Shown: piece by piece, positions 1 to 64,000 of the stretch
Layout: each line of letters starts with the position of its first letter
Position numbering within the stretch: position 1 is the stretch's first letter
Assembly (NCBI RefSeq): GCF_028641065.1
Contig: NC_073396.1
Coordinates: forward strand, 10,416,001-10,480,000
Reading direction: 5' to 3'
DNA from: Leucoraja erinacea
Lineage: Eukaryota
Length of the DNA stretch: 64,000 bases
Translations under genes and position numbers: made by a program
The notes under the pieces: model-generated
What the model saw: only the letters and a program-made list of their open reading frames with translations
Databases searched by the model: none
Told to the model about the DNA's origin: nothing

Positions 1-132
1 TTTCTAATCCTTCTGCTCCTGGAAACATTTTGTCAACTCCATTCATGACGTTGAACGTCTGTTTTAAAAATCTCCCCTTAAACTTTGTCATAAGATCACA
101 CACCCCGTTATCCACATTCCTCCCCTCTTTGG

Positions 133-219
133 TTTAGTTTAGTTTAGTTTAGTTTAGTTTAGTTTAGTTTAGTTTAGTTTAGTTTAGTTTAGTTTAGTTT
201 AGTTTAGTTTAGTTTAGTT
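133..219. repeat. (TTTAG)n microsatellite, expanded (TAAAC)n retroposon tail
   Basis: About 17 perfect TTTAG units, followed by sequence resembling the reverse-complement LINE tail seen elsewhere in the window (e.g. 12578-12650). Confidence 0.9.
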
Positions 220-379
220 ATCACGTGTAAAGAGGTACAGTGAAAAACTTTTTTGTTGTGTGCTATCCAGTCAGTGAAAAGACTACACGTGATTACAATC
301 ACTTGTTTGATACCATTCTGGTGAATGTTCCCTTTGGCAATAAACTAGTGGAAAGTGAAAGATGTGTTGTGGATTTTCT

Positions 380-3194
380 TTTTTTTTTTTTTGTTTTTTT
401 TTTTTTGTTTTTTTTATTAGAAGTTAATACAGCACAAAACAGTACAGTGGCGCCTAATTTTAGGTGCCAACTATGTAATACCGTAATCCATTCTATGTAC
501 AACCTCTAGTTTTATGTTATAAGAAAAAAGTAAGCAGATCAAGAAAAAGAAAGCAATAGAAAGGGGAAAAAGTGGAAAAATAGATGGCAGAGAGTAGAAA
601 AACGTGAAGTGTGTATATAAAAAATAAAAAAAGGAAGAGAGAAAGAGGAGAGTAGCAATAGAAGAGAAGGCCCCTTAAAAGAGAATTTTTCAAATCTGTA
701 TTCGGAGATGTAGATCTATCCGCGTCATGAACTGAAATCGGCAATCCTTACGGCACCGCTGCATCACATGATTCCAAAAAGTCGATGAAAGGAGACCAAC
801 TCTTTAAGAATTGGTCATATTTATCTATTAGTCGGAGTCTCATTTCTTCAAGGCGTGCTATGTCCATCATATTCCTAATCCACATTTTAACAGTTGGTGT
901 GGTTGTACTTTTCCAAAATTTAAGTATCAATTTCTTTCCAATTATTAACCCATAATTAAAAAAAAACATTTTGATCTTTATTTAAATTGGTATCTTCTCC
1001 TATTATTCCAAATATAATCCATTCCGTTTTGGGTTCTATTCTTGACTTGAAAATCTTTGTAAATATATCAAATATATCACTCCAAAATTTATTCAACTTT
1101 GTACATCCAACAAATGAGTGTGTTATATTAGCGTTTTGAAACAAACATTTATCGCATCTGGGAGAGACGTTTGGATAAAATTTGTTCAACCTCGTTTTTG
1201 AATAATATAGTCTATGTAATAATTTGAATTGAATTAAATTGTGTCTTGCATTAATAGAACAGTTATGTGTGTTCATCAAATATTTTTTCCCATCTATCCT
1301 TCGAGATCTTTGTCATTAGCTCTTGTTCCCAATCTTCCCTTAATGCTTCTGTTGAGGGTGATTCTCTATTTAATATATTATTATAAAAGTATGATATTAA
1401 TTTTTGTGAATCAGCCTTAATATTCATTGCTTCTTCTAAAGGATCTAAAAATATAGTTTGAAATCTATGTGTATGTTTCTTCATAAAGTCACATACCTGT
1501 ATATATTTAAAATATTGATTATCCTTCAATTTAAATTTTAATTTTAATTGTTGAAATGATAACAGTTTGCCCACTTCATACATATCCCCTACTTTCCTAA
1601 TCCCCAGTCTATCCCATTGCTGATATGTGTTGTCGATGAGAGAAGGTTTGAATGCGGGGTTGTTCAGTAGTGGGGTTAGTACTGATAAATTATTTAATTT
1701 CAAGGATGCTTTTATTTGTTTCCAAATTCTTATTATATTGTGAATAATTGGGTTCTTCTTATATATTATACTATTCAATTTTATCGGTGAGAGCAGGATC
1801 GTTCCTATATCGTGCGGATAGCACTCCTCTTTCTCCATTCTTATCCACTCCAACTGCTGAGTGGAACTATCTAGCCAGTATATTATGTTCTTAATATGCA
1901 CTGCCCAGTAGTAATATATAAAGTTAGGTAATGATAAACCCCCCACTTCTTTAGATTTGCACAAATGCTTTCGTTGAATTCTATGTGTTCTGTAGTCCCA
2001 TATAAAATTAGTGATAGTGGAATCTAATTTTTTGAAAAAATATTTTGGAATATATATTGGAATTGCTTGAAACAAATATATTAATTGTGGTAGGAAAGTC
2101 ATTTTTATAGCGTTAATTCTGCCTATCAATGAGAGTGGAAGCGTTTTCCAAAATTTAATCGTATCATTCAGTTTATTTAATAGTGGTATAAAATTGGCAC
2201 TAAATAATGATTTTGTGTCTTCTCGTAATTTGAATACCCAGGTACTTAAATTTTTCTGTTGCAATTTTGAAGGGGAATTTTAGTAAGTGTCTCGAATCCT
2301 GTGGTTTTAAAGACATAATTTCGCTTTTATTCCAATTTATTCTGTATCCTGAAAAAGAGCCGAATTCCTCAATTAGTGTTAATAAGGTGGGTATACTCGT
2401 TTGTGTATTAGTAATATATAAAAGGATATCATCCGCGTATAATGAAATTTTATTCTTTGAGTCCTTGCTGTTATATCCGTGAATATTCGGGTGATTTCTA
2501 ATCCTTTCGGCCAACGGTTCTATCATAAGGGCAAATAGCAATGGTGATAAGGCACACCCTTGCCTATTACCCCTTGATAGGTAAAATTTTGGAGATAGTG
2601 TATTGTTAGTTAATATTCTTGCCGTAGGTCTGTCATAAAGTAGTTTAATCCATCTGATAAAATTCTCTCCCATATTAAATTTTTTGGAGTACCTTGTATA
2701 AATACTGCCATTCTACTTGATCAAATGCCTTCTCTGCATCCAACGTGACCACTGAGATATCTTCATTGTCCTTCTTATGAGAGTACATTATATTAAAAAG
2801 CCTTCTCAAATTATTAAATGATTGTCTTTTGGGTATAAATCCCGTTTGATCCGTATTTATTAAATTGTTAATATAATTATTTAGCCTTCTAGCTAGAATC
2901 TTTGCTAAAATTTTCTGATCCGTATTTAGAAGTGATATAGCTCTATAAGAACCAGGCTCTTCTAAATCTTTATCTTTTTTTGGTATAAGCGTTATTGTTG
3001 CTTCTGCTAGGGTTTCTGGTAGTTTATTTTCAGTATAAGCCTGCGTGTATAAATTAAATAATCTTGGTACAATAGACTCCTGAAATCTTTTATAAAATTC
3101 ATTACTAAAGCCATCTGGTCCTGGGGTCTTCCCATTTTTCAATGAGTTTATTATTTGTTTTATTTCTTCACTAGTAATCCGTGCTCCTAATTGC
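380..3194 (-). mobile_element. 5'-truncated L1-clade LINE (ORF2 RT + C-terminal zinc knuckle, 3'UTR, poly(A))
   Basis: ORF pieces 2675-3142 (KTPGPDGF, YRAISLLNTD, LDAEKAFD), 2200-2673 (QGCALSP, YADD, KYLGI), 1263-2264, 956-1279 (CDKC..H..C) and 748-969. Poly-T on + at ~380-416. TSD GTGGATTTTCT at 369-379 and 3195-3205. Confidence 0.95.
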
Positions 3195-3235
3195 GTGGAT
3201 TTTCTATATCGCAGATATCTTTGCTTTATATTCTA

Positions 3236-3571
3236 CTAGACCAAGTGCAGACCCGTTGGGTCTGCTCCCCCAATGGTGTGATCCCCCAACCCAATATTCC
3301 ACCATGCACCGTCTCCTCCAACGGAACTGAAGCCGTTCCCAAATGTAAGATTCCAGCACTCCCCTGCCTCCCTCAGCAGTGGATTAAAAAAAATTCCAAT
3401 TGCACCTCCCCTGCCTGCTGCAGCAGTGAAAAGTTCAGAGTGTTCCTGTCTTGCAACTTTGTTTCGAAGTGTATTGGAAGCTGATAGGAAGGAGCAGCCG
3501 TCAACGAATCAAAAGGCAGAAAGGCAGCCGGACGGCAGCCGGACGGATGGCACGAGAGTTTTATATATAGA
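3236..3571 (-). mobile_element. Non-autonomous Helitron
   Basis: Minus strand begins TCTATATATAAAA and ends CTAG|T. An 8-bp hairpin GCAGACCC-AAC-GGGTCTGC (3247-3265) lies 11 nt from the 3' end. No TSD. Confidence 0.75.
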
Positions 3572-3599
3572 CGAGAGTCTAATAACACAACTGAAAAAC

Positions 3600-4175
3600 G
3601 TTTCAAAGACGTTTCCTTAATTACGGCCTGATAATGGTAAAAAAAAAATCTAAATTTTGGAAAAATACTTCTACCCCAACTCTTTAAATGTAGATTACAA
3701 GCATGTCTGAGACGCTACATCTGAAGATATGAGACTCGTCTTAGCAGGAAAATCAGAGCAATTTTCAAAGATATGGTCTCCTTTCATTGATGCATTACAA
3801 GTGTAGTACGGTGCAACATAATTTTGGAAATAAACCGATTTACGGACAGGGTGATGAGTGTGGTGAGAAATGAAGCAGGTATAGCAACACGTTTTGGTCT
3901 TTTTTTTCCGTTTTTGTCTTCTTATTCTTTTTTAGGTTTTTACTTATTCACTCTTTGACTACACTATTTGGTAGTTTAGGGGTTTACACATTCACTATTT
4001 CTTTCACTTTCTCTCTTTCTTGCTCTTTCTCTTTTTTTCTATTTCCTCTTTGTCAAAATTAAAATGGAAGATGTACAATAAATGTATTTTGTCATATGCC
4101 GCGGTTTATACTACTGTACACTGCTTCTAATAAAAAATATAAATAAAACATAAAATTAAAAAAATTAAAAGTAAA
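3600..4175 (+). mobile_element. Decayed 3' end of a second L1-clade LINE
   Basis: Degenerate translation (..KFWKN..MRLV..QFSKIWSPFIDAL) parallels the C-terminus of the 380-3194 element. T-rich 3'UTR, AATAAA and A-rich tail. Confidence 0.75.
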
Positions 4176-4466
4176 AGAACACAACTGAAGGTCCTTTATG
4201 TTCCTTTAACAGCCTTCTCGACTTCCATGCCGTCTCCATAGGTATGTGCACGAACAGCCGTGTAACGTTTGTCCGGCACTTTCATTAATACTTTCCTTAT
4301 TTAACAATAACTTTCCTAATTTTCCCAATCAAACGCATAGTTTCATATTTCTCCATGTTAAATGTCATCTGCCATTGTACTGCCCATTCCTCTAGCCTGC
4401 CTTAGTGCTCCTGACTTTGTGTGCAGCTCTCCCCAGTTAACAAAAGGACTTGGTTCCTAAATAATA

Positions 4467-4792
4467 GTTTAATTTAGTTTGGTTTAGCTTAGTTTAGAGA
4501 TACAATGCAGAAACAGGCCCTTCGGCCAACCGAGTCCACACCGACCAGCAATCCCAGCACACCTACACACACTAGGGACAGTTTTACATTTATACCAAGC
4601 CAATTAACCTACAAACCTGTACGTCTTTGGAGTGTGGGAGGAAACCGGAGCACCCGGAGAAAACCCACGCAGGTCACAGGGAGAACGTACAAACTCCGTA
4701 CCAACCTCACCCATAGTCAGGATCGATCCCGGGTCCCTGGTGCTGTAAGCGCTGTAAGGCAGCAACTCTACCGCTGTGCCACCATGCCGCCC
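4467..4792 (-). mobile_element. HE1-type V-SINE (tRNA-derived head, V-domain, CR1-like tail)
   Basis: Head GGCGGCATGGTGGCACAGCGGTAGAG, B-box-like GGATCGATCC, core GGGTTTTCTCCGGGTGCTCCGGTTTCCTCCCAC, tail GGCCGAAGGGCCTGTTTC..(TAAAC)n. Confidence 0.9.
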
Positions 4793-5087
4793 ATGAGAAA
4801 ATTCATAGAGCAAGTAACCAAACAGTATAGCAAACCGCTATCTTTCACATAGGATATTAATTGTCAGGGGACTGTCAATATCCTCCCTGTAAGGATGCAG
4901 TTAATTAAAAGCAGCCTATGTTCATTTTGACAAGCTGAAGTGTACGAGCTGAAACCTAGCTCTTTTATCGAGTAGTATTGCTGCCTTTTTCTATTTGAAT
5001 TTTGTTTTAAAAATGAACTCCTTCCCAATACCCCAATCCAAAAGACAGTTACATGTTACTGAAGATAGACACAAAGTGCTGGAGTAA

Positions 5088-5255
5088 AGGGCCTGTCCCA
5101 CTTACGCGATTTTTGCGGTGACTGCCAGCACCCATCATAATTGCAGAAGGACGTCGAAAAATTTCAACATGTTGACAAAACAAGAGGTGACCAGAAAAAG
5201 GTACGGCTCTTTAGGCGACTGCTCATGACCATACAGGCATCACCCCGCGACATAT
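5088..5255 (+). mobile_element. Truncated PIF/Harbinger-like MITE inserted in a Penelope-pLTR palindrome
   Basis: Starts TAA|AGGGCCTGTCCCACTTA, sharing CCTGTCCCACTTA with the TIR of the 33550 MITE. Interrupts GCTGGAGTAA|CTC of the pLTR repeat. Confidence 0.55.
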
Positions 5256-5639
5256 ACAGAATGCTGAGACGTCACCTGCCCACCTGCCCAGAGATGCGTT
5301 GAGTTACTCCAGCACTTTCTGCCTATTTTTGATTTGCCTATTTCCTTGTTTCTAAAGTTGTTTTTTTTTATTGTTTCCATGTGTTCGTACGTGCTTCCTT
5401 TGTTTCTTTTTTTTTTAATGTTTTCATCTTTGATTGATTTCAGTAGTCCCTACATGTTTATGAAAATGTCTGAAGAAAGAATCATTTGCGATGTGGGTTA
5501 TCGGCTCATGCAGCTGCTCAAGTTTTAACCAGCTGCTTCGTGGCTGGGACTATTGTTCTGCCATCATTCACCCCTGAGCCTTCCAGCAAGTTGTTACAGG
5601 GACACGCGCTGAAGGTAGGATCTCCAGTTTAACTCTGAC

Positions 5640-6025
5640 CCGTCCATGTTCTGACCTCTCCACCATCGAAAGAATTAACCGGAGTCGCCGCCTTGAAAAG
5701 GCAGCCAGCATCATCAGAGACCCACACCACCCTGGCCACACGCTCATTTCTCCCCTGGCATCGGGAAGAAGGTACAGGAGCCTGAAAACTGTAACATCCA
5801 GGTTCAGGAACAGCTTCTTCCCTACAGCCATTCAGCTATTAAACAATACAACCTCAAATAAGCTCTGAACTACATAGACTATTATTGTTATTATTGCACT
5901 ATTATTGGGGGGTTTTTTGTGTGTACCTATGTGTGTGTGTGTGTACATATACATATGATCCATATATAAATATGTGTATTTGTGAGTGAACTTTTTTTTT
6001 CTCTCTTGTTTATTATGCATTTATT
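5640..6025 (+). mobile_element. Rex1/Babar-like LINE 3' fragment
   Basis: Translates as ASIIRDPHHPGHTLISPLASGRRYRSLKTVTSRFRNSFFPTAIQLLN, typical of the C-terminus of this LINE group. Confidence 0.75.
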
Positions 6026-6724
6026 ACACAGCTTCCTTCCTCAGGCAATAATACTGGTTAACGGACTGTGTCCCCTCCCCATATATCATACACCAACACA
6101 TCTAACCTCGCCCATACTTTGACAGCTTGGCACCTGTCAAAGCAAAGCCACTGTTCGGTCTGAATGTCTGTTTTTATTTCAATTTTTAGGCCTACTTTAG
6201 AAATGGTAATTTTAATTTTTAAACCTATATGTATTTATTCTGTTTTTATTAACTACACTGACGGGAACTGATTGAGAAACAATTTTTTCGTTTCATCTGT
6301 GTATGTAAGTACTCAGTTAAAATGACATTAAAGTAAATGCTGAATACTGAATATATTGTTAACAGTGTACTATGTTTACATATTCTGTTGTGCTGCTGCA
6401 AGTAAGAATTCCATTGTTCTATCTGGGTCATATGACAATAAAACACTCTTGACACTTATTTGACACTTCTCTTTTTATTTCAAGTACTTTCATGGATTAA
6501 GACTGGGAAAATGTTTTGAAACACAAGGTCAAGACTTTGTCTGTCCTCTAAAATATGAAGGAAGCTAGAATATAGGCCATGACATAGGAGCAGAATTGGG
6601 CCATGAGGCCCTTCAAGTCTGCTCTGCCATTCTATCATGGTTGGTCTATTTATCCTTCCAAACCCCATTCTCCTCTCTTCACCCCGTAACCCTTGACTCC
6701 CTTACTAATCGAGAACCTGTCAAT

Positions 6725-6920
6725 GTGTAGGAAGGAACTGCAGGCGCTGGTTTAAACTGAAGAGAGACACTAAATGCTGGAGTAACTCAGCAGGACAGGT
6801 AGCATCTCTGTAGAGAAGGAATGGGTGACGTTTCAGATCGAGACCCTTCTTTAATCAGTCTGAAGAAGGGTCTCAGGAATATCAGCCATTCCTTCTCTCC
6901 AGAGATGCTGGCGGTCCCGG
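6725..6920. repeat. Palindromic Penelope-pLTR-derived repeat
   Basis: GTAGGAAGGAACTGCAG..GCTGGAGTAACTCAGC..GTGACGTTTC..GAGACCCTTC followed by an inverted partial copy CTGAAGAAGGGTCTC..CCATTCCTTCTCTCCAGAGATGCTG. Confidence 0.75.
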
Positions 6921-7745
6921 TAAGAACCTATCAATGTTTGCTTTAAAAATATCCAAAGACTTGGCCTACACAGCCGTCTGTGGCAATGATTCCACAGATT
7001 CACCACCCTCTGGCTAAAGAAATGCCTCCACTACATCATCTCCATTCTAAAAGGATGTCCTTGTATTCTGAGGCTGTGCACACTACTTGAATCAGCCCCT
7101 CCACATCTACTCTATCTCGGCCTTTCATTACCCAGTAGGTTTCAATGAGATCCTTCTATCCCTCATCCTTCTAAAGTCCAACAAGTACAGGCCTGGAGCA
7201 TAAGTATATTTATTAATCATGTGCAGTTATGCTTTCACACAGGACTGTGTTTGAATGTTATATGAAGATCTTCAGAAATGTAATTCCATCTGAAACCGGA
7301 TCGTTAAATCTGAATAACGCAAGTATGTGGTGATGGAGTTGACCATGGTAGACTGGGAAACTAATTAAAGATCTGGCAAGAAGCAAACAATGGCCAACAT
7401 TTGGTGGGGATACATCACATTACATCGAAACGTCACCCATTCCTTTTCTCTGCCTGTCCCAGCTGAGTTTCTCCAGCATTTTGTGTCTCTCTTCGGTTTA
7501 AACCAACAATTGCAGTTCCTTCCCACACATTACATTTAACATGTTGGGCTGAAGGGCTTATTTCAGTACTGTATGATTCTACAGCCCTTTGAAGCAAAAT
7601 AATTCGCAAAGAAAGGTACTCCAGTCATCTCTATCAAGAGCAGCAAAGGGAAATATAAGATCAAGGAGAGAGAGTTACAAGGTACACAAAAAAGCTGGAG
7701 AAACTCAGCGGATGCAGCAGCATCTATGGAGCGAAGGAAATAGGC

Positions 7746-7773
7746 GACGTTTCGGGCCGAAACCCTTCTTCAG
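7746..7773 (-). ncRNA. Minimal hammerhead ribozyme core (pLTR subfamily B)
   Basis: Minus strand CTGAAGA-A-GGGTT-TC-GGCCC-GAAA-CG-TC. Catalytic core intact; the 5' strand of stem I is lost in this copy. Confidence 0.6.
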
Positions 7774-8304
7774 AGAGAGTTACAATGTTGTCACAAAAAC
7801 CAATAAGCCTGAGGATTCGGAAAATGTCAGTATTAAGCAGGGGAGGATCAAGAGGCTGATAAAGAAAGGGAATCTAGAATGAAAGTGCAATCTAGGAAGA
7901 AATAGGAAAACAGGCGGTGGGAAGCTTCACTAAGATGTAAAAAGGATAAGATTAGCAAAAGTTAATTTGGTTTCTTTATAGGCAGAGACAGGAGAAATAG
8001 AACTGGGAAATAAAGAAATATTATTTATTATTATTATTAACATTATACTTATGGGCGCCTTTCAAAGACTCTCAAGGATGCCTTACAAAATTTAATAAGC
8101 AGATCACAAAACATATAGGCAGAATAAAACAAAAAACAAAAAAAATAGTAGGAACATCAACAATACAAAATTCAAAGAGAGAGCAGAGTTTGTCACATAG
8201 AAAACCTCCCAGAAAATGTGGAAAGCTACAGCTCCAAACTCAAAGAAAATAGCATTATTATGCGGCATTCATATGTGACATAATATGTGGTATTAATATA
8301 AGGC

Positions 8305-8565
8305 AGGCGCTGTGGTAGAGTTGCTGCCTTACAGCGCCAGAGACCCGGGTTCAATCCTGACTACGGGTGCTGTTTGTACAGAGTTTATACACTCTCTCTG
8401 TGACCATGTAGGTTTTCCTCGTGTGCAGGTTTGTAGGTTAATTCGCTTCTGTAAATTGCGAATTGTTCCTAGCGTGTAGCACAGCGCTAATGTACGGGGT
8501 GATCGCTGGTCGGCGTAACCTCGGTGGGCCTGTTTCCGCGCTCTATCTCTAAAGTCTAAACTAAA
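8305..8565 (+). mobile_element. HE1-type V-SINE (internally deleted)
   Basis: GGTAGAGTTGCTGCCTTACAGCGCCAGAGACCCGGGTTCAATCC head; tail GGGCCTGTTTCCGCGCT..CTAAAGTCTAAAC. Confidence 0.85.
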
Positions 8566-9759
8566 AACGAATAAAAAAACAGAAGCTAAACGGCAGTCAA
8601 TGCTCAGGAGCTGATGAGCTGCATACAAAGGTTTGGAGGGGGGTGACCATGGAGACACCCAGTGTTTTAAATGATCACCTTCCAAGATTCCACTGATTCT
8701 ACGACAATTTCCACAGGTTAATGGTAGCAAAGGAAAGGAGAGAGAGAGAAAACAGTGAGCTATAAATTAGCCTCATATCAGCTCAAAGAAGTATAAGGAG
8801 GAATGTGCAAGGCTGATGCAGTAGAAGTAATGTATTTTGATTGCCAAAGACCTTTGACATGTATTAAATCAGCATCAGGTCAGGGGATCAATCAAAGAAT
8901 CAATAGTGGAACAAATATGGCATAAGAACTCAGAATGGAAATGAAGAATAGCTATGCAAACGGTTGAAAGATGGAAGGTCGCATTCTAAGGAATTCTGTG
9001 TTGTGACCAGCCATGTTTATAAATTACGTTAAAGGCTCAGACTTGTGAACGAGAAGTACAATTTCTAAACTTGTAAATAACCCAGTGTTATAATTGATAG
9101 AAAGGAAGTTTGTGGGAAAAATACAGCAAAAAATGTTCATAAACTTGCAAAATGGGTGTTTAATTAACAAATTAATTTCAGTAAAGATAATTGTGTACTG
9201 TATTTTGGCAGAAAGCATAAAACAGTCATTTACTGCTTGGCTAATCTGGCATGGAGCTAAATAATCTGCAACTACAGATCACAAATCAGAAAGCAGAAAA
9301 TCAGGCTAACAGTCATTAAAAAACAAAACAAAGGTTGGGTTTTATTTCTGGAAGGAATATCTAATAAGCAGGGAAGTCATGTTAATTTTTTAGAATATTG
9401 ATTAGGCGATGTTCATAGTTCTGGTCTCCGATTTATAGCGGAAACAGACGTACAGGCTTTTTAAAACATGCCGGAAGGATTCACAAGGTCAATATCAGAA
9501 CTGAAAGATCATGACTATCAGGAAAGATTACACAGGCTAATATTCTTTGAACAAGAAAGCGTAAAATATCGGAGGCCACATCATTAAATAGCAGCTAATA
9601 ATTCTGATGGATAATTAGATTAAAATCTTCTTTATTCAAAGAGTAAGGAATTTGTTGATGCAAGGAATAGAGAAGGGAAGTGACATTTAATGGAGGAACT
9701 GCAAGAGGTAAATGACAGAAAGAGGGAGAGAGAGAGACAGAGAGAGACCCTTAGCAGCA

Positions 9760-10430
9760 TTGGTGTACAGAGGGAACATGGGGTCTGATTCCATGTCACC
9801 CTGAAAGTGGCAACACCAGTAAATAGAGTGGTCACATAGGCATATGTTATGCTTTCCTTCATTGGCAGGGGGCATTGAGTATGAGCCAAGAAGTCACAAT
9901 GCCATTTTATGAGACTTTGGTCAGGCTGCATCTGGTTGCCCCATTACAGGAAGGGTTTGGGGGCATTGTAAAGGGAGCATAGGAGGTTTTCCAGAATTAT
10001 GTCTGGATTAGGAGGTATTAACTATCGGTTGAAGTTGGACAGACTAGGATTGTTTTCTCTTGAATGCCGGAGGACATGGTAGAATTATGAGTGGCAGGGA
10101 TAGGATAGGCAGTCAGTACCTTTTTCCCAGGATGGAAAAATCAAATACTTGAGGGCATAGCTTTACGGTGAGAGGGGCAAAGTTTAAAGGAGACGTGTGG
10201 GGTATGTTTTTTTACACAGTGGGTGGCAAGTACTTAGAACACTCTGCTGGGGTTGGTGGTGGAACTGATACGATAGTGGTATTTAAGAGACTTTTGGATA
10301 GGCACATGGGTATGCAGGGAACGGAGGGATATAGATTATATAGATTATATGCGGGCAGATAATGGTTGTTCTTGGCATCATGTTTAGCACAGACATTGTG
10401 GGTTGAAGTACCTGGTTCAGTGCTGTACTC
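9760..10430 (+). mobile_element. CR1/HER1-type LINE 3' fragment (decayed)
   Basis: Remnant RT C-terminal coding (FFYTVGG..IVVFKRLLDRHM) and CR1-type tail. Confidence 0.75.
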
Positions 10431-13400
10431 ATAAGGTCATAAATGATAGGAGTACAATTAGACCAGTCGGCCCATCAAGTCTACTCCGCCATTCAATCAT
10501 GTTCTATGTACTATGTTTTATGTAATCTTGTGTGTAAGTCAGAGTTTGGTGTGGAACTCAATGGGGGTTTAGTGAGGGGAAGCTTGTTTTAAGTTAAATG
10601 CCTTATTAACTTGTTGGGGCAACTGTTTTACAGACGGAGGATAGACACAAAATGCTGGAGTAACTCAGCAGGACAGGCAACATCTCTGGAGAGATAATGT
10701 TTCGGGTCAAGACCATTCCTTAGACTGACTGTTACAGACTGGATACAGACTGGATGAAACTCAATAATGACTGAAAATGTATTACGATGGTTTATTTATC
10801 TGAAATAATTATTTAAATCTCTGAATCATAAGTTCATAAGTTATAGGAACAAAATAAGGCCCAAAATATTCGGCCCATCAGGTCTACTCCACCATTCAAA
10901 CATGGTTGATCTATCTTTCCCTCTCAACACCATTCGCCCCATAGCCCCTGACACCCTGTCCCAATTAAAGGTTCAACAGCATCATTTTTTTCTTCTGGCT
11001 CATACATTTCACTACATCACACAGAGATAAATGTGTATCATTGACTTTCCTTTCCTAAGGTAACATGGTCATACATGGAACCATGTCCCCCGGTGAGAGG
11101 GAAGAACTATATTATCCCCAACAATGTATCTTTGGACAATCATTCCACATCACTGAATGGCTTCTGGCAGTTCAATTGAGCAGGGAGAAACCATTTATTT
11201 TTGTGCGAGTGTTTCTCTTAAGTTTAGTTTCATCTATTGACCTGGGACATTAATGTTTCTGCATCATTTTTGTTGATTTTCTTTCCCCAGAATTTCTTAT
11301 GAGAATGCTTCATTTTGATGTGGAAAATATTTACGTTTCCATTCGAAATGAGGAACCTGTCATTTAGCCCTTTTGAAGGGTCATTTTTCATTAAGTTCGT
11401 GTACGTGAGTTAACTGCATTGCATTGCCTCAATTCTCACCCGAACTCAATCAGCAATATATTGCTGTTAAATTCAACAATAAAAGCTTATTTTAGTGCTA
11501 CCTTATAACAAAACAGGGATGGAGGAATCTTAGCGTATCCATCATTTCACTCAGTAGATTAGATAAAATCAAAACTTCTGTTTATTCTGCTCAAAGAACG
11601 GTCGGAGATTTTCAATCATTTGCTCAATAACACCGACCTTAAACATTTGACCTCTACGGTCTTGTCGTTTTTTTACGCTCATCTGTGAATTCTTCACAGT
11701 GCTAAATTCGAACTGGAAAGGCAAAAGAATACCAGTGAGGGAACTTAAGGCTCACTTGATTCAGTAGCTGAGTTTAGTATATATAAAGAAACATATTAGC
11801 ACAGCTAACCTGGGCAATCCAGTGTTTCCATTCTCAGTAATTAGTAACATAAAACCAACAAGAATAAGTGATTTGATTGCGGCATCATTTGTAATATATA
11901 GGTTTTTCAACTGTAAACTGTGACAAATGTGATATTGTTTCATAAATCTTTATTTTGTGCTTTTATGTGAATGCGGTTTATTAGCTATCCAGTCTGCAAT
12001 CTGTGCCAGATCAATGGAGAAACAGCATCTGCTACAATGGGGAGAGGGTGACATAGATTGAAACAGCTATTTATTTGCTCAGACAGGTATACAAACCACA
12101 CACTCCTACACATTGTCTCATTATCGCAATGAAAAGGCAACGTCAATTCATCCATTCCTTAACCCTTTCTGAATCGATGATAAATTCCCTCGACGCAATT
12201 ACTTGTGTGAAAAATAAGAAATTTTGATGCCTTTTAGGTGCAGGAAACTCACCGTCCTAATAACTCCGGCTGATGAGGAAGTCAGTGAATTGTAACAGTA
12301 GCATATTGCTGAAACAGTTGCTATCAAACTTCCAGTCATGTCCATTACATTTAAATGTGCACTAAGGCTAAAAAGTAATCCAACTTCTGCTGTCAATTCT
12401 CTGCCAAAAACTTTAAACAGTGAAATGAGCTGCTGGAAATATAAATAGGAAGTGGTCAAACTGATTCCATGTGCCACCGCAGATGGTGCAATGGATAATC
12501 GGAAGGAACAAGTTAGGGGCAGATACAATAGTGGTGTTTAAGAGGCTTTCGGATAGGCACATGGAAGTGCAGGGGATAGTTTAGTTAAGTTGAGTTTATT
12601 GTCACATGCACCGAGGTAGCGTGAAAGGCTTTTGCTGCGTGCTAACCAGCCGGCCGAAAGACAATACATGATTGCGATCGAGCCAACCTCAGTATATAGA
12701 TGCATGATATGGGACTAATGTTTAGCTTAAGGCAAACTCCAATCAAAGATAGCCTGAGGGTTAATGTTGAGGTAGATAGTAGCTCAGAACTGCTCTCTGA
12801 TTACGATTGCATGGTTCAGCTGGGGAGAAACTGTCCCTGAATCTGGAGGTGTGCGTTTTTGCACTTCTATACCTTTTGCCTGATGGACTATGGGGCTAGA
12901 GGGATATGGATCATGTGCAGGCAGGTGAGATCAATTTGGCTTGGCATCATGTTCAGCATAAACATCGTGGGCCGAAGGGCCTGACCGGTGCTGTGTTGTT
13001 CTATGTTCCATCTTCTAAGTTGAAGATATGAACTGAAGCCATTTGGTTTGGGTATTTGAAGATTGGTAGCAGGCAGTAGAAATCTCTGCCACAGTGGTGC
13101 AGCGATAGAGCTGCTGCCTCACAATGCCAGTTCGATCCTGTCCGTTTGGAGTTTGCATGTTCTCCCTTTGACCGCGTGGGTTTCCACCGGGTGCTCCGGT
13201 TTCCTCCCACAGGATAAGATAAGCTTACAAGTTTTAAGATAAGCTTACACGTCGGAGTTAGGGAAGCCGATCACAAAATTTACATGCAGCCGTATAGAAA
13301 TCCATTTCGGCCTGACAGGTTTGTACAGTCTCCCAAATGGTTCATCTCCCTTGTTACTTCCCCTCGATTCTCCCCCTCATCCTGCCTGCCATGCTTCCTC

Positions 13401-13579
13401 TTTATGCTTTAATGGCATCAGCTACCATTTTCTGTTCAAGTAGGTCGTTCCAGATTATACCTAATTTTAGCGAAAAATAATGGACTCCCTTGGCCTTTTT
13501 CCCAATGATTTTAAATCAATGATCTCTTGTTATTGGCACATTTGATATAAGGAGCAATTTACTCTCTCTGTACTTACAT

Positions 13580-13856
13580 TTAGAGATACGGCATGGAATT
13601 TGGCCCTTTGGCCCACTGAGTCCATGCTGACCATCGATCACCCATCCACTAGTTCTATGTTATCTCATTTTCACATCCTGCACACTAGGGGACAATTTGC
13701 AGAAAGCAATTAACCTACAATCCTGCACGTCTTTCGCATGTGGGAGAAAACCGGAGCACCCGGTGAAAACCTAAACGGGGAGAACGTACCAACTCCGTAC
13801 AGACAGCACTTGTAGTCTGGATCGAACCGGGGTCTCTGGCGCTGTAAGGTAGCAAA
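13580..13856 (-). mobile_element. HE1-type V-SINE
   Basis: Reverse complement of the HE1 core and tail. Confidence 0.8.
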
Positions 13857-15294
13857 ACACTGTCGTTGCTCCACCAAATGCTGTCCTATGTAGAAATGCG
13901 GTGAGGTACAGGAACAATTAAAATTGCAGCAGCAGCAACACAGCACATACTCAGATAACACACAAAATCAAAAAATATGCATAAATTAAACCTGAACGAC
14001 ACATAAATTCTACAAGACAATGAAAAGAAGAAGACTGCACAAAAATAAGCCATTGGTGTAAAGATACACAATAAAAGAAGTACATAGGCATGCAAGGGAT
14101 GCTCCCTGATGTTTTGTTGCCAAGGTAAGATCAGAGTTGTGCAGGTCAGTTCAAAAACCAGATAGTTGCAGGAAAGTAGCTTTGTAGTGATGGCTTTGAA
14201 CATCTGTTTTTCTTACTGTGAAGATTTGCACTTAATTTTAACCTTTGAGCGCATGAGATGATTTCTCTTCCTCTCTCTGATCGTCTGGTGATCTCAGCGG
14301 TAGGCATGACATTTTCCATCAGGACGACTCCTCATGCCAGGGGACGTGCAGTATTTGTGAGATAAGGCCGTAAGACCATTAGAAAGAGGAGCAGAATTAG
14401 GCCATTCGGCCCATCGATTCTACTCCACCATTCAGTCACGGCTGATCCATTTTTCCCGCTCAATCCCATTCGCCTGCCTTCTCCCCTTAACCTTTGATCA
14501 CTAATAATTTGTGCAACAATGCCTTTGGATTACAGCAGGGAAGGGAAGAACATTTTATATTATAGATTATTTCACCGTGTGTAGGGTGTATCGATGGCAG
14601 GCACAATCCACGGGAGCATCACAGAACATGTGGAGAAGAAAGAGTCCCATTCTTTCCATGTCCTTCTGCCATATTGCCTGTACAAGCGATCTACATGTCA
14701 GCGTGTAACATGCAGGAACTCGGCTCCTCTCTTCCTTTATTGTTGTTGGATTGCTGCTACTTTCTTCACAAAACTGAGTTGAGGTGAGTGGAAAATCTTT
14801 GCTCACAATGGCCTGGACACCCCAGAGCACAATGAGGCAAAATATAGCAGAGACATCTACCAGGTTGGTGAGGTGGGGGAAGGGGGGGGGTCATCAAACT
14901 GTAGAATATGAGTGGCATGGTGGCGCAGCGGTAGAGTGCCAGAGACCTGGGTTCTATCCTCACCACGGGTGCTGTCGGGACGAAGTTTATACGTTTTCCC
15001 TTTGACCGCAAATGTTTTCTCCGGGTGCTCCGGTTTTCGCCCGCACTTCAAAGAGTCACAATCACTCATGGTTGGGGTTAGATTAAACCAGTTGCAGCTC
15101 GCCCTGGGTGTCTGACCATGCCACCATCCCCTTTGTTTCCCTATTGTAAACCCAATTGTCTCTTACACATCGACACAGAAAGCCTTAGTGTAATCTGCAG
15201 AAGACAGTGGAAGGTGCAAATCATTGGACAAAAGAAAGTTCTCCTTCTCGTGGACCAACAGCGAATTAAAGAAGATAGCGTGGGTCTTCATTAT

Positions 15295-15510
15295 GTGGTG
15301 GAGTAACTCAGCGGGTCAGGCAGCCTCTCTGGAGAAAAAGGATGGGTGACGGTTCAGGTTGTGACCCTTCTTCAGATCCGACCGGGATCATCCTTTTTGC
15401 TCGAGAGACGCTGGCTCTGAATTAAGGTCCCGACCGGAAATGTCACCCATCCTCTTTCTCCAGAGATGCTGGCTGACCTGCTGAGTTACTCCAGCACTTT
15501 ATGTCTATCT
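15295..15510. repeat. Palindromic Penelope-pLTR-derived repeat
   Basis: GGAGTAACTCAGCGGGTCAGGCAGC..GGGTGAC.. and inverted GTCACCCATCC..GCTGAGTTACTCC arms. Confidence 0.75.
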
Positions 15511-17361
15511 ATGAATACAATATTTATCAGAGAGGTCCGGAATAATGCGATGTCACTGAACATTCCGTGGGAGTATGGTCATCGCTAATGGAATCTTAGG
15601 CAAAAAACAAAGTGCGGGAGGAACTCAGCAGGTCACGCACCATCTTGCGAAGGGAACGTCGGCAAAGGCTCCCAACCCAAAATGTTGTCTGTCCAACCCA
15701 TCCGCAGATGCTGCCTGACCTACTGAGTTCCTTCAGCACATAACCTGACGAGTTAGACTTTCAAAAGGCCATGAGGTGAAAAGTAATTGGAGCAGAATTA
15801 GACCATTCGGACCATCAAGGCTACTCTGCCATTCAGATTTTCAAGAGAGAGTTAGATTTAGCTCTTAGGGCTAACAGAATCAAGGGATATGGGAAGAAAG
15901 CAGGAACGGGGTACTGATTTTGGATGATCAGCCATGATCATATTGAATGGCGGTGTTGGCTCGAAGGGCTGAAAGGTCTACTCCTGCACCTATTATTTGT
16001 TTCTATTCAATTGTGGCTGATTTATCTCCCCCCCCCCCCCCAACCCCATTCTCCTGCCTTCTTCCCTTAACCTCTGACGCCCGTACTACTCAAGAATCTA
16101 TCTATCTCTGCCGTAAAAATATCGATCAACTTTCAATTGCAACAGAGCTAAAATACTGTAGTTCCAAAGTACCTCAGCTCCACTCCCGACCACATGGAGA
16201 ACTCCGAAAAAAATCATCCCACTCTATGACCTGACTTTGCAGAACTTTTTATTGCAGCTGTTCTGTGATACATTGAAACATTAACTAATCGCAAGGCTTA
16301 TTTTACAGCCTGCAGATGGAGTGCATCTTTACAACTATGTTTCGTGGACTACCATTCATTAACATTTTTATGACATTAACCTTACAATTGTCTTCACACG
16401 GTGATTGAAAAATAAAGCGAGGATAAATTCATCAGATCAATTTTCATTTTTAAAAGCTATTAATTTTTTTTTTAATATCTCCAAACAGGATAGTTTATTT
16501 TTGACCGCACATTGCAAGGTTTTAGTTGAAATTGATTTATGAACAGACATATTTAAAATGTAATGACCTTTAGTCAGAGGCAAGATCCCAGATTCCTGGA
16601 AAGAGTGGGATCAATTCTAATGTTGTATTGGCTTTTTTTAACCTGAACAAAAGCTTAATAACAGTAGGGCCGCAATTTACAAAAACATTACAACCGTATG
16701 GATTTTCATTACCACGACATTGACTTTTCATGGTATGAGTTTTCAATTTACAAATAGGTTTTTTGCTATGAAAATATCACACCACTCTCCACCTATACGA
16801 AAGCTTCTAAGAACTTCTATGCAGGCGGCAGAGCTGGGCCCATCTCTGTTTGTGATTTAGTTCAATGGTTTGATTGAGAATGTACATGGCATGGTTACTA
16901 AGTTTGCAGATGACACTAAAGTAGGTGGCATGGTAGACAATGAGGATGGTTATATAAAATTACAGCAGGCCCTTGATCAGCTGGGCATGTGGGCTGACGA
17001 GTGGGTGATGGAGTTTAATACAGAGAAGTGCTAGGTTGCATTTTGGGATGTCGATCAGGGCAGGGCCTTCACAGTGAATGACAGGGCCCTGGGGAGTATT
17101 GTAAAGCAGAGGGATTTAGTGCAAGCATATAGTTCCTTTAAAGTGGCGTCACAGGTAAATAGGGTGGTAAATAAAGGCTTTGGGTACATTGGCCTTCATC
17201 AGTCAGGGTTATGGAATGTAGAAGTTGGAATGTTATGTTACAGTTGTATGAGACATTGGCGAGGCCACATTTGGAGTACTGTGTTCAGTTTTGGTCAACC
17301 CTGCGACATGAGGAATGCCATTAAGCTGGAACGTGTGGGGCTAGCACTTTATTCCTTGGAG

Positions 17362-17413
17362 CAGGGGCCTCCAAACTTTTCAGCATGAGGGCCACATTAT
17401 ATATTTGGCACAT
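17362..17413 (+). mobile_element. Left end of a hAT-Charlie-like element (runs into gap)
   Basis: CAGGGGCCTCCAAACTTTT..GAGGGCCACAT resembles Charlie-type TIR starts. It breaks the CR1 sequence. The right end is not visible. Confidence 0.5.
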
Positions 17414-17561
17414 NNNNNNNNNNNNNNNNNNNNNNNNNNNNNNNNNNNNNNNNNNNNNNNNNNNNNNNNNNNNNNNNNNNNNNNNNNNNNNNNNNNNNNN
17501 NNNNNNNNNNNNNNNNNNNNNNNNNNNNNNNNNNNNNNNNNNNNNNNNNNNNNNNNNNNNN
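17414..17561. other. Assembly gap (N run)
   Basis: 148 consecutive N. Confidence 1.
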
Positions 17562-18204
17562 GGTAGGTGGAATGAGCTGCCACAGGAGGCCATTGAAGCA
17601 GGTACGTTACAGCATTTAAAAGACACTTGGACAGATACATGGGCAAAGAAGGTTTAGAGGGTAATGGGCTAAATGCGGGCAAATGAGACTAGGTTTGATG
17701 GAGCATTTTGGTCAGCATGGACGTTGGGCCAAAAAGAGCCTGTTTCCGTGCTGTATGACTCTCTGACTCTCCTGAGTGATTTCTCTCACACGTTTTGATA
17801 CATTATTGATTATTTTGCAATTCGGATGCAGAGCCATGGATTTCCTAATCATTCTCATGTTCCGAAATGAGGCGGAAAAAACTTAGTGAATGAACAAAAG
17901 GCACTTAAAATCAAAGCATTTACAAATACTTTTGTTTCCTCCGTGGTAGAATTATATTCAAAGGATTTGGTGAGGAAGTCTGTGACTTCTCTGCACTGAA
18001 GGCTGTTTTACTCGCTGAGGCAATTGGAAACTGCAGGCAATATGTGAGCAGCTAGCTGAAAATCTATTGCCTACCGTTAAAATATGCTCCACAAGGGCAT
18101 GGCTACTCTGCCTTGCATTTATTTAGCTATATTATTCCCATATATCTACCGAGATGTGGTGGCAGGTTCATGTTGAAGCTGGCGGAAATACTCTAGAATG
18201 CAGC

Positions 18205-18527
18205 ACGGCACGGTGGCGCAGCGGTAGAGTTGTTGCCTTACAGTGCTTGCAGTGCCAGAGACCCGGGTTCGATCCTGACTACGGGTGCTTGTCTGTACGG
18301 AGTTTGTACGTTCTCCCCGTGACCTGCGTTGGTTTTCTCCGAGATCTTCGGTTTCCACCCACACTGCAAAGACGTACAGGTTTGTAGGTTAATTGGCTTG
18401 GTATAAGTGTAAAATTGTCCCTAGTGTGTGTAGGATAGTGCTAATGTAAGGAGATCGCTGGTCGGTGCGGACTCGATGGACCGAAGGGCCTGTTTCCGTG
18501 CTGTATCTCTAAACTAAACTAAACTAA
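18205..18527 (+). mobile_element. Full-length HE1-type V-SINE
   Basis: GGCACGGTGGCGCAGCGG A-box, GGTTCGATCC B-box, V-domain, (TAAAC)n tail. Confidence 0.9.
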
Positions 18528-18640
18528 GAATGATAGGTACAAAGTGCTGGAGTAACACTGCGGGTCTGGCAGCTTCTTTGGAGAAAAGTAATATGTGACT
18601 TTTCAGATCAAGACCCTTCCTCGCGCTGGAAGATAGAGAA

Positions 18641-19157
18641 TAGGGTTGCCTACTGTCCCGTATTAGCCGGGACATCCCGTATATTGGGCTAAATTGGTTT
18701 GTCCCATACGGGATCGCCCTTGTCCCATATTTGACTTGGGTCAAGGGGATTGTCGGGTCAGAGCGCCGCATCCAGCCGTGCCTCACCCGTCCCGACGTAG
18801 TGCAGCCCATGGAGTGCAGCAGCAGTAGCACCTCGCCCGTGGCCCCGTCGGTCGGCAGCCCGGCCAGCTGTCCGACCTTCAGACCTTCGCTTATCGCCAA
18901 CACCACCACCCCTCCTTCTCATGGATGATCATCGATTCATGAGTTGGATGGGGTGCCGGACTTTGCGCGCGACATTGCGCGCTCGGGATAAAACTACTCA
19001 GCTGGCCCGCCGGCTGGGCTTTGTGTGCAGTTCAGCACCCGGTCCAACTCATCATTCACCCAGCCACGGCCGCGTCGGTCAACAAATTGTCGTCGGAAAT
19101 TTGTCCCGTATTTTAACTTTTGTCCCTTATTTGGGAGTGATAAAGTTGGCGACCCTA
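18641..19157. mobile_element. Non-autonomous hAT DNA transposon (517 bp)
   Basis: TIRs TAGGGTTGCC / GGCGACCCTA. 8-bp TSD ATAGAGAA (18633-18640) / CCAGAGAA (19158-19165). Repeated subterminal TGTCCC(G/A/T)TAT motifs. Confidence 0.85.
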
Positions 19158-20394
19158 CCAGAGAATGATATGTTGGATGCGGAGGACAGCTAGATGAAAG
19201 GGAAGGACAAGAGGAGCTCATTTAATCCAAATGTACCACAGTGTTAAGAATTATTTTAATACACCCTTCAACGCCGTTCAACATCCTTCATTCCCTCTCC
19301 AATGTGGCCATATAAATAAGGACCAAGCCACACAAGTTCTCCCATGTTTCAGTTCTTGATTAGTAAGGGTGTCAGGGGTTATGGGGAGAAGGTAGGAGAT
19401 GAGAGGGGTTGAGAGGGAGAGATAGATCAGCCATGATTGAGTGGTGGCGTAGAATTGATGAGCCGAATGTTCTAAGTCTGCTCCTAGTACTTATGAACTT
19501 TCATATATCTGTACACTGCGAATGGCTCGATTGTAATCATGTATTATTTTTCCACTGCCGAGCAACAAAAGCTTTTAACTGTTCCTCGGTACAAGTGGCA
19601 ATAAACTAACCTAAACTAAACTTATGAAATTTCCCACTGTTAGCAAGAGCAATTGGTAGATTTCATACCATTCATTTCTTTATAAAGCGAGTACCAAGAT
19701 CTGGAATGCATAGGCAGGGGGTGAAGTGGATGAAGACACGTACTGTTCAGATAAGAGCTGGATTAGTATCAGAAAATAAAGAATTTGCAGAGCTCTGGGG
19801 ACAGAGCAAGGGAGTAAGTCTACATGAATTGTTCGTACGTCGAGCTGGTACAGACTCAATGGGCCGAAGGGCCCCTGTCCATGCTGCCACCATGCTGTGA
19901 CTATAATACTCAAACGCTCATTGTGAGAACCAACTTACTTTAATGAAAATGATACTGCCACAAAAGCAAGAACAGAGCAGTTTTGGGTATTTGGATCATT
20001 ATGTCTAATTGGTGATTAGATCCCCTGCAGTCATGACATATGATTCCAGTGAAATATCTGTCTGCAGAGCGTGAGGCAAGATAATGAGACCCACAGCTGC
20101 ACAAGAACTGTGGCGGTGAGTACTGGAGGCATTTTGTGGCTTAGGTACATCTAGTCTGCCCAGACACACAACCCAGGAGATCCCTTAATATGCTTGAAAC
20201 ATCCTGCACAAAGTCAAATCCATAAGAAGAAAAAGTTGCCTAACTAAACTAAACAAAACAATGCGTGATCTTATATAGAGGTGTATGAGATCATGAGAGG
20301 AATAGATCAGGTAGATGCACAGAGTCCCTTGCCCAGAGTGGGTGAGTCGAGGACCAGAGGATATAGGTTTAAGGCAAAATTGGTGATCTATATG

Positions 20395-20577
20395 TGTAAG
20401 AAGGAATTGCAGATGCTGGTTTAAACCGAAGATGGACACGAAAAGCTGGAGTAACTCAGCGGGACAGGCAGCATCTCTGGAGAGAAGGAAGAAGGGTCTC
20501 GACCTGAAACATCACCCATTCTTTCTCTCCAGAGATGCTGCCTGTCCCGCAGAGTTACCCCAGCTTTTTGTGTCTAT
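20395..20577. repeat. Palindromic Penelope-pLTR-derived repeat
   Basis: Inverted arms GCTGGAGTAACTCAGCGGGACAGGCAGCATCTCTGGAGAGAAG / CTTTCTCTCCAGAGATGCTGCCTGTCCCGCAGAGTTACCCCAGC around a degenerate hammerhead core. Confidence 0.8.
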
Positions 20578-21002
20578 TTTCTATTGTAGGTTATCTGGAC
20601 TGAGCAGGAAGATGCAAAGTAGTAAAGACGGATTAAATGGATGTTAAAAGCTGTGGCAATGGAAACTTAAGAGAAAATGAGCAGGAGTAGATCCTGAAAC
20701 CTAAGCCGCCATCCGCTTGGATCATAACTCTATCAACTCCATTTATTCAGCTTGAGTCCATTGTCTTTAGTCCTTATTGGGTGTTGCCCTTATAAACATT
20801 CACAAATATCACTTCTGAAGTTTTCTGGACTTTATCTTGCACTAAACGTTATTCCCTTTATCCTGTATCTGTACACTGTGGATGTTTTAGTTGTAATCAC
20901 CATAAGTCTTTTCGCCATCTGGATAGCAGTTGACAAAAGAAGCTTTTCACTGTACCTTGGCACACGTGACTATAAACTAAACTAAACTAAACTAAACTAA
21001 AC

Positions 21003-21385
21003 AGTGCGTGATCTTATATAGAGGTGTATAAAATCATGAGAGGAATAGATCAGGTAGATGCACAGATTCCCTTGCCCAGAGTGGGTGAGTCGAGGACCAG
21101 AGGATATAGGTTTAAGGTGAAGGGGAAAAGATGTAATAGGAATTTGAGGGGTAACATTTTCACACAAAGGGTGGTGGGGTTATGGAACAAACTGTCAAAG
21201 GAGGCTGAGGCTGGGACTATCCCAACGTTTAAGAAACAGTTAGACAGGTGCATGGATGGATATGGATCAAATGTGGTCAGGTGGGAAGAGTGTAGCTGGG
21301 ACATGTTGGCCGGAGTGGGCAAGTGGGGCCGAAGGGCCTGTTTCCACACTGTATCTCTCTATGACTCTATCACTCTATGACTCTA
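21003..21385 (+). mobile_element. CR1/HER1 LINE 3' fragment
   Basis: ORF 21024-21380 (YKIMRGIDQVD..RGNIFTQRVVGLWNKL) and (CTATGACT)n-like tail. Confidence 0.85.
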
Positions 21386-22684
21386 TAATTTTATAATGCA
21401 TACTAGGAAGTCAAATTCTGGTAGGACGTTCAGAGTAAATATCTGGGACTTGAGGATTATTGACACACTGAGGGACCTTGGGGTGCAGGTCCGCTGGAGT
21501 GATGCCACATGCCTTTGGGGAGATCGAGGTGTTGGTTCTGGAGAGGGAATGGGATGGGATATCAGGCCTAGGACAACTTCCAAAGAGATCCCTTTATTCC
21601 CGTACCTGCTGCGTATGCTACTCTCTCAAAAAATTTGGTTAGATCTGTTCAGTGTGACTTGCCCTTTAACATCTGTTCCCAAGTATCATCGATCACTGCC
21701 TAATAGCAGGTCATTTCCCTGCAACAAACATCACACCAGTACACATATAATTTCCTGTTTTATCTTTCCCATCTGTCTTAATGGAGTTAGACACAAAAAG
21801 CTGGAGTAAATCAGAGGGTCAGGCAGCATCTCTGGAGAAAAGGAATAGGTGATGTTTCTGGTCGAGACCTTTCCTCAGACTGAGAGTCTTGGGAAAGGGA
21901 CAAAGACGGTGATATAGAGAGATAGAAATGAAATGATATACAAAAAGTAACGATAATCAAAGAAACGTGGAGCCCACAAGGGTTGATTGTCTGCTGTGGT
22001 CTAGATGGAGTGATAGTTTACTATTCCAAGGGGATTATACCTGATTCCGTAAATATTTAACGTTGACCTATTAATACAAATTCTGAGCTTTCTCTTGCAC
22101 CCACTCACATTGTACTCTTTGCTATTCTCTGTATTCTCTCCACCACATATTACCGTTATTTTGCCTTTGTATGTGTCCTTTTTTTAATTCAATTACGTCT
22201 TTCATTTCCCGCGCTGACCAAGGTTATTTAATTTTACACAGAATTGCTTTTGTCCCTTTGGAGTAGGCACTTATCTTGTACGTTGCATCCTTGAATTCTA
22301 CCCACCATCCATCCATACTTTTATCTACTCATAATTCTGCCCAATGCACTGGGAACAAATCGGATTTCATCAATCCCAGCACAATTGAAACCTTTTTTCA
22401 AAGAGAGGTAGTGTGACATCATTTGCCTTAGACCACGAAAGAACATTTTCGAAATTGCAAGAAACACGGAACTGAAGGAGCAAAGAATGTGGGAATTCCA
22501 AGGACATATTTCACCAAAGATAGTTAATTAACTTTTGCTGTGAGTCAGTTGGCGGCTAAACTATAACGAGGTCACATTTTGGTTGTTCAGCACCTTGTTC
22601 TGGAATAAACATTATGTTTTGGTCATTGCATCTCAGGGAAGTTACATTGAGCTTGGAGATAGTACAGCACGGGAAATTGGCCAC

Positions 22685-23270
22685 GGTGGGCCACAGTGGG
22701 GTAGCAGAAGAGTTACTGCCTTACATCACTTGCAGCACCGGAGACCCGGGTTCGTTCCAGACCATGGAGTTTGTACGCTCTCCCCGTGACCGCGTGGGTT
22801 TGGGAAGCGCGGTGGCACAGTGTTGCTGCCTTACAAAGCTTGCAGCGCCAGAGACCCGGGTTCGATCCCGACTACGGGTGCTGTCTGTATGGAGTTCGTA
22901 TGTTCTCCCCGTGAGAACCCCGTAGGTTTACTCCGAGATCTTTGGTTTGCACCCACACTAATTGGCTTGGTGTATGTGTAAAGTGTCCCTAGTATGTGTA
23001 GGATGGCGTTCTAGGAGGTTCTAGGAAGCGGGGTGGCATTGATGGTCAAACAAGGACCCTTTCTCAGACTGAGTCTGAAGAAGGGTCCCGACCAGGCTGC
23101 GCAGTGGCACAGCAGTAGAGTTGCTGCCTTATAGCACCAGGGACCCAGGTTCAATCCTGACTACGACTGTTTGTCTGTATGGAGTTTGTACGTAGGATAG
23201 TGTTAGTGTGCGGGGCGCGGTCCCGGTTGGCTGAAGGGTTTGTTTCCACGCTGTATCTCCAAACTAATCT
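22685..23270 (+). mobile_element. Cluster of three partial HE1 SINEs plus a pLTR fragment
   Basis: Repeated SINE heads near 22690, 22810 and 23100. CTGAAGAAGGGTCCCGACC at ~23075. Confidence 0.75.
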
Positions 23271-24029
23271 CACCTATCCATTTTCTCTAGTGACGAGCTG
23301 AGTTACTCCAGCATTTTGTGTCTATCTAAAACCGCTACAAAGTTTGCTTTGTGTTTGAGACCAAAGCACAGAAGAAAATACGGGTCAATGATAAGGTATC
23401 AGCGGCATAAGAGGCAGCCAGTGGTAGACAACATGGCATAGTTATGTAGATAACGTACAAGGTCTGCCGGAGGGAGCAATTGCCGGAGAGTGGATGGAGC
23501 ACCTAACAAAGTTTTCTACTTGGAAATACAGAGACAGGTTGCAGGTCCACCTGTCAAGCCGCATGTCAGCCTGTTGTCCCAGCGTGCTGTTAGGACCTTG
23601 TGCTTAGTGTGAGGAAGTCGTGCAGTGAAGGCTCAGGCGGGTATTATTTGTCTTTTCCGAAGGACTCAACACCTGCGTCAGTTGTCGGCACTTCCTGCTG
23701 ATCTTTCCGCCTTCGTCAATCCGCCAAGTGTGGACAACTGGCACGACGGATGAGTGACCTCTGCCCGTCCGACCTGCATCTTGATCAGATGTCGACACCC
23801 AGGCATCTTTCTGGGTCCTGTGCGCAAGATTATTCGGCGAGTATTTGCTGCGATTCTGGAATTTAAAACCTCATTCACCTCACTCTCAAGCCTAGATGTT
23901 TTGCGACCAAAATGACAAGGCTGCCCATGAAATACAGAGACAACCCAACCTTAAGATTCTTTTACAGAAAAAATAATAACCATCATGAAAGCTATCTCGC
24001 CCCGCTGGGTCCCCTACCCCCATTTATAG

Positions 24030-24460
24030 TGTAGACCTATGGTGGAATTTGGAGAGAAGTTGAGCAGGCCCAAACTCCATTCCTTGGTGTGTAGGGGCGA
24101 TCTTATAGAGATGTATAAAATCATGAGGGGCATAGACAGGGTGAATGCACACACTCTCATCCCCAAGTTTGGGGAATAAAGAACTAGAGGGCATAGGTTT
24201 AAGGTGAGTGGGGAAAGATTTAATAGAAACCTGAGGCCCAACTTTTCACACGTATGTGGTGGTACGTATATGCAACAAGCTGCCAGAGGATGAGATTGAG
24301 GCAGGTACGTTAACAACCATCTTAAAAGACAATGGTAGGAAAGATTTAGAAGGAAATGGGTGAAATGCAGGCAAATGGGGCTCGAGAGGATAGGTAACTT
24401 GGTTGGTGTAGATGACTTGGGCCAAAGAGCCTATTTCCGTGCTGTATGACTTACTGATTC
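24030..24460 (+). mobile_element. CR1 LINE 3' fragment
   Basis: GGGGCGATCTTATAGAGATGTATAAAATCATGAGGGG.. CR1 C-terminal coding plus tail. Confidence 0.75.
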
Positions 24461-24571
24461 TATGGTTCTAAGATCTATCAATGGATGCTGATGTTCATTT
24501 TGATTCTTGGCAATCTTAGAGGGGACTGTTAGGCTTTCCATGATCATACAAGTGTTGAGTTCATTGGTAAT

Positions 24572-24795
24572 TGTTGTGTCTTCGTGTTTGATATCCTGAT
24601 AATAAACGACACAATTCAGGTTGTTTCAGCTGCCTTATTGTACTCCTTTATTCAGCTCCTTTGTCTGTGTGCCATAGTAATAATAAAGTGCTTACATACC
24701 TAATCACAGTGTGTGTGTGTGTGTGGTGAGTGTGCCTGATACAAAGTAGTGCAGGAGGTTGGGACTGCTACAATGAATATGTAGCATATGTAACA
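24572..24795 (-). repeat. 3' LTR (224 bp)
   Basis: TGTTAC...ACAACA on the minus strand. 68 of 69 nt identical to 27847-27915. Contains AATAAA on the minus strand. Confidence 0.9.
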
Positions 24796-25079
24796 TCCCC
24801 CTTCTCAAAAGAAAGGAACAAAAATTAGTAAAATATCTAAGTTAGTTTGTAACACTAGAGGATTGCCAGAGCGAGGGTGGCAATCCTGTAGCAGATACCG
24901 TGGGATTAATCTGCCCACATTCGTGGCATTCTGCTTTCTAATATACTACACAACAAAATATATAATGGAATGCTTTCTAATATACTACACAACAAAATAT
25001 ATAATGGCAGCTTGTTTTCTTTCAGGTAGTGCGTATCCAGTCAAGAGTCATGTCTTGGCGTGACTTGTCCCTTCCAGTG

Positions 25080-27846
25080 CTAGCGATAACGCGCTGGGGG
25101 TAAGATGTTGCTCCTGGATCTAGTAGATCTGGTTGTTGCCTGCAGTGTTGCACTCGATGTATTGGTAACTTGTTGAGTTGTTTCCTGGCCATTGGTTGGT
25201 GCTGGTTGACTATATGACTCACTGGTAGCAGTTTGTGAGAATGTGTTGTCATCAATGGTAGGTGTTGCTGCTGCTGTGGGTGGTGTCCTAGGAGTTGCTG
25301 GTGTTGTCTTTGAAGTTGCAGGTGTTGACATTTCAGGTGTCGGGCGGATGTGAATTCTGTTTCGTCTCAACTGCCTGCCCGGTTCTGTCTCTATGATATA
25401 TGATTTTGGGGTTCCAGCCCTGCTGGTGATTTGTGCTGGGGTCCATTTCTTTGTTGTTGGATCCTGAGCATGTACGTTTTGGCCTTGAAATAGTTCAGGC
25501 AAGTACTGTGCATTTTTGTTGTATTGTTTCAGCCCCTCCTCCTGGGCAGCTGCCAATTTTGCCCTTGTTTCTTCTTGGTTGATAGGGGGTTGGATTTTGC
25601 TTGGCAGGGTGGTTTTGTATTTCCTGCCATTTAGCATTTCTGCAGGAGACCATGTCAGCCTTTAGTGGAGTTGCCCGTAAGGATAAAAGTGCCAGGTTTG
25701 GATCTTCCTTTGCCTCTCGGCATTTTATTAGTGTTTTCTTGACTGTCTGTACTTGCCTTTCAATAAACCCATGGCCCTTTGGGTAATGTGGTGAAGATGT
25801 TGTGATTTTGAACCCGTATTCGGTGGCTAGCTCTCTGAATTCCCGAGATGTGAATTGGGTTCCATTGTCACATACGATCTGCTCAGGTATTCCTTGCTCT
25901 GCAAACAACCCTCTAACAATTGACACAATTGTTTTAGCTTTCAAATCCTTTACGTTTCTCACAAATGGGAATTTGGAGTAGTAGCAGGCCATAATCAAAT
26001 ACCATTGCTGGTTCTCTGTGAACAGGTCTGCTCCGATGGTTTGCCATGGCCGGCTTGGGATATCACTGGGTGTCATTTCCTCCTTCTGTTGTGAATTCCT
26101 GTATTTTTGGCATATGTGGCATGTAGATACCAGCTTTTCTATGTCCTTGTACATGCCTATCCAGTACACAGCGGATTTAGCACGGAGTCTGCACTTTTCC
26201 ATTCCTAAGTGTCCCTGGTGGATCTTTTCGAGGATTTCTTTTTGCATGGACTTGGGTATGATGATTCGTGATCCGGCCATCAGGACTCCATTCTCTACCG
26301 AAATATCATCACGGATGGTCCAGTATTCGCGGAGGAGAGGCTGAACTTGTTGTCTCTTTTCTGGCCACCCCTGTATTACCATTTGGGTGAGGAGCTGGAG
26401 TTCTTCATCTCTGGCTGTTTCCTCTTTGATCTGTTCCAGCTTCACGCTTGTCACACTCACAATGTGGTGGATCTTTATGCTCAGCCCTTCCATCTCTTGT
26501 TTGTCATGTGTTGATAGTCTGGAGAGGGCGTCAGCTAGCAGCAGGTCTTTTCCTGGCTTGTATCTGATGTTGTAGTCGTAGTGCTGTAGCCTCAGTAATA
26601 GTCTCTGTAGTCTGGGTGGTGCTTTGGTGAGGTTTTTTTTTTCGATTTGTTCTAGAGGGCGGTGGTCTGTTTCAATGTCAAAATTTCATCCATATAGGTA
26701 AGTGTGAAATTTCTCGCAGCCATAGACTACTGCTAAGAGTTCTCTCTCTATGTTTGCGTACCTTGATTCTGTAGGCGTGAGTGCTTTGGATGCATACGCA
26801 ATAGGTCGGCCATTTTGTATCAGTACTGCTCCAACTCCTCTCATGGAGGCATCAACTTGGAGTGTTACAGGTTTCTGCCTGTCATAGTACTGCAGGATCG
26901 TTTCTTTGCTGATGAGTTGTTTTATTTTTTTTAAATCTTGGCTATGTGAAGCACACCAATCAAACTCAGCGTCGTCTTTCATCAATTCGCGGAGATTTGC
27001 TGTGTGATTAGCAAGCTTAGGTATGAAGACTCCCATGTATTGTATGAGCCCTAGGAAACTTCTTAGCTGTTTCTTGTCTTTGGGTTCCTCCATGTGGTTG
27101 ATAGCATCCACTTTTGTAGGGTCCGGTTTCACTCCTTCTGCAGAGTAAATCAGTCCAAAGAATTTGCACTCCCTTTCTTTGATCATGCATTTGTCTGCAT
27201 TGAGCTTTATGCCGGCTCTTCGAGTTTTTTCCATAGCCTCATGGAGGTTGTAATCATGCGTGTTTTCATCTCTGCCGTATATTTGGATATCATCTGCTAT
27301 CCCGATTGCCCCTTTACAGCCTTTGTATGTTTCATCTATTTTCCGCTGGAAGACATCTTGACTCACCTTCAGCCCGAATGGGAGCCTGTTGAATCTGAAT
27401 CTGCCAAATGGCGTGTTGAAAGTGGTGAGCATTGATGACTCTTGGTCTATTTTGATGTTCCAATATCCATTGCTAGCATCCAGCTTGCTGAACACCTTGG
27501 AACCGGCCAGTGCTGGTGTGATCTCTTCAAGGGTTGGAGTTGGATAATGGTCGCGCTTCAATGCATTGTTCAGATCCCTGGGATCAAGGCATATCCTTAG
27601 TTTTCCGTTTGGCTTTCCTTTGACAACAATTGAATTCACCCAATCAGTTGGTTGAGTTATTTCTGTGATGATGCCCTTTTTTTCCATTTCGTTTAGTTGT
27701 TCCCTTAGCCTCTCTTTCAGTTCAAGGGGAACACGGCGGGGTGGGTGGATCACTGGTTTCACACTGGGGTCTACTGTGATATGGTATTCGTATTCCTCAA
27801 AACAACCAACGGTATCGTCAAAACACTCTGGGTACATGTCAATCAA
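25080..27846 (-). pseudogene. pol: Frameshifted Gypsy pol (RT, RNase H, integrase)
   Basis: RT (KLRICLDPRDLN, LDASNGYW, LPFGL, IADDI), RNase H (VDASMRG, ERELLAVV), integrase HHCC (HQGH..CHIC) and DDE core (ADLF, CDNGTQF, IERQVQTVK). Confidence 0.92.
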
Positions 27847-28228
27847 TGAGTGTACCTGATACAAAGTAGTGCAGGAGGTTGGGACTGCTACAATGAATAT
27901 GTAGCATATGTAACAGTAATAATAGCTCATCTTATTCCATTTATTTATCTCAATCATCCTAAAAACAAATAAAGAACTTATGGGTTATTGATGGGGAACG
28001 ATCAGCCATGATCACAATGAATGGCGGTGCTGGCTCGAAGGGCTGAATAGCCTCCTCCTGCACCTATTTTCAATGTTTCTATGCTTCTATGTTTCTAAAT
28101 AGTAGTTCACAAGAGATTGCAGCACTTTGAGCTGAGGAGCTAGGTGTGGAGATAGCATTTAACACTTTCCAAAGGTATTCTTGACGCTGCTTTAACAAAT
28201 ATTATGTGATGAGACAGAAATGAGATGA

Positions 28229-28531
28229 GGGTGGCATGGTGGCACAGCGGTAGAGTCACTGCCTTATGGCGCCGGAGACCCGGGTTCGATCCTGACTACG
28301 GGTGCTGTCTGTACAGAGTTTGTACGTTCTCCCTGTGACCGCATGGGTTTTCTCCGGGTGTTCTGGCTTGCTCCCACACTCCAAAGGCGTGCTGGTTTAT
28401 AGGTTAATTGGCTTCTGTAAATTGTCCTTGGTGTGTAGGATCGTGCTAGTGTATGGCAATCAGTGGTTGGCGCGGACTCGGTGGGCCGAAGGGCCTGTTT
28501 CAAAGCTGTATCTCCAAAGTCTAAAGTCTAA
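28229..28531 (+). mobile_element. Full-length HE1-type V-SINE
   Basis: Head, V-domain, and tail with (AAAGTCT)n. Confidence 0.9.
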
Positions 28532-29435
28532 AGAAAGAGAAAAGAGGTGAGCGAAACCTTTTGTTTAAGAAGGAACTGCAGATGCTGGAAAATCGAAGAT
28601 ACACAAAAATTCTGGAGAAACTCAGCGGTTGCAGCAGCATCTATGGAGCGAAGGCAAAGGCAAGTTTCGGGCTGAAACCCTTCTTCAGACCTTTATTGCG
28701 AATTATTATGAGCAAAACCATTATTGGTTAAAAGGATGTGTGTCTTGATGACTCCAGAAAGGTCGTTGAGTTTTTTTCCTGCACTATTAATCAAACATCT
28801 CTGAGGTAGGAATTCCAGAGGTAAAAGCAAATTGGTGGTGGAAACATAGAAACATAGAAAGTAGGTGCAGGTGTAGGCCATTCGGCCCTTCGAACCAGCA
28901 CTGCCATTTAATATGATCACGGCTGATCATCCAGAATAAGTGGACAGAAACTTTGATTCTTTGCTAACAATCCAATCTTATAAATCGAACCTTTATTACA
29001 AGTGCACTTCAATGATTGCCTTACTTTTGCTTTCCCTGCAATAGCAGTTAAATTTCCTTCATGATATGATAGATCTCCCAATTGGAATGATTGGTCGTGA
29101 CGAAAGACGGGAAAGAAACAAATGAATGCCTTCCCATTGAATTTTGTCGTGAAAATAAATGATGCCAAACACATTTGCGTCAATATAATGGGTGAGCAGC
29201 GTGTTAGTTAATGATAACATGACCTCTTCCAAGGACAGTGACAGAATGTTCAAACTGTTAATCACAGCCAGGCATCTCCGAAGGAACAGATGTACTAAAC
29301 TCCACGACGTGGGATCCATTGGCAGTTTTATATTGTCCCCGCAAACAGAATGAGTGGACTTTTCAAGTGCCATCCACTATTCATTTTCGGAGAGTTTGAA
29401 AGTATTCTCGGAGTTTGATGATTAATTCTAACGGC

Positions 29436-29655
29436 AGGGTGGCGGTGTGCGGTGGGTAGCTTCCTCACAGCGCCACGGACCCAGGTTCGATCCTGACCAC
29501 GGCTGCTGCCTGTGCAGAGTTTGTACGTTCTCCCCTTGACCTGCGTGGGTTTTCCCCGGGAAAAGCTCCAGTATCCTCCCACACTCCAAAGACGTACAGG
29601 TTTATAGGTTAATTGGCTCGGTAAAATTGCAAATTGTCCTTAGTGTGTAGAATAC
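29436..29655 (+). mobile_element. HE1-type V-SINE (3' truncated)
   Basis: GGTTCGATCCTGACC head and V-domain. Confidence 0.8.
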
Positions 29656-31259
29656 TGTTCAGTGTTCAGATTCTGATACAGATTGGATTTTAATGGGTCT
29701 TGTCCGTGTACAGTACAGAGACAACAATTTTATGCATTTAGCATCTCCCTTGAAGGGCGACATAGTAACGATTTGGGAAAAAGATAATAATGTTGGCTGG
29801 CGGGGGGGGGGGCCGAAGGTACTGTTGGGTGATTGGCAGTCACCGAGGTACGTTTTGTTTAGTAGAGTGAAAGCTATTTCGGAAAGAAGCTGTTCCTCGC
29901 ACTCTGCTGGTTCCCTTCACGGAGACCCTGTACGCCTCCCGGATGGTAGGAGTCTAAACAGACCTATTCCTTTTCTCCAGGGAGCTCCTTGACGATGCTG
30001 AGTAATTCTCCGCAGACAGCGCTTGCTTTGGATTTAGACTCAATGGAGGGGATTGGAACCGGTGAGCATGCGTTGGGCAATTTTTACCACCCTCGTTACA
30101 CGTGACAATAATTAACATAAAGCCAAATATAGTGCAGATAGTTTTCCCATTACTCTCTGCTGCTTTATCAGCTGCCTATGTGTGCGTGTGCAGATGAAAG
30201 TCACAAAAGTGATGTCTGGGATTTTACTGCTCATGTCTCGTCTCTTAGATCAAACCCACAAAGAACTTGGAAAGAGAATCACACACTTGTGCAGCAAGCT
30301 CGAAGTCGCGGATTTTCATCTACATTTTATGTTCCATTGATACTGAATCAGTGGCATGGGCAAAACAGTGGTGTCGCTGGTAGAGTTCCTGCTTTTATGC
30401 CAGCACCAGGCTTGGAGTGACCCAAGTTCAATTGTAGGTATCTTGGACTGCTGTTTGATGGGGCATGAGTTGGCTGGCGTGGGCTTGTTAACGGCAGGTA
30501 TTTGCCTCCCTTTATCACTCTATATAACTTTTTTTCACTTCAATAAAGCTATTTCAACTTAAAACTGTGGCTGCACTCTGTATCTTCGTCCCCACTCGTC
30601 CCCCATTGTACTTGTTCCCATCAAACGCCTCTAACAGGACCTATTCCTTTTCTCCAGGGATGCTGCTTGACCTGCTGACCGTAATTCTATTGCACTTATG
30701 TTTGGCTTGATAGTATTTATGTATAGTATTATCTGATTTGATCGGATAGCATGCCCGCAAACTTTACAGACTGTACCTCGTACACGTGACAATAATTAAC
30801 CGGGGTCCAGCGCTATAGTGCAGATAGCTGTACCATACGCCTCGGCTGCCACGCATTTTCCCTATGTGTGTGTGGCGGGATGAAGGGTCACAAAGATGAA
30901 AATGTAGGGGGAATTTTTAAATGAATAGAAGATTCCTGCCTGCACTGGAGACCCGACCGTCTTTTAGATCAAACCCTCAAAGAACTTGGAAAGAGAATCA
31001 CACACTTGTGCAGCAAGCTCAGAAGAAGCCGGGGATTTTCATGCCTACTCACCTCACCGTCCATTGAGCTGGCCGAGTCAGAGGCATGGGCAACACGGTG
31101 GTGAGCGTTGCTGCTGTTGCTGCTGCATTGCTAACTGCAGTGAGTGACCCTGCTTCAATGCGGGTCTGCGGACGGCTGCTGTTTGTGTGGCGGGTCCATC
31201 TCTCTTGAACCGCTTTGGAGGGCACCCTGTGCTCCGGTTTTTTTTTTTCCCCATCCCGA

Positions 31260-31572
31260 AGTTTTAGTTTAGAAGAGCTCCTGGAGCGGGCCCTTCGTGC
31301 CACCGAGTCGCGGCAATCGGCGATGGCCGCGGGATTAACACCAGCGCATACACACGGGGGACAATTTTACCAATACACAATTTTACCAAACCAATTAACC
31401 GACAAACCTGTGTGTCTTTGGAGTGTGGGAGCAAACCGAAGATCTCGGAGAAAACCCACGCAGGTCACGGGGAGAACCCGCAAACTCCGTACAGACAGAA
31501 CCCGTAGTCAGAATCGAACCGGGGTCTCTAGCGCTGTAAGGCAGCAGCTGTACAGCTACGCCACGGTGCCAC
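31260..31572 (-). mobile_element. HE1-type V-SINE
   Basis: Reverse complement of the HE1 head/core/tail. Confidence 0.8.
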
Positions 31573-31829
31573 GCATTTTCCCCTTGTGTAGATGATGGCG
31601 GGGTAGGAGGGGGGGGGGGAAGGTGAAAATGTAGGGGGAATTTTTAAATGACAATTAAATTGACTATTGACTATTGACTATTGGGAGGCTAATGTTTGGC
31701 GCAGATGCAGCATTCAAGTCCCTTTGCATTGAAGGCCAACGTGTTATTGCTACTGCTCACTGCACTTGAAATCCGGCTTTCAGTGATAATTATGCAAGAA
31801 CAATCAGATCTTGTTACATGGCTTGTGTG

Positions 31830-32143
31830 TAGTTTAGTTTAGTTTAGTTTAGAGATACTGTGCAAAAAAAAAAGCCCTTCAGCCCACTGAGTCCGCACCG
31901 CACCAGCAATCCCCGCACATTAACACTGCCCTACATTAGGGACAATATTTACATTTCTACCAAGTCAATTAACCTACAAACCTGTACGTTTTTGGAGTGT
32001 GGAAGGAAACCGAAGATCTCTGAGAAAACCCACGCGGTCACAGGAGAAGGTACAAACTCCATATAGACAGCATCCGTAGTCAGGATCGAACTCGGGTTTC
32101 TGGCGCTGTAAGAGCTGTAAGGCAGCAACTCTACCACGGCGCC
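31830..32143 (-). mobile_element. HE1-type V-SINE
   Basis: Reverse complement of the HE1 head/core with (TAAAC)n tail. Confidence 0.88.
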
Positions 32144-32658
32144 CATTGGTCATTGAAAGGTGTCCTGATGTAAGAAGAGAGATGGATTTGAAACACCGTG
32201 ACCATATCCACCGTGACTAGACTGGCATGAGCTATTACTTTTACATGGAAGCTCTCATGCACATCAGTATAGAAAGTGGTGATAAAAAAAATGATAATCC
32301 TGCAAGGTTTTAAATCAAGAATTATAGTTACTAATAAAAGATACTCAGACCCAATAATTAATACGACATATTGTTAGCTAGCTTGTAACATTACATTGAA
32401 CACAAGTGCTGGAGTAATTCAGCGGGTCAACCAGCATCACTGGAGGACATTGATAGGTGACGTTTCGAGTTGCGACCCTTCTCCCACCCTGAAACGCCAC
32501 CTATCTATGTCCTCCACAGATGCTGCCCTACCCGCTGTGTTACCCAGCACTCTGTGTTCTCCACAAGATTCCGGTGTCTGCAGTTTCTTGTGTCTACGTG
32601 TGGCATTGTATATTATCTATATGCTACTTTAAAACTGATACTCATCCCTTTCTCTCTA

Positions 32659-32987
32659 ATAGACATAAAATGCTGGAGTAACTCAGCGGGACAGGCAGCA
32701 TCTCTGGAGAGAAGGATTGGGTGACGTTTCAGATGGAGACCTTCAGACTAAATCAGGGGAGAGGGAGATACTGAGATAAGGAAATGTAAGATGTGAAAAG
32801 AAGGCACAGGGAATGGAGATCAAGGAAATGAAGAATAGATCATTGTTAGGTAGGAGAAAGGTAACAACAAAGCAAACAGAGAAAATGTAGACCTGAACAG
32901 TCAGACTAGTCGGAGAACTGGAAAGGGGGGAGGGATGGAGAGATAGGGAAGGCAAAAGTTACTTGAAGTTAGAGAAATCAATATTCA
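32659..32987 (-). mobile_element. Penelope-like element 3' fragment (ORF end, pyrimidine-rich spacer, pseudo-LTR)
   Basis: Minus strand reads ..AAT ATT GAT TTC TCT AAC TTC AAG TAA (NIDFSNFK*), which from memory resembles fish Penelope GIY-YIG ORF termini. This is followed by a C/T-rich tract and the pLTR repeat with a degenerate hammerhead (CTGAAGG..GAAACGTCACC). Confidence 0.65.
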
Positions 32988-33124
32988 AAATGTTTTGATT
33001 ACTCTCTTCCCCAAAGGGAGGTCTTTGCATATTTTTAAGACAGATGTAGAGAGATACTCAAAAAGCAAGAGGATGATAATGTGAAGCTGAGTTTATAGTC
33101 AGATCAGCCATGATCTTAATAACT

Positions 33125-33945
33125 GGCAATATAAGATCAAGGAAATTCAGCATGTCAACAAATCCTCTTTTGATCTTCTACAGGGTTACAGTAAAGAGAA
33201 CATTGACTGGTTGCATCGCAACCTGGTTCAGCAACTCAAAGGCCCAGGAGGGAAGAGGATTGCAAAATGTTACCAACACTGCTCAGCCCATCACGGGTAC
33301 TGACCTCCACAGCATCAAAGGGATCTGTAAGTAAGTAAGTAAAGTAAGTAGGTAAGTAAGTTTATTGGCCAAGTATTCACATACAAGGAATTTGCCTTGG
33401 TGCTCCGCCCACAAGAAACAACATGACATACAGTGACAGTTATGAATGACTCAGAAAACACTAAACATTAATAATAATAAGGCATCCATGATAAAACACC
33501 ATTGATCAAGCATGTGAACCAACAAAATACCAGATCAAATGGAGGCTTATGCCCCTGTCCCACTTAGGAAACCTGAACGGAAACCTCTGGAGACTTTGTG
33601 CCCCACCCAAGGTTTCCGTCCCGTTCCCGGAGGTTGCAGGTGGTTGCCGGAGGTTGCAGGTAGTGGAAGCAGGTAGTGGTAGGGAGACTGACAAAAACCT
33701 CCGGGAACCACACGGAAACCTTGGGTGGGGCGCAAAGTCTCCAGAGGTTTCCGTTCAGGTTTCCTAAGTGGGACAGGGGCATTAGAGTCACTGCCTTAAA
33801 AGGCAGGCGGCATCATCAGAGACCCACACCGCCCTGGCCATGCTCTGCCATCCAGCCATCGGGAAGAAGGCACAGGAGCCTGAAAACTGTAGTGTTCAGG
33901 TTAAGGAGTAGCTTCTTCCCCACAACCATCAACATATTAAACAAC
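33125..33945 (+). mobile_element. Rex1/Babar-like LINE fragment split by two nested insertions
   Basis: LRKFSMS..FYR..ILTGCIATWF-like coding at 33125-33327 resumes at ~33785 (IIRDP..PSGRRHRSLKT..FFPTTINILN). Confidence 0.75.
33550..33781. mobile_element. PIF/Harbinger-like palindromic MITE (232 bp)
   Basis: 3-bp TSD TTA (33547-33549 / 33782-33784). Near-perfect TIR of about 70 bp starting TGCCCCTGTCCCACTTAGGAAACCTGAACGGAAACC. Confidence 0.9.
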
Positions 33946-36024
33946 GATTTCGATGGCTTTCTAAATAAATGATGCATGGGTAAGTTATTTGAGGAAAAAT
34001 ATCATGCAGAAAGTTGCATAATCCTTGTGCTTCATTGAAAACCATGAGATGATCAATTATACAAAGCCATTAATTTTTATAAAGGGATATTTGTTATAAA
34101 GGGATATAACAGAATGTGCTTTTGGCCTGATGTATCTGGCTCTAACATGTCAGTTATGTCAGCATCATTTATCTCAATTGATGTACAATTTAATGTTCTG
34201 TATCTCAGTTTAAGATTTCTACAAGTTCTGAAATATTGTTTGCATGGACTGCTAACAGTTGAATATTCCATCACGGACTGAGAGGAACGTTTCTTAAGAC
34301 TGTGGGCATATCGCTAAACACTGGTGCATTTCCATTATCCAGACAGTGGAAACCCCAGGCCATCTATTTTCTATTTGTGCAGCTTGTCTGCAATAAGTTG
34401 CTTCATCTGTTGAGCCTTCAGCTTAACAAAGGCTGCTCTGCGCTGACAGGTCTAGGCCGACAACGGCATCCCATTTCACTCCAGTCAGAGAGCAGTGATC
34501 ATCTGCCCTCGGGGCTCGAGAAATACTGCACACTGCGAGCAGCAGATGAAACGTTACAATATGAAAACAGTTTGAAAGATCTGCTCCAGAGAATTAGAGA
34601 GACTTTGATTGGTTTGATGGGCCGATAATGGTGGATATTTTGCACATGCAGAGAAAAGTACACATTTGAGCACTTGTAGCAAAGTCTGAAGGCAGGAAAT
34701 TACTAAATGAAGGCTGGAATTACTAGATAAAGGTTGGCTTCAAGTAACCCAATGTCGAAACGAGGGAAACTTTGAGCAAAATACCACATTTCCCCACACA
34801 GTTCTCCTTGTTTGTCACTATTAAAGGTACAATTTTACTCTGTGCATTTATGACAATGTCAGTGTTTCTGCCTGCTTATGTTCAAACCTAGAAGTAGACG
34901 CAATTAAATTTGCTTCTATCTTCTTTCCTACCTTCATTTTATTGTGGTCCCTGTACTTCCTGTCATAAGGTTATAAGTGATCGGAGTAGAATTAGGCCAT
35001 TCGACCCATCAAGTCTACTCCGCCATTCAATCATGGCTGATCTAGCTCTTCCTCCTAACCCCATTCTCCTGCCTTCTCCCCATAACCGCTGACGCCTGTA
35101 CTAATCAAGAATCTATCCATCTCAGCCTTAAAAATATCCACTGACTTGGCCTCCACACCTTTCTGTGGCAAAGAATTCCACAGATTCACCACCCTCTGAC
35201 TGAAGAGTGTCCTCTATCTGCTTCTCGGTCGTCATATGATCGCTTGATTGAATGCAACAGCAGGGAAACAGGTCCTTTGCTCCACCGAGTGTACGCTGGC
35301 CATCCATCATCCATTCACGCTAGTTCTGTTAGCCAATTTTTGCAGCCAGCCCTTTCGTACTCGTTTAATTTATTGTCCCGTGTACCTCTGCATTTCAAAT
35401 GCAAGCCTTCCATTGGTTTCAATTAGAAAGGCATGTGAAAAGTCTTGGGGTCATAGAGGGACACAACCTAGAAACAGGCCCACTTGAGTCCGCACTAACC
35501 AACCACCCATTTAACTAAGCCTACATTAAGCACTTTTTTGATTCTCACCACCTCCACTGGCTTCACCACTGTGCCAGAGGCAGGAGATTCATCTACTTTC
35601 AGTAACGTGGAAAAGAGGTACGACAAAATTATTAGGAGATAAAAAATTTTGCAACAAGTTAAAAATTAAAGTTGATAGAATCATCTTGGCTGTGGCCGCT
35701 ATTAATGCTAATTGGTGGTTTGTGGAATTAATTGCCCAATCGAATGGCCAAGTGCCAACATGTAATTTGTCAAAATTGCTAATCTTAATTTAATACTGGC
35801 AGTATCTCAAAGTACATGAGAAAATTAGATTTAATTATAACAAAATGAAACAGATGAATTACTCCCAAAATGATGCACTTGAATCACGTGGGATGGCGTG
35901 AATTAAAGTCTACGGATCGTAAGAGCAGCAAATAGTGATAGAATTGAATATCAGTCGGCGCGGCGGTCGATGATGTCACCGACCAACCGACGAGGACATA
36001 CCACGTGTGAGTGAGGGGGGGAGG

Positions 36025-36545
36025 AACATAGAAACATAGAAACATAGAAAATAGGTGCAGGAGTAGGTCATTCGGCCCTTCGAGCCTGCACCGCCATTCA
36101 ATATGATCATGGCTGATCATCCAACTCAGTATCCTGTACCTACCTTCTCTCCATACCCCCTGATCCCTTTAGCCACAAGTGCAACATCTAACTCCCTCTT
36201 AAATATAGCTAATGAACTGGCCTCAACTACCTTCTGGAAGAGTCTCGGACCGGAGGGCACAGCCTTAGAATAAAAAGACGTACCTTTAGAATGGAGACGA
36301 GGAAGACGTTCTTTAGCCAGAGGGTGGTGAATCTGCGGGATTCGTTGCCACAGAAGGGAGTGGAGGACAAGTCATTGGGAATTTTTAAATCGGAGATTTA
36401 CATATTCTTGAATAGTAAGGGCGTCAAAGGTTACGCGGAGAGGGGAGGAGAATGGAGTTAAGAGGGAAAAATAGATCAGGGGAGGAGCAGATTCGATGAG
36501 CCGAATGGCCTAACGTTGCTCCTATGTCTTATGGGCCGTATGGTC
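36025..36545. mobile_element. Two CR1 3' fragments in opposite orientation
   Basis: (GAAACATA)n tail on the minus strand to ~36235, then a plus-strand CR1 C-terminus and tail. Confidence 0.75.
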
Positions 36546-37374
36546 TTAGAATGTCAAAGGTAAGATTAAAAACCAAGAAAACTGCAAACAAATCCGGAAA
36601 ACAAGTTCCAAAAAGACCAGCGGGTTAGTCCAACAAGTTAAGTCAAGGGATTATAGACCAGATGGCCTGACATCTGCACTTGAGAGGTGACCACCTGTTT
36701 GATCTTGAAATGGATTATCTAATCTAGCTACCGACTGCTCCGTAATGCACATGATTAAAAAAACAGCATCCAAAAGTTCAACTTCTTCCAGCAAATCTTT
36801 GAAAACTTCAGAAATGTACCAAAGATTGATGATTCAGCACATCTGCAGCACAATAATATTAAAGTTCCTTTGCAGCAAAGATGAACGAGGGACAGAGCTG
36901 TCATCCAGGAAGAAGCTGGTGGCAGATTCAGTTAATATCCTCCGCGTCCTCCTCCTGCACTATTATAACTTTGGCAGAGGGCCTGAATGTGTGTGTGGAA
37001 ATGAGATTACTGCTGAACACGGCGGCAGAATCAGACAGGCCTCGAAGAAATTCCCACTGCTTGGTTGTGCCAAGAAATTGGCATCGTTATGCAGCATTTT
37101 CAGCTTCAGGTTCGCAGCAAAACCAGATTTCTGAGGCCTGCAGGGTTTGTGCTGACCTGACGTCTGTAGGGTGACTCCACAATAGTCTGCCTCAGAACTA
37201 AAAGCACCTGCATTTATATAGCAACTCCGAGAGCCTCAGATGTCGTAACATGCTTTACTGCAATAGACCTGGCAGCCAGTTCGCCCACAGAAAGGTCCCA
37301 TGAACGCAATATCGAACACTAATTTTACAGGATGCCAGAATGCACCTCTTCCCACGCACAATCAGGACTTTTCA

Positions 37375-37930
37375 TTTAAGTTCATAATTTCATAAGTTAT
37401 AGAAGCAGAATTAGGCCATTCAGCCCATCAAGTCTACCCTGCCATTCAACCATAGGAGAGCTATCTTTTCTCCTCAACACCATTCTCCTGCCTTCTCCCC
37501 ATAACTCCTGCCACCCGTACTAATCCAGAACCCACCAATCTCCAACTTAAAAATATCCATTGACTTGCCCTCCACAGCCTTCTGTGGCAATGAACTCCAA
37601 ATATTCACCACCCTCTGATTAGATAAATTCCTCCTCATATGTAAATGTTTCTAAATGTACTTCCTTTTATTCTGAGGCTATGGCCTCTGGTCCTCGACTC
37701 TCCGACTAGTGGAAACATCCTCTCCACATCCACTCTATCCGGGCCTTTCACTATTCGGTAAGTTGCAAAGAGGGACCCCCTCATCCTGTTAAAATTCCAG
37801 CGAATATAAGCCCAGTGCCGTCAAACAACCATCATACGTTAACTCATTCAATCCCTGGATCATTCTTGTAAACCTCCTCTGGACCCATTCCAACGCCGGC
37901 ACATCCTTCCTCAGATATGGGGCCCAAATT
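37375..37930 (-). mobile_element. CR1 LINE 3' fragment (copy A of local duplication)
   Basis: Reverse complement of CR1 C-terminal coding (WAPYLRKD..) and tail. Confidence 0.8.
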
Positions 37931-39357
37931 GATCTAGCTTAGCCTGCACGCTATGTTCTCCTTGTTCTAAAAAGAGAAAGAAACTTTAGGTTACTGATTT
38001 ATAATTGAAATAATTGCAATGCGGCAGAAAATGCAACCCAAATAATTAGCTGCGTGACATAAATGTCCAATAAATGCTGAACACAAGCTTTTATAATTAA
38101 GTGTAAGATCATCATAACTGTTTCCACAATATTTAAAATGATTCCAAAATGATTTGCTACGTAGTAAAAATAAGTCTCCAGAGCTCATTAACTTGCCACT
38201 ATTAGCAGTAAATAGTTAAAACAGGAACATGGTAATGGTATTTCACATTCAAGCATTGGATTGATTTTAAGACGGTTTCAGGTGTAATTCAAAACCAATC
38301 CGTGTAACTGAAGGGAAACTTTTACACATCAAGAATAGTATTCAAAAATGTTATAGGTATAAAAGTGAGATGCTGCATATATTTTCCAGAGATATCACAA
38401 CTTTAAGCATTTAGAATTCAAACAGAATCTTAAAGTAAGCAATTATAAACTGCACTATATGTTAGAAATGGCATCAGATTAAATAATGGGCTTCCAACCC
38501 CATTGTGTAGGAATTTTACTCAATATGTAGGAAGGAACTGCCGATGCTAGTTTAAACTTGAAGAAGGGTCTCGAATCGAAACGTCACCCATTCCTTCTCT
38601 CCAGAGATGCTGCCTGTCCTGCTGAGTTACTCCAGCATTTTGTGTCTTTTACTGATGTCTCTACAGATCCAGCGTTTAGTTTCCACTGACTGCCATGTTT
38701 AGTTTTTAAGTTTAGTTTAGAGATCCAGCGCGGAAACAGGCCCTTCGGCCCACCGAGTCCGTGCCGACCAGCGGACACCCCGTACACCGATTCTATGCTA
38801 AACACTCGAAAATCGAAAAACGCCAGATGCTGGAAACCTGAAATCAAAACGGTAAATGCAGGAAAAACTCAGCAGGTCCATCTGCATCTGTGGAGAGAGA
38901 AATGGTGAACATTATTATAAACTTGCTTGGATTTCGTGAAAAGGTTGCAACGCAGACTGACAATTATTTGAAAGGTAGGACAGAAAATTAGATTACATTG
39001 AAAAGGAAGGGGATTAATTGTTCATTGGCAGGATGTGACAAGTTGTATTTCCCAAATAATTCCCCTGACGAGAGAACCGAGGACATTTAAATTTAGAGTG
39101 ATGATCTCGAAAGGAAATTGGAAAAGACATTGTTTCGTCGTGGTATTGAAAGTCTGAAGCACTCTTCAGGTAAATGCAGGAGAAATAGATATTTTCAAGG
39201 TCAAGACTGACATAATTTTCCAATTTTTTTGTAAATGTTCTCATGACATAGTCAGAGGCAATTCAGCCCATCAAACCCTGCTGGCTTGCAGATCACTCAC
39301 AACTGCCACTTCCTCATGTACATGTATTTCCCTGTAACCACATAACTTCATCTGTTC

Positions 39358-39903
39358 TAGGAGCAGAATTAGGCCATTCGGCCCATCAAGTCAACTGTGC
39401 CATTCAATCACGGCTGATCTATCTCTCCCTCACAACCCCATTCACCTGCCTTTTCCCCATAACCGCTGACAACTTTACTAAACAATAATCTGTCAATCTC
39501 TGTCTTAAAAATATCCATTGACTTGCCGTCCACAGCTGTCAGTAGCAATAATTCCCATGGATTCACCACCGTCTGACAAGAAATTCCTCCTCATCTCCTT
39601 TCTAAAGGTACGTCCTTCTATTCTGAGGTAGGACAAGGCGTGGCAGGTAACCAGGTGAGGCTGTGGCATCTGGTCCTAGACTCGCCCATTGTTGGAGACA
39701 TCCTCTACACTATCCAGGCCTTTCATTTTTTGGTAAGTTTCAATGAGGTCCTCACTCATCCTTTTAAACTCCAGCGAGTACATGGCCAGTGCTGTGAAAC
39801 GCTCTTCATTAGTAAACCCAATCACCCCCGCGATCATTCGTGTAAACCCCCTCTGGACCCTCGCCAATGCCGGCACATCCTTTCTCAGATGTGGGGCCCA
39901 CAT
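39358..39903 (-). mobile_element. CR1 LINE 3' fragment (copy B of local duplication)
   Basis: ORF 39676-39903 WAPHLRKDVPALARVQRGFTRMI. Confidence 0.8.
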
Positions 39904-40143
39904 TGATCGAACTTATTCCACGCACTATTTTCTCCTTGTTCAAGAAAGAGAAAGAAGCTTTAGGTTACTGATTTTTAATTTAAATAATTGCACAGAGGCA
40001 GAAAATGCAACACAAATAATTAGCTGGCTGACATAAATGTGTTCCAATAAATGCTGAACACAAGCTTCCAGTGAAAACAGGCTCATCGCCTTCAAACGCT
40101 CATCATGTTAACCCAATCATTCCTGGGATCAACCTCACTTTTA

Positions 40144-40400
40144 CATGTGCATTTTCACACAGAGAGGGGTGAATCTCTGGAACTCTCTGCCACAGAGGGT
40201 AGTTGAGGCCAGTTCATTGGCTATATTTAAGAGGGAGTTAGATGTGGCCCTTGTGGCTAAGGGGATCAGGGGGTACGGAGAGAAGGCAGGTACGGGATAC
40301 TGAGTTGGATGATCAGCCATGATCATATTGAATGGCGGTGCAGGCTCGAAGGGCCGAATGGCCTACTCCTGCACCTAATTTCTATGTTTCTATGTTTCTA
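40144..40400 (+). mobile_element. Young CR1/HER1 3' fragment
   Basis: Near-identical to 52708-52950 and 63361-63600. (CTATGTTT)n tail. Confidence 0.85.
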
Positions 40401-40547
40401 TTAACCATTCCAGATGTTACCTGATGCAGTACAGTTGTGCTTACTTAGATTAAAATATGAATGTTGATCCTTTCTTCTTGTTTATAAGTGTTTAATTCTG
40501 TTTAGCTCCAAAGTTGAACCCCCAGTATTTGCAAAATCAACACTTCA

Positions 40548-40838
40548 GTTTTATTTAGTTTTAGAGATACGGCGAAGAAACAGGCCCTTTGGCCCACCGA
40601 GTCCGTGCCGACCAGCGATCCCTGCACAATACTATCCATCACACACTAGGGTCAATTTATAATTTTACCAAGCCAATTAGCCTACAAACCTGTTTGTCTT
40701 TAGGAGGAAACCAGAGCAATCAGAAATAACCCATGTGGTCACAGGGAGAACGTACAAACTCAGTACAGACAGCATCCATAGTCAGGATTGAACCCGGGTG
40801 TCTGGTGTTGTAAGGCAGAAATTCTACTGCTGTGCCGC
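40548..40838 (-). mobile_element. HE1-type V-SINE
   Basis: Reverse complement of the HE1 core and tail. Confidence 0.8.
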
Positions 40839-40929
40839 CTAGCTACATATCCTCCAGAACGACTTGCCTTACTGCCCACTCCCAGCAAAGACCACCGGCA
40901 TTTGCGTCATTCACTCTCTCTTGCTCTTC

Positions 40930-41442
40930 ACCTATCACAGATATTCCCATTGATCTCTTTTCCCGAGATCCAATACTGGGATCTCCAGCCCAACTCCTGA
41001 TGTTGCGTCAAATCCGTGCTGCCCTGCCTGTGTCCAGCAGCTACTGCAAGCACAGATCCGTTCACCTCCTGTTGTCCAAAAACAACTCCAGGTGAAACCT
41101 GATGCACAGAAACGATCCTTCGACAAGTCCAGCATTCCACTTACACCTCTCTCCAGTGGACAAGTTGTTCGCCTTCAGACCGACAAGGGCTATGGCCATT
41201 TGGGTCACATTCACAGCCCCGCCAAAGAACCGCACTCTTACCTGGTAAGCGCGGACAGAGGTCTTTACAAACGCAACCGTCAACAGCTCCTTCCTGTGAA
41301 GGAGCCATATCCTGCGGCTCCGTATCTAGAGGTCACACGTTTGATGTACCCTCCCACTGCCGGGCTGACTGCTCCCTCACGCCCACTTGCTGCAGAACAA
41401 CCCCCTGCGGCCTCTCCACAACGTTTGGCGCCCCGCTCATAG
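40930..41442 (+). pseudogene. Decayed Gypsy integrase C-terminal fragment (second family)
   Basis: RDPILGSPAQLLMLRQIRAALP and FDKSSIPLTPLSSGQVVRLQT..PHSYLV..YKRNRQQL parallel the integrase tail of the 24572 element (PELFQGQNVHAQ..PKSYII..RRNRIHI). Confidence 0.75.
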
Positions 41443-41467
41443 GGGGGAAACCGTTTTCAGTCACTTA

Positions 41468-42010
41468 CCTCGACGGAGATGTGATTTTTTCCGTGTCACG
41501 TCTCCGTCCCAACCTGCGGCCTAACAACTGGATTGGTGCGTCCTTTCCTGGAGACCGGCCCGTAGCTTCAAGCCGCAAGCGCGACGCGAACTTACCATCA
41601 TGGAGCGGGCGATCCTTTGCCGAGGATCGCTGTGGAAGTGCTCCGACCGTGGGGCCTCAGGAGTTTAACACCGTAAAACCGCGGTCTCCGGTAAGAAGCG
41701 GACGACTCGGGAGCTCCATGCCGAGTGTTCCGATCCGTCCCGACGCCGGTGTTTCGATCATCCCGACGAGAGGGCTTGAACAGCGGACCGTCGGCAACGG
41801 CCCCGTTCAAAGGCCCCGAACACGGGTGAACAAAGAAGGAAGATGACTGAACTTTATTGCCTTCCATCACAGTGAGGAATGTGGATTCCATTGTGGTGGA
41901 TGTTTATGTTAAATTTATTGTGTATTGCGTTCTTTTTACTTGTATGTGTATGGTAACTCAAATATCACTCTGCCTTCATTGGTGCATGTGACAATAACTT
42001 GAACTTGATT
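41468..42010 (+). mobile_element. GC-rich non-autonomous retroposon with LINE-like tail (copy 1)
   Basis: Shares the head CCTCGACGGAGATGT..TTTTCCGTGT and core CTTTATTGCCTTCCATCACA..GTGGTGGATGTTTAT with 44400-44975. Ends GTGACAATAA(CTTGAA)n. Confidence 0.6.
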
Positions 42011-43941
42011 TTTAATTTTTATTTAATTCTGTTTCGCTCTCCACAATTGCTGCCTAACACTGAGTATTCCTAACATTTTCTGTTCTTATTTCAAACTTCC
42101 AACTGCTGCAGGTTTTTTTATTTTGCTTTTTAATTACATTTAAATCACGTTGGTCTATTGCTAAATTAACAAGAGACAATGATGGAAGTTAGTAAACAAG
42201 CAACATTTGTCCAGCATTAACACCGATCTATAATGTGCAATAGTGAAACATCAGAGCTAACTCTAATTAAAAGACATTTGGTCAGGTACGTGGATAGGAA
42301 CAGTTTAGAAGGATATGGGCCAAACACGGGGCAGGTGAGACTAATATGGATGGGGCATCTTGGTCGGCATGGGCAAGTTGGGCCGAAGGGCATGTTTCCA
42401 AGCTGTATGATTATAATGCATATTCTGCACAGCCACAGTTTGTTTTCCATCCACTGGAATGGTATTTGACAGGGATTAGAGTGAAGAGAGATGGGTAAAA
42501 TCTAACACGGTCAATGATCAACGGTTCTTTATTGTCACGTGTACATCTGCAAAGTGAAATTCTCTTTTTGCATGCAGTTTAGTAAAGTATCACCCAACTT
42601 AAGCGCAATCCCCAATGAATAGAAAGTGTATAGAAATAGTCCACTGAGACTGCATGCAAGATTTACCAAGTTTTGTCGCCATTTTCAAAGTCTAGTTCGG
42701 TCCATGCACTCGGTCTGCTGGAGCGGCACCCGATTCAGACGAGGCCCAGGCTTCTGCAGGGCCTCCAGCCACCGCCTCTGTCCGGATCGTCCAGCAAACC
42801 GCCGTCCCTCTCCTCTTCAGCTCTTGCGCCCTGGGGGCGCCTACTGCGGCCAACCTTGAGGAGACGGGAGGTAAGACCCCGGTTCACACCCTTACCAACC
42901 CGTTGCTCTCGTGATGACATCGCTGACTCCCCTCCATCCTCCTCTCCAGTTCTCCAGTCTACTTTGACATACGATGGACAAAGACAAGGTAATTGGATAC
43001 CTCATCCATAATATTTAGCTCCACAACTCACTTATACAAAGGCAAGGTTTAATATGCAGCAAACATATTGATGCTGCACAGCTCAGCTTCTGTGCAGTGC
43101 TGAGAGATGCTGCTTCCTTTCATGAACTGACCAGTTTGGCCGACCAGCCTGGCCAATTCCTCCACTGCTGACAACAATATGTCCCTTGTTACATCCTTTG
43201 TGGCATTCCTTCAATAAACAAGGCAAATCGGGCAGGTTCAACTTTAGACGACTAACTTGTGGACTATAATCAGGAGTAAAACCATCTTCTGCCCTTTTGA
43301 CAGAATGAAGTATCGTGTTTTTTTTTACATTAAGATTTAGTGAACAAGTGAGTTTTCATCATTCACCATTCAGCTCCTTTAGTTTTAATGCCAGAAAGCT
43401 GATTGCCATTTTTATAAATTGGCAGAATAAAAGTACCTGTACGTACTTTTAGAATGGAGAAGAGGAGGAATTTATTTTGCAGAAAGTCGTGAATTTGTGG
43501 AATTCATTGTCACAGATGGTGGTGGAGGATGTCACTGGGTATTTTTAAAATGGAGACTGATAGGTAATGGCGTCAAGGATTACAGGCAGGTAGCAGCAGA
43601 ATGGGTGTGTGAGGGGGAAAAATAAATTAACCATGCTTAAATGGTGGATTAGACTTGGCGGGCCAAATGGCCTCAATCTGCTCCTATGTCTTACGGTATG
43701 GTCTTATTCCAGAATTGATCCCACTGAGCCCAGTGGTAATTGTCATAAAACTAACCCCCCAATCAGTGCCATTGTCTCTTCCCAATCTTGTTTAAGGTTC
43801 AATGGTTCTTTATTGTCACGGTTTCACTGCACAGTGAAATTCTTACACTCGTCGCCATATTTTGATGCCATTTGCAAAAGAAAAAGAAAAAGTCCAAAAT
43901 CCAAAGCTGGATGTACTGGAGCACCTCCAATCCAGGCCAGC

Positions 43942-44023
43942 CCCAGGTAAACCCCAGGTAAGACCCAGGTAAGACCCAGGTAAGTCCCAGGTAAGTTCCA
44001 GGTAAGTCCCAGTAAGCCCCAGG
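43942..44023 (+). repeat. 11-bp tandem repeat (CCCAGGTAAGW) x ~7
   Basis: Direct reading of the units. Confidence 0.95.
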
Positions 44024-44399
44024 CTGCAGTGGCCTTCTCCGGTAAGTTCGGCCCACCAGGTCCCTCTCCAGGTGGGGAAAGCCAGTTTGTTTCCCAGATA
44101 CCACGAGCTCCCAGGTGCGATCTACTCAGGACCGAGACCAGGTATGGTTTGCCCCAGGCTGATAGTATGGCCTCCTCCGTTTGCTGCAGCCCCTTGACCA
44201 GCAAGTCGGCCCGCCCTGCAAAGCTGAAGTCAGAAATGAGCTGGACTGTATAAGGGCATCAGCCATTCCCAAAAAGGCAATGGTGAACCCGAACGCCTAT
44301 CAATGTGATACACCAGGTGGGCCAAATGGCTGCCTCGCCAGTCTGTCTGTCTTTTTTTCCCTCACCTTGTAAAACACAAGTTTTAAAGTGTTGCGTTAT

Positions 44400-44975
44400 G
44401 TCCTCGACGGAGATGTAAAACTCTTTCCTCAACGGAGATTTTTTCCGTGTTGTATCTCCGTCTGCGCTTTAGCCTAACATCGTGGAGCTGGCGGCCTCTT
44501 GCTGGGGACTGACTTTGGGATCTCCAACCGCAGGAGCCCGCAGACTTGCCATCGTGGAGCTCTCGATCCCTGCCGGGGATCAGCCTCGGAGCACCAACTG
44601 CGGGAGCCTGCAGACTTTAACATTATGCAGCTTGCGCGGTTCCTTGGTTAGGGACCGATTTCGGGAACTCCAAGCGTGGAAGCATCAATCGCCCCGACGC
44701 AGGAGGTTTGACCGCCCCGACATGGTAGCTTCGATCGCCCCGACTGCAGATGGTTCGACTCCCCAGACCGCGTGAGAAAAAGGAGGAAAGAAGATGACTT
44801 TATTGCCTTCCATCACACTGGGGAATGTGTAGGAGCCGCTGTGGTGGATGTTTATATCAAATTTTATGTTGTTGTGTGCCTCGTTGCTTTTTTGATATGA
44901 CTGTGTGGCAAATCAAATTCCTCGTATGTTGCAAAACATACTTGGCTAATAAATTACAATTATGATTATGACTAC
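44400..44975 (+). mobile_element. GC-rich non-autonomous retroposon (copy 2, different tail)
   Basis: See 41468-42010. Tail AATTCCTCGTATG..ATACTTGGCTAATAAA(TTATGA)n. Confidence 0.6.
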
Positions 44976-45029
44976 AGTCAGCATCATTGACTCAAGCTTC
45001 TGAAGTCAAACCTAATTAATTAGTGAACT

Positions 45030-45372
45030 AGGCAAGGCCAGCAGCGTCATTAAGGATGAGTCACACCCGGACACGCCCCTCTCCCATCGGGCAAGACGTA
45101 TAGAATAGTGAAAACACACGCCTCCAGATTCAGGGGCAGTTTCCTCCCAACTGTTATCAGGCAACTGAATCATCTTGCCACAACTAGAGAGCAGTCCTGA
45201 ACTACTATCTACCTCATTGGTGACCCTCGGACTATCTGTGATCCGATTTTACTGGCTTCATTTTGTGCTAAACCTTATCCCCTTATCTACCAATACACTA
45301 TAAATGGCTGGATTGTAATCATGTATTGGCTTCCTGCTGACTGGATAGCAGGCAACAAAAGCTTTTCACCGT
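45030..45372 (+). mobile_element. Rex1/Babar-like LINE 3' fragment
   Basis: KASSVIKDESHP..PSGKTYR..RFRGSFLPTVIRQLN plus tail. Confidence 0.7.
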
Positions 45373-45572
45373 TCCTGAGAGTTTCCCACCTGTTATGATG
45401 CTATTGGAACTCATGTGCAGGTCTCCAGAGTCCGAGTCCTGGCACAGATGTGACAGAGTTTATGATCGCAAGAGAGAAAGACAGTTTTGCCCTGTGAGAT
45501 TCCCCGAGCATAACTGCGTTCGATCAAGAACCCAAGGAAAAGACGAATGAGGAACCTTGTTAAATATTTTAC

Positions 45573-45668
45573 CTGAAGAAGGGTCTCGACCCGAAAACGT
45601 CACCCATTCCTTCTCTCCAAAGGTGCTGCCTGCCCCGCTGCGTTACTCCAGCATTTTGTGTCTATCTT
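45573..45668 (+). repeat. Penelope-pLTR repeat with near-intact hammerhead core
   Basis: CTGAAGAAGGGTCTCGACCCGAAAACGTCACCC (one extra A in GAAA). Confidence 0.7.
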
Positions 45669-46294
45669 CTTTAAATATTTTATCATGTGCAGACAGATGA
45701 GATTAGTTCATTTTGGCATCGTGTTTGGCACAGACGTTGTGGGCTGAAGGGCCTGTTAATGAGCTGTGCTGTTCCACGTTCGATGCTCCAAGCTGTCAGA
45801 GGAGAGAGTTGCTGTCACAGTCCAACTGCAGCAAGCGGAAGGAAAACAACAGCTGAGCACCACTGACTGTTCGAAGCATTGTCCTGCTCGCTGCGGATCT
45901 GGCCATAATATTGGACAGTGTGAAGGAGTCCACAGCCCGCGTGCATGGCACAGACTCAGTGCAATTAATCATGCGGCCCAAGATGGCAGCTGCTCACCAG
46001 ACTGAGCAGCGTGATTTTCCCTGGCTTGCCAAGCGTGAAGGAAATAATAGAAACCTGCAAACCACTTCTGTGCCATCTCCACAGGCCCCACACCCTGGGG
46101 TGACCAGAACTGCAAACAATAGATAACAAGTTTATAACAACAGGGCGGCATGGTGACGCAGTGGTAGAGTTGCTGCCTTACAGCGCTTGCTTGCAGCCCC
46201 AGAGATGCAGGTTAAATCCCGACCACGGGTGCTGTCTGTACCTCAGCATCACAACAGTATTCACTAGAGAGGCCTTCGACTAGAGCGTATACAC

Positions 46295-46895
46295 TAGAGA
46301 GCCCTTCTGCAGTTGTACAGAGCCCTAGTGAGACCACACCTGGAATATTGTGTGCAGTTTAGCTCCCCTAATTTGAGGAAGGATATTCTTTCTATTGAGG
46401 GAGTGCAGCGTTGGTTTACAAGATTAATTTCCGGTATGTCGGGACTGCCATATGCTGAGAGAATGGAGCGGCTGGGCTTGTACACTTGAGTTTAGAAGGA
46501 TGAGAGGCAATCTCATTGAGACATATAAGATTGTTAAGGGCTTGGACACGCTAGAGGCAGGAAACATGTTCCTGATGTTGGGGGAGTCCAGAACCAGGGG
46601 CCACAGTTTAAGAATAAGGGGTAAGCCATTTAGAACGGAGATGAGGAAACACTTTTTCTCACAGAGAGTGGTGAGTCTGTGGAATTCTCTGCCTCAGAGG
46701 GCGGTGGAGGTAGGTTCGCTGGATGCTTTCGAGAGAGAGCTAGATAGGGCTCTTAAAAATAGCGGAATCAGGGGATATGGGGAGAAGGCAGGAACGGGGT
46801 ACTGATTGGGGGATGATCAGCCATGATCACATTGAATGGCGGTGCTGGCTCGAAGGGCCAAATGGCCTACTCCTGCACCTGTTGTCTATTGTCGA
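46295..46895 (+). mobile_element. CR1/HER1 LINE 3' fragment
   Basis: ORF 46452-46805 (LEFRRMRGNLIETYKIVKGLD..FFSQRVVSLWNSLPQ). Confidence 0.9.
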
Positions 46896-47211
46896 CTGCT
46901 TAGCAGTGAGAGAAGCTATAGAAAAGGGGAGTCATACAGAAGGAAATGGCATGAGGTAGAGAACGGAAAAGTGGCAGATTAACTGGAGACAGCAAAAAGA
47001 ACAAGACAATTGCAAATGGAGGGTACACAGAAATGCTGGAGAAACTCAGCGGGTGCAGCAGCATCTATGGAGCAAAGGAAATGGGCAACGTTTCGGGCCG
47101 AAACCCTTCACTCCGTTGAACCCAAAAGATCAGGGGTTGCTCATTAAGGCAGTGAGACGATCGGCTGTTGCTATTTTTTGGTTACTGTCTGACTAGCCTT
47201 TTCCAACTGTT

Positions 47212-47440
47212 TAAGAAAGAACTGCAGATGCTGGAAAAATCGAAGGTAGACAAAAATGCTGGGGAAACTCAGCAGGTGAGGCAGCATCTATGGAGCGAAG
47301 GAATAGGTGACGTTTGGGGTCGAGACTCTTGTTCAGACTGATCTTGAAGAAGGGTCTCGACCCGAAACGTCACCTTTTCCTTTGCCCCATAGATGCTGCC
47401 TCACCCGCTGAGTTTCTCCAGCATTTTTGTCTACCTTCAG
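47212..47440. repeat. Palindromic Penelope-pLTR repeat with two inverted hammerhead-like cores
   Basis: Arms of about 100 bp. Cores at 47308-47338 (-) and 47343-47371 (+; TGAAGAAGGGTCTCGACCCGAAACGTC). Confidence 0.8.
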
Positions 47441-47568
47441 CCTTTTCCATCTGGTCAGTACCTGAGCTAGTACATGGTTTATGCAGTCTTCATATGTTGT
47501 GGCCTCTTGGAGTCACTCAAAATTCATCCAGATTAGGGGCAGGGCTCATGCCAACTCCCCAAGCATCT

Positions 47569-47845
47569 GGGTGGCACAGTGGCACAACGGTAGAGCTGTT
47601 GTCTTACAGCACCAGAGACCCCGGTTTGTACTTTCTCCCTGTGACCGCATGGGTTTTCTCCGGGTGCTCCAGTTTCCTCCCACATTCCAAAGACATACAG
47701 GTTTGTAGGTTAACTGGCTTTGGTAAATTGTAAATTGTCCCTGGTGTGTAGGATAGTGCTAGCGTACGGGGTGATCGCTGGTTGGCGCGGACTCGGTGGG
47801 CCAAAGTGCCTGATTCCACACTGTATCTCTAAAGTCTAAAGCCTA
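47569..47845 (+). mobile_element. HE1-type V-SINE
   Basis: Head, V-domain and tail present. Confidence 0.85.
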
Positions 47846-50404
47846 GCGTAAAGCCTGAAGTCATCGTGCTATACTGCCTTCATCAGAGTCCTGAATTCTC
47901 TGGAGCAGAACTTACTTCTACTCTGAACTGACAACTGCCTTGCCTGCAGGCCAATTGTTCCTGATAGATGATGCTTTTAAACTACTCTTGACTGTAAATA
48001 AAGTGTCAGTATCTCAGCAGCTGCCAGTGGCTGGTAGGTTGTAGACACAAGTAGCTGCCATTGCGGGGATCTTGACCAAAATGTAAAGGGCAGGAAGGGC
48101 TCAATGGGTCAGGCAGCATCTGTGGAGGGAATGGACAGACAACATTTCAGACTAATGGGGTAGGAGGGAGAATGCTGGAATAGAGGGGTGGGGTGGTGCA
48201 AAAGCTGGCAGATGATAAGGGAAGATGTTTGAAAACCTGGGGAGCAGAAAGAATCACAGGGGGCTGGGGGCAGTGAGAGAGGGCCTCCCAGGACTCCATA
48301 TTCATATGTTATAGTAGTAGAATCATGCCATTTGGCCCATTGTGTCTACTACGTCATTCAATCATGGCTGATCAATCTTTCACCCTCAACCCCATTGTCC
48401 TGCCTTCTCCCCATAACCACTGACACCCGTACTATTCAAGAATCATATCAATCTCCGCCTTGGTAATATCCATAGACTTGTCCTCCACCGCCTTCTGTGG
48501 CAATGAATTCCACACATTCACCACCCTCTGATAAAATAAATTCCTCCTCATCTCCTTGGAGAATCCAGTTGGAGAGAGGAGGAAAACATCTTCAAAGTTG
48601 ACACACTTTAAGGAGATTTTGCTGTAGAGCAGGAAAATAGAGACAATACATATGCTAGAATCTTGAACAGAACACAAAGTGCTGGAGGAACTCACAGGTC
48701 AGGCAGCATCTGTGGAGAGAAATGGCCAGATGGCATGATTGGCTGCTATTTCTTTGTTTCTCTATTGACTCAACAAATCCTGATTAGGGTGTTAATTAGT
48801 TGCTGCTTGAAAGAAAGCACAAGGCACAGGGAAATGTGGAGTTACTGGCAAGATGTCAAAACCAAAACTGTCTTGTAAAAATCAGAAGGGGTTGTGGATT
48901 GAGGGGATGTGAGGGGCAGATACATGAGTCAGTGTTTGCAGAGTTTATTGTTGGATAATAGCTGGATTGCACGGTATGTAGCAGTGTAGGGATAGAACTC
49001 AGAAATGAACTTTGCTCTCCTTGGTCCTATGTAGCATTCAATTAAATATTTTCCTGCTCTTTCCTGCTCCTGGCATTGACCATGTTAGTGATCTTCCGTC
49101 ACATGTGTATATAATGGATCTGAATGATTCTCCAACCCTGAAAGTAGACTCTCTCTCTTCTCCCACAGCATGTCCACCAAGGTGCTCTAAACCTCTCATA
49201 CCCCTCTCTGCCCTGCACCCACATTACAGTTTAGTTTATAGTCACATGTACCGAGGTGCAGTGAAAAGCTTCTGTTGTGTGCTATCCATTCAGCAGAAAG
49301 ACAATACATGATATTACAATCGACCCTTTTACAGGGTATAGATACATGATAAGTCCACTATTCTAAACCTTCTCAACATCTAATGGCAATTAATCAAATG
49401 TCCTTTAAGATATACTGGCATTAACTCAAACTGATCACTCTAGAAATTGCACGCTGCAGGTGCTGGAACTGGACTGTCTGCAGGGGGGATAGCCCTGTTT
49501 GGCGCAGCCACCACCAAGACTCAGTGGGAACAAGCCTAAAGTTTTTGACTCGCCCACCTTGGGCTTACTATGGTCCACTAACACCATAAAAAACCCTTGG
49601 ACTTTTTGGTCACAGAATGTTTAAGAGAAAAAAAAGATGTCTCACTAATATAATGCTAATAGATTAATAGATGGATGTCAGGGGTTATGGGGAGAAGGCA
49701 GGAGAATGGGGTTAGGAGGGAGAGATAGATCAGCCATGATTGAATGGCAGAGTAGACTTGATGGGCCGAATATTCTAATTCTGCTCCTATCACATAAATC
49801 ATGCAATTCTTTCAATATAAATAGCACTGATGAACTTAAAGAACATTTTGAGGGGGATATACTGCTGCGAGACTCTAAAATTGTGATTATGGAGTGAGAG
49901 AAGAAACTTCAGATGATGCCTGTGTCAATTCATATTGATGGAATTAATTAAATATGGCATATCTTTGCACTTTGCAACATCTTCACTATTTTGTGTAGGA
50001 AGGAACTGCAGATGCTGGTTTATACTGACGAGAGACACAAAATGCTGGAGTAACTCAGCGGGTCAGACAGCATCTCTAGAGGAAAGAATCGTTTCGGGTT
50101 GAAACCCTTCTTCCACTATTTTGTACGTGTCGATAACTTGAAAGGTTAGTGTTTAGAATTATTCAATAATATGTTTATCAGAAACATTATACTAAATTTC
50201 ATTGACTTTTCTCTCTCCTAAGGATTTTCTATCTGGCATGATTGATACTACGAGAACATAGAACAGTACAGCATAGGAACAGTGCCTTCAGCTCACAATG
50301 TCTGTGCCAGAAGTGATACCAAGATGCACTAATCTTAAAGAAGATAGACACAAAAGGCTGGAGTAACTCAGCGGGACAGGCAGCACCTCTGGAGAGAAGG
50401 AATG

Positions 50405-50438
50405 GGTGACGTTTCGGGTCGAGACCCTTCTTCAGACC
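50405..50438 (-). ncRNA. Minimal type-I hammerhead ribozyme motif (pLTR subfamily A)
   Basis: Minus strand GGT-CTGAAGA-A-GGGTC-TC-GACCC-GAAA-CG-TC^ACC. Stem I GGU/ACC, stem II 5 bp, palindromic ACGU stem III, GUC cleavage triplet. Confidence 0.7.
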
Positions 50439-51651
50439 TTGCGTTAAACTGATCTGCCTGCACATGATCCATTATTCCTCCATTCCCCTGCAGTATTTTG
50501 TGGCCTTTGAAGTATACATACAGGTACACAATACTAGCCTGCCCTGGAGGCATATGTACTGGGGTGTACGTATCCGAACATTGAATGGTAGGCCTTTCTG
50601 TGGTCTGTGCAGTCACCTGCTGGAATTGTCGCAGCGTTACAGTAAGAAGACAGATAGCAAACCTGCACTTAAGGAGGAAACAAAGCATAAAGTTTATTAT
50701 CAATGGTAATGTATTTTTGCAGTTATTATGCAAAAATGCAGGGTTTATGTTTGTTTCTTTTGGGGATGGATAAATCTTTTACAATCATTCATTCTGTGAT
50801 CTTGTCGGCAACGTTTACAAATAAAATGATACTCGTCAATGTGTTTAAGAAGGAACTGCAGATGCTGGAAAATCGAAGGTACACAAAAGTGCTGGAGAAA
50901 CTCAGCGGGTGCAGCAGCATCTATGGAGCAAAGGAAATAGGGAACGTTTCGGGCCGAAACCTTTCCTACTCACCGATGCAGTTTGGGCTATGTCACATCC
51001 AAACCACATCCAAAATGACAACACTTCTTTACCAGGGCCTCTAAATCTTGGGGTTTTCTGCCATCCTCTCTGTCTGATTACAGATGGGAAGCAAGGACAT
51101 TGTTTTTAGAAGTCAAGAGCAGAATTTCTGGTTCCCTTTCCACGACCATTTCCCCACCCCTTTCTGTTCTCAGAGGTGGTATTGATGGTTAAATCTTTAT
51201 TTTTAAAAAGCACATGCCTCATTTTATCCCCCAGGTTAATCAATGTGTCTTGGTGCCTTCAATTAGTGCATTCGGCTGAATATCGATTGTAAATCAATAA
51301 TTATATACATTTTTTTCAAATTCAGTGATGTGCTAATTATAGGTTATTCATTATTATGTGATGCTTTGAAAGCAAAAAAATACTTATAAGCAAACATACT
51401 TAGCATTATAAGCAAACATAAACAGCATTAATCACTAGTTTGCCGTTTCTGAAAGTACCACTCCCTTGACTGAAACTTTGACTCATACTTTGTTGAGTCT
51501 GCGAAGGGATTTTCTCCGACCAGAGGGGCTTTGTCCTTGGCATCCATTTAGAGTCCTTTCCTCTAATTCTGGCTCAGATCTGAATCTTGGAAGCTTTGTT
51601 TTGCAAGCTCTCCATTCAGATCAGGTATCACTATACACAAATTCAATCAAG

Positions 51652-52245
51652 TCCGATTCAGATTCAGATTCAGATTCAACTTTATTGTCATTGTGCAGTG
51701 TACAGTAAAGAGACAACGAAATGCAGTGTCAAACTCAAGTACACTAGATTGATGCAGGGTGAAGAATATAGTTCTCAGCACTAAAGCGCACCAGTTCCGT
51801 AGACAGAGTCCAATGTCCGCACTGGGGTAGAAGTGAATCAGACGTTAACTTAGCTTATGGAAGGACCATTCAGAAGCCTGATTACAGAGAGGAAGAGGCC
51901 ATTCCTGGAGTCTGGTGTGCACATTATCAAGCTCCTGTATCTTCTGCCCGATGGAAGCAGGGAGAAGGAAGAACGACCAGGATGGGACAAGTCTCTGATT
52001 ATGTTTGCTGCTTCTCTGAGTCAGCGTGAAATGTAGATGCAGTCAATGGTACAAAGTCTGGCCTGTGTGGTGGACTGGGCTACATCCACAGCTCTCTGCA
52101 ATTTCTTGTGGTCTTATGCAGAGCTATTCTAAAACCAAACTGTGATGCAACCGGACAGTACTCTTTCTAAGGTGCTGCAGATGTTTGCCGAATTTTGTCT
52201 ATACCGTAGGAACTAGAGGCGCTGGTGTGTTTTCTTGGTTGCCAC
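51652..52245 (-). mobile_element. Rex1/Babar-like LINE 3' fragment with (TGAATC)n tail
   Basis: Reverse complement of ..LLPSGRRYRSL.. coding. (GATTCA)n at 51655-51678. Confidence 0.7.
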
Positions 52246-52561
52246 TTCTTTCTGTTCTCTCTGTTAACTTAATTCTTTACACACAACCAGGAACCAGGGT
52301 GAATTCTTCAGATTCCAGTGTCTATAGTTTAATTAGCTTTCCAGGGAGAATCCTGTGATACTTGGCAGAGTTACACTTGATCAATGCACAGCAGGTAATT
52401 GCAATTTGGCAAATATGAAGGATTTGTTCATCAGAGATTGGATTATCTCTGCGGTTCAGGAGTTCAGCCCCAGGGCACAGTTACTTCACGAGGTAAACAC
52501 TGGAAAATTGCAACGCTGCAGAGTGTGCACACTCAGGCTAGACATGCAACATCACAGCAAC

Positions 52562-53520
52562 ACGGGTGGCACAACAGTAGAGTTGCTGCCTTATAGTGCC
52601 AGAGACCCGGCTTTGATCCTGACTACAGGTGCTGTCTGTACGGAGTTTGTACGTTCTCCCTGTGACTGCATGGGTACTCCAGTTTCCTCCCACACTCCAA
52701 AGACGTACAAAACATATAGAAACATAGAAACATAGAAATTAGGTGCAGGAGTAGGCCATTCGGCCCTTCGAGCCTGCACCGCCATTCAATATGATCATGG
52801 CTGATCATCCAACTCAGTATCCCGTACCTGCCTTCTCTCCATACCCTCTGATCCCCTTAGCCACAAGGGCCACATCTAACTCCCTCTTAAATATAGCCAA
52901 TGAACTGGCCTCGACTACCCTCTGTGGCAGAGAGTTCCAGAGATTCACCATATGTGTATAGTGAATATAGTTCTCACTACGTAGGTTAATTTGGCTTCGG
53001 AAAAACATTGTACATTGTCCCTAGTGTGTGGGATAGTGTTAGCGTACGGTGATCACTGCTCGGCGCGGGACTATCATATGTTGAAAAAATTGAGCGATTG
53101 GGCTTATATACACTGGAATTTAGAAGGATGACAGGAGATCTTATTGGAACATATAAGATTATTAAGGGATTGGACACGGTAGAGGCAGGAAACATGTTCC
53201 CAATGTTGGGGGAGTCCAGAACCAGGGGCCACAGTTTAAGAATAAGGGGTACGCCATTGAGAACGGAGACGAGAAAAAACTTTTTCACCCAGAGAGTGTA
53301 GAATCTGTGGAATTCTCTGCCTTAGAAGGCAGTGGAGGCCGATTCTCTGGATGCTTTCAAGAGAGAGTTATATAGATAGATAGCTCAAGGGATATGGGGA
53401 GAAGGCAGGAACGGGGTACTGATTGTAGATGATCAGCCATGATCACAGTGAATGGCAGTGCAGGCTCGAAGGGCCGAATGGTCTACTCCTGCACCTATTG
53501 TCTATTGTCTATTGTCTACC
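52562..53520. mobile_element. Nested complex: HE1 SINE split by a minus-strand CR1 3' fragment, followed by a plus-strand CR1 fragment
   Basis: SINE 52562-52708 resumes at ~52980 (GTAGGTTAAT). CR1 at 52708-52950 (-) and ~53068-53518 (+). Confidence 0.8.
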
Positions 53521-55014
53521 CAGCTGAGATATGGCATGGTTTCATTTATACACTAAACTCCTATCAAATTGCAAAATCAAAGGTTGGGCCAGTTCGCGTG
53601 TATGGAACAAGTTTGTCACCACACCTCACATAAATCCCAGTCTGTGTGGAAGTCCTCATCATAAGACCACAAGATATAGGAGCAGAATTAGGCCATGCAG
53701 CACATCGAGTCTACTCCGCCATATGATCATGGCTGATCTATTTTTCCCTCTCAAACCCATTTTTCCCCCTTTTTCCCTCATAACCTTTGATGCCCTTCCT
53801 TATCAAGAACCTATCAATCTCCACCTTAAATATACCCAATGTCGGCCTCCACATCTGTCTGAGGCAATGCTTTCTACAGATTCACCACCCTCTGGATAAT
53901 GAAACTCATCGTTATCTCCATTTATTCTGAGGCTGTGTCATCCGGTTTGAAACTCCCCCATTACTGGAAACATCCTTTCCACGTCCACTCAATCTAGACC
54001 TTTTCATTATCCAGAAGGTTTCAATGAGACCCCCCCACATGCTTCTAGTCTCCAGCGAGTGCAGATCAATTCAACCATTAACTCAACATATTGCCTCCTT
54101 TCGCCTTCACTGCTGAGGGGTTTGGTCTAATTAAGCACACTCTGCAAATCCAGTGACCTTTCTTCAGTCTTGGTCAGTGACGATCTGACCTCTCTCTACT
54201 GCGCGACAAAGTGCAAAGCCCTCCTTAACTATATCTTTCAAGTATGGTCAACTCAGACACACCATATGATTAATACACTGCATCCTTTGCAATGCAGCAG
54301 ATTGGATAGAGCAAGGGAGATTAGCAGAGTATAGACTCAGTGACATGTTAGCGGGGGGAGTGGTCGCATTATCTGTGAATTAAGTTGTCAAAATGCCACA
54401 TCAAAGCCCGAACCATTTGGCAGCTGACCTACAGCTCGCAATAGCTGACTGACTCGAATCTGGGCAAAATACCGGTCTGATGGGAATTCAGTAAAGTTAA
54501 TCACATCGACAATAATGAAGCAGGCAGCGTTATTCTGCCCTCGAAACTGGTGACTGCAGCCAAATTGGATACACTCGGTGAATCCAGCGACCTTTTTCCA
54601 AGCCAAGTTAACATGATGATGATTTAATTAACTCTGCACATCTTGAGAATTTTTTTAAACGCAAAATTGCTTAAGATTAATTCCAGAATTAACTCCATGC
54701 AACTAGAGAGCAGTGGGACTATTTTAGTGAACCAATGTTATATAGAGAGTCATATGAATATAATTGTAATTTATGATATCTGAATTATTTTATTTTTAAA
54801 TCATTTTTTATTATTTTCTTCTTTTAAGTGACTCTCGCATTGCCAGCCATCACAGCTCTCCCCACAGTTGCTCTTTTGTTTGTGTAACCAAGGATATACT
54901 ACTGATACCAGGTCAAATTGCAAAGCAGCATGGAGTCAATCACACAGCAGATAGGATTTAGGGCACATTGGAGCCCAACTATCTCCCACAAAGACCATAA
55001 TCTGCTTTGATCTG

Positions 55015-55204
55015 TCCTTTTCACACCTTACCCTTCCATATCCCTAGACTCCCTCTCCCCTGACTCTCAATGTGAAGAAGGGTCTCAACCCGAAACGTCA
55101 CCCATTCCTTCTCTCCAGAGATGCAGCCTGTCCTGCTGAGGTACTCCAGCATTTTGTGTCTATCTTTGATGTATAACCAGTATCTGCAGTTCCTTCCTAC
55201 ACAC
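55015..55204 (+). repeat. Penelope-pLTR repeat with pyrimidine-rich leader
   Basis: CCCCTGACTCTCAATGTGAAGAAGGGTCTCAACCCGAAACGTCACCC..CTGCAGTTCCTTCCTACAC. Confidence 0.75.
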
Positions 55205-55289
55205 TTCCTCCCACACAGGGCGTTCTGTGGCCTGTCTCTACTTCTAGTGCAAAATAGCTTTACAACCAGTGCCATCTCCAAGCTCACTT

Positions 55290-55672
55290 GCTTGTATTAA
55301 AAGTATGTTGGTGGAAGGGCATTTTTTGAACTGGAGGCCTGTGACTTGGTCTGTACCTCAAGAATCGGTGCTGAATCCATTGCCATTTGTGGTTTATATC
55401 AACGATTTGGATGAGAATGTAGTGTACATGGCATGATTAGTAAGTTTGTAGATGACACTAAAGTGGGTGATATTGTAGATCATGAAGATGGTTACCAAAA
55501 ATTACAGCAAGCTATTGATCATCTGGGCAAGTGGGCTGAGGTATGGCGAATGGAGTTTAATGCAGATACGTGCAAAGTGGTGCATTTTGGGAAGTCAAAC
55601 TAGGGCAGGATCTTCAATGTGAATGGTAGTGCCTTGGGGAGTGTTGTAGAGCAGGGGGTTTGAGGGGTACTG
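55290..55672 (+). mobile_element. CR1 RT internal fragment
   Basis: ..VPQESVL..FVVYINDLDENV..KFVDDTKVG remnant. Confidence 0.75.
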
Positions 55673-55848
55673 GTAAGGACTAACCAGTGGACTAACTCAA
55701 CAGGTCAACTAGCATCTCCATTTAAATAATGTGTAATACCAGCTCAAGCCCAGCATAGGATGAATGTAGAACAAAAGTCCTTCTACATATGAGTTGCAGG
55801 AGCGTACAGTGGAGGAATACGTGAGCTTCCTACTGTATATGTGTAAAT

Positions 55849-56134
55849 AGTTTAGTTTAGAGATACAGCACGAAAACAGGCCCTTCGGCCCACCGAGCCC
55901 CCATGACCAGCGATCCCTACACACACACACTAGGGACAATTTACATTTATACAAAGCCAATTAGCCTACAAACCTGTACATCTTTGGAGTGTGGGAGGAA
56001 ACTGAACATCACGGTCATGGGGAGAACGCACAAACTCCGTACAGACACCATCCCGTAGTCGGGATCAAATCCGCATCTCCGGCGCTGAAAGCACTGTAAG
56101 ACAGCAACTCTACCACTGCGCCACTGTGCCACCC
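55849..56134 (-). mobile_element. HE1-type V-SINE
   Basis: Reverse complement of the HE1 head/core/tail. Confidence 0.88.
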
Positions 56135-56554
56135 TTACAGGTAGTACATGAATCAACATTCCTGTGTTATAACCTTGGCAGGGAGAACAGAATTTACCAT
56201 TCACTAATTTTCCTTTTCTTCTTCCATCTGTGAGATCCCACTACTCAATTTCTTCCATGTATTCCACCCACGCTGTGCCCGAGAACATTATCTCTCCCCT
56301 GGTATTAGGTTGTTTAGTGTTCTTGCTGTTGTGACAGTCTCAAGAATCAAGAGTGTTTAATTGTCATATGTAATGACAACAGACCAATAAATGTCTTACA
56401 TGTAGCAGCTTAATAGTCCTATAAATGTAACACACTCAGATAATACATATTATTTTTAAACATTCAATAAATTACTTACTGTAACATTAGTTCAAAACCC
56501 AAAGCCCATGGTGCAAACAAATACAGTCCATAGAGGTTCATAGTTGCCGAGGTT

Positions 56555-57092
56555 ATAAGGTCATGAGTGATAGGAGCAGAATTAGGCCATTCAGTCCATC
56601 AAATCTACTCGACCATTCAATCATGGCTGATCTAACTCTCCCTCCTAACCCCAATCTCCTACCTTCTTCCCATAACCCCTGACACCCGTAATAATTAAGG
56701 ATCTATCTATTTCCGCCTTAAAAATATCCATTGACTTGACCTCCACAGCCTTCTGTGGCAAAGAATTCCACAGATTCACCTCCCTCTAACTATAGAATTT
56801 CCTCCTCATCTCCTTCCTATGGGAATGTCCTTTAATTCTGAGGCTATGACCTCTAGCCCTAGACTCTCCCACTAGTGGAAGCATCCTCTCCACTCTATCC
56901 AAAGCCTTTCACTATTTAGTGTGTTTCAATGAGGTCCCATCCCTCATTCTTCTAAACTCCAGCGAGTACAGGCCCAGTGCTGTCAAACGCTCATCATATG
57001 CTAACCCACTCATTCCTGGGATCATTCTTGTAAATCTCCTCTGGACCCTCTCCAGAGCCAGCACATCCTTCCTCAGATATGGTGCCCAAAAT
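56555..57092 (-). mobile_element. CR1 LINE 3' fragment
   Basis: FWAPYLRKDVLALERVQRRFTRMIPGMSGLAYDERL.. Confidence 0.88.
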
Positions 57093-58071
57093 TTGCGTAG
57101 TGCCTGATGGTTGCCGGGCAGAATCCTCAATTGGTCCGTCTGCCGTGATAAACATATTGGTATCGGTTTAGTATTGTCACAGGCACTGAGATACAGTGAA
57201 AAGTTTTTTGTTTGCATGCTATCCAAATCAGATAATACAATCAAGCCGTTGACGAACAGTGAGAGCAAAGAGAAAAATACCACAGTAAAGTATATAGTAC
57301 AGGTAGATATCCTTTTAGTTCAATTCAGTTTACTTTAATCATGCACAGTCATTCCGCTGACTGGATAACCATATAATCATATAACCATTACAGCACGGAA
57401 ACAGGCCATCTCGGCCCTTCAAGTCCGTGCTGAACACTTTTTTTTCCCTTCCCCCCCCTAGTCCCATCTACCTGCACTCAGACCATAACCCTCCATTCCT
57501 TTCCCGTTCATATACCTATCCAATTTATTTTTAAATGAAAAAAATGATAGCATGCCACAAAAAAAAACTTTTCACTGTACATGAGAGAAGAAACTAAACA
57601 AAGAAAAAGTTGTGAATCACCTGAACCCAATTGATCCACAAAACAGTCCCCCAATCTGTGTTTGTGTTGTGCAGCCCAATGACATAATTTCAACACATCT
57701 TTACCTGAATACTACTTACAATCAAATAAAAGGCACAGTGTTGCTGCATTTACTTTAATTTAAATACTGTAGCTTTCAGACCAAATGCTGAAAAAGATAC
57801 ATTTTCAGATATACCGGTGTTACATATATTTAATACACACAGATAATGTGAAGAAAGTAGCAACAAAACTCTTTTGAGAACACCAACTAACATGAAACTA
57901 ATTTTGGAAGTACAGTATAAGAAATGTTCTCAACTAACAAAATCTTTCTTTTGAGCATTTTACCATCAAACTGCAACCAACCACAACCACAATCCAGTAA
58001 GTATATACATAAAAATATATATATATATATATATATGATTTGTAAGGTTTGTAGATAATTCATACATCAAC

Positions 58072-58279
58072 TTATTGCACAGGGACTTTCTTTTTTGGAA
58101 CCAGAACTTTTCTCTTGGGGAAATTCACCCGTTGCCTGGGCGTTTCGGCAAGCTTAAGTTTCATTTCATCAACGGTGACTTCCAGAGCACTGAATTTTTC
58201 AGTCAGATCTCCGAGGTGTTCTTTCAGTGAATTGAACTCTTTAAAGAGATCACCAAGCGCGTCGGAGAGAGGTGAGATC
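58072..58279 (-). CDS. Terminal coding exon (ISPLSDALGDLFKEFNSLKEHLGDLTEKFSALEVTVDEMKLKLAETPRQRVNFPKRKVLVPKKKVPVQ*)
   Basis: Acceptor ttctctttcag|G. 208 nt ending in TAA, with a heptad pattern. Total CDS 100+130+208=438 nt = 145 aa + stop. Confidence 0.85.
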
Positions 58280-60479
58280 CTGAAAGAGAACAGAAATGGT
58301 TTTTTTTTTAAATGCTCCAAAGCATGTGGACCCGACTTTGGAGTTTGGACTTTTTCTTTGTTAACGGCGCCACACAAAAAGTCTGACATTTGGAGGTATG
58401 TCACGCTTCCCTATTTCTTGCCCAAAATATGGGCACTGTGCATTTGTGGGTTGTGCAAAAGAATTTCTCTGTGCTGTGCATACGTGGCTATAAAGAACCA
58501 TTAAACCATTGACAAATGCAACACATTTTACATGGTCGCTGTTCTTAAATTTAAAAGTAAAGGTATTTTAAAAAGGTATGAAAAGTAATCTCTTTTTTGG
58601 CCAGCATTTTCTATTTTCTCCCTCTTTTAGGTTATTCTAAGTTATCAGAGCTAGCAACTGGTTCTACCATCTTTGCTTTTGGGCTGGGATTTTGAAGGAA
58701 TGCCATGCTGGGCTAGTGATTTGCTTCCTGATTTCCCCTCCCTCCATGCGAGGAAGTAACACGCACTCATATTTCTACTGCTGTGACTTGTGCTCCATAT
58801 CTATGTATATATATATATATATGTATATACTTGGGCTATGTTACTCTGCAGATCAGTGAGAGGCATCAGAACATAGAACAGTACAGCACTGGGACAGGTC
58901 CTTCGGCCCACAATGCCTGTGTCGAGAAGTATGCCAAGACCAAGATCATGGTGCCATAGTACAACGGTGAGTACTTATTTTGCCTTTAAGGATCTTGTTC
59001 CACATTGTAATCCTATGCAAATAATTTACAGATTTACGAATTGCATTTGACGGTATCTGAAAAGTGAGTAAATTCACATCCAGGTTGTCCACAGTGGATA
59101 TGGTCCAAATTTATCCCCACCTTTCAACTGGTGGATCTGATTTTAAAGTTATAATAGGTCAAATAAATTCCTATGAAATTCTGGTAAATGTTGTTTTGTA
59201 CAAAGAGGCATTTTGGTACTTTTTGAATTACCCTACAACAAATTCAATAAATGATGTGTGACAACTTCATTGTGCCAGTGTAAGTTACTTCACAAATACA
59301 TTAGTTTGTCCTACAACTTGCTGAAAGACGCGCAGGTATTATATTTGCCTGTGTATTTATTTGTAGATTTGGGATGGGAAAAACAACGTGAAACATTCCA
59401 GTTTAAAACAGGATCTTTTCCTAACATTGTAGCAATTTTCAATATTGCCCCGTTCCATATTCCATGGTGGTATTTGCAAATGTAATATGTTGAAATAAGA
59501 ATTCCCCCATTCCGCTCAACAAAATCAAGCATCATTAAAGTGTGGTCTAAGATTTTTGATGTTTGTTTTTAAAAGTTCATTATATCACGGATTATGCACA
59601 CCAATCAAATATATCAGGTGGTCTTGAAAACACAAGAGCTCCTGAATTTTAATTTATGTTTTTTCTAGTAAGCTTTGCTTTCTAAATTTTTTAGTACTAC
59701 CCTGTACCTTGATCAATATGACAGTTTTTGGACACAGGTGAAGTTATTTAGGTGGATCAATAACAGTCAATGCTTTGAAGCTTCAATCTTTTCTCCTTAC
59801 AAGAGCCAAACCCCATCTTTGGTGTTGAGTCAGACTCTGCTGTACCTGTTTGCCAAAAAAACGATGAAAAATGCATCCAAGATTGTGCTAGCCTGGAATA
59901 AATTGTACCAAATAATTCATAACTGATGTTCTGTCACTTAACTTTGCAAAAACATTTTAATCTCAGGCTCTTTGAATTCTATTTTCAGGCACAGATTACC
60001 ATTTGGAAATTTAGGCTTCAGCAACTAACATTGGTGCAAAATGCAAGTGCAAAATGATAGCTCCAACACTGCATTAAAAGTTGCCAAACCAAACAGATGT
60101 CTGAAATATTTACTTAGCAGGTTTCTGATTTTTCTTTTAACTTAACCATTGCGTTGAGGTATAAATCTGTTGAAAATTCCTTCCATTCATAGTTCTATCG
60201 CAGAGAAACAATTTGAGTTAGCAAAAAAAAGCCATATTTCTATTTGTAATTTTAACAAATAAGGTCTTACATTAAATTATATAACCAAGAGCCATTACAT
60301 TTAATGTTGAAATGCCCATTTAATCTAAAAGTGAATCTATACGTGAATCAGCTAAATAATATCAGTACTCCAGTATTAATGCTACATCTCATTCAAAGGA
60401 AATTCCCATTATAGCTTGATTTTGGTTAAAGGCAATAAAATCAATCAGTTTTGAGTTATTGCATCGAAACACCCATCAC

Positions 60480-60609
60480 CTGGCATAGTCAGGGAGGAGA
60501 GACTGGTGATCTTGAGTCAGCGAGTTTCTCATCTGAGTCAAAATGTCAAATCTCCAGTTGTCCAATATCTCTGTCAAATTGGCCACTCCGCGCATATTAA
60601 CCTTACCGG
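60480..60609 (-). CDS. Coding exon 2 (SGKVNMRGVANLTEILDNWRFDILTQMRNSLTQDHQSLLPDYAR)
   Basis: Acceptor tttttgcag|CC and donor CCAG|GTGATG. 130 nt, phase 1 in and phase 2 out, open frame compatible with both flanking exons. Confidence 0.85.
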
Positions 60610-61183
60610 CTGCAAAAAAAATATGTATGTAATATTCATATTATTCAACTGTTTCAATGAAAGAAAATGATAGCACGGTTCAGATTATCTACTGTTGCAT
60701 TTATTATTTGACATACTAAGATATTACTAAGAAACATTTTGGGGGAGCAATGTTAAATTACAATTGAAATTAGAAATAGTATTTAAAACTGCAATCTTTA
60801 TTACTTTTCCAGAACAACGCCTTTGAGACCCAATAAAATAATTTTGATCAAACTATAATGTTGGAATGTTATTTCAGGTTACAAAAATCCTCGGGAGTTT
60901 TTTCTCTACTCTAATTTCTAACTTTATTAGTCAAGTATGGAAACATAAGAACAAAAAAAAAATCATGTTGGTCATCAAAGTAACTCTCATCAATTGAAGT
61001 CTAGTTCCTCTAGATGATTGGATCTGGAATTCTCAGACATTTTAAAGCACAATTAATCGATGACAAGGAGAATATTGCTTACATCCAAAGATAGACACAA
61101 AATGCTGGAGTAGCTCAGCGGGATAGGTAGCATCTCCAGAGGGAAGGAATGGGTTAGTTTACATCCATCTCTGAATTACTTAC

Positions 61184-61283
61184 ATCCATCTCTGTAGTTC
61201 CACACATCGCTTGGTGGCGGTCTCTTTTTGCTCTGAACCATGGTCAAAAGAAACAGGGAAATCACAAAGAGCCTGAGAAACAT
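61184..61283 (-). CDS. Coding exon 1 of an uncharacterised secreted coiled-coil protein (MFLRLFVISLFLLTMVQSKKRPPPSDVWNYRDG), includes signal peptide
   Basis: ATG at 61283 followed by a hydrophobic signal-peptide-like stretch. Exon ends GATGGAT|GTAAGT (consensus donor, phase 1). Upstream acceptor ttcttcag|G at 61322 gives a 39-nt 5'UTR part. Splices in frame to the next two exons. Confidence 0.85.
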
Positions 61284-61807
61284 CCTGAGCGGAAAGGTTG
61301 GAAGCTCTCCTCAGTGGCTGTCCTGAAGAAGAGAGAGAATGCAAAGTAAATTGCATGTATATTCAAAACACAATTCTTGCACGACTCAGTGGCTCTTAAC
61401 ATTTCAGAATGGTATTAAAATGTTTTAAATGAAGGCATTTCTTTGCATGAAACCAAGTTATTTCAATGGATATGTACCGCCCTTGAGAAGCAAATGTGAT
61501 TCCTTACTCTCCGGTGAACACAAAGGTTGCTGTGAAGTCGCTCGGAGCAACAAACAGTTTGAGATCGTTCATCTGGAAATGATTTGAATGTGGTGTTGGA
61601 ACATGTGGAGACGACATCCAGCGTCACATGTTCAGGGAGTGGAGCACAGAAAATAAGCACTCGGCATCTGGACAGAGCTAAAAATGTTCTCACCATGTGT
61701 TTTAGATTTCTCAAGCAACTATATAAAAATATTTTTTGTTAACCCCATATTGCATGACAGTATTTTTCCAAACAAAAAGAACCCAGCCTTCCCGTCAAAT
61801 GTTCACG

Positions 61808-62237
61808 TAGAACATAGAACAGTGCAGAATAGGAACGGCCCCTTCAGCACACAATGTTTGTGCCAAACATGATGCCAAGTTAAACTGATCTCATCTGCCT
61901 GTACAGGGTCCATATCCCTATGTTCCCATGCTGTATCCAAAAGCCTCTTGCATGCCACTATCGTATCTGCCTCCACCGCCACGCCTGACAAAGTGTTCCA
62001 AACCCACACCACTCCCTGGGTAAAAAACTTGCCACGCACATAATAGCAATAATGCCCTTCATCAGATTAGGAGACCAAAATTGCACACAATACTCCAGGT
62101 GCAGTCTCACCAGGGCCCCGTACAACTGCAGTAAGACCTCCTTGCTCCTAAACTCAAATCCTCTCACAAAGAAGGCCAACATGCCATTAGCTTTCTTCAC
62201 TGCCTGTTTTACCTGCATGCTTACCGTCAGTGACTGA
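61808..62237 (-). mobile_element. CR1 LINE fragments
   Basis: [25 protein letters not shown]; FFTQGVVWVWNTL. Confidence 0.8.
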
Positions 62238-62805
62238 TGTACAAGTTGAGGAAGTTCAACATGTCCACAACAACTTCCACTGATGAATTCAATCGGGATG
62301 CATCATGGCATGGTTTGGGAACAGCTCCATCCAAGACTGCGAGAAATTGCAGAGAATTGTGGACACTGCCCCGGCCATCACACAAACGAACCTCCCTTCC
62401 ATTAACTCCTACACTTCACGCTGCCTCAGCAAGGCCAGCAACATAAACAAGGACAAATTTTGCTCTCTTCTCCCCTCTCCCCTCATGCAAGAGGTACAGA
62501 AGCGTGAACCTTCACTCCAGATTCAGGGACGGTTTCTTCCCAGCTGTTATCAGGCAACTGAACCATCCTATCACCAACAAGAGAGCGGCCCTGACCTACC
62601 ATCTACCTCATTGGAGACCCTCGGACTACTTTTAATTGGACTTTTGCTAGACTTTATCTAACACTAAACGTTATTCCCCTTCTCCTGTACCTGGTCAACT
62701 TGATTTTAATCATGTATAGGCTTTCCGCTGACTGGATATTATGCAACCAAACAACTTTTCAGTACCTCGGTGCATGTGACAATAAACTAAACTCACTAAA
62801 CTAAA
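62237..62805 (+). mobile_element. Rex1/Babar-like LINE 3' fragment
   Basis: LRKFNMS..MAWFGNSSIQDCEKLQRIVDTA..RCLSKASNI; tail GTGACAATAAAC. Confidence 0.75.
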
Positions 62806-63360
62806 AAAAAGACATGATGTTAGACTAAACCAATGCCAGCTGCGAGCTGAACCCCAAGAAGAGAGTTATAAAGTTGATTTTACTTTGATCAGCCAGCAAA
62901 AAGTCACACTTGCAGTAACAAATCTTGCAGGTGGGATTATTGGAGGTCCACCATAATCAGATGTTAGAGATGGCTTGCAGGAGACATACAGGCTGTAGAG
63001 GTGCCAAAGACAGACCCCCACTGACACAATGGGCCGACACCAGAACTTGGTGAAAGGTTCAGTGCGAATTACAATGTACGTCAAACTCTCATATCACATG
63101 GGAAGATGATGGAGAGGGCTATCTCACATCAGAGAATTGATCCAACGCTACCTCAGGCTGGTCACCAAAGGTGGAAGCAGATACTGGGGAGAGAAACAAT
63201 GTCTGCACAGAGCGACAATGCCACACTGGCCCCAGGAGAACTACGGCCATTGAGAACCAGATCTCGAAGGACATTGATCAATCTATTTACCTTAAGTTTT
63301 CATGTCAAAGTGAAGCCCAGAACTTTGAACTTTGTTTTGAACTTTATTTTGTAGCTTTTT

Positions 63361-63982
63361 TAGAAACATAGAAACATAGAAATTAGGTGCAGGAGTAGGC
63401 CATTCGCCCTTCGAGCCTGCACCGCCATTCAATATGATCATGGCTGATCATCCAACTCAGTATCCCGTACCTGCCTTCTCTCCATACCCTCTGATCCCCT
63501 TGGCCACATCTAACTCCCTCTTAAATATAGCCAATGAACTGTGTGTGGCCTCGACTACCCTCTGCGGCAGAGAGTTCCAAAGATTCACCACTCTCTGTGT
63601 GAAAAAAGTTCTTCTCATCTCGGTTTTAAAGGATTTCCCCCTTATCCTTAAGCTGTGACCCCTTGTCCTGGACTTCCCCAACAACGGGAGCAATCTTCCT
63701 GCATCTAGCCTGTCCAACCCCTTAAGAATGTTGTAAGTTTCTATAAGATCCCCTCTCAATCTCCTAAATTCTAGAGAGTATAAACCAAGTCTATCCAGTC
63801 TTTCTTCATAGACAGTCCCGACATCCCAGGAATCAGTCTGGTGAACCTTCTCTGCACTCCCTCTATGGCAATAATGTCCTTCCTCAGATTTGGAGACCAA
63901 AACTGTACGCAATACTCCAGGTGTGGTCTCACCAAGACCCTGCACAACTGCAGTAGAACCTCCCTGCTCCTATACTCAAATC
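63361..63982 (-). mobile_element. Young CR1/HER1 LINE 3' fragment
   Basis: ORF 63457-63945 ([41 protein letters not shown]). (CTATGTTT)n tail. Confidence 0.9.
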
Positions 63983-64000
63983 CTTTTCCTTTTTATTCCT

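What the first reader, a model, noticed from the sequence alone, without database searches (positions are those of the whole stretch)
50405..50438. High-copy minimal hammerhead ribozyme carried by the window's commonest short repeat
Seen: a repeat present in many copies (e.g. 6827/6860, 7746, 10698, 15350, 18597, 20490, 21851, 23075, 28663, 32724, 38559, 45573, 47088, 47343, 50090, 50408, 50943, 55071) contains CTGAAGA-A-[stem]-GAAA-CG-TH. Stem II varies while keeping pairing: GGGTC/GACCC, GGGTT/GGCCC (G-U), GGGTT/AACCC (50090). Stem I changes with subfamily: GGT/ACC at 50405 and AAAGGT/GCCTTT at ~28655-28694. Known: CUGANGA..GAAA..UH is the hammerhead core. Minimal type-I hammerheads with a palindromic stem III occur in Penelope-like-element pLTRs and non-LTR retrozymes and need dimerisation to cleave. 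An extra A after A9 is a tolerated variant. Inference: this genome carries a very large non-autonomous self-cleaving retroelement family in at least two subfamilies (GUC^ACC vs GUU/GUC^GCC). It could cut host pre-mRNAs or form circRNAs.
Basis: partly seen in the sequence, partly recalled or inferred. Interest (0 to 1): 0.8.

Follow-up and report, generated by a model that had tools for sequence, protein, structure and literature searches.

The report
Penelope retrotransposon stubs with minimal hammerhead
The repeat is the short end piece of a known kind of jumping gene (Penelope-like) carrying an already described minimal self-cutting RNA motif; most copies are broken, they likely do not cut host RNA, and they likely arise when copying runs off the uncut front end of the element's RNA.

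Summary
The motif at 50405-50438 is real and lies on the minus strand: a minimal type I hammerhead with 40,789 exact 28-nt copies in the genome. It is not a separate retrozyme. It is the terminal repeat (pLTR) of an endonuclease-bearing Penelope-like element. It follows the RT + GIY-YIG frame in 18 of 19 loci and flanks 3.83-3.85-kb tandem units. Window copies are 90-135-nt stubs, often head-to-head; 2 of 32 keep the strict motif. Helix II has 4 bp with one one-sided change. Stubs start just before the hammerhead, not at its cut site, and end at two fixed points about 35 nt apart, as for the anole PLE. Intronic copies show no strand bias (98 sense, 104 antisense), so cutting of host RNA is unsupported. 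Cleavage itself was not testable. The scan has reported this family before, in this genome and others. Verdict: new member of a known kind, low interest. A telomere-joined second PLE family was noticed in passing.

The parts
50408..50435 (-). Minimal hammerhead core: CUGAAGA (50435-50429), extra A (50428), helix II 4 bp + CUCG loop (50427-50416), GAAA, palindromic ACGU, predicted cut after C at 50408
50405..50438 (-).
50338..50437 (-). Focal stub: PLE terminal repeat from its front edge to the first fixed end (about +95 from C3); no target duplication found
7679..7774 (-). Stub of the young UUCG-loop subfamily; the only other strict-intact hammerhead in the window; 14-nt target duplication
45573..45671 (+). 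Stub with core plus one inserted A in GAAA; 12-nt target duplication
28561..28690 (-). Long-tail stub of the UUCG subfamily; G of the ACGU palindrome deleted
21785..21881 (-). Stub, core bases kept, helix II and palindrome decayed
47208..47440 (.). Head-to-head pair of stubs (94-nt arms, 91% complementary); neither core intact
6724..6929 (.). Head-to-head pair; neither core intact
15292..15513 (.). Head-to-head pair, 33 nt between arms; neither core intact
20393..20585 (.). Head-to-head pair, both arms 5'-clipped
32397..32589 (.). Older head-to-head pair, both arms 5'-clipped
49991..50115 (-).
50840..50968 (-).
55073..55204 (+). Long-tail copy, C3 changed; continues upstream into the pyrimidine-rich pLTR
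47014..47109 (-). 5'-clipped stub of the UUCG subfamily
38527..38647 (+). Stub with short inverted tail piece in front; C3 lost
10634..10726 (-). Decayed stub
18526..18622 (-). Decayed stub
32659..32749 (-). Stub with 4-nt deletion in the core
23073..23093 (+). Front fragment only (CUGAAGA + helix II), interrupted
7426..7526 (+). Stub starting at GAAA (5' half of the hammerhead missing)

Best explanation
The repeat is the hammerhead-bearing terminal repeat of an endonuclease-containing Penelope-like retrotransposon, and the short copies are likely dead by-products made when the element's own enzyme copies the uncut front 90-135 nt of its RNA into a nicked target. Shown: link to the RT + GIY-YIG frame, tandem pLTR-ORF-pLTR units, target duplications, two fixed 3' ends about 35 nt apart, a sharp 5' edge 2-3 nt before the hammerhead, head-to-head pairs, and decay of most cores. 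Inferred: (1) the RNA begins at the TCAGTCT just before the hammerhead (it fits the initiator consensus, recalled); (2) reverse transcription starts inside the RNA at about +93 or +130, as measured for the anole PLE, and runs off the 5' end, giving a stub; longer copies arise when the template is the 3' repeat of a tandem or read-through RNA; (3) head-to-head pairs arise when both nicked strands are primed and the two cDNAs join by short homologies; (4) the hammerhead is kept in the master elements and would cut only as a dimer or with the element's protein, while scattered single or fold-back copies in host transcripts are mostly inert.
For: Hammerhead about 100-120 nt after the stop of the RT + GIY-YIG frame in 18 of 19 RT-selected loci and in 15 of 20 loci chosen for long frames. 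Units with a hammerhead at both ends 3,832 and 3,847 nt apart (L141, L150); the next frame starts about 170 nt after C3. Pfam RVT_1 E 3e-6 and GIY-YIG E 0.01 in a 1,193-aa frame (both under the curated cut-offs). DKG, YIDD, CxxxxCxxC and Cys between GIY and YIG read from the translation, as listed for canonical PLEs in bioRxiv 2021.04.23.441226. The focal (ACCCAUU) subfamily also follows a frame end, about 180-210 nt upstream (L080, L124, L167). In an unselected sample, 145 of 206 single copies have no upstream element sequence and 20 of 206 have a frame remnant within 700 nt. Of 247 single copies, 145 reach -1 to -3 or further and 35 start at 0 to +4; only 9 start at +25 to +31, against 7 and 9 in the flanking bins. 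18 of 30 young front-edge loci have an adjacent 8-18-nt target duplication; their 3' ends fall at +90-97 (11) or +118-131 (7) (read by eye). PMC11167929 reports two internal RT start sites, cleavage of both strands, protein-assisted hammerhead cleavage, and insertion from uncut RNA. Intronic orientation 98 sense to 104 antisense; core-intact 28 to 20.
Against: The RNA start was not measured. An extra G (a possible cap trace) alone at the junction occurs in only 2 of 18 resolved loci. The G excess in pattern listings (33 G to 18 T at -3) vanishes when GG rows are dropped (11 of 27), and some GG rows are template jumps. Starts at the cut site may be slightly above background: 638 pattern hits at +28 against 168 at +24, of which about 8 of 30 and 4-5 of 30 are plain stubs by eye; the patterns are not matched in length or subfamily coverage. 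No full-length element of the focal subfamily was fetched; the intact ones belong to the UUCG subfamily. The core is invariant among four subfamily majorities (0 of 11 positions, against 14 of 64 in the tail) but this is not significant (p = 0.11). The orientation test covers three inferred genes and only 48 core-intact copies (95% CI for sense 0.43-0.72).
Confidence: 0.8

Rival explanations
1. The stubs form their own SINE- or retrozyme-like family: short units are transcribed, self-cleave, circularise and are re-copied in trans.
For: About 70% of single copies are bare stubs with a sharp start (145 of 206). Very high number (462 arms in 1,064 kb; roughly 950,000 by extrapolation). A 2026 preprint derives animal retrozymes from PLE pLTRs (10.64898/2026.07.22.740005).
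Against: Stub sequence tracks the subfamilies of frame-linked elements and runs on into them. Copies do not start at the cut site. No head-to-tail arrays: 20 same-strand neighbours of 106 close pairs, none with two intact motifs by eye. Flanks differ and carry individual target duplications.
Confidence: 0.1
2. The sharp front edge marks a 3' splice site rather than the RNA start: a pyrimidine tract and CAG lie directly before the hammerhead, as in D. virilis Penelope, where the intron ends at helix I.
For: Pyrimidine-rich tract, branch-like CTRAY and CAG|T before the motif in several subfamilies; a GT at the frame's stop codon. D. virilis precedent (PMC4209133; PMC2377424).
Against: Resolved stubs share no upstream exon and many keep the G or AG of the supposed acceptor. 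Only 5 genomic matches to a spliced junction pattern, about what chance allows by my estimate. No such joint among the RNA joints shown (147 not shown). The branch-like motif is only 4-8 nt from the AG, too close for vertebrate splicing (recalled).
Confidence: 0.12
3. Scattered intact copies cut host pre-mRNAs (by pairing in trans or with help from the element's protein) often enough to matter.
For: 37 of 462 copies keep core, helix II and palindrome. The stub region is abundant in RNA of a related species on both strands. A small excess of starts at +28 is not excluded.
Against: No depletion of sense copies in introns, and intact ones lean sense (28 to 20). 2-bp helix I. The predicted fold of the focal copy is not the hammerhead (z 0.47). 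Monomeric minimal hammerheads showed no cleavage and dimers little (PMC4209133). No pile of read ends at the cut site (weak, the libraries do not capture such ends).
Confidence: 0.08

Closest known systems
[quoted passage not shown]
   Same: CUGANGA/GAAA/UH core, extra base between 9 and 10.1, G10.1-C11.1 pair, palindromic 15.2-16.2, position in both pLTRs, most copies solo or on opposite strands nearby.
   Different: Helix II is 4 bp and helix I 2 bp (the paper gives 7-8 and 4-5 bp for Schistosoma, 2 bp helix I for D. virilis). Copy number is far higher: 40,789 exact copies against about 4,000 in coelacanth and 9,000 in Xenopus. Little covariation.
EN+ Penelope-like elements of the Neptune/Nematis type (bioRxiv 2021.04.23.441226)
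   Same: One frame with RT and C-terminal GIY-YIG; DKG; CX2-5CxxC linker; Cys between GIY and YIG; partial tandems; adjacent inverted 5'-truncated copies; 30-40-nt tail.
   Different: Long Pro-rich N-terminal part (frame about 1,200 aa by inspection). Clade not placed by a tree. An extreme excess of 90-135-nt stubs with one sharp start.
Poseidon element of Anolis carolinensis, PAc (Frangieh et al. 2024, PMC11167929)
   Same: Hammerhead at the pLTR-frame junction; genomic ends at two internal sites that define the tail; no sign that cut RNA is the template.
   Different: PAc is Penelope/Poseidon (no Zn linker) and its frame starts in helix II; here the long frame starts about 170 nt after C3.
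Non-LTR retrozymes of animals (PMC7229834 listing; bioRxiv 10.64898/2026.07.22.740005)
   Same: Type I hammerhead, related to PLE pLTRs.
   Different: Retrozymes are non-coding tandem arrays with a complete hammerhead in each unit; these copies are single or inverted and continuous with a coding element.

Membership tests
min-HHR of PLE pLTRs | CUGANGA, GAAA and UH core around helix II | tested here: met
   Intact at 50435 and 7773; 68 hits in 1,064 kb vs 0-1 shuffled; invariant in four subfamily majorities
min-HHR of PLE pLTRs | Extra nucleotide between A9 and 10.1; G10.1-C11.1 pair | tested here: met
   66 of 68 hits have the extra base, A in 59; G-C in the subfamily majorities except one decayed cluster
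min-HHR of PLE pLTRs | Palindromic 15.2-16.2 (no loop 3) | tested here: met
   CG in 35 of 68; CA or TG (CpG decay, inferred) in 31
min-HHR of PLE pLTRs | Helix I of 4-5 bp | tested here: not met
   2 bp element-encoded; a 2-bp helix I is described for D. virilis
min-HHR of PLE pLTRs | Compensatory changes in the helices across families | tested here: inconclusive
   One one-sided change in helix II and one in helix I among subfamilies; no two-sided change; families are closely related
min-HHR of PLE pLTRs | Self-cleavage (dimer or protein-assisted) | not testable with these tools
   Needs an in vitro assay; RNA runs laid cannot show such ends
EN+ Penelope-like element (Neptune/Nematis type) | Single frame with RT and C-terminal GIY-YIG | tested here: met
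   1,193-aa and 1,085-aa open frames with RVT_1 and GIY-YIG hits, both under Pfam cut-offs; YIDD in the translation
EN+ Penelope-like element (Neptune/Nematis type) | DKG motif, CX2-5CxxC linker, cysteines between GIY and YIG | tested here: met
   Read from translations of L143 and L144 against the definitions
EN+ Penelope-like element (Neptune/Nematis type) | Partial tandems forming pLTRs with a hammerhead; adjacent inverted copy; 30-40-nt tail | tested here: met
   L141 and L150 tandems; antisense copies upstream in L140, L144, L148, L154-L156; two 3' end clusters
EN+ Penelope-like element (Neptune/Nematis type) | Clade placement by RT phylogeny | not tested
   No named reference PLE proteins were fetched
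Non-LTR retrozyme | Tandem array with a complete hammerhead in at least two consecutive units | tested here: not met
   20 same-strand neighbours among 462 copies, none with two intact motifs by eye
Non-LTR retrozyme | Non-coding unit independent of an autonomous element's body | tested here: not met
   Continuous with the PLE frame on both sides
Non-LTR retrozyme | Abundant circular RNA | not testable with these tools
   A circle closed at the cut site leaves no visible joint; no RNase R data

The most novel reading that the evidence does not exclude
The roughly one million stubs are a genomic record of the Penelope reaction in a vertebrate: run-off cDNAs from the element's capped RNA start to two internal priming sites, joined head-to-head when both target strands are primed, with at most a few percent made from hammerhead-cut RNA. 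That would map the start site, the priming sites and the in vivo cleavage rate from DNA alone.
Probability: 0.4. Interest if true: 0.45.

Novelty: new member of a known kind. Interest (0 to 1): 0.2.

Why it matters
As a ribozyme finding it is ordinary: minimal hammerheads in Penelope pLTRs were described in 2014. What it adds is scale (tens of thousands of exact motifs, roughly a million arms) and young, open-frame elements (97-99% alike in the best pairs) that would allow a second vertebrate PLE to be tested in vitro. The open question it touches is what the PLE hammerhead is for. Here the junctions say that uncut RNA is the main template, and the lack of strand bias says that host genes tolerate the motif.

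Tried and rejected
Rfam scan: no hammerhead family, only sub-threshold hairpin matches. Pfam on 113 window frames of 85 aa or more found only transposon domains and no host exon, so whether the focal copy lies in a gene is open. Single-strand folds of six stretches: z from -1.2 to 1.4, none giving the hammerhead fold; a dimer fold was uninformative. Cap-derived G at the 5' junction: 12 of 22 in the local sample (p 0.014) but 16 of 52 (p 0.88) in a genome listing after dropping 48 rows with G at -4; inconclusive. My guess that the GG-junction class is all inverted arms was wrong: 1 of 10 was a plain inverted arm, 3 were template jumps, and others had target duplications with extra Gs. Spliced-copy search: 5 matches. 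Sequencing-run search: no RNA holder listed on record. Three raw RNA runs of a related species showed deep, two-way coverage of the stub region, little over the 5' part of the frame, and no pile of ends at the cut site; weak evidence. PDB search gave only weak R2/L1 RT hits, in a part of L147 probably not belonging to the PLE. Literature: 'hammerhead + ribozyme + elasmobranch' gave 0 papers; 'Penelope + skate + repeat' and 'Penelope-like/chondrichthyan/Neptune' listings showed none on this family. Repbase, Dfam and the supplements of PMC4209133 were not seen and may already hold it. Lower divergence of core than tail per copy (5.8% vs 9.4% non-CpG) was not taken as selection on copies, because unresolved subfamily variation inflates the tail figure.

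Full report
Observation. On the minus strand, 50435 to 50408 reads CUGAAGA, an extra A, a 4-bp helix II with a CUCG loop, GAAA, CG and UC; the predicted cut falls before ACC at 50407-50405. A structure descriptor finds 68 such motifs in 1,064 kb of this genome against 0, 0 and 1 in shuffles. The exact 28-nt pattern occurs 40,789 times in the 2.19-Gb genome, with 0 for the reversed control. An HMM finds 32 copies in the window and 462 in the 1,064 kb, which extrapolates to roughly 950,000 arms (rough, since 800 kb were chosen inside genes). All 19 listed positions are copies, but only 2 of 32 fit the strict motif and 5 keep the core bases. Rfam does not recognise it. The host is a vertebrate (TTAGGG telomeric repeats), probably a cartilaginous fish; that label is recalled, not from a call.

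Corrections to the anatomy. Helix II is 4 bp with a tetraloop. Among subfamily majorities it differs only by U-A versus U.G and by the loop (CUCG, UUCG, CCCG); there is no two-sided change. Long copies have AGU before the core, which pairs 2 bp with ACC or GCC. The core is unchanged in four subfamily majorities (0 of 11 positions, tail 14 of 64; p 0.11).

What it belongs to. Among the first 30 exact-core loci, several carried the end of a GIY-YIG frame just upstream. Searches with that frame and with its RT part gave many long frames. The hammerhead followed the stop codon by about 100-120 nt in 18 of 19 RT-selected loci and in 15 of 20 loci chosen for long frames. L141 and L150 have a hammerhead at both ends, 3,832 and 3,847 nt apart, and the long frame begins about 170 nt after C3. 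The protein has DKG, YIDD, a CxxxxCxxC linker and cysteines between GIY and YIG, the marks given for Neptune/Nematis-type PLEs in bioRxiv 2021.04.23.441226 (passages). The focal subfamily also follows a frame end, about 180-210 nt upstream, though no full-length copy of it was fetched. In an unselected sample 145 of 206 single copies have no upstream element sequence, 61 extend into the pLTR, and 20 have a frame remnant within 700 nt (a few may belong to neighbouring insertions).

How the stubs likely form. Of 247 single copies with a tail, 145 match back to -1 to -3 or beyond and 35 start at 0 to +4; only 9 start at +25 to +31 around the cut site, like the neighbouring bins (7 and 9). In 30 young front-edge loci, 18 have an adjacent 8-18-nt target duplication, and their 3' ends fall at +90-97 (11) or +118-131 (7) (by eye). 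For the anole PLE, PMC11167929 (main text, parts 1-2 of 4) shows two internal RT start sites that define the tail, cleavage and extension of both strands, protein-assisted hammerhead cleavage, and insertion from uncut RNA. I infer the same here: priming at +93 or +130 and run-off at an RNA start at the initiator-like TCAGTCT. An internal promoter in the pLTR is reported for D. virilis Penelope (PMC2377424, passages). Of 106 close pairs, 80 are head-to-head, 20 same-strand and 6 tail-to-tail; 9 of the 30 pairs with both fronts present join through the self-complementary TCAG-N-CTGA. This fits two cDNAs primed on opposite strands. Against: the start site is not measured and the cap-G signal is inconclusive. 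A small excess of starts at the cut site is not excluded (638 pattern hits at +28, 168 at +24, 3,208 at the front; unmatched patterns).

Does it cut host RNA? In 800 kb lying between same-strand Sushi exons on three contigs (gene extent inferred), single copies are 98 sense and 104 antisense, and core-intact singles 28 and 20 (CIs). There is no sign of purging of sense copies, though the intact set is small. PMC4209133 (parts 1-2 of 4: results and discussion) found no monomer cleavage and little dimer cleavage. Head-to-head copies would bury the motif in a long hairpin (inference). RNA from a related species covers the stub region deeply in both directions, mostly as part of other transcripts, with no pile of ends at the cut site; those libraries cannot settle it. 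Whether the focal copy lies in a host gene is open.

Comparison and verdict. It works like, and is a member of, the PLE pLTR minimal hammerheads, with a shorter helix I than most. It fails the tandem-array and non-coding tests for non-LTR retrozymes (bioRxiv 10.64898/2026.07.22.740005; part 1 of 5 and passages). No paper on this family turned up (listings only); repeat databases and the 2014 supplements were not seen. Earlier scan notes reached the same identity and pointed to the fixed ends. I had the PLE reading before that look-up and tested the fixed ends afterwards. New member of a known kind; interest 0.2.

Noticed in passing
L039 (G000:C23:1-4040), L040 (end of C37), L041 (end of C39); also L043, L044: A second PLE family (759-aa RT + GIY-YIG frame, about 28% identical to the hammerhead family). 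Three copies sit at contig ends, 5' end outward, with the 3' end joined to (CCCTAA)n-type repeats (degenerate in L040): the orientation expected if cDNA is primed on the G-rich telomere strand, yet with an intact endonuclease. Copies are 96-100% alike; two internal copies end at the same point with 1-3 telomere-like units. A simple search found no hammerhead core in L039 or L041. A paper search and the scan's notes showed nothing on it; deserves its own look.
   Followed up: partly
L141:8181-8297 and equivalents: Between the frame's stop and the hammerhead lies a pyrimidine tract ending in a branch-like CTRAY and CAG, with a donor-like GT at the stop codon in several subfamilies; no spliced genomic copies found.
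   Followed up: partly
L239, L240, L244, L251, L254, L276: Short duplications of the element's first 8-12 nt in front of stubs, joined at GTCT or AGT homology: likely template jumps after the enzyme reaches the RNA's 5' end.
   Followed up: no
L291, L294, L299, L305: Longer copies that run from the upstream pyrimidine tract straight to +24, lacking the hammerhead's 5' half; possibly hairpin skipping by the reverse transcriptase.
   Followed up: no
window 25498-27984, minus strand: LTR-retrotransposon pol remnant: RT, RNase H and integrase domains.
   Followed up: no
window 959-3232, minus strand: Frameshifted LINE remnant: RVT_1 and zf-RVT.
   Followed up: no
window 33546-33785; similar end near 5090: MITE-like fold-back with 90-nt arms, 94% complementary; a related end interrupts a stub pair at 5057-5329.
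   Followed up: no
G000:C4:74153444-74249968: Sushi exon hits repeat with identical scores about 71-76 kb apart: a recent segmental duplication or an assembly duplicate.
   Followed up: no

What the first reader, a model, noticed from the sequence alone, without database searches (positions are those of the whole stretch)
58072..61322. Hidden three-coding-exon gene for an uncharacterised 145-aa secreted coiled-coil protein
Seen: the spliced product is MFLRLFVISLFLLTMVQS-KKRPPPSDVWNYRDGSGKVNMRGVANLTEILDNWRFDILTQMRNSLTQDHQSLLPDYARISPLSDALGDLFKEFNSLKEHLGDLTEKFSALEVTVDEMKLKLAETPRQRVNFPKRKVLVPKKKVPVQ. Splice sites are canonical GT-AG with matching phases. It has a signal peptide, a basic KKR right after it, an N-L-T sequon, no cysteines, heptad repeats and a Lys/Arg-rich tail. 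The locus is repeat-poor relative to the rest of the window. Inference: an oligomerising extracellular (matrix- or glycosaminoglycan-binding, or prohormone-like) protein. I vaguely recall similar unnamed teleost 'si:ch211-' proteins but cannot assign a symbol.
Basis: partly seen in the sequence, partly recalled or inferred. Interest (0 to 1): 0.7.

Follow-up and report, generated by a model that had tools for sequence, protein, structure and literature searches.

The report
Unstudied fish-skin secreted coiled-coil gene
This is a real, spliced ray or skate gene for a small, likely secreted protein that is predicted to bundle into a coiled-coil rod; its zebrafish counterpart is a top marker of basal skin cells, and it belongs to an unnamed three-gene vertebrate family that likely works as an adaptor in the matrix under the skin.

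Summary
On the minus strand, three exons (61283-61184, 60609-60480, 58279-58072) with GT-AG introns give 145 aa, and both joints stand in contigs of 3 of 4 runs from three studies. The gene is not hidden: it is the batoid orthologue of the database gene si:ch211-76l23.4 (86% identical to the Pristis protein). Two paralogues with the same intron phases lie in this genome (si:dkey-282h22.5-like and si:ch211-243a20.3-like), on chromosomes that share three other gene families, so the three are likely genome-duplication copies. No Pfam family, solved fold or functional paper turned up. A three-copy model of a ray orthologue passes (0.72 against 0.00 for the best control). In published zebrafish tables the orthologue is the top marker of a krtt1c19e+ basal keratinocyte cluster, while the paralogues mark fibroblasts and hypodermis. 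This subfamily was found only in fishes; the paralogues reach birds, and no mammal appeared in the rows shown. The prohormone reading fails. Best reading: a secreted, glycosylated, oligomeric matrix adaptor at the skin's basement zone (about 45%); a paracrine ligand or enzyme regulator is the main rival.

The parts
61284..61322 (-). 5' UTR part of coding exon 1, behind a polypyrimidine tract and AG; some transcripts read through further upstream
   Evidence: contigs end at 61322 (X6), 61490 (X5), 61512 (X1)
61184..61283 (-). Coding exon 1: likely signal peptide (about 18 aa), basic cluster, W-N-Y-R-D-G motif; phase-1 donor
60610..61183 (-). Intron 1, 574 nt, GT-AG
   Evidence: joint in X1, X5, X6
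60480..60609 (-). Coding exon 2: conserved N-x-T sequon, predicted helix 1, L-P-D-Y kink; phase-2 donor
58280..60479 (-). Intron 2, 2200 nt, GT-AG
   Evidence: joint in X1, X5, X6
58072..58279 (-). Coding exon 3: predicted coiled coil (about residues 78-120) and a variable Lys/Arg-rich tail, stop TAA
57743..58071 (-). 3' UTR, at least to 57743; candidate poly(A) signals ATTAAA at 57834 and 57759, AATAAA at 57529
   Evidence: X6 contig 57743-57982; the true end is not shown

Best explanation
The locus is a spliced, strongly conserved gene (orthologue of fish si:ch211-76l23.4) whose likely secreted and N-glycosylated product is predicted to form a parallel coiled-coil oligomer, probably a trimer, that basal skin cells likely deposit in the matrix beneath them as a small adaptor. 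Shown: gene, splicing, orthology, two paralogues, conservation pattern. From published tables: the zebrafish orthologue marks krtt1c19e+ clusters that I read as basal keratinocytes, and the paralogues mark fibroblast and hypodermis clusters. Predicted: helix 39-66, kink at L-P-D-Y, helix 73-122, self-association. Inferred: bundling gathers the basic, unstructured tails at one end, where they would grip sulfated proteoglycans, while the invariant exposed residues of the N-terminal half (W-x-Y, V37-T46, D50, D55, N66-Q69) would bind a conserved protein partner such as a fibril or basement-membrane component. No partner has been identified.
For: Splicing. Sequon in 152 of 153 subfamily-A sequences counted, tail net charge >=+4 in 150 of 151; no KDEL-like end in 147 of 147; no hydrophobic stretch after the signal. 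39 positions are >=97% conserved over 147 orthologues from sharks to teleosts: 13 in the predicted a/d core, 9 elsewhere in the interface, 17 outside any listed interface, which suggests a binding surface. Three-copy model of the Narcine orthologue (P0004, residues 22-126, 80% identical): ipSAE 0.72 against 0.00 for the best of 3 controls, runs agree in >=73% of contacts, pLDDT >=71. The mark was reached by 21 of 30 solved pairs and 0 of 23 single chains in microbes, and by 17 of 29 and 0 of 30 in eukaryotes. Zebrafish orthologue: first-listed, highest-fold-change marker of caudal-fin cluster 7 (85% vs 30% of cells; krtt1c19e, cldni, epgn, sparc) and third in eye cluster 8 (88% vs 8%; krtt1c19e, col17a1b, itga6b, itgb4, col1a1b) (PMC8517238 supplement). 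In a second study it is a 'Basal Cell' gene higher in wild type than in hypothyroid skin (q 1e-32), and both paralogues are listed under hypodermis (PMC10495112 supplement). The paralogues mark fin cluster 4 with dcn, aspn, dpt, col1a1a and col12a1a and are up in intermuscular bone (PMC11689531). Basal epidermal cells deposit the zebrafish sub-epidermal collagen I (PMC6080847).
Against: No binding partner or localisation is shown. Expression data come from zebrafish, not this animal, and the authors label the two clusters 'Osteoblast_krtt1c19e high' and 'Stromal cell_rbp4 high'; the basal-keratinocyte reading is mine from the markers. Only three copies were folded, so dimer, tetramer or hetero-oligomer are not excluded; the calibration held two copies; among eukaryotes only 1 of 7 with no older solved relative passed (animals 7 of 16 overall), and coiled coils may pass from memory. 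The very high surface conservation fits a receptor ligand just as well. The tail is the least conserved part (top-residue frequency 0.46) and is short or weakly basic in some paralogues (B: 85 of 118 at >=+4). No signal-peptide predictor was available. The gene is also differentially expressed in scale-forming cells and is down in runx2b-/- tails, so it is not confined to keratinocytes.
Confidence: 0.45

Rival explanations
1. A paracrine ligand or secreted regulator: an oligomeric helical signal from basal epidermis to dermis or pigment cells, or an inhibitor of an extracellular enzyme in the manner of ANGPTL8 (a secreted coiled-coil-only protein; likeness recalled), with the basic tail limiting its range through heparan sulfate.
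For: 17 of the 39 near-invariant positions lie outside the predicted interface. Small size. Three retained paralogues in different cell types. Thyroid-hormone-dependent expression in basal cells, which signal to dermis in that study (PMC10495112). Co-markers include epgn, nppc and gphb5.
Against: No likeness to a known ligand in Pfam, PDB sequences or folds. All three paralogues sit in collagen-secreting cells. No receptor candidate.
Confidence: 0.3
2. The paralogues assemble into hetero-oligomers, as fibrinogen or laminin chains do, and subfamily A is the epidermal chain; the invariant Cys of subfamily B would lock B-containing bundles.
For: Same register and intron phases in all three. B and C are co-expressed in fin cluster 4, hypodermis and intermuscular bone. 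Cys in 121 of 121 B sequences.
Against: A marks different cells from B and C, and moves the opposite way in runx2b-/- tails (A -1.65, B +2.40, C +1.43). An orthologue of A passes as a homo-oligomer. Tetrapod rows held B and C only.
Confidence: 0.1
3. A prohormone cut at basic sites to release a peptide.
For: Basic cluster in residues 16-40 in 140 of 147 orthologues.
Against: The cluster follows the signal directly and is usually followed by Pro; R-x-K/R-R in 3 of 147, G-K/R-K/R in the core in 1 of 147, and no dibasic site in the window's core. Conservation spans about 90 residues with a heptad core rather than one short peptide.
Confidence: 0.05
4. A cationic skin defence (antimicrobial) protein, or a secretory-pathway helper for collagen.
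For: Skin expression and basic tail; made in collagen-secreting cells.
Against: Acidic core (net -4) and slow evolution from sharks to teleosts, unlike defence peptides; no ER-retention end in 147 of 147.
Confidence: 0.1

Closest known systems
si:ch211-76l23.4 (zebrafish ENSDARG00000096242; RefSeq 'uncharacterized protein' in sharks, rays, bichir, gar, teleosts)
   Same: Orthologue: 86% identical to Pristis, 80% to Narcine, 59-69% to bony fishes; groups with batoids at 100/98 support inside subfamily A.
   Different: Nothing structural. The gene is annotated but no functional paper was found.
si:dkey-282h22.5 / si:ch73-127m5.3 (subfamily B) and si:ch211-243a20.3 / chicken LOC417962 (subfamily C)
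   Same: Paralogues with the same signal, W-x-Y, helix, L-P-D/E-Y kink, coiled coil, basic tail and intron phases; copies in this genome on C23 and C37.
   Different: B carries an invariant Cys two residues before the sequon; C lacks the sequon (0 of 58); both mark fibroblast-type cells and persist in amphibians, reptiles and birds.
Tetranectin / CLEC3B N-terminal region (basic heparin-binding segment plus trimerising coiled coil; features recalled)
   Same: Works-like analogy: secreted, basic segment, predicted three-chain coiled coil, connective-tissue expression.
   Different: No C-type lectin domain, no Pfam or PDB match; the main basic segment is C-terminal; second intron is phase 2.
ANGPTL8, Fibin, CCDC3 (small secreted coiled-coil proteins; recalled)
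   Same: Signal peptide plus helical coiled coil and no other domain.
   Different: No Pfam hit to these families among 25 + 25 aligned members; analogy only.
PLAC9 (PF15205)
   Same: Small secreted helical protein; ESM Atlas feature score 0.75, 148 of 256 features.
   Different: Score is in the chance range; no PF15205 hit among the families listed; this genome has a separate PLAC9-like match on C34 (E 0.017).

Membership tests
si:ch211-76l23.4 orthologue group (subfamily A) | Best hits and tree placement with named si:ch211-76l23.4 proteins | tested here: met
   (batoid clade 100/98; subfamily A as a whole only 83/75)
si:ch211-76l23.4 orthologue group (subfamily A) | N-x-T sequon present, Cys at -2 absent | tested here: met
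si:ch211-76l23.4 orthologue group (subfamily A) | Same neighbouring genes as in teleosts | not testable with these tools
   neighbours found here only: GSG-1-family gene 173 kb away, IFT70-like gene 41 kb away; no teleost genome on hand
Whole-genome-duplication paralogues (ohnologues) | Paralogues on chromosomes that share other duplicated families | tested here: met
   GSG-1 family 3 of 3 matches on C20, C23, C37; weak-scoring 7tm_3 and multi-exon PMP22-type matches on the same three contigs; by-length chance 6e-4 given C37 (rough, families picked from recalled human synteny)
Whole-genome-duplication paralogues (ohnologues) | Duplications predate the shark/bony-fish split and a single copy exists in an invertebrate chordate | tested here: inconclusive
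   all three subfamilies hold chondrichthyan and bony-fish rows; no lamprey, hagfish or invertebrate row among the named hits
Homo-oligomeric coiled coil | Heptad hydrophobic core and self-association | tested here: met
   prediction only; number of chains not resolved
Peptide prohormones | Conserved convertase sites flanking a conserved peptide, with or without an amidation signal | tested here: not met
Tetranectin (CLEC3) family | C-type lectin domain | tested here: not met
   the protein ends at 145 aa with no Cys and no Pfam lectin hit
PLAC9 | PF15205 match | tested here: not met
   not among the families listed (first 25 of 31 shown)
Heparin-binding matrix proteins | Secretion, matrix deposition and glycosaminoglycan binding | not testable with these tools
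   sequence features and expression tables only

The most novel reading that the evidence does not exclude
An undescribed family of three secreted coiled-coil matrix proteins arose in the early vertebrate genome duplications and split by cell type: an epidermal member (this gene) that helps basal keratinocytes build or anchor the sub-epidermal collagen layer of fishes, and two fibroblast members. The epidermal member was lost in tetrapods and the whole family in mammals, making it a candidate missing component of fish-type skin and tendon matrix and of its scar-free repair.
Probability: 0.3. Interest if true: 0.7.

Novelty: new member of a known kind. Interest (0 to 1): 0.45.

Why it matters
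The gene model is ordinary database content, but no functional paper on the family was found, although it is strongly conserved from sharks to teleosts and is a top marker of basal skin cells in a published zebrafish atlas. Linking si:ch211-76l23.4, si:dkey-282h22.5 and si:ch211-243a20.3 as one family, with an epidermis/fibroblast split and apparent stepwise loss towards mammals, turns four anonymous zebrafish genes into one direct knockout experiment on how fish skin and tendon matrix is organised.

Tried and rejected
Raw reads: 4 of 4 runs of 2026 (X21-X24, 1-5% of each read, tissue not given) gave essentially no depth on the coding exons and no splice joint; cover fell on repeats. With tissue unknown this is not read as silence. 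Run X11 held no exon contig. No holder is on record as RNA. Processed pseudogene as the source of the joined contigs: own-genome searches gave exon-wise matches only. Pfam: no member reached a curated cut-off, generic coiled-coil hits only. PDB sequences: best E 0.0028, a CLEC4M neck, generic. Folds: Foldseek 0 matches; VIA-align best Z 6.1, none >=8, generic helices; a long helix is a weak query, so this does not show a new fold. First monomer model was poor (pLDDT 57), second 77.8. PLAC9 lead rejected. Papers: 0 hits for ch211-76l23.4, for Ensembl ids and for two phrase searches; 2 hits for 282h22, one relevant; for 243a20/LOC417962, two relevant; 1 for 127m5.3 and the LOC ids. Most subscription papers are not held. 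PMC8748784 supplements held none of four gene names. IBN_N search for an XPO6-like neighbour gave nothing on C20; the Alca 'FAAP100 isoform' protein matched only the family's exons. Three look-ups of earlier findings showed nothing on this family. dN/dS was not computed: no orthologous DNA was on hand.
Full report
1. Observation. The three coding exons lie on the minus strand at 61283-61184, 60609-60480 and 58279-58072. They join in frame through GT-AG introns of 574 and 2200 nt (phases 1 and 2) to 145 codons plus TAA, and give the protein written in the finding. Contigs of 3 of 4 runs laid (X1, X5, X6, from three studies; RNA status is the tool's guess) carry both joints, two of them in one contig across all exons. 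Four raw-read runs of unknown tissue, read at 1-5%, did not cover the exons. The gene body is 7% repeat against 43% for the rest of the window.

2. Identity. Exon 2 found 103 proteins among 104 candidates; the named ones are si:ch211-76l23.4 or unnamed proteins of sharks, rays, bichir, gar and teleosts. The whole protein is 86% identical to the Pristis and 80% to the Narcine protein and groups with them at 100/98, so the animal is a ray or skate and the gene is already modelled in its relatives. A profile search of 1.84 billion representatives gave 197 hits, of which 150 were listed; naming 30 of them and a tree of 34 selected rows gave three subfamilies: A (si:ch211-76l23.4; support 83/75), B (si:dkey-282h22.5, also si:ch73-127m5.3; 100/97) and C (si:ch211-243a20.3, chicken LOC417962; 100/100). 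The ESM Atlas returns the A and B clusters at 0.95-0.96 with no common Pfam family.

3. Paralogues and origin. This genome holds one copy of each: the window's gene on C20, B on C23 (16.81-16.82 Mb) and C on C37 (5.77 Mb), with the same exon boundaries and phases. The C37 copy lies 3 kb from a SOUL/HEBP-family gene, matching a chicken record of LOC417962 once labelled a heme-binding protein 1 isoform. All 3 GSG-1-family matches of the genome lie on C20 (173 kb from the gene), C23 and C37. Three weak-scoring 7tm_3 matches of 32 (GPRC5-like by my inference) and multi-exon PMP22-type matches lie on the same contigs. The three genes are therefore likely ohnologues. The nearest coding neighbour found upstream is an IFT70-like TPR gene about 41 kb away; within the window only retroelement frames hit Pfam (108 of 176 window frames of >=75 aa were scanned).

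4. Range. A tetrapod-weighted profile gave 278 hits, 120 listed: birds, crocodilians, turtles, lizards, snakes, frogs, salamanders, coelacanth and fishes, with no mammal. The 111 rows new in that list were 84 B, 27 C and 0 A. The broad profile gave 511 hits, 120 listed, all fishes where named; one row carries a 'Mustela' nr label on a protein also named as tilapia, which I take for a mislabel. Unlisted rows (391 of 511, 158 of 278, 47 of 197) were not seen and many rows have no name, so loss of A in tetrapods and of the family in mammals is inferred, not shown.

5. Anatomy. Of 454 proteins held, 332 had both core motifs and were counted; 122 fragments or divergent rows were dropped. The sequon is present in 152 of 153 A, 120 of 121 B and 0 of 58 C; a Cys two residues earlier in 121 of 121 B only; a tail of net charge >=+4 in 150 of 151 A, 85 of 118 B and 55 of 58 C. 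Over 147 full-length A proteins the core regions (28-119) have top-residue frequencies of 0.88-0.95 and the tail 0.46; 39 positions are >=97% conserved, 17 of them outside the predicted interface. AlphaFold2 on the Pristis protein gives helices 39-66 and 73-122 and a loose tail (pLDDT 77.8, pTM 0.31). Three copies of the Narcine core scored 0.72 against 0.00 for the best of 3 controls, with >=73% contact agreement and pLDDT >=71; contacts run in register at 78, 81, 85, 88, 92, 95, 99, 102, 106, 109 and 113, as in a parallel coiled coil. The mark was reached by 21 of 30 solved pairs and 0 of 23 single chains (microbes), 17 of 29 and 0 of 30 (eukaryotes; animals 7 of 16; 1 of 7 without an older solved relative). 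The pass supports self-association, may reflect memory of coiled coils, and does not fix the chain number. No Pfam, PDB-sequence or fold match rises above generic coiled coil.

6. Expression, from papers. PMC8517238 (passages of the text; rows and three parts of supplement 2): the zebrafish orthologue is the first-listed marker of caudal-fin cluster 7 and third of eye cluster 8, both krtt1c19e+, cldni+ and epgn+, the latter also col17a1b, itga6b, itgb4 and col1a1b. The authors call these clusters osteoblast and stromal, though they cite a basal-keratinocyte paper for krtt1c19e; I read them as basal keratinocytes. It also marks global cluster 35, which they call epithelial. B and C mark fin cluster 4 with dcn, aspn, dpt and col1a1a. 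PMC10495112 (passages; supplement rows): A is higher in wild-type than hypothyroid basal cells (q 1e-32) and higher in hypothyroid scale-forming cells; B and C are listed under hypodermis. PMC11689531 (passages; supplement rows, file cut when stored, so its single-cell tables were seen only in part): B and C are up in intermuscular bone, and in runx2b-/- tails A is down (-1.65) while B (+2.40) and C (+1.43) are up; the passages seen do not link B and C as relatives. PMC4625885 (passages): chicken C is down in oviduct after mating. PMC6080847 (abstract and passages): basal epidermal cells deposit sub-epidermal collagen I. PMC8748784: supplements searched, no hit. bioRxiv supplements were closed and may hold more.

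7. Mechanism. Best reading (0.45): a secreted glycoprotein rod, probably a trimer, released at the basal face of the epidermis, whose clustered basic tails would hold sulfated proteoglycans while the conserved exposed face binds a matrix protein; the paralogues would do the same in fibroblast and tendon matrix. Secretion, oligomer and partner are predicted or inferred. Rivals: paracrine ligand or enzyme regulator (0.30), hetero-oligomer of paralogues (0.10), defence protein or ER helper (0.10), prohormone (0.05; no conserved convertase or amidation pattern).

8. Novelty. The gene is a new species copy of a catalogued but unstudied gene. What I did not find in print is the family itself: its three-way paralogy, the epidermis/fibroblast split and the apparent losses. 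Interest 0.45; 0.7 if the matrix role and the losses hold (probability about 0.3). Names of human loci and the features of tetranectin, ANGPTL8, Fibin, CCDC3, fibrinogen and laminin are recalled, not from calls.

Noticed in passing
window 25083-27984, minus strand: LTR-retroelement pol region in two long frames (RT and RNase H at 26689-27984; integrase zinc finger and core at 25498-26685).
   Followed up: no
window 959-3232, minus strand: LINE-type reverse transcriptase in several broken frames with a zf-RVT end.
   Followed up: no
window 61150-61183: The last bases of exon 1 and the donor GT are repeated 21 nt downstream in intron 1, giving a decoy donor whose use would read through an in-frame stop; no contig used it.
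   Followed up: partly
window 58278/61183: Run X1 has a contig joint that skips exon 2 (side 29 nt, 'between not known'); it would shift the frame and may be an assembly artefact.
   Followed up: no
window 61356-61448: Four upstream ATGs lie in the region that X1 and X5 read through unspliced; splicing at the 61322 acceptor would remove them.
   Followed up: no
G000:C20 about 10.518-10.539 Mb (L018:7933-8286, L019, L020): Multi-exon IFT70/TTC30-like TPR gene on the + strand, head to head with the gene at about 41 kb.
   Followed up: partly
G000:C23:16814359-16824700 and G000:C37:5769084-5772430 (L004-L007): The two paralogues; C23 has the subfamily-B Cys and a 7-kb first intron, C37 lies tail to tail with a SOUL/HEBP gene.
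   Followed up: yes
P0181, P0363, P0439: Database mislabels from neighbouring genes: family members named 'heme-binding protein 1 isoform', 'FAAP100 isoform' and 'Nuclear localization 4 like'.
   Followed up: partly
window 63277-64000: A young, heavily transcribed repeat: depth above 1000 in all four raw-read runs.
   Followed up: no
L037 (G000:C34:13601624-13601737): PLAC9-like exon just under the Pfam cut-off (26.6 vs 27 bits).
   Followed up: no
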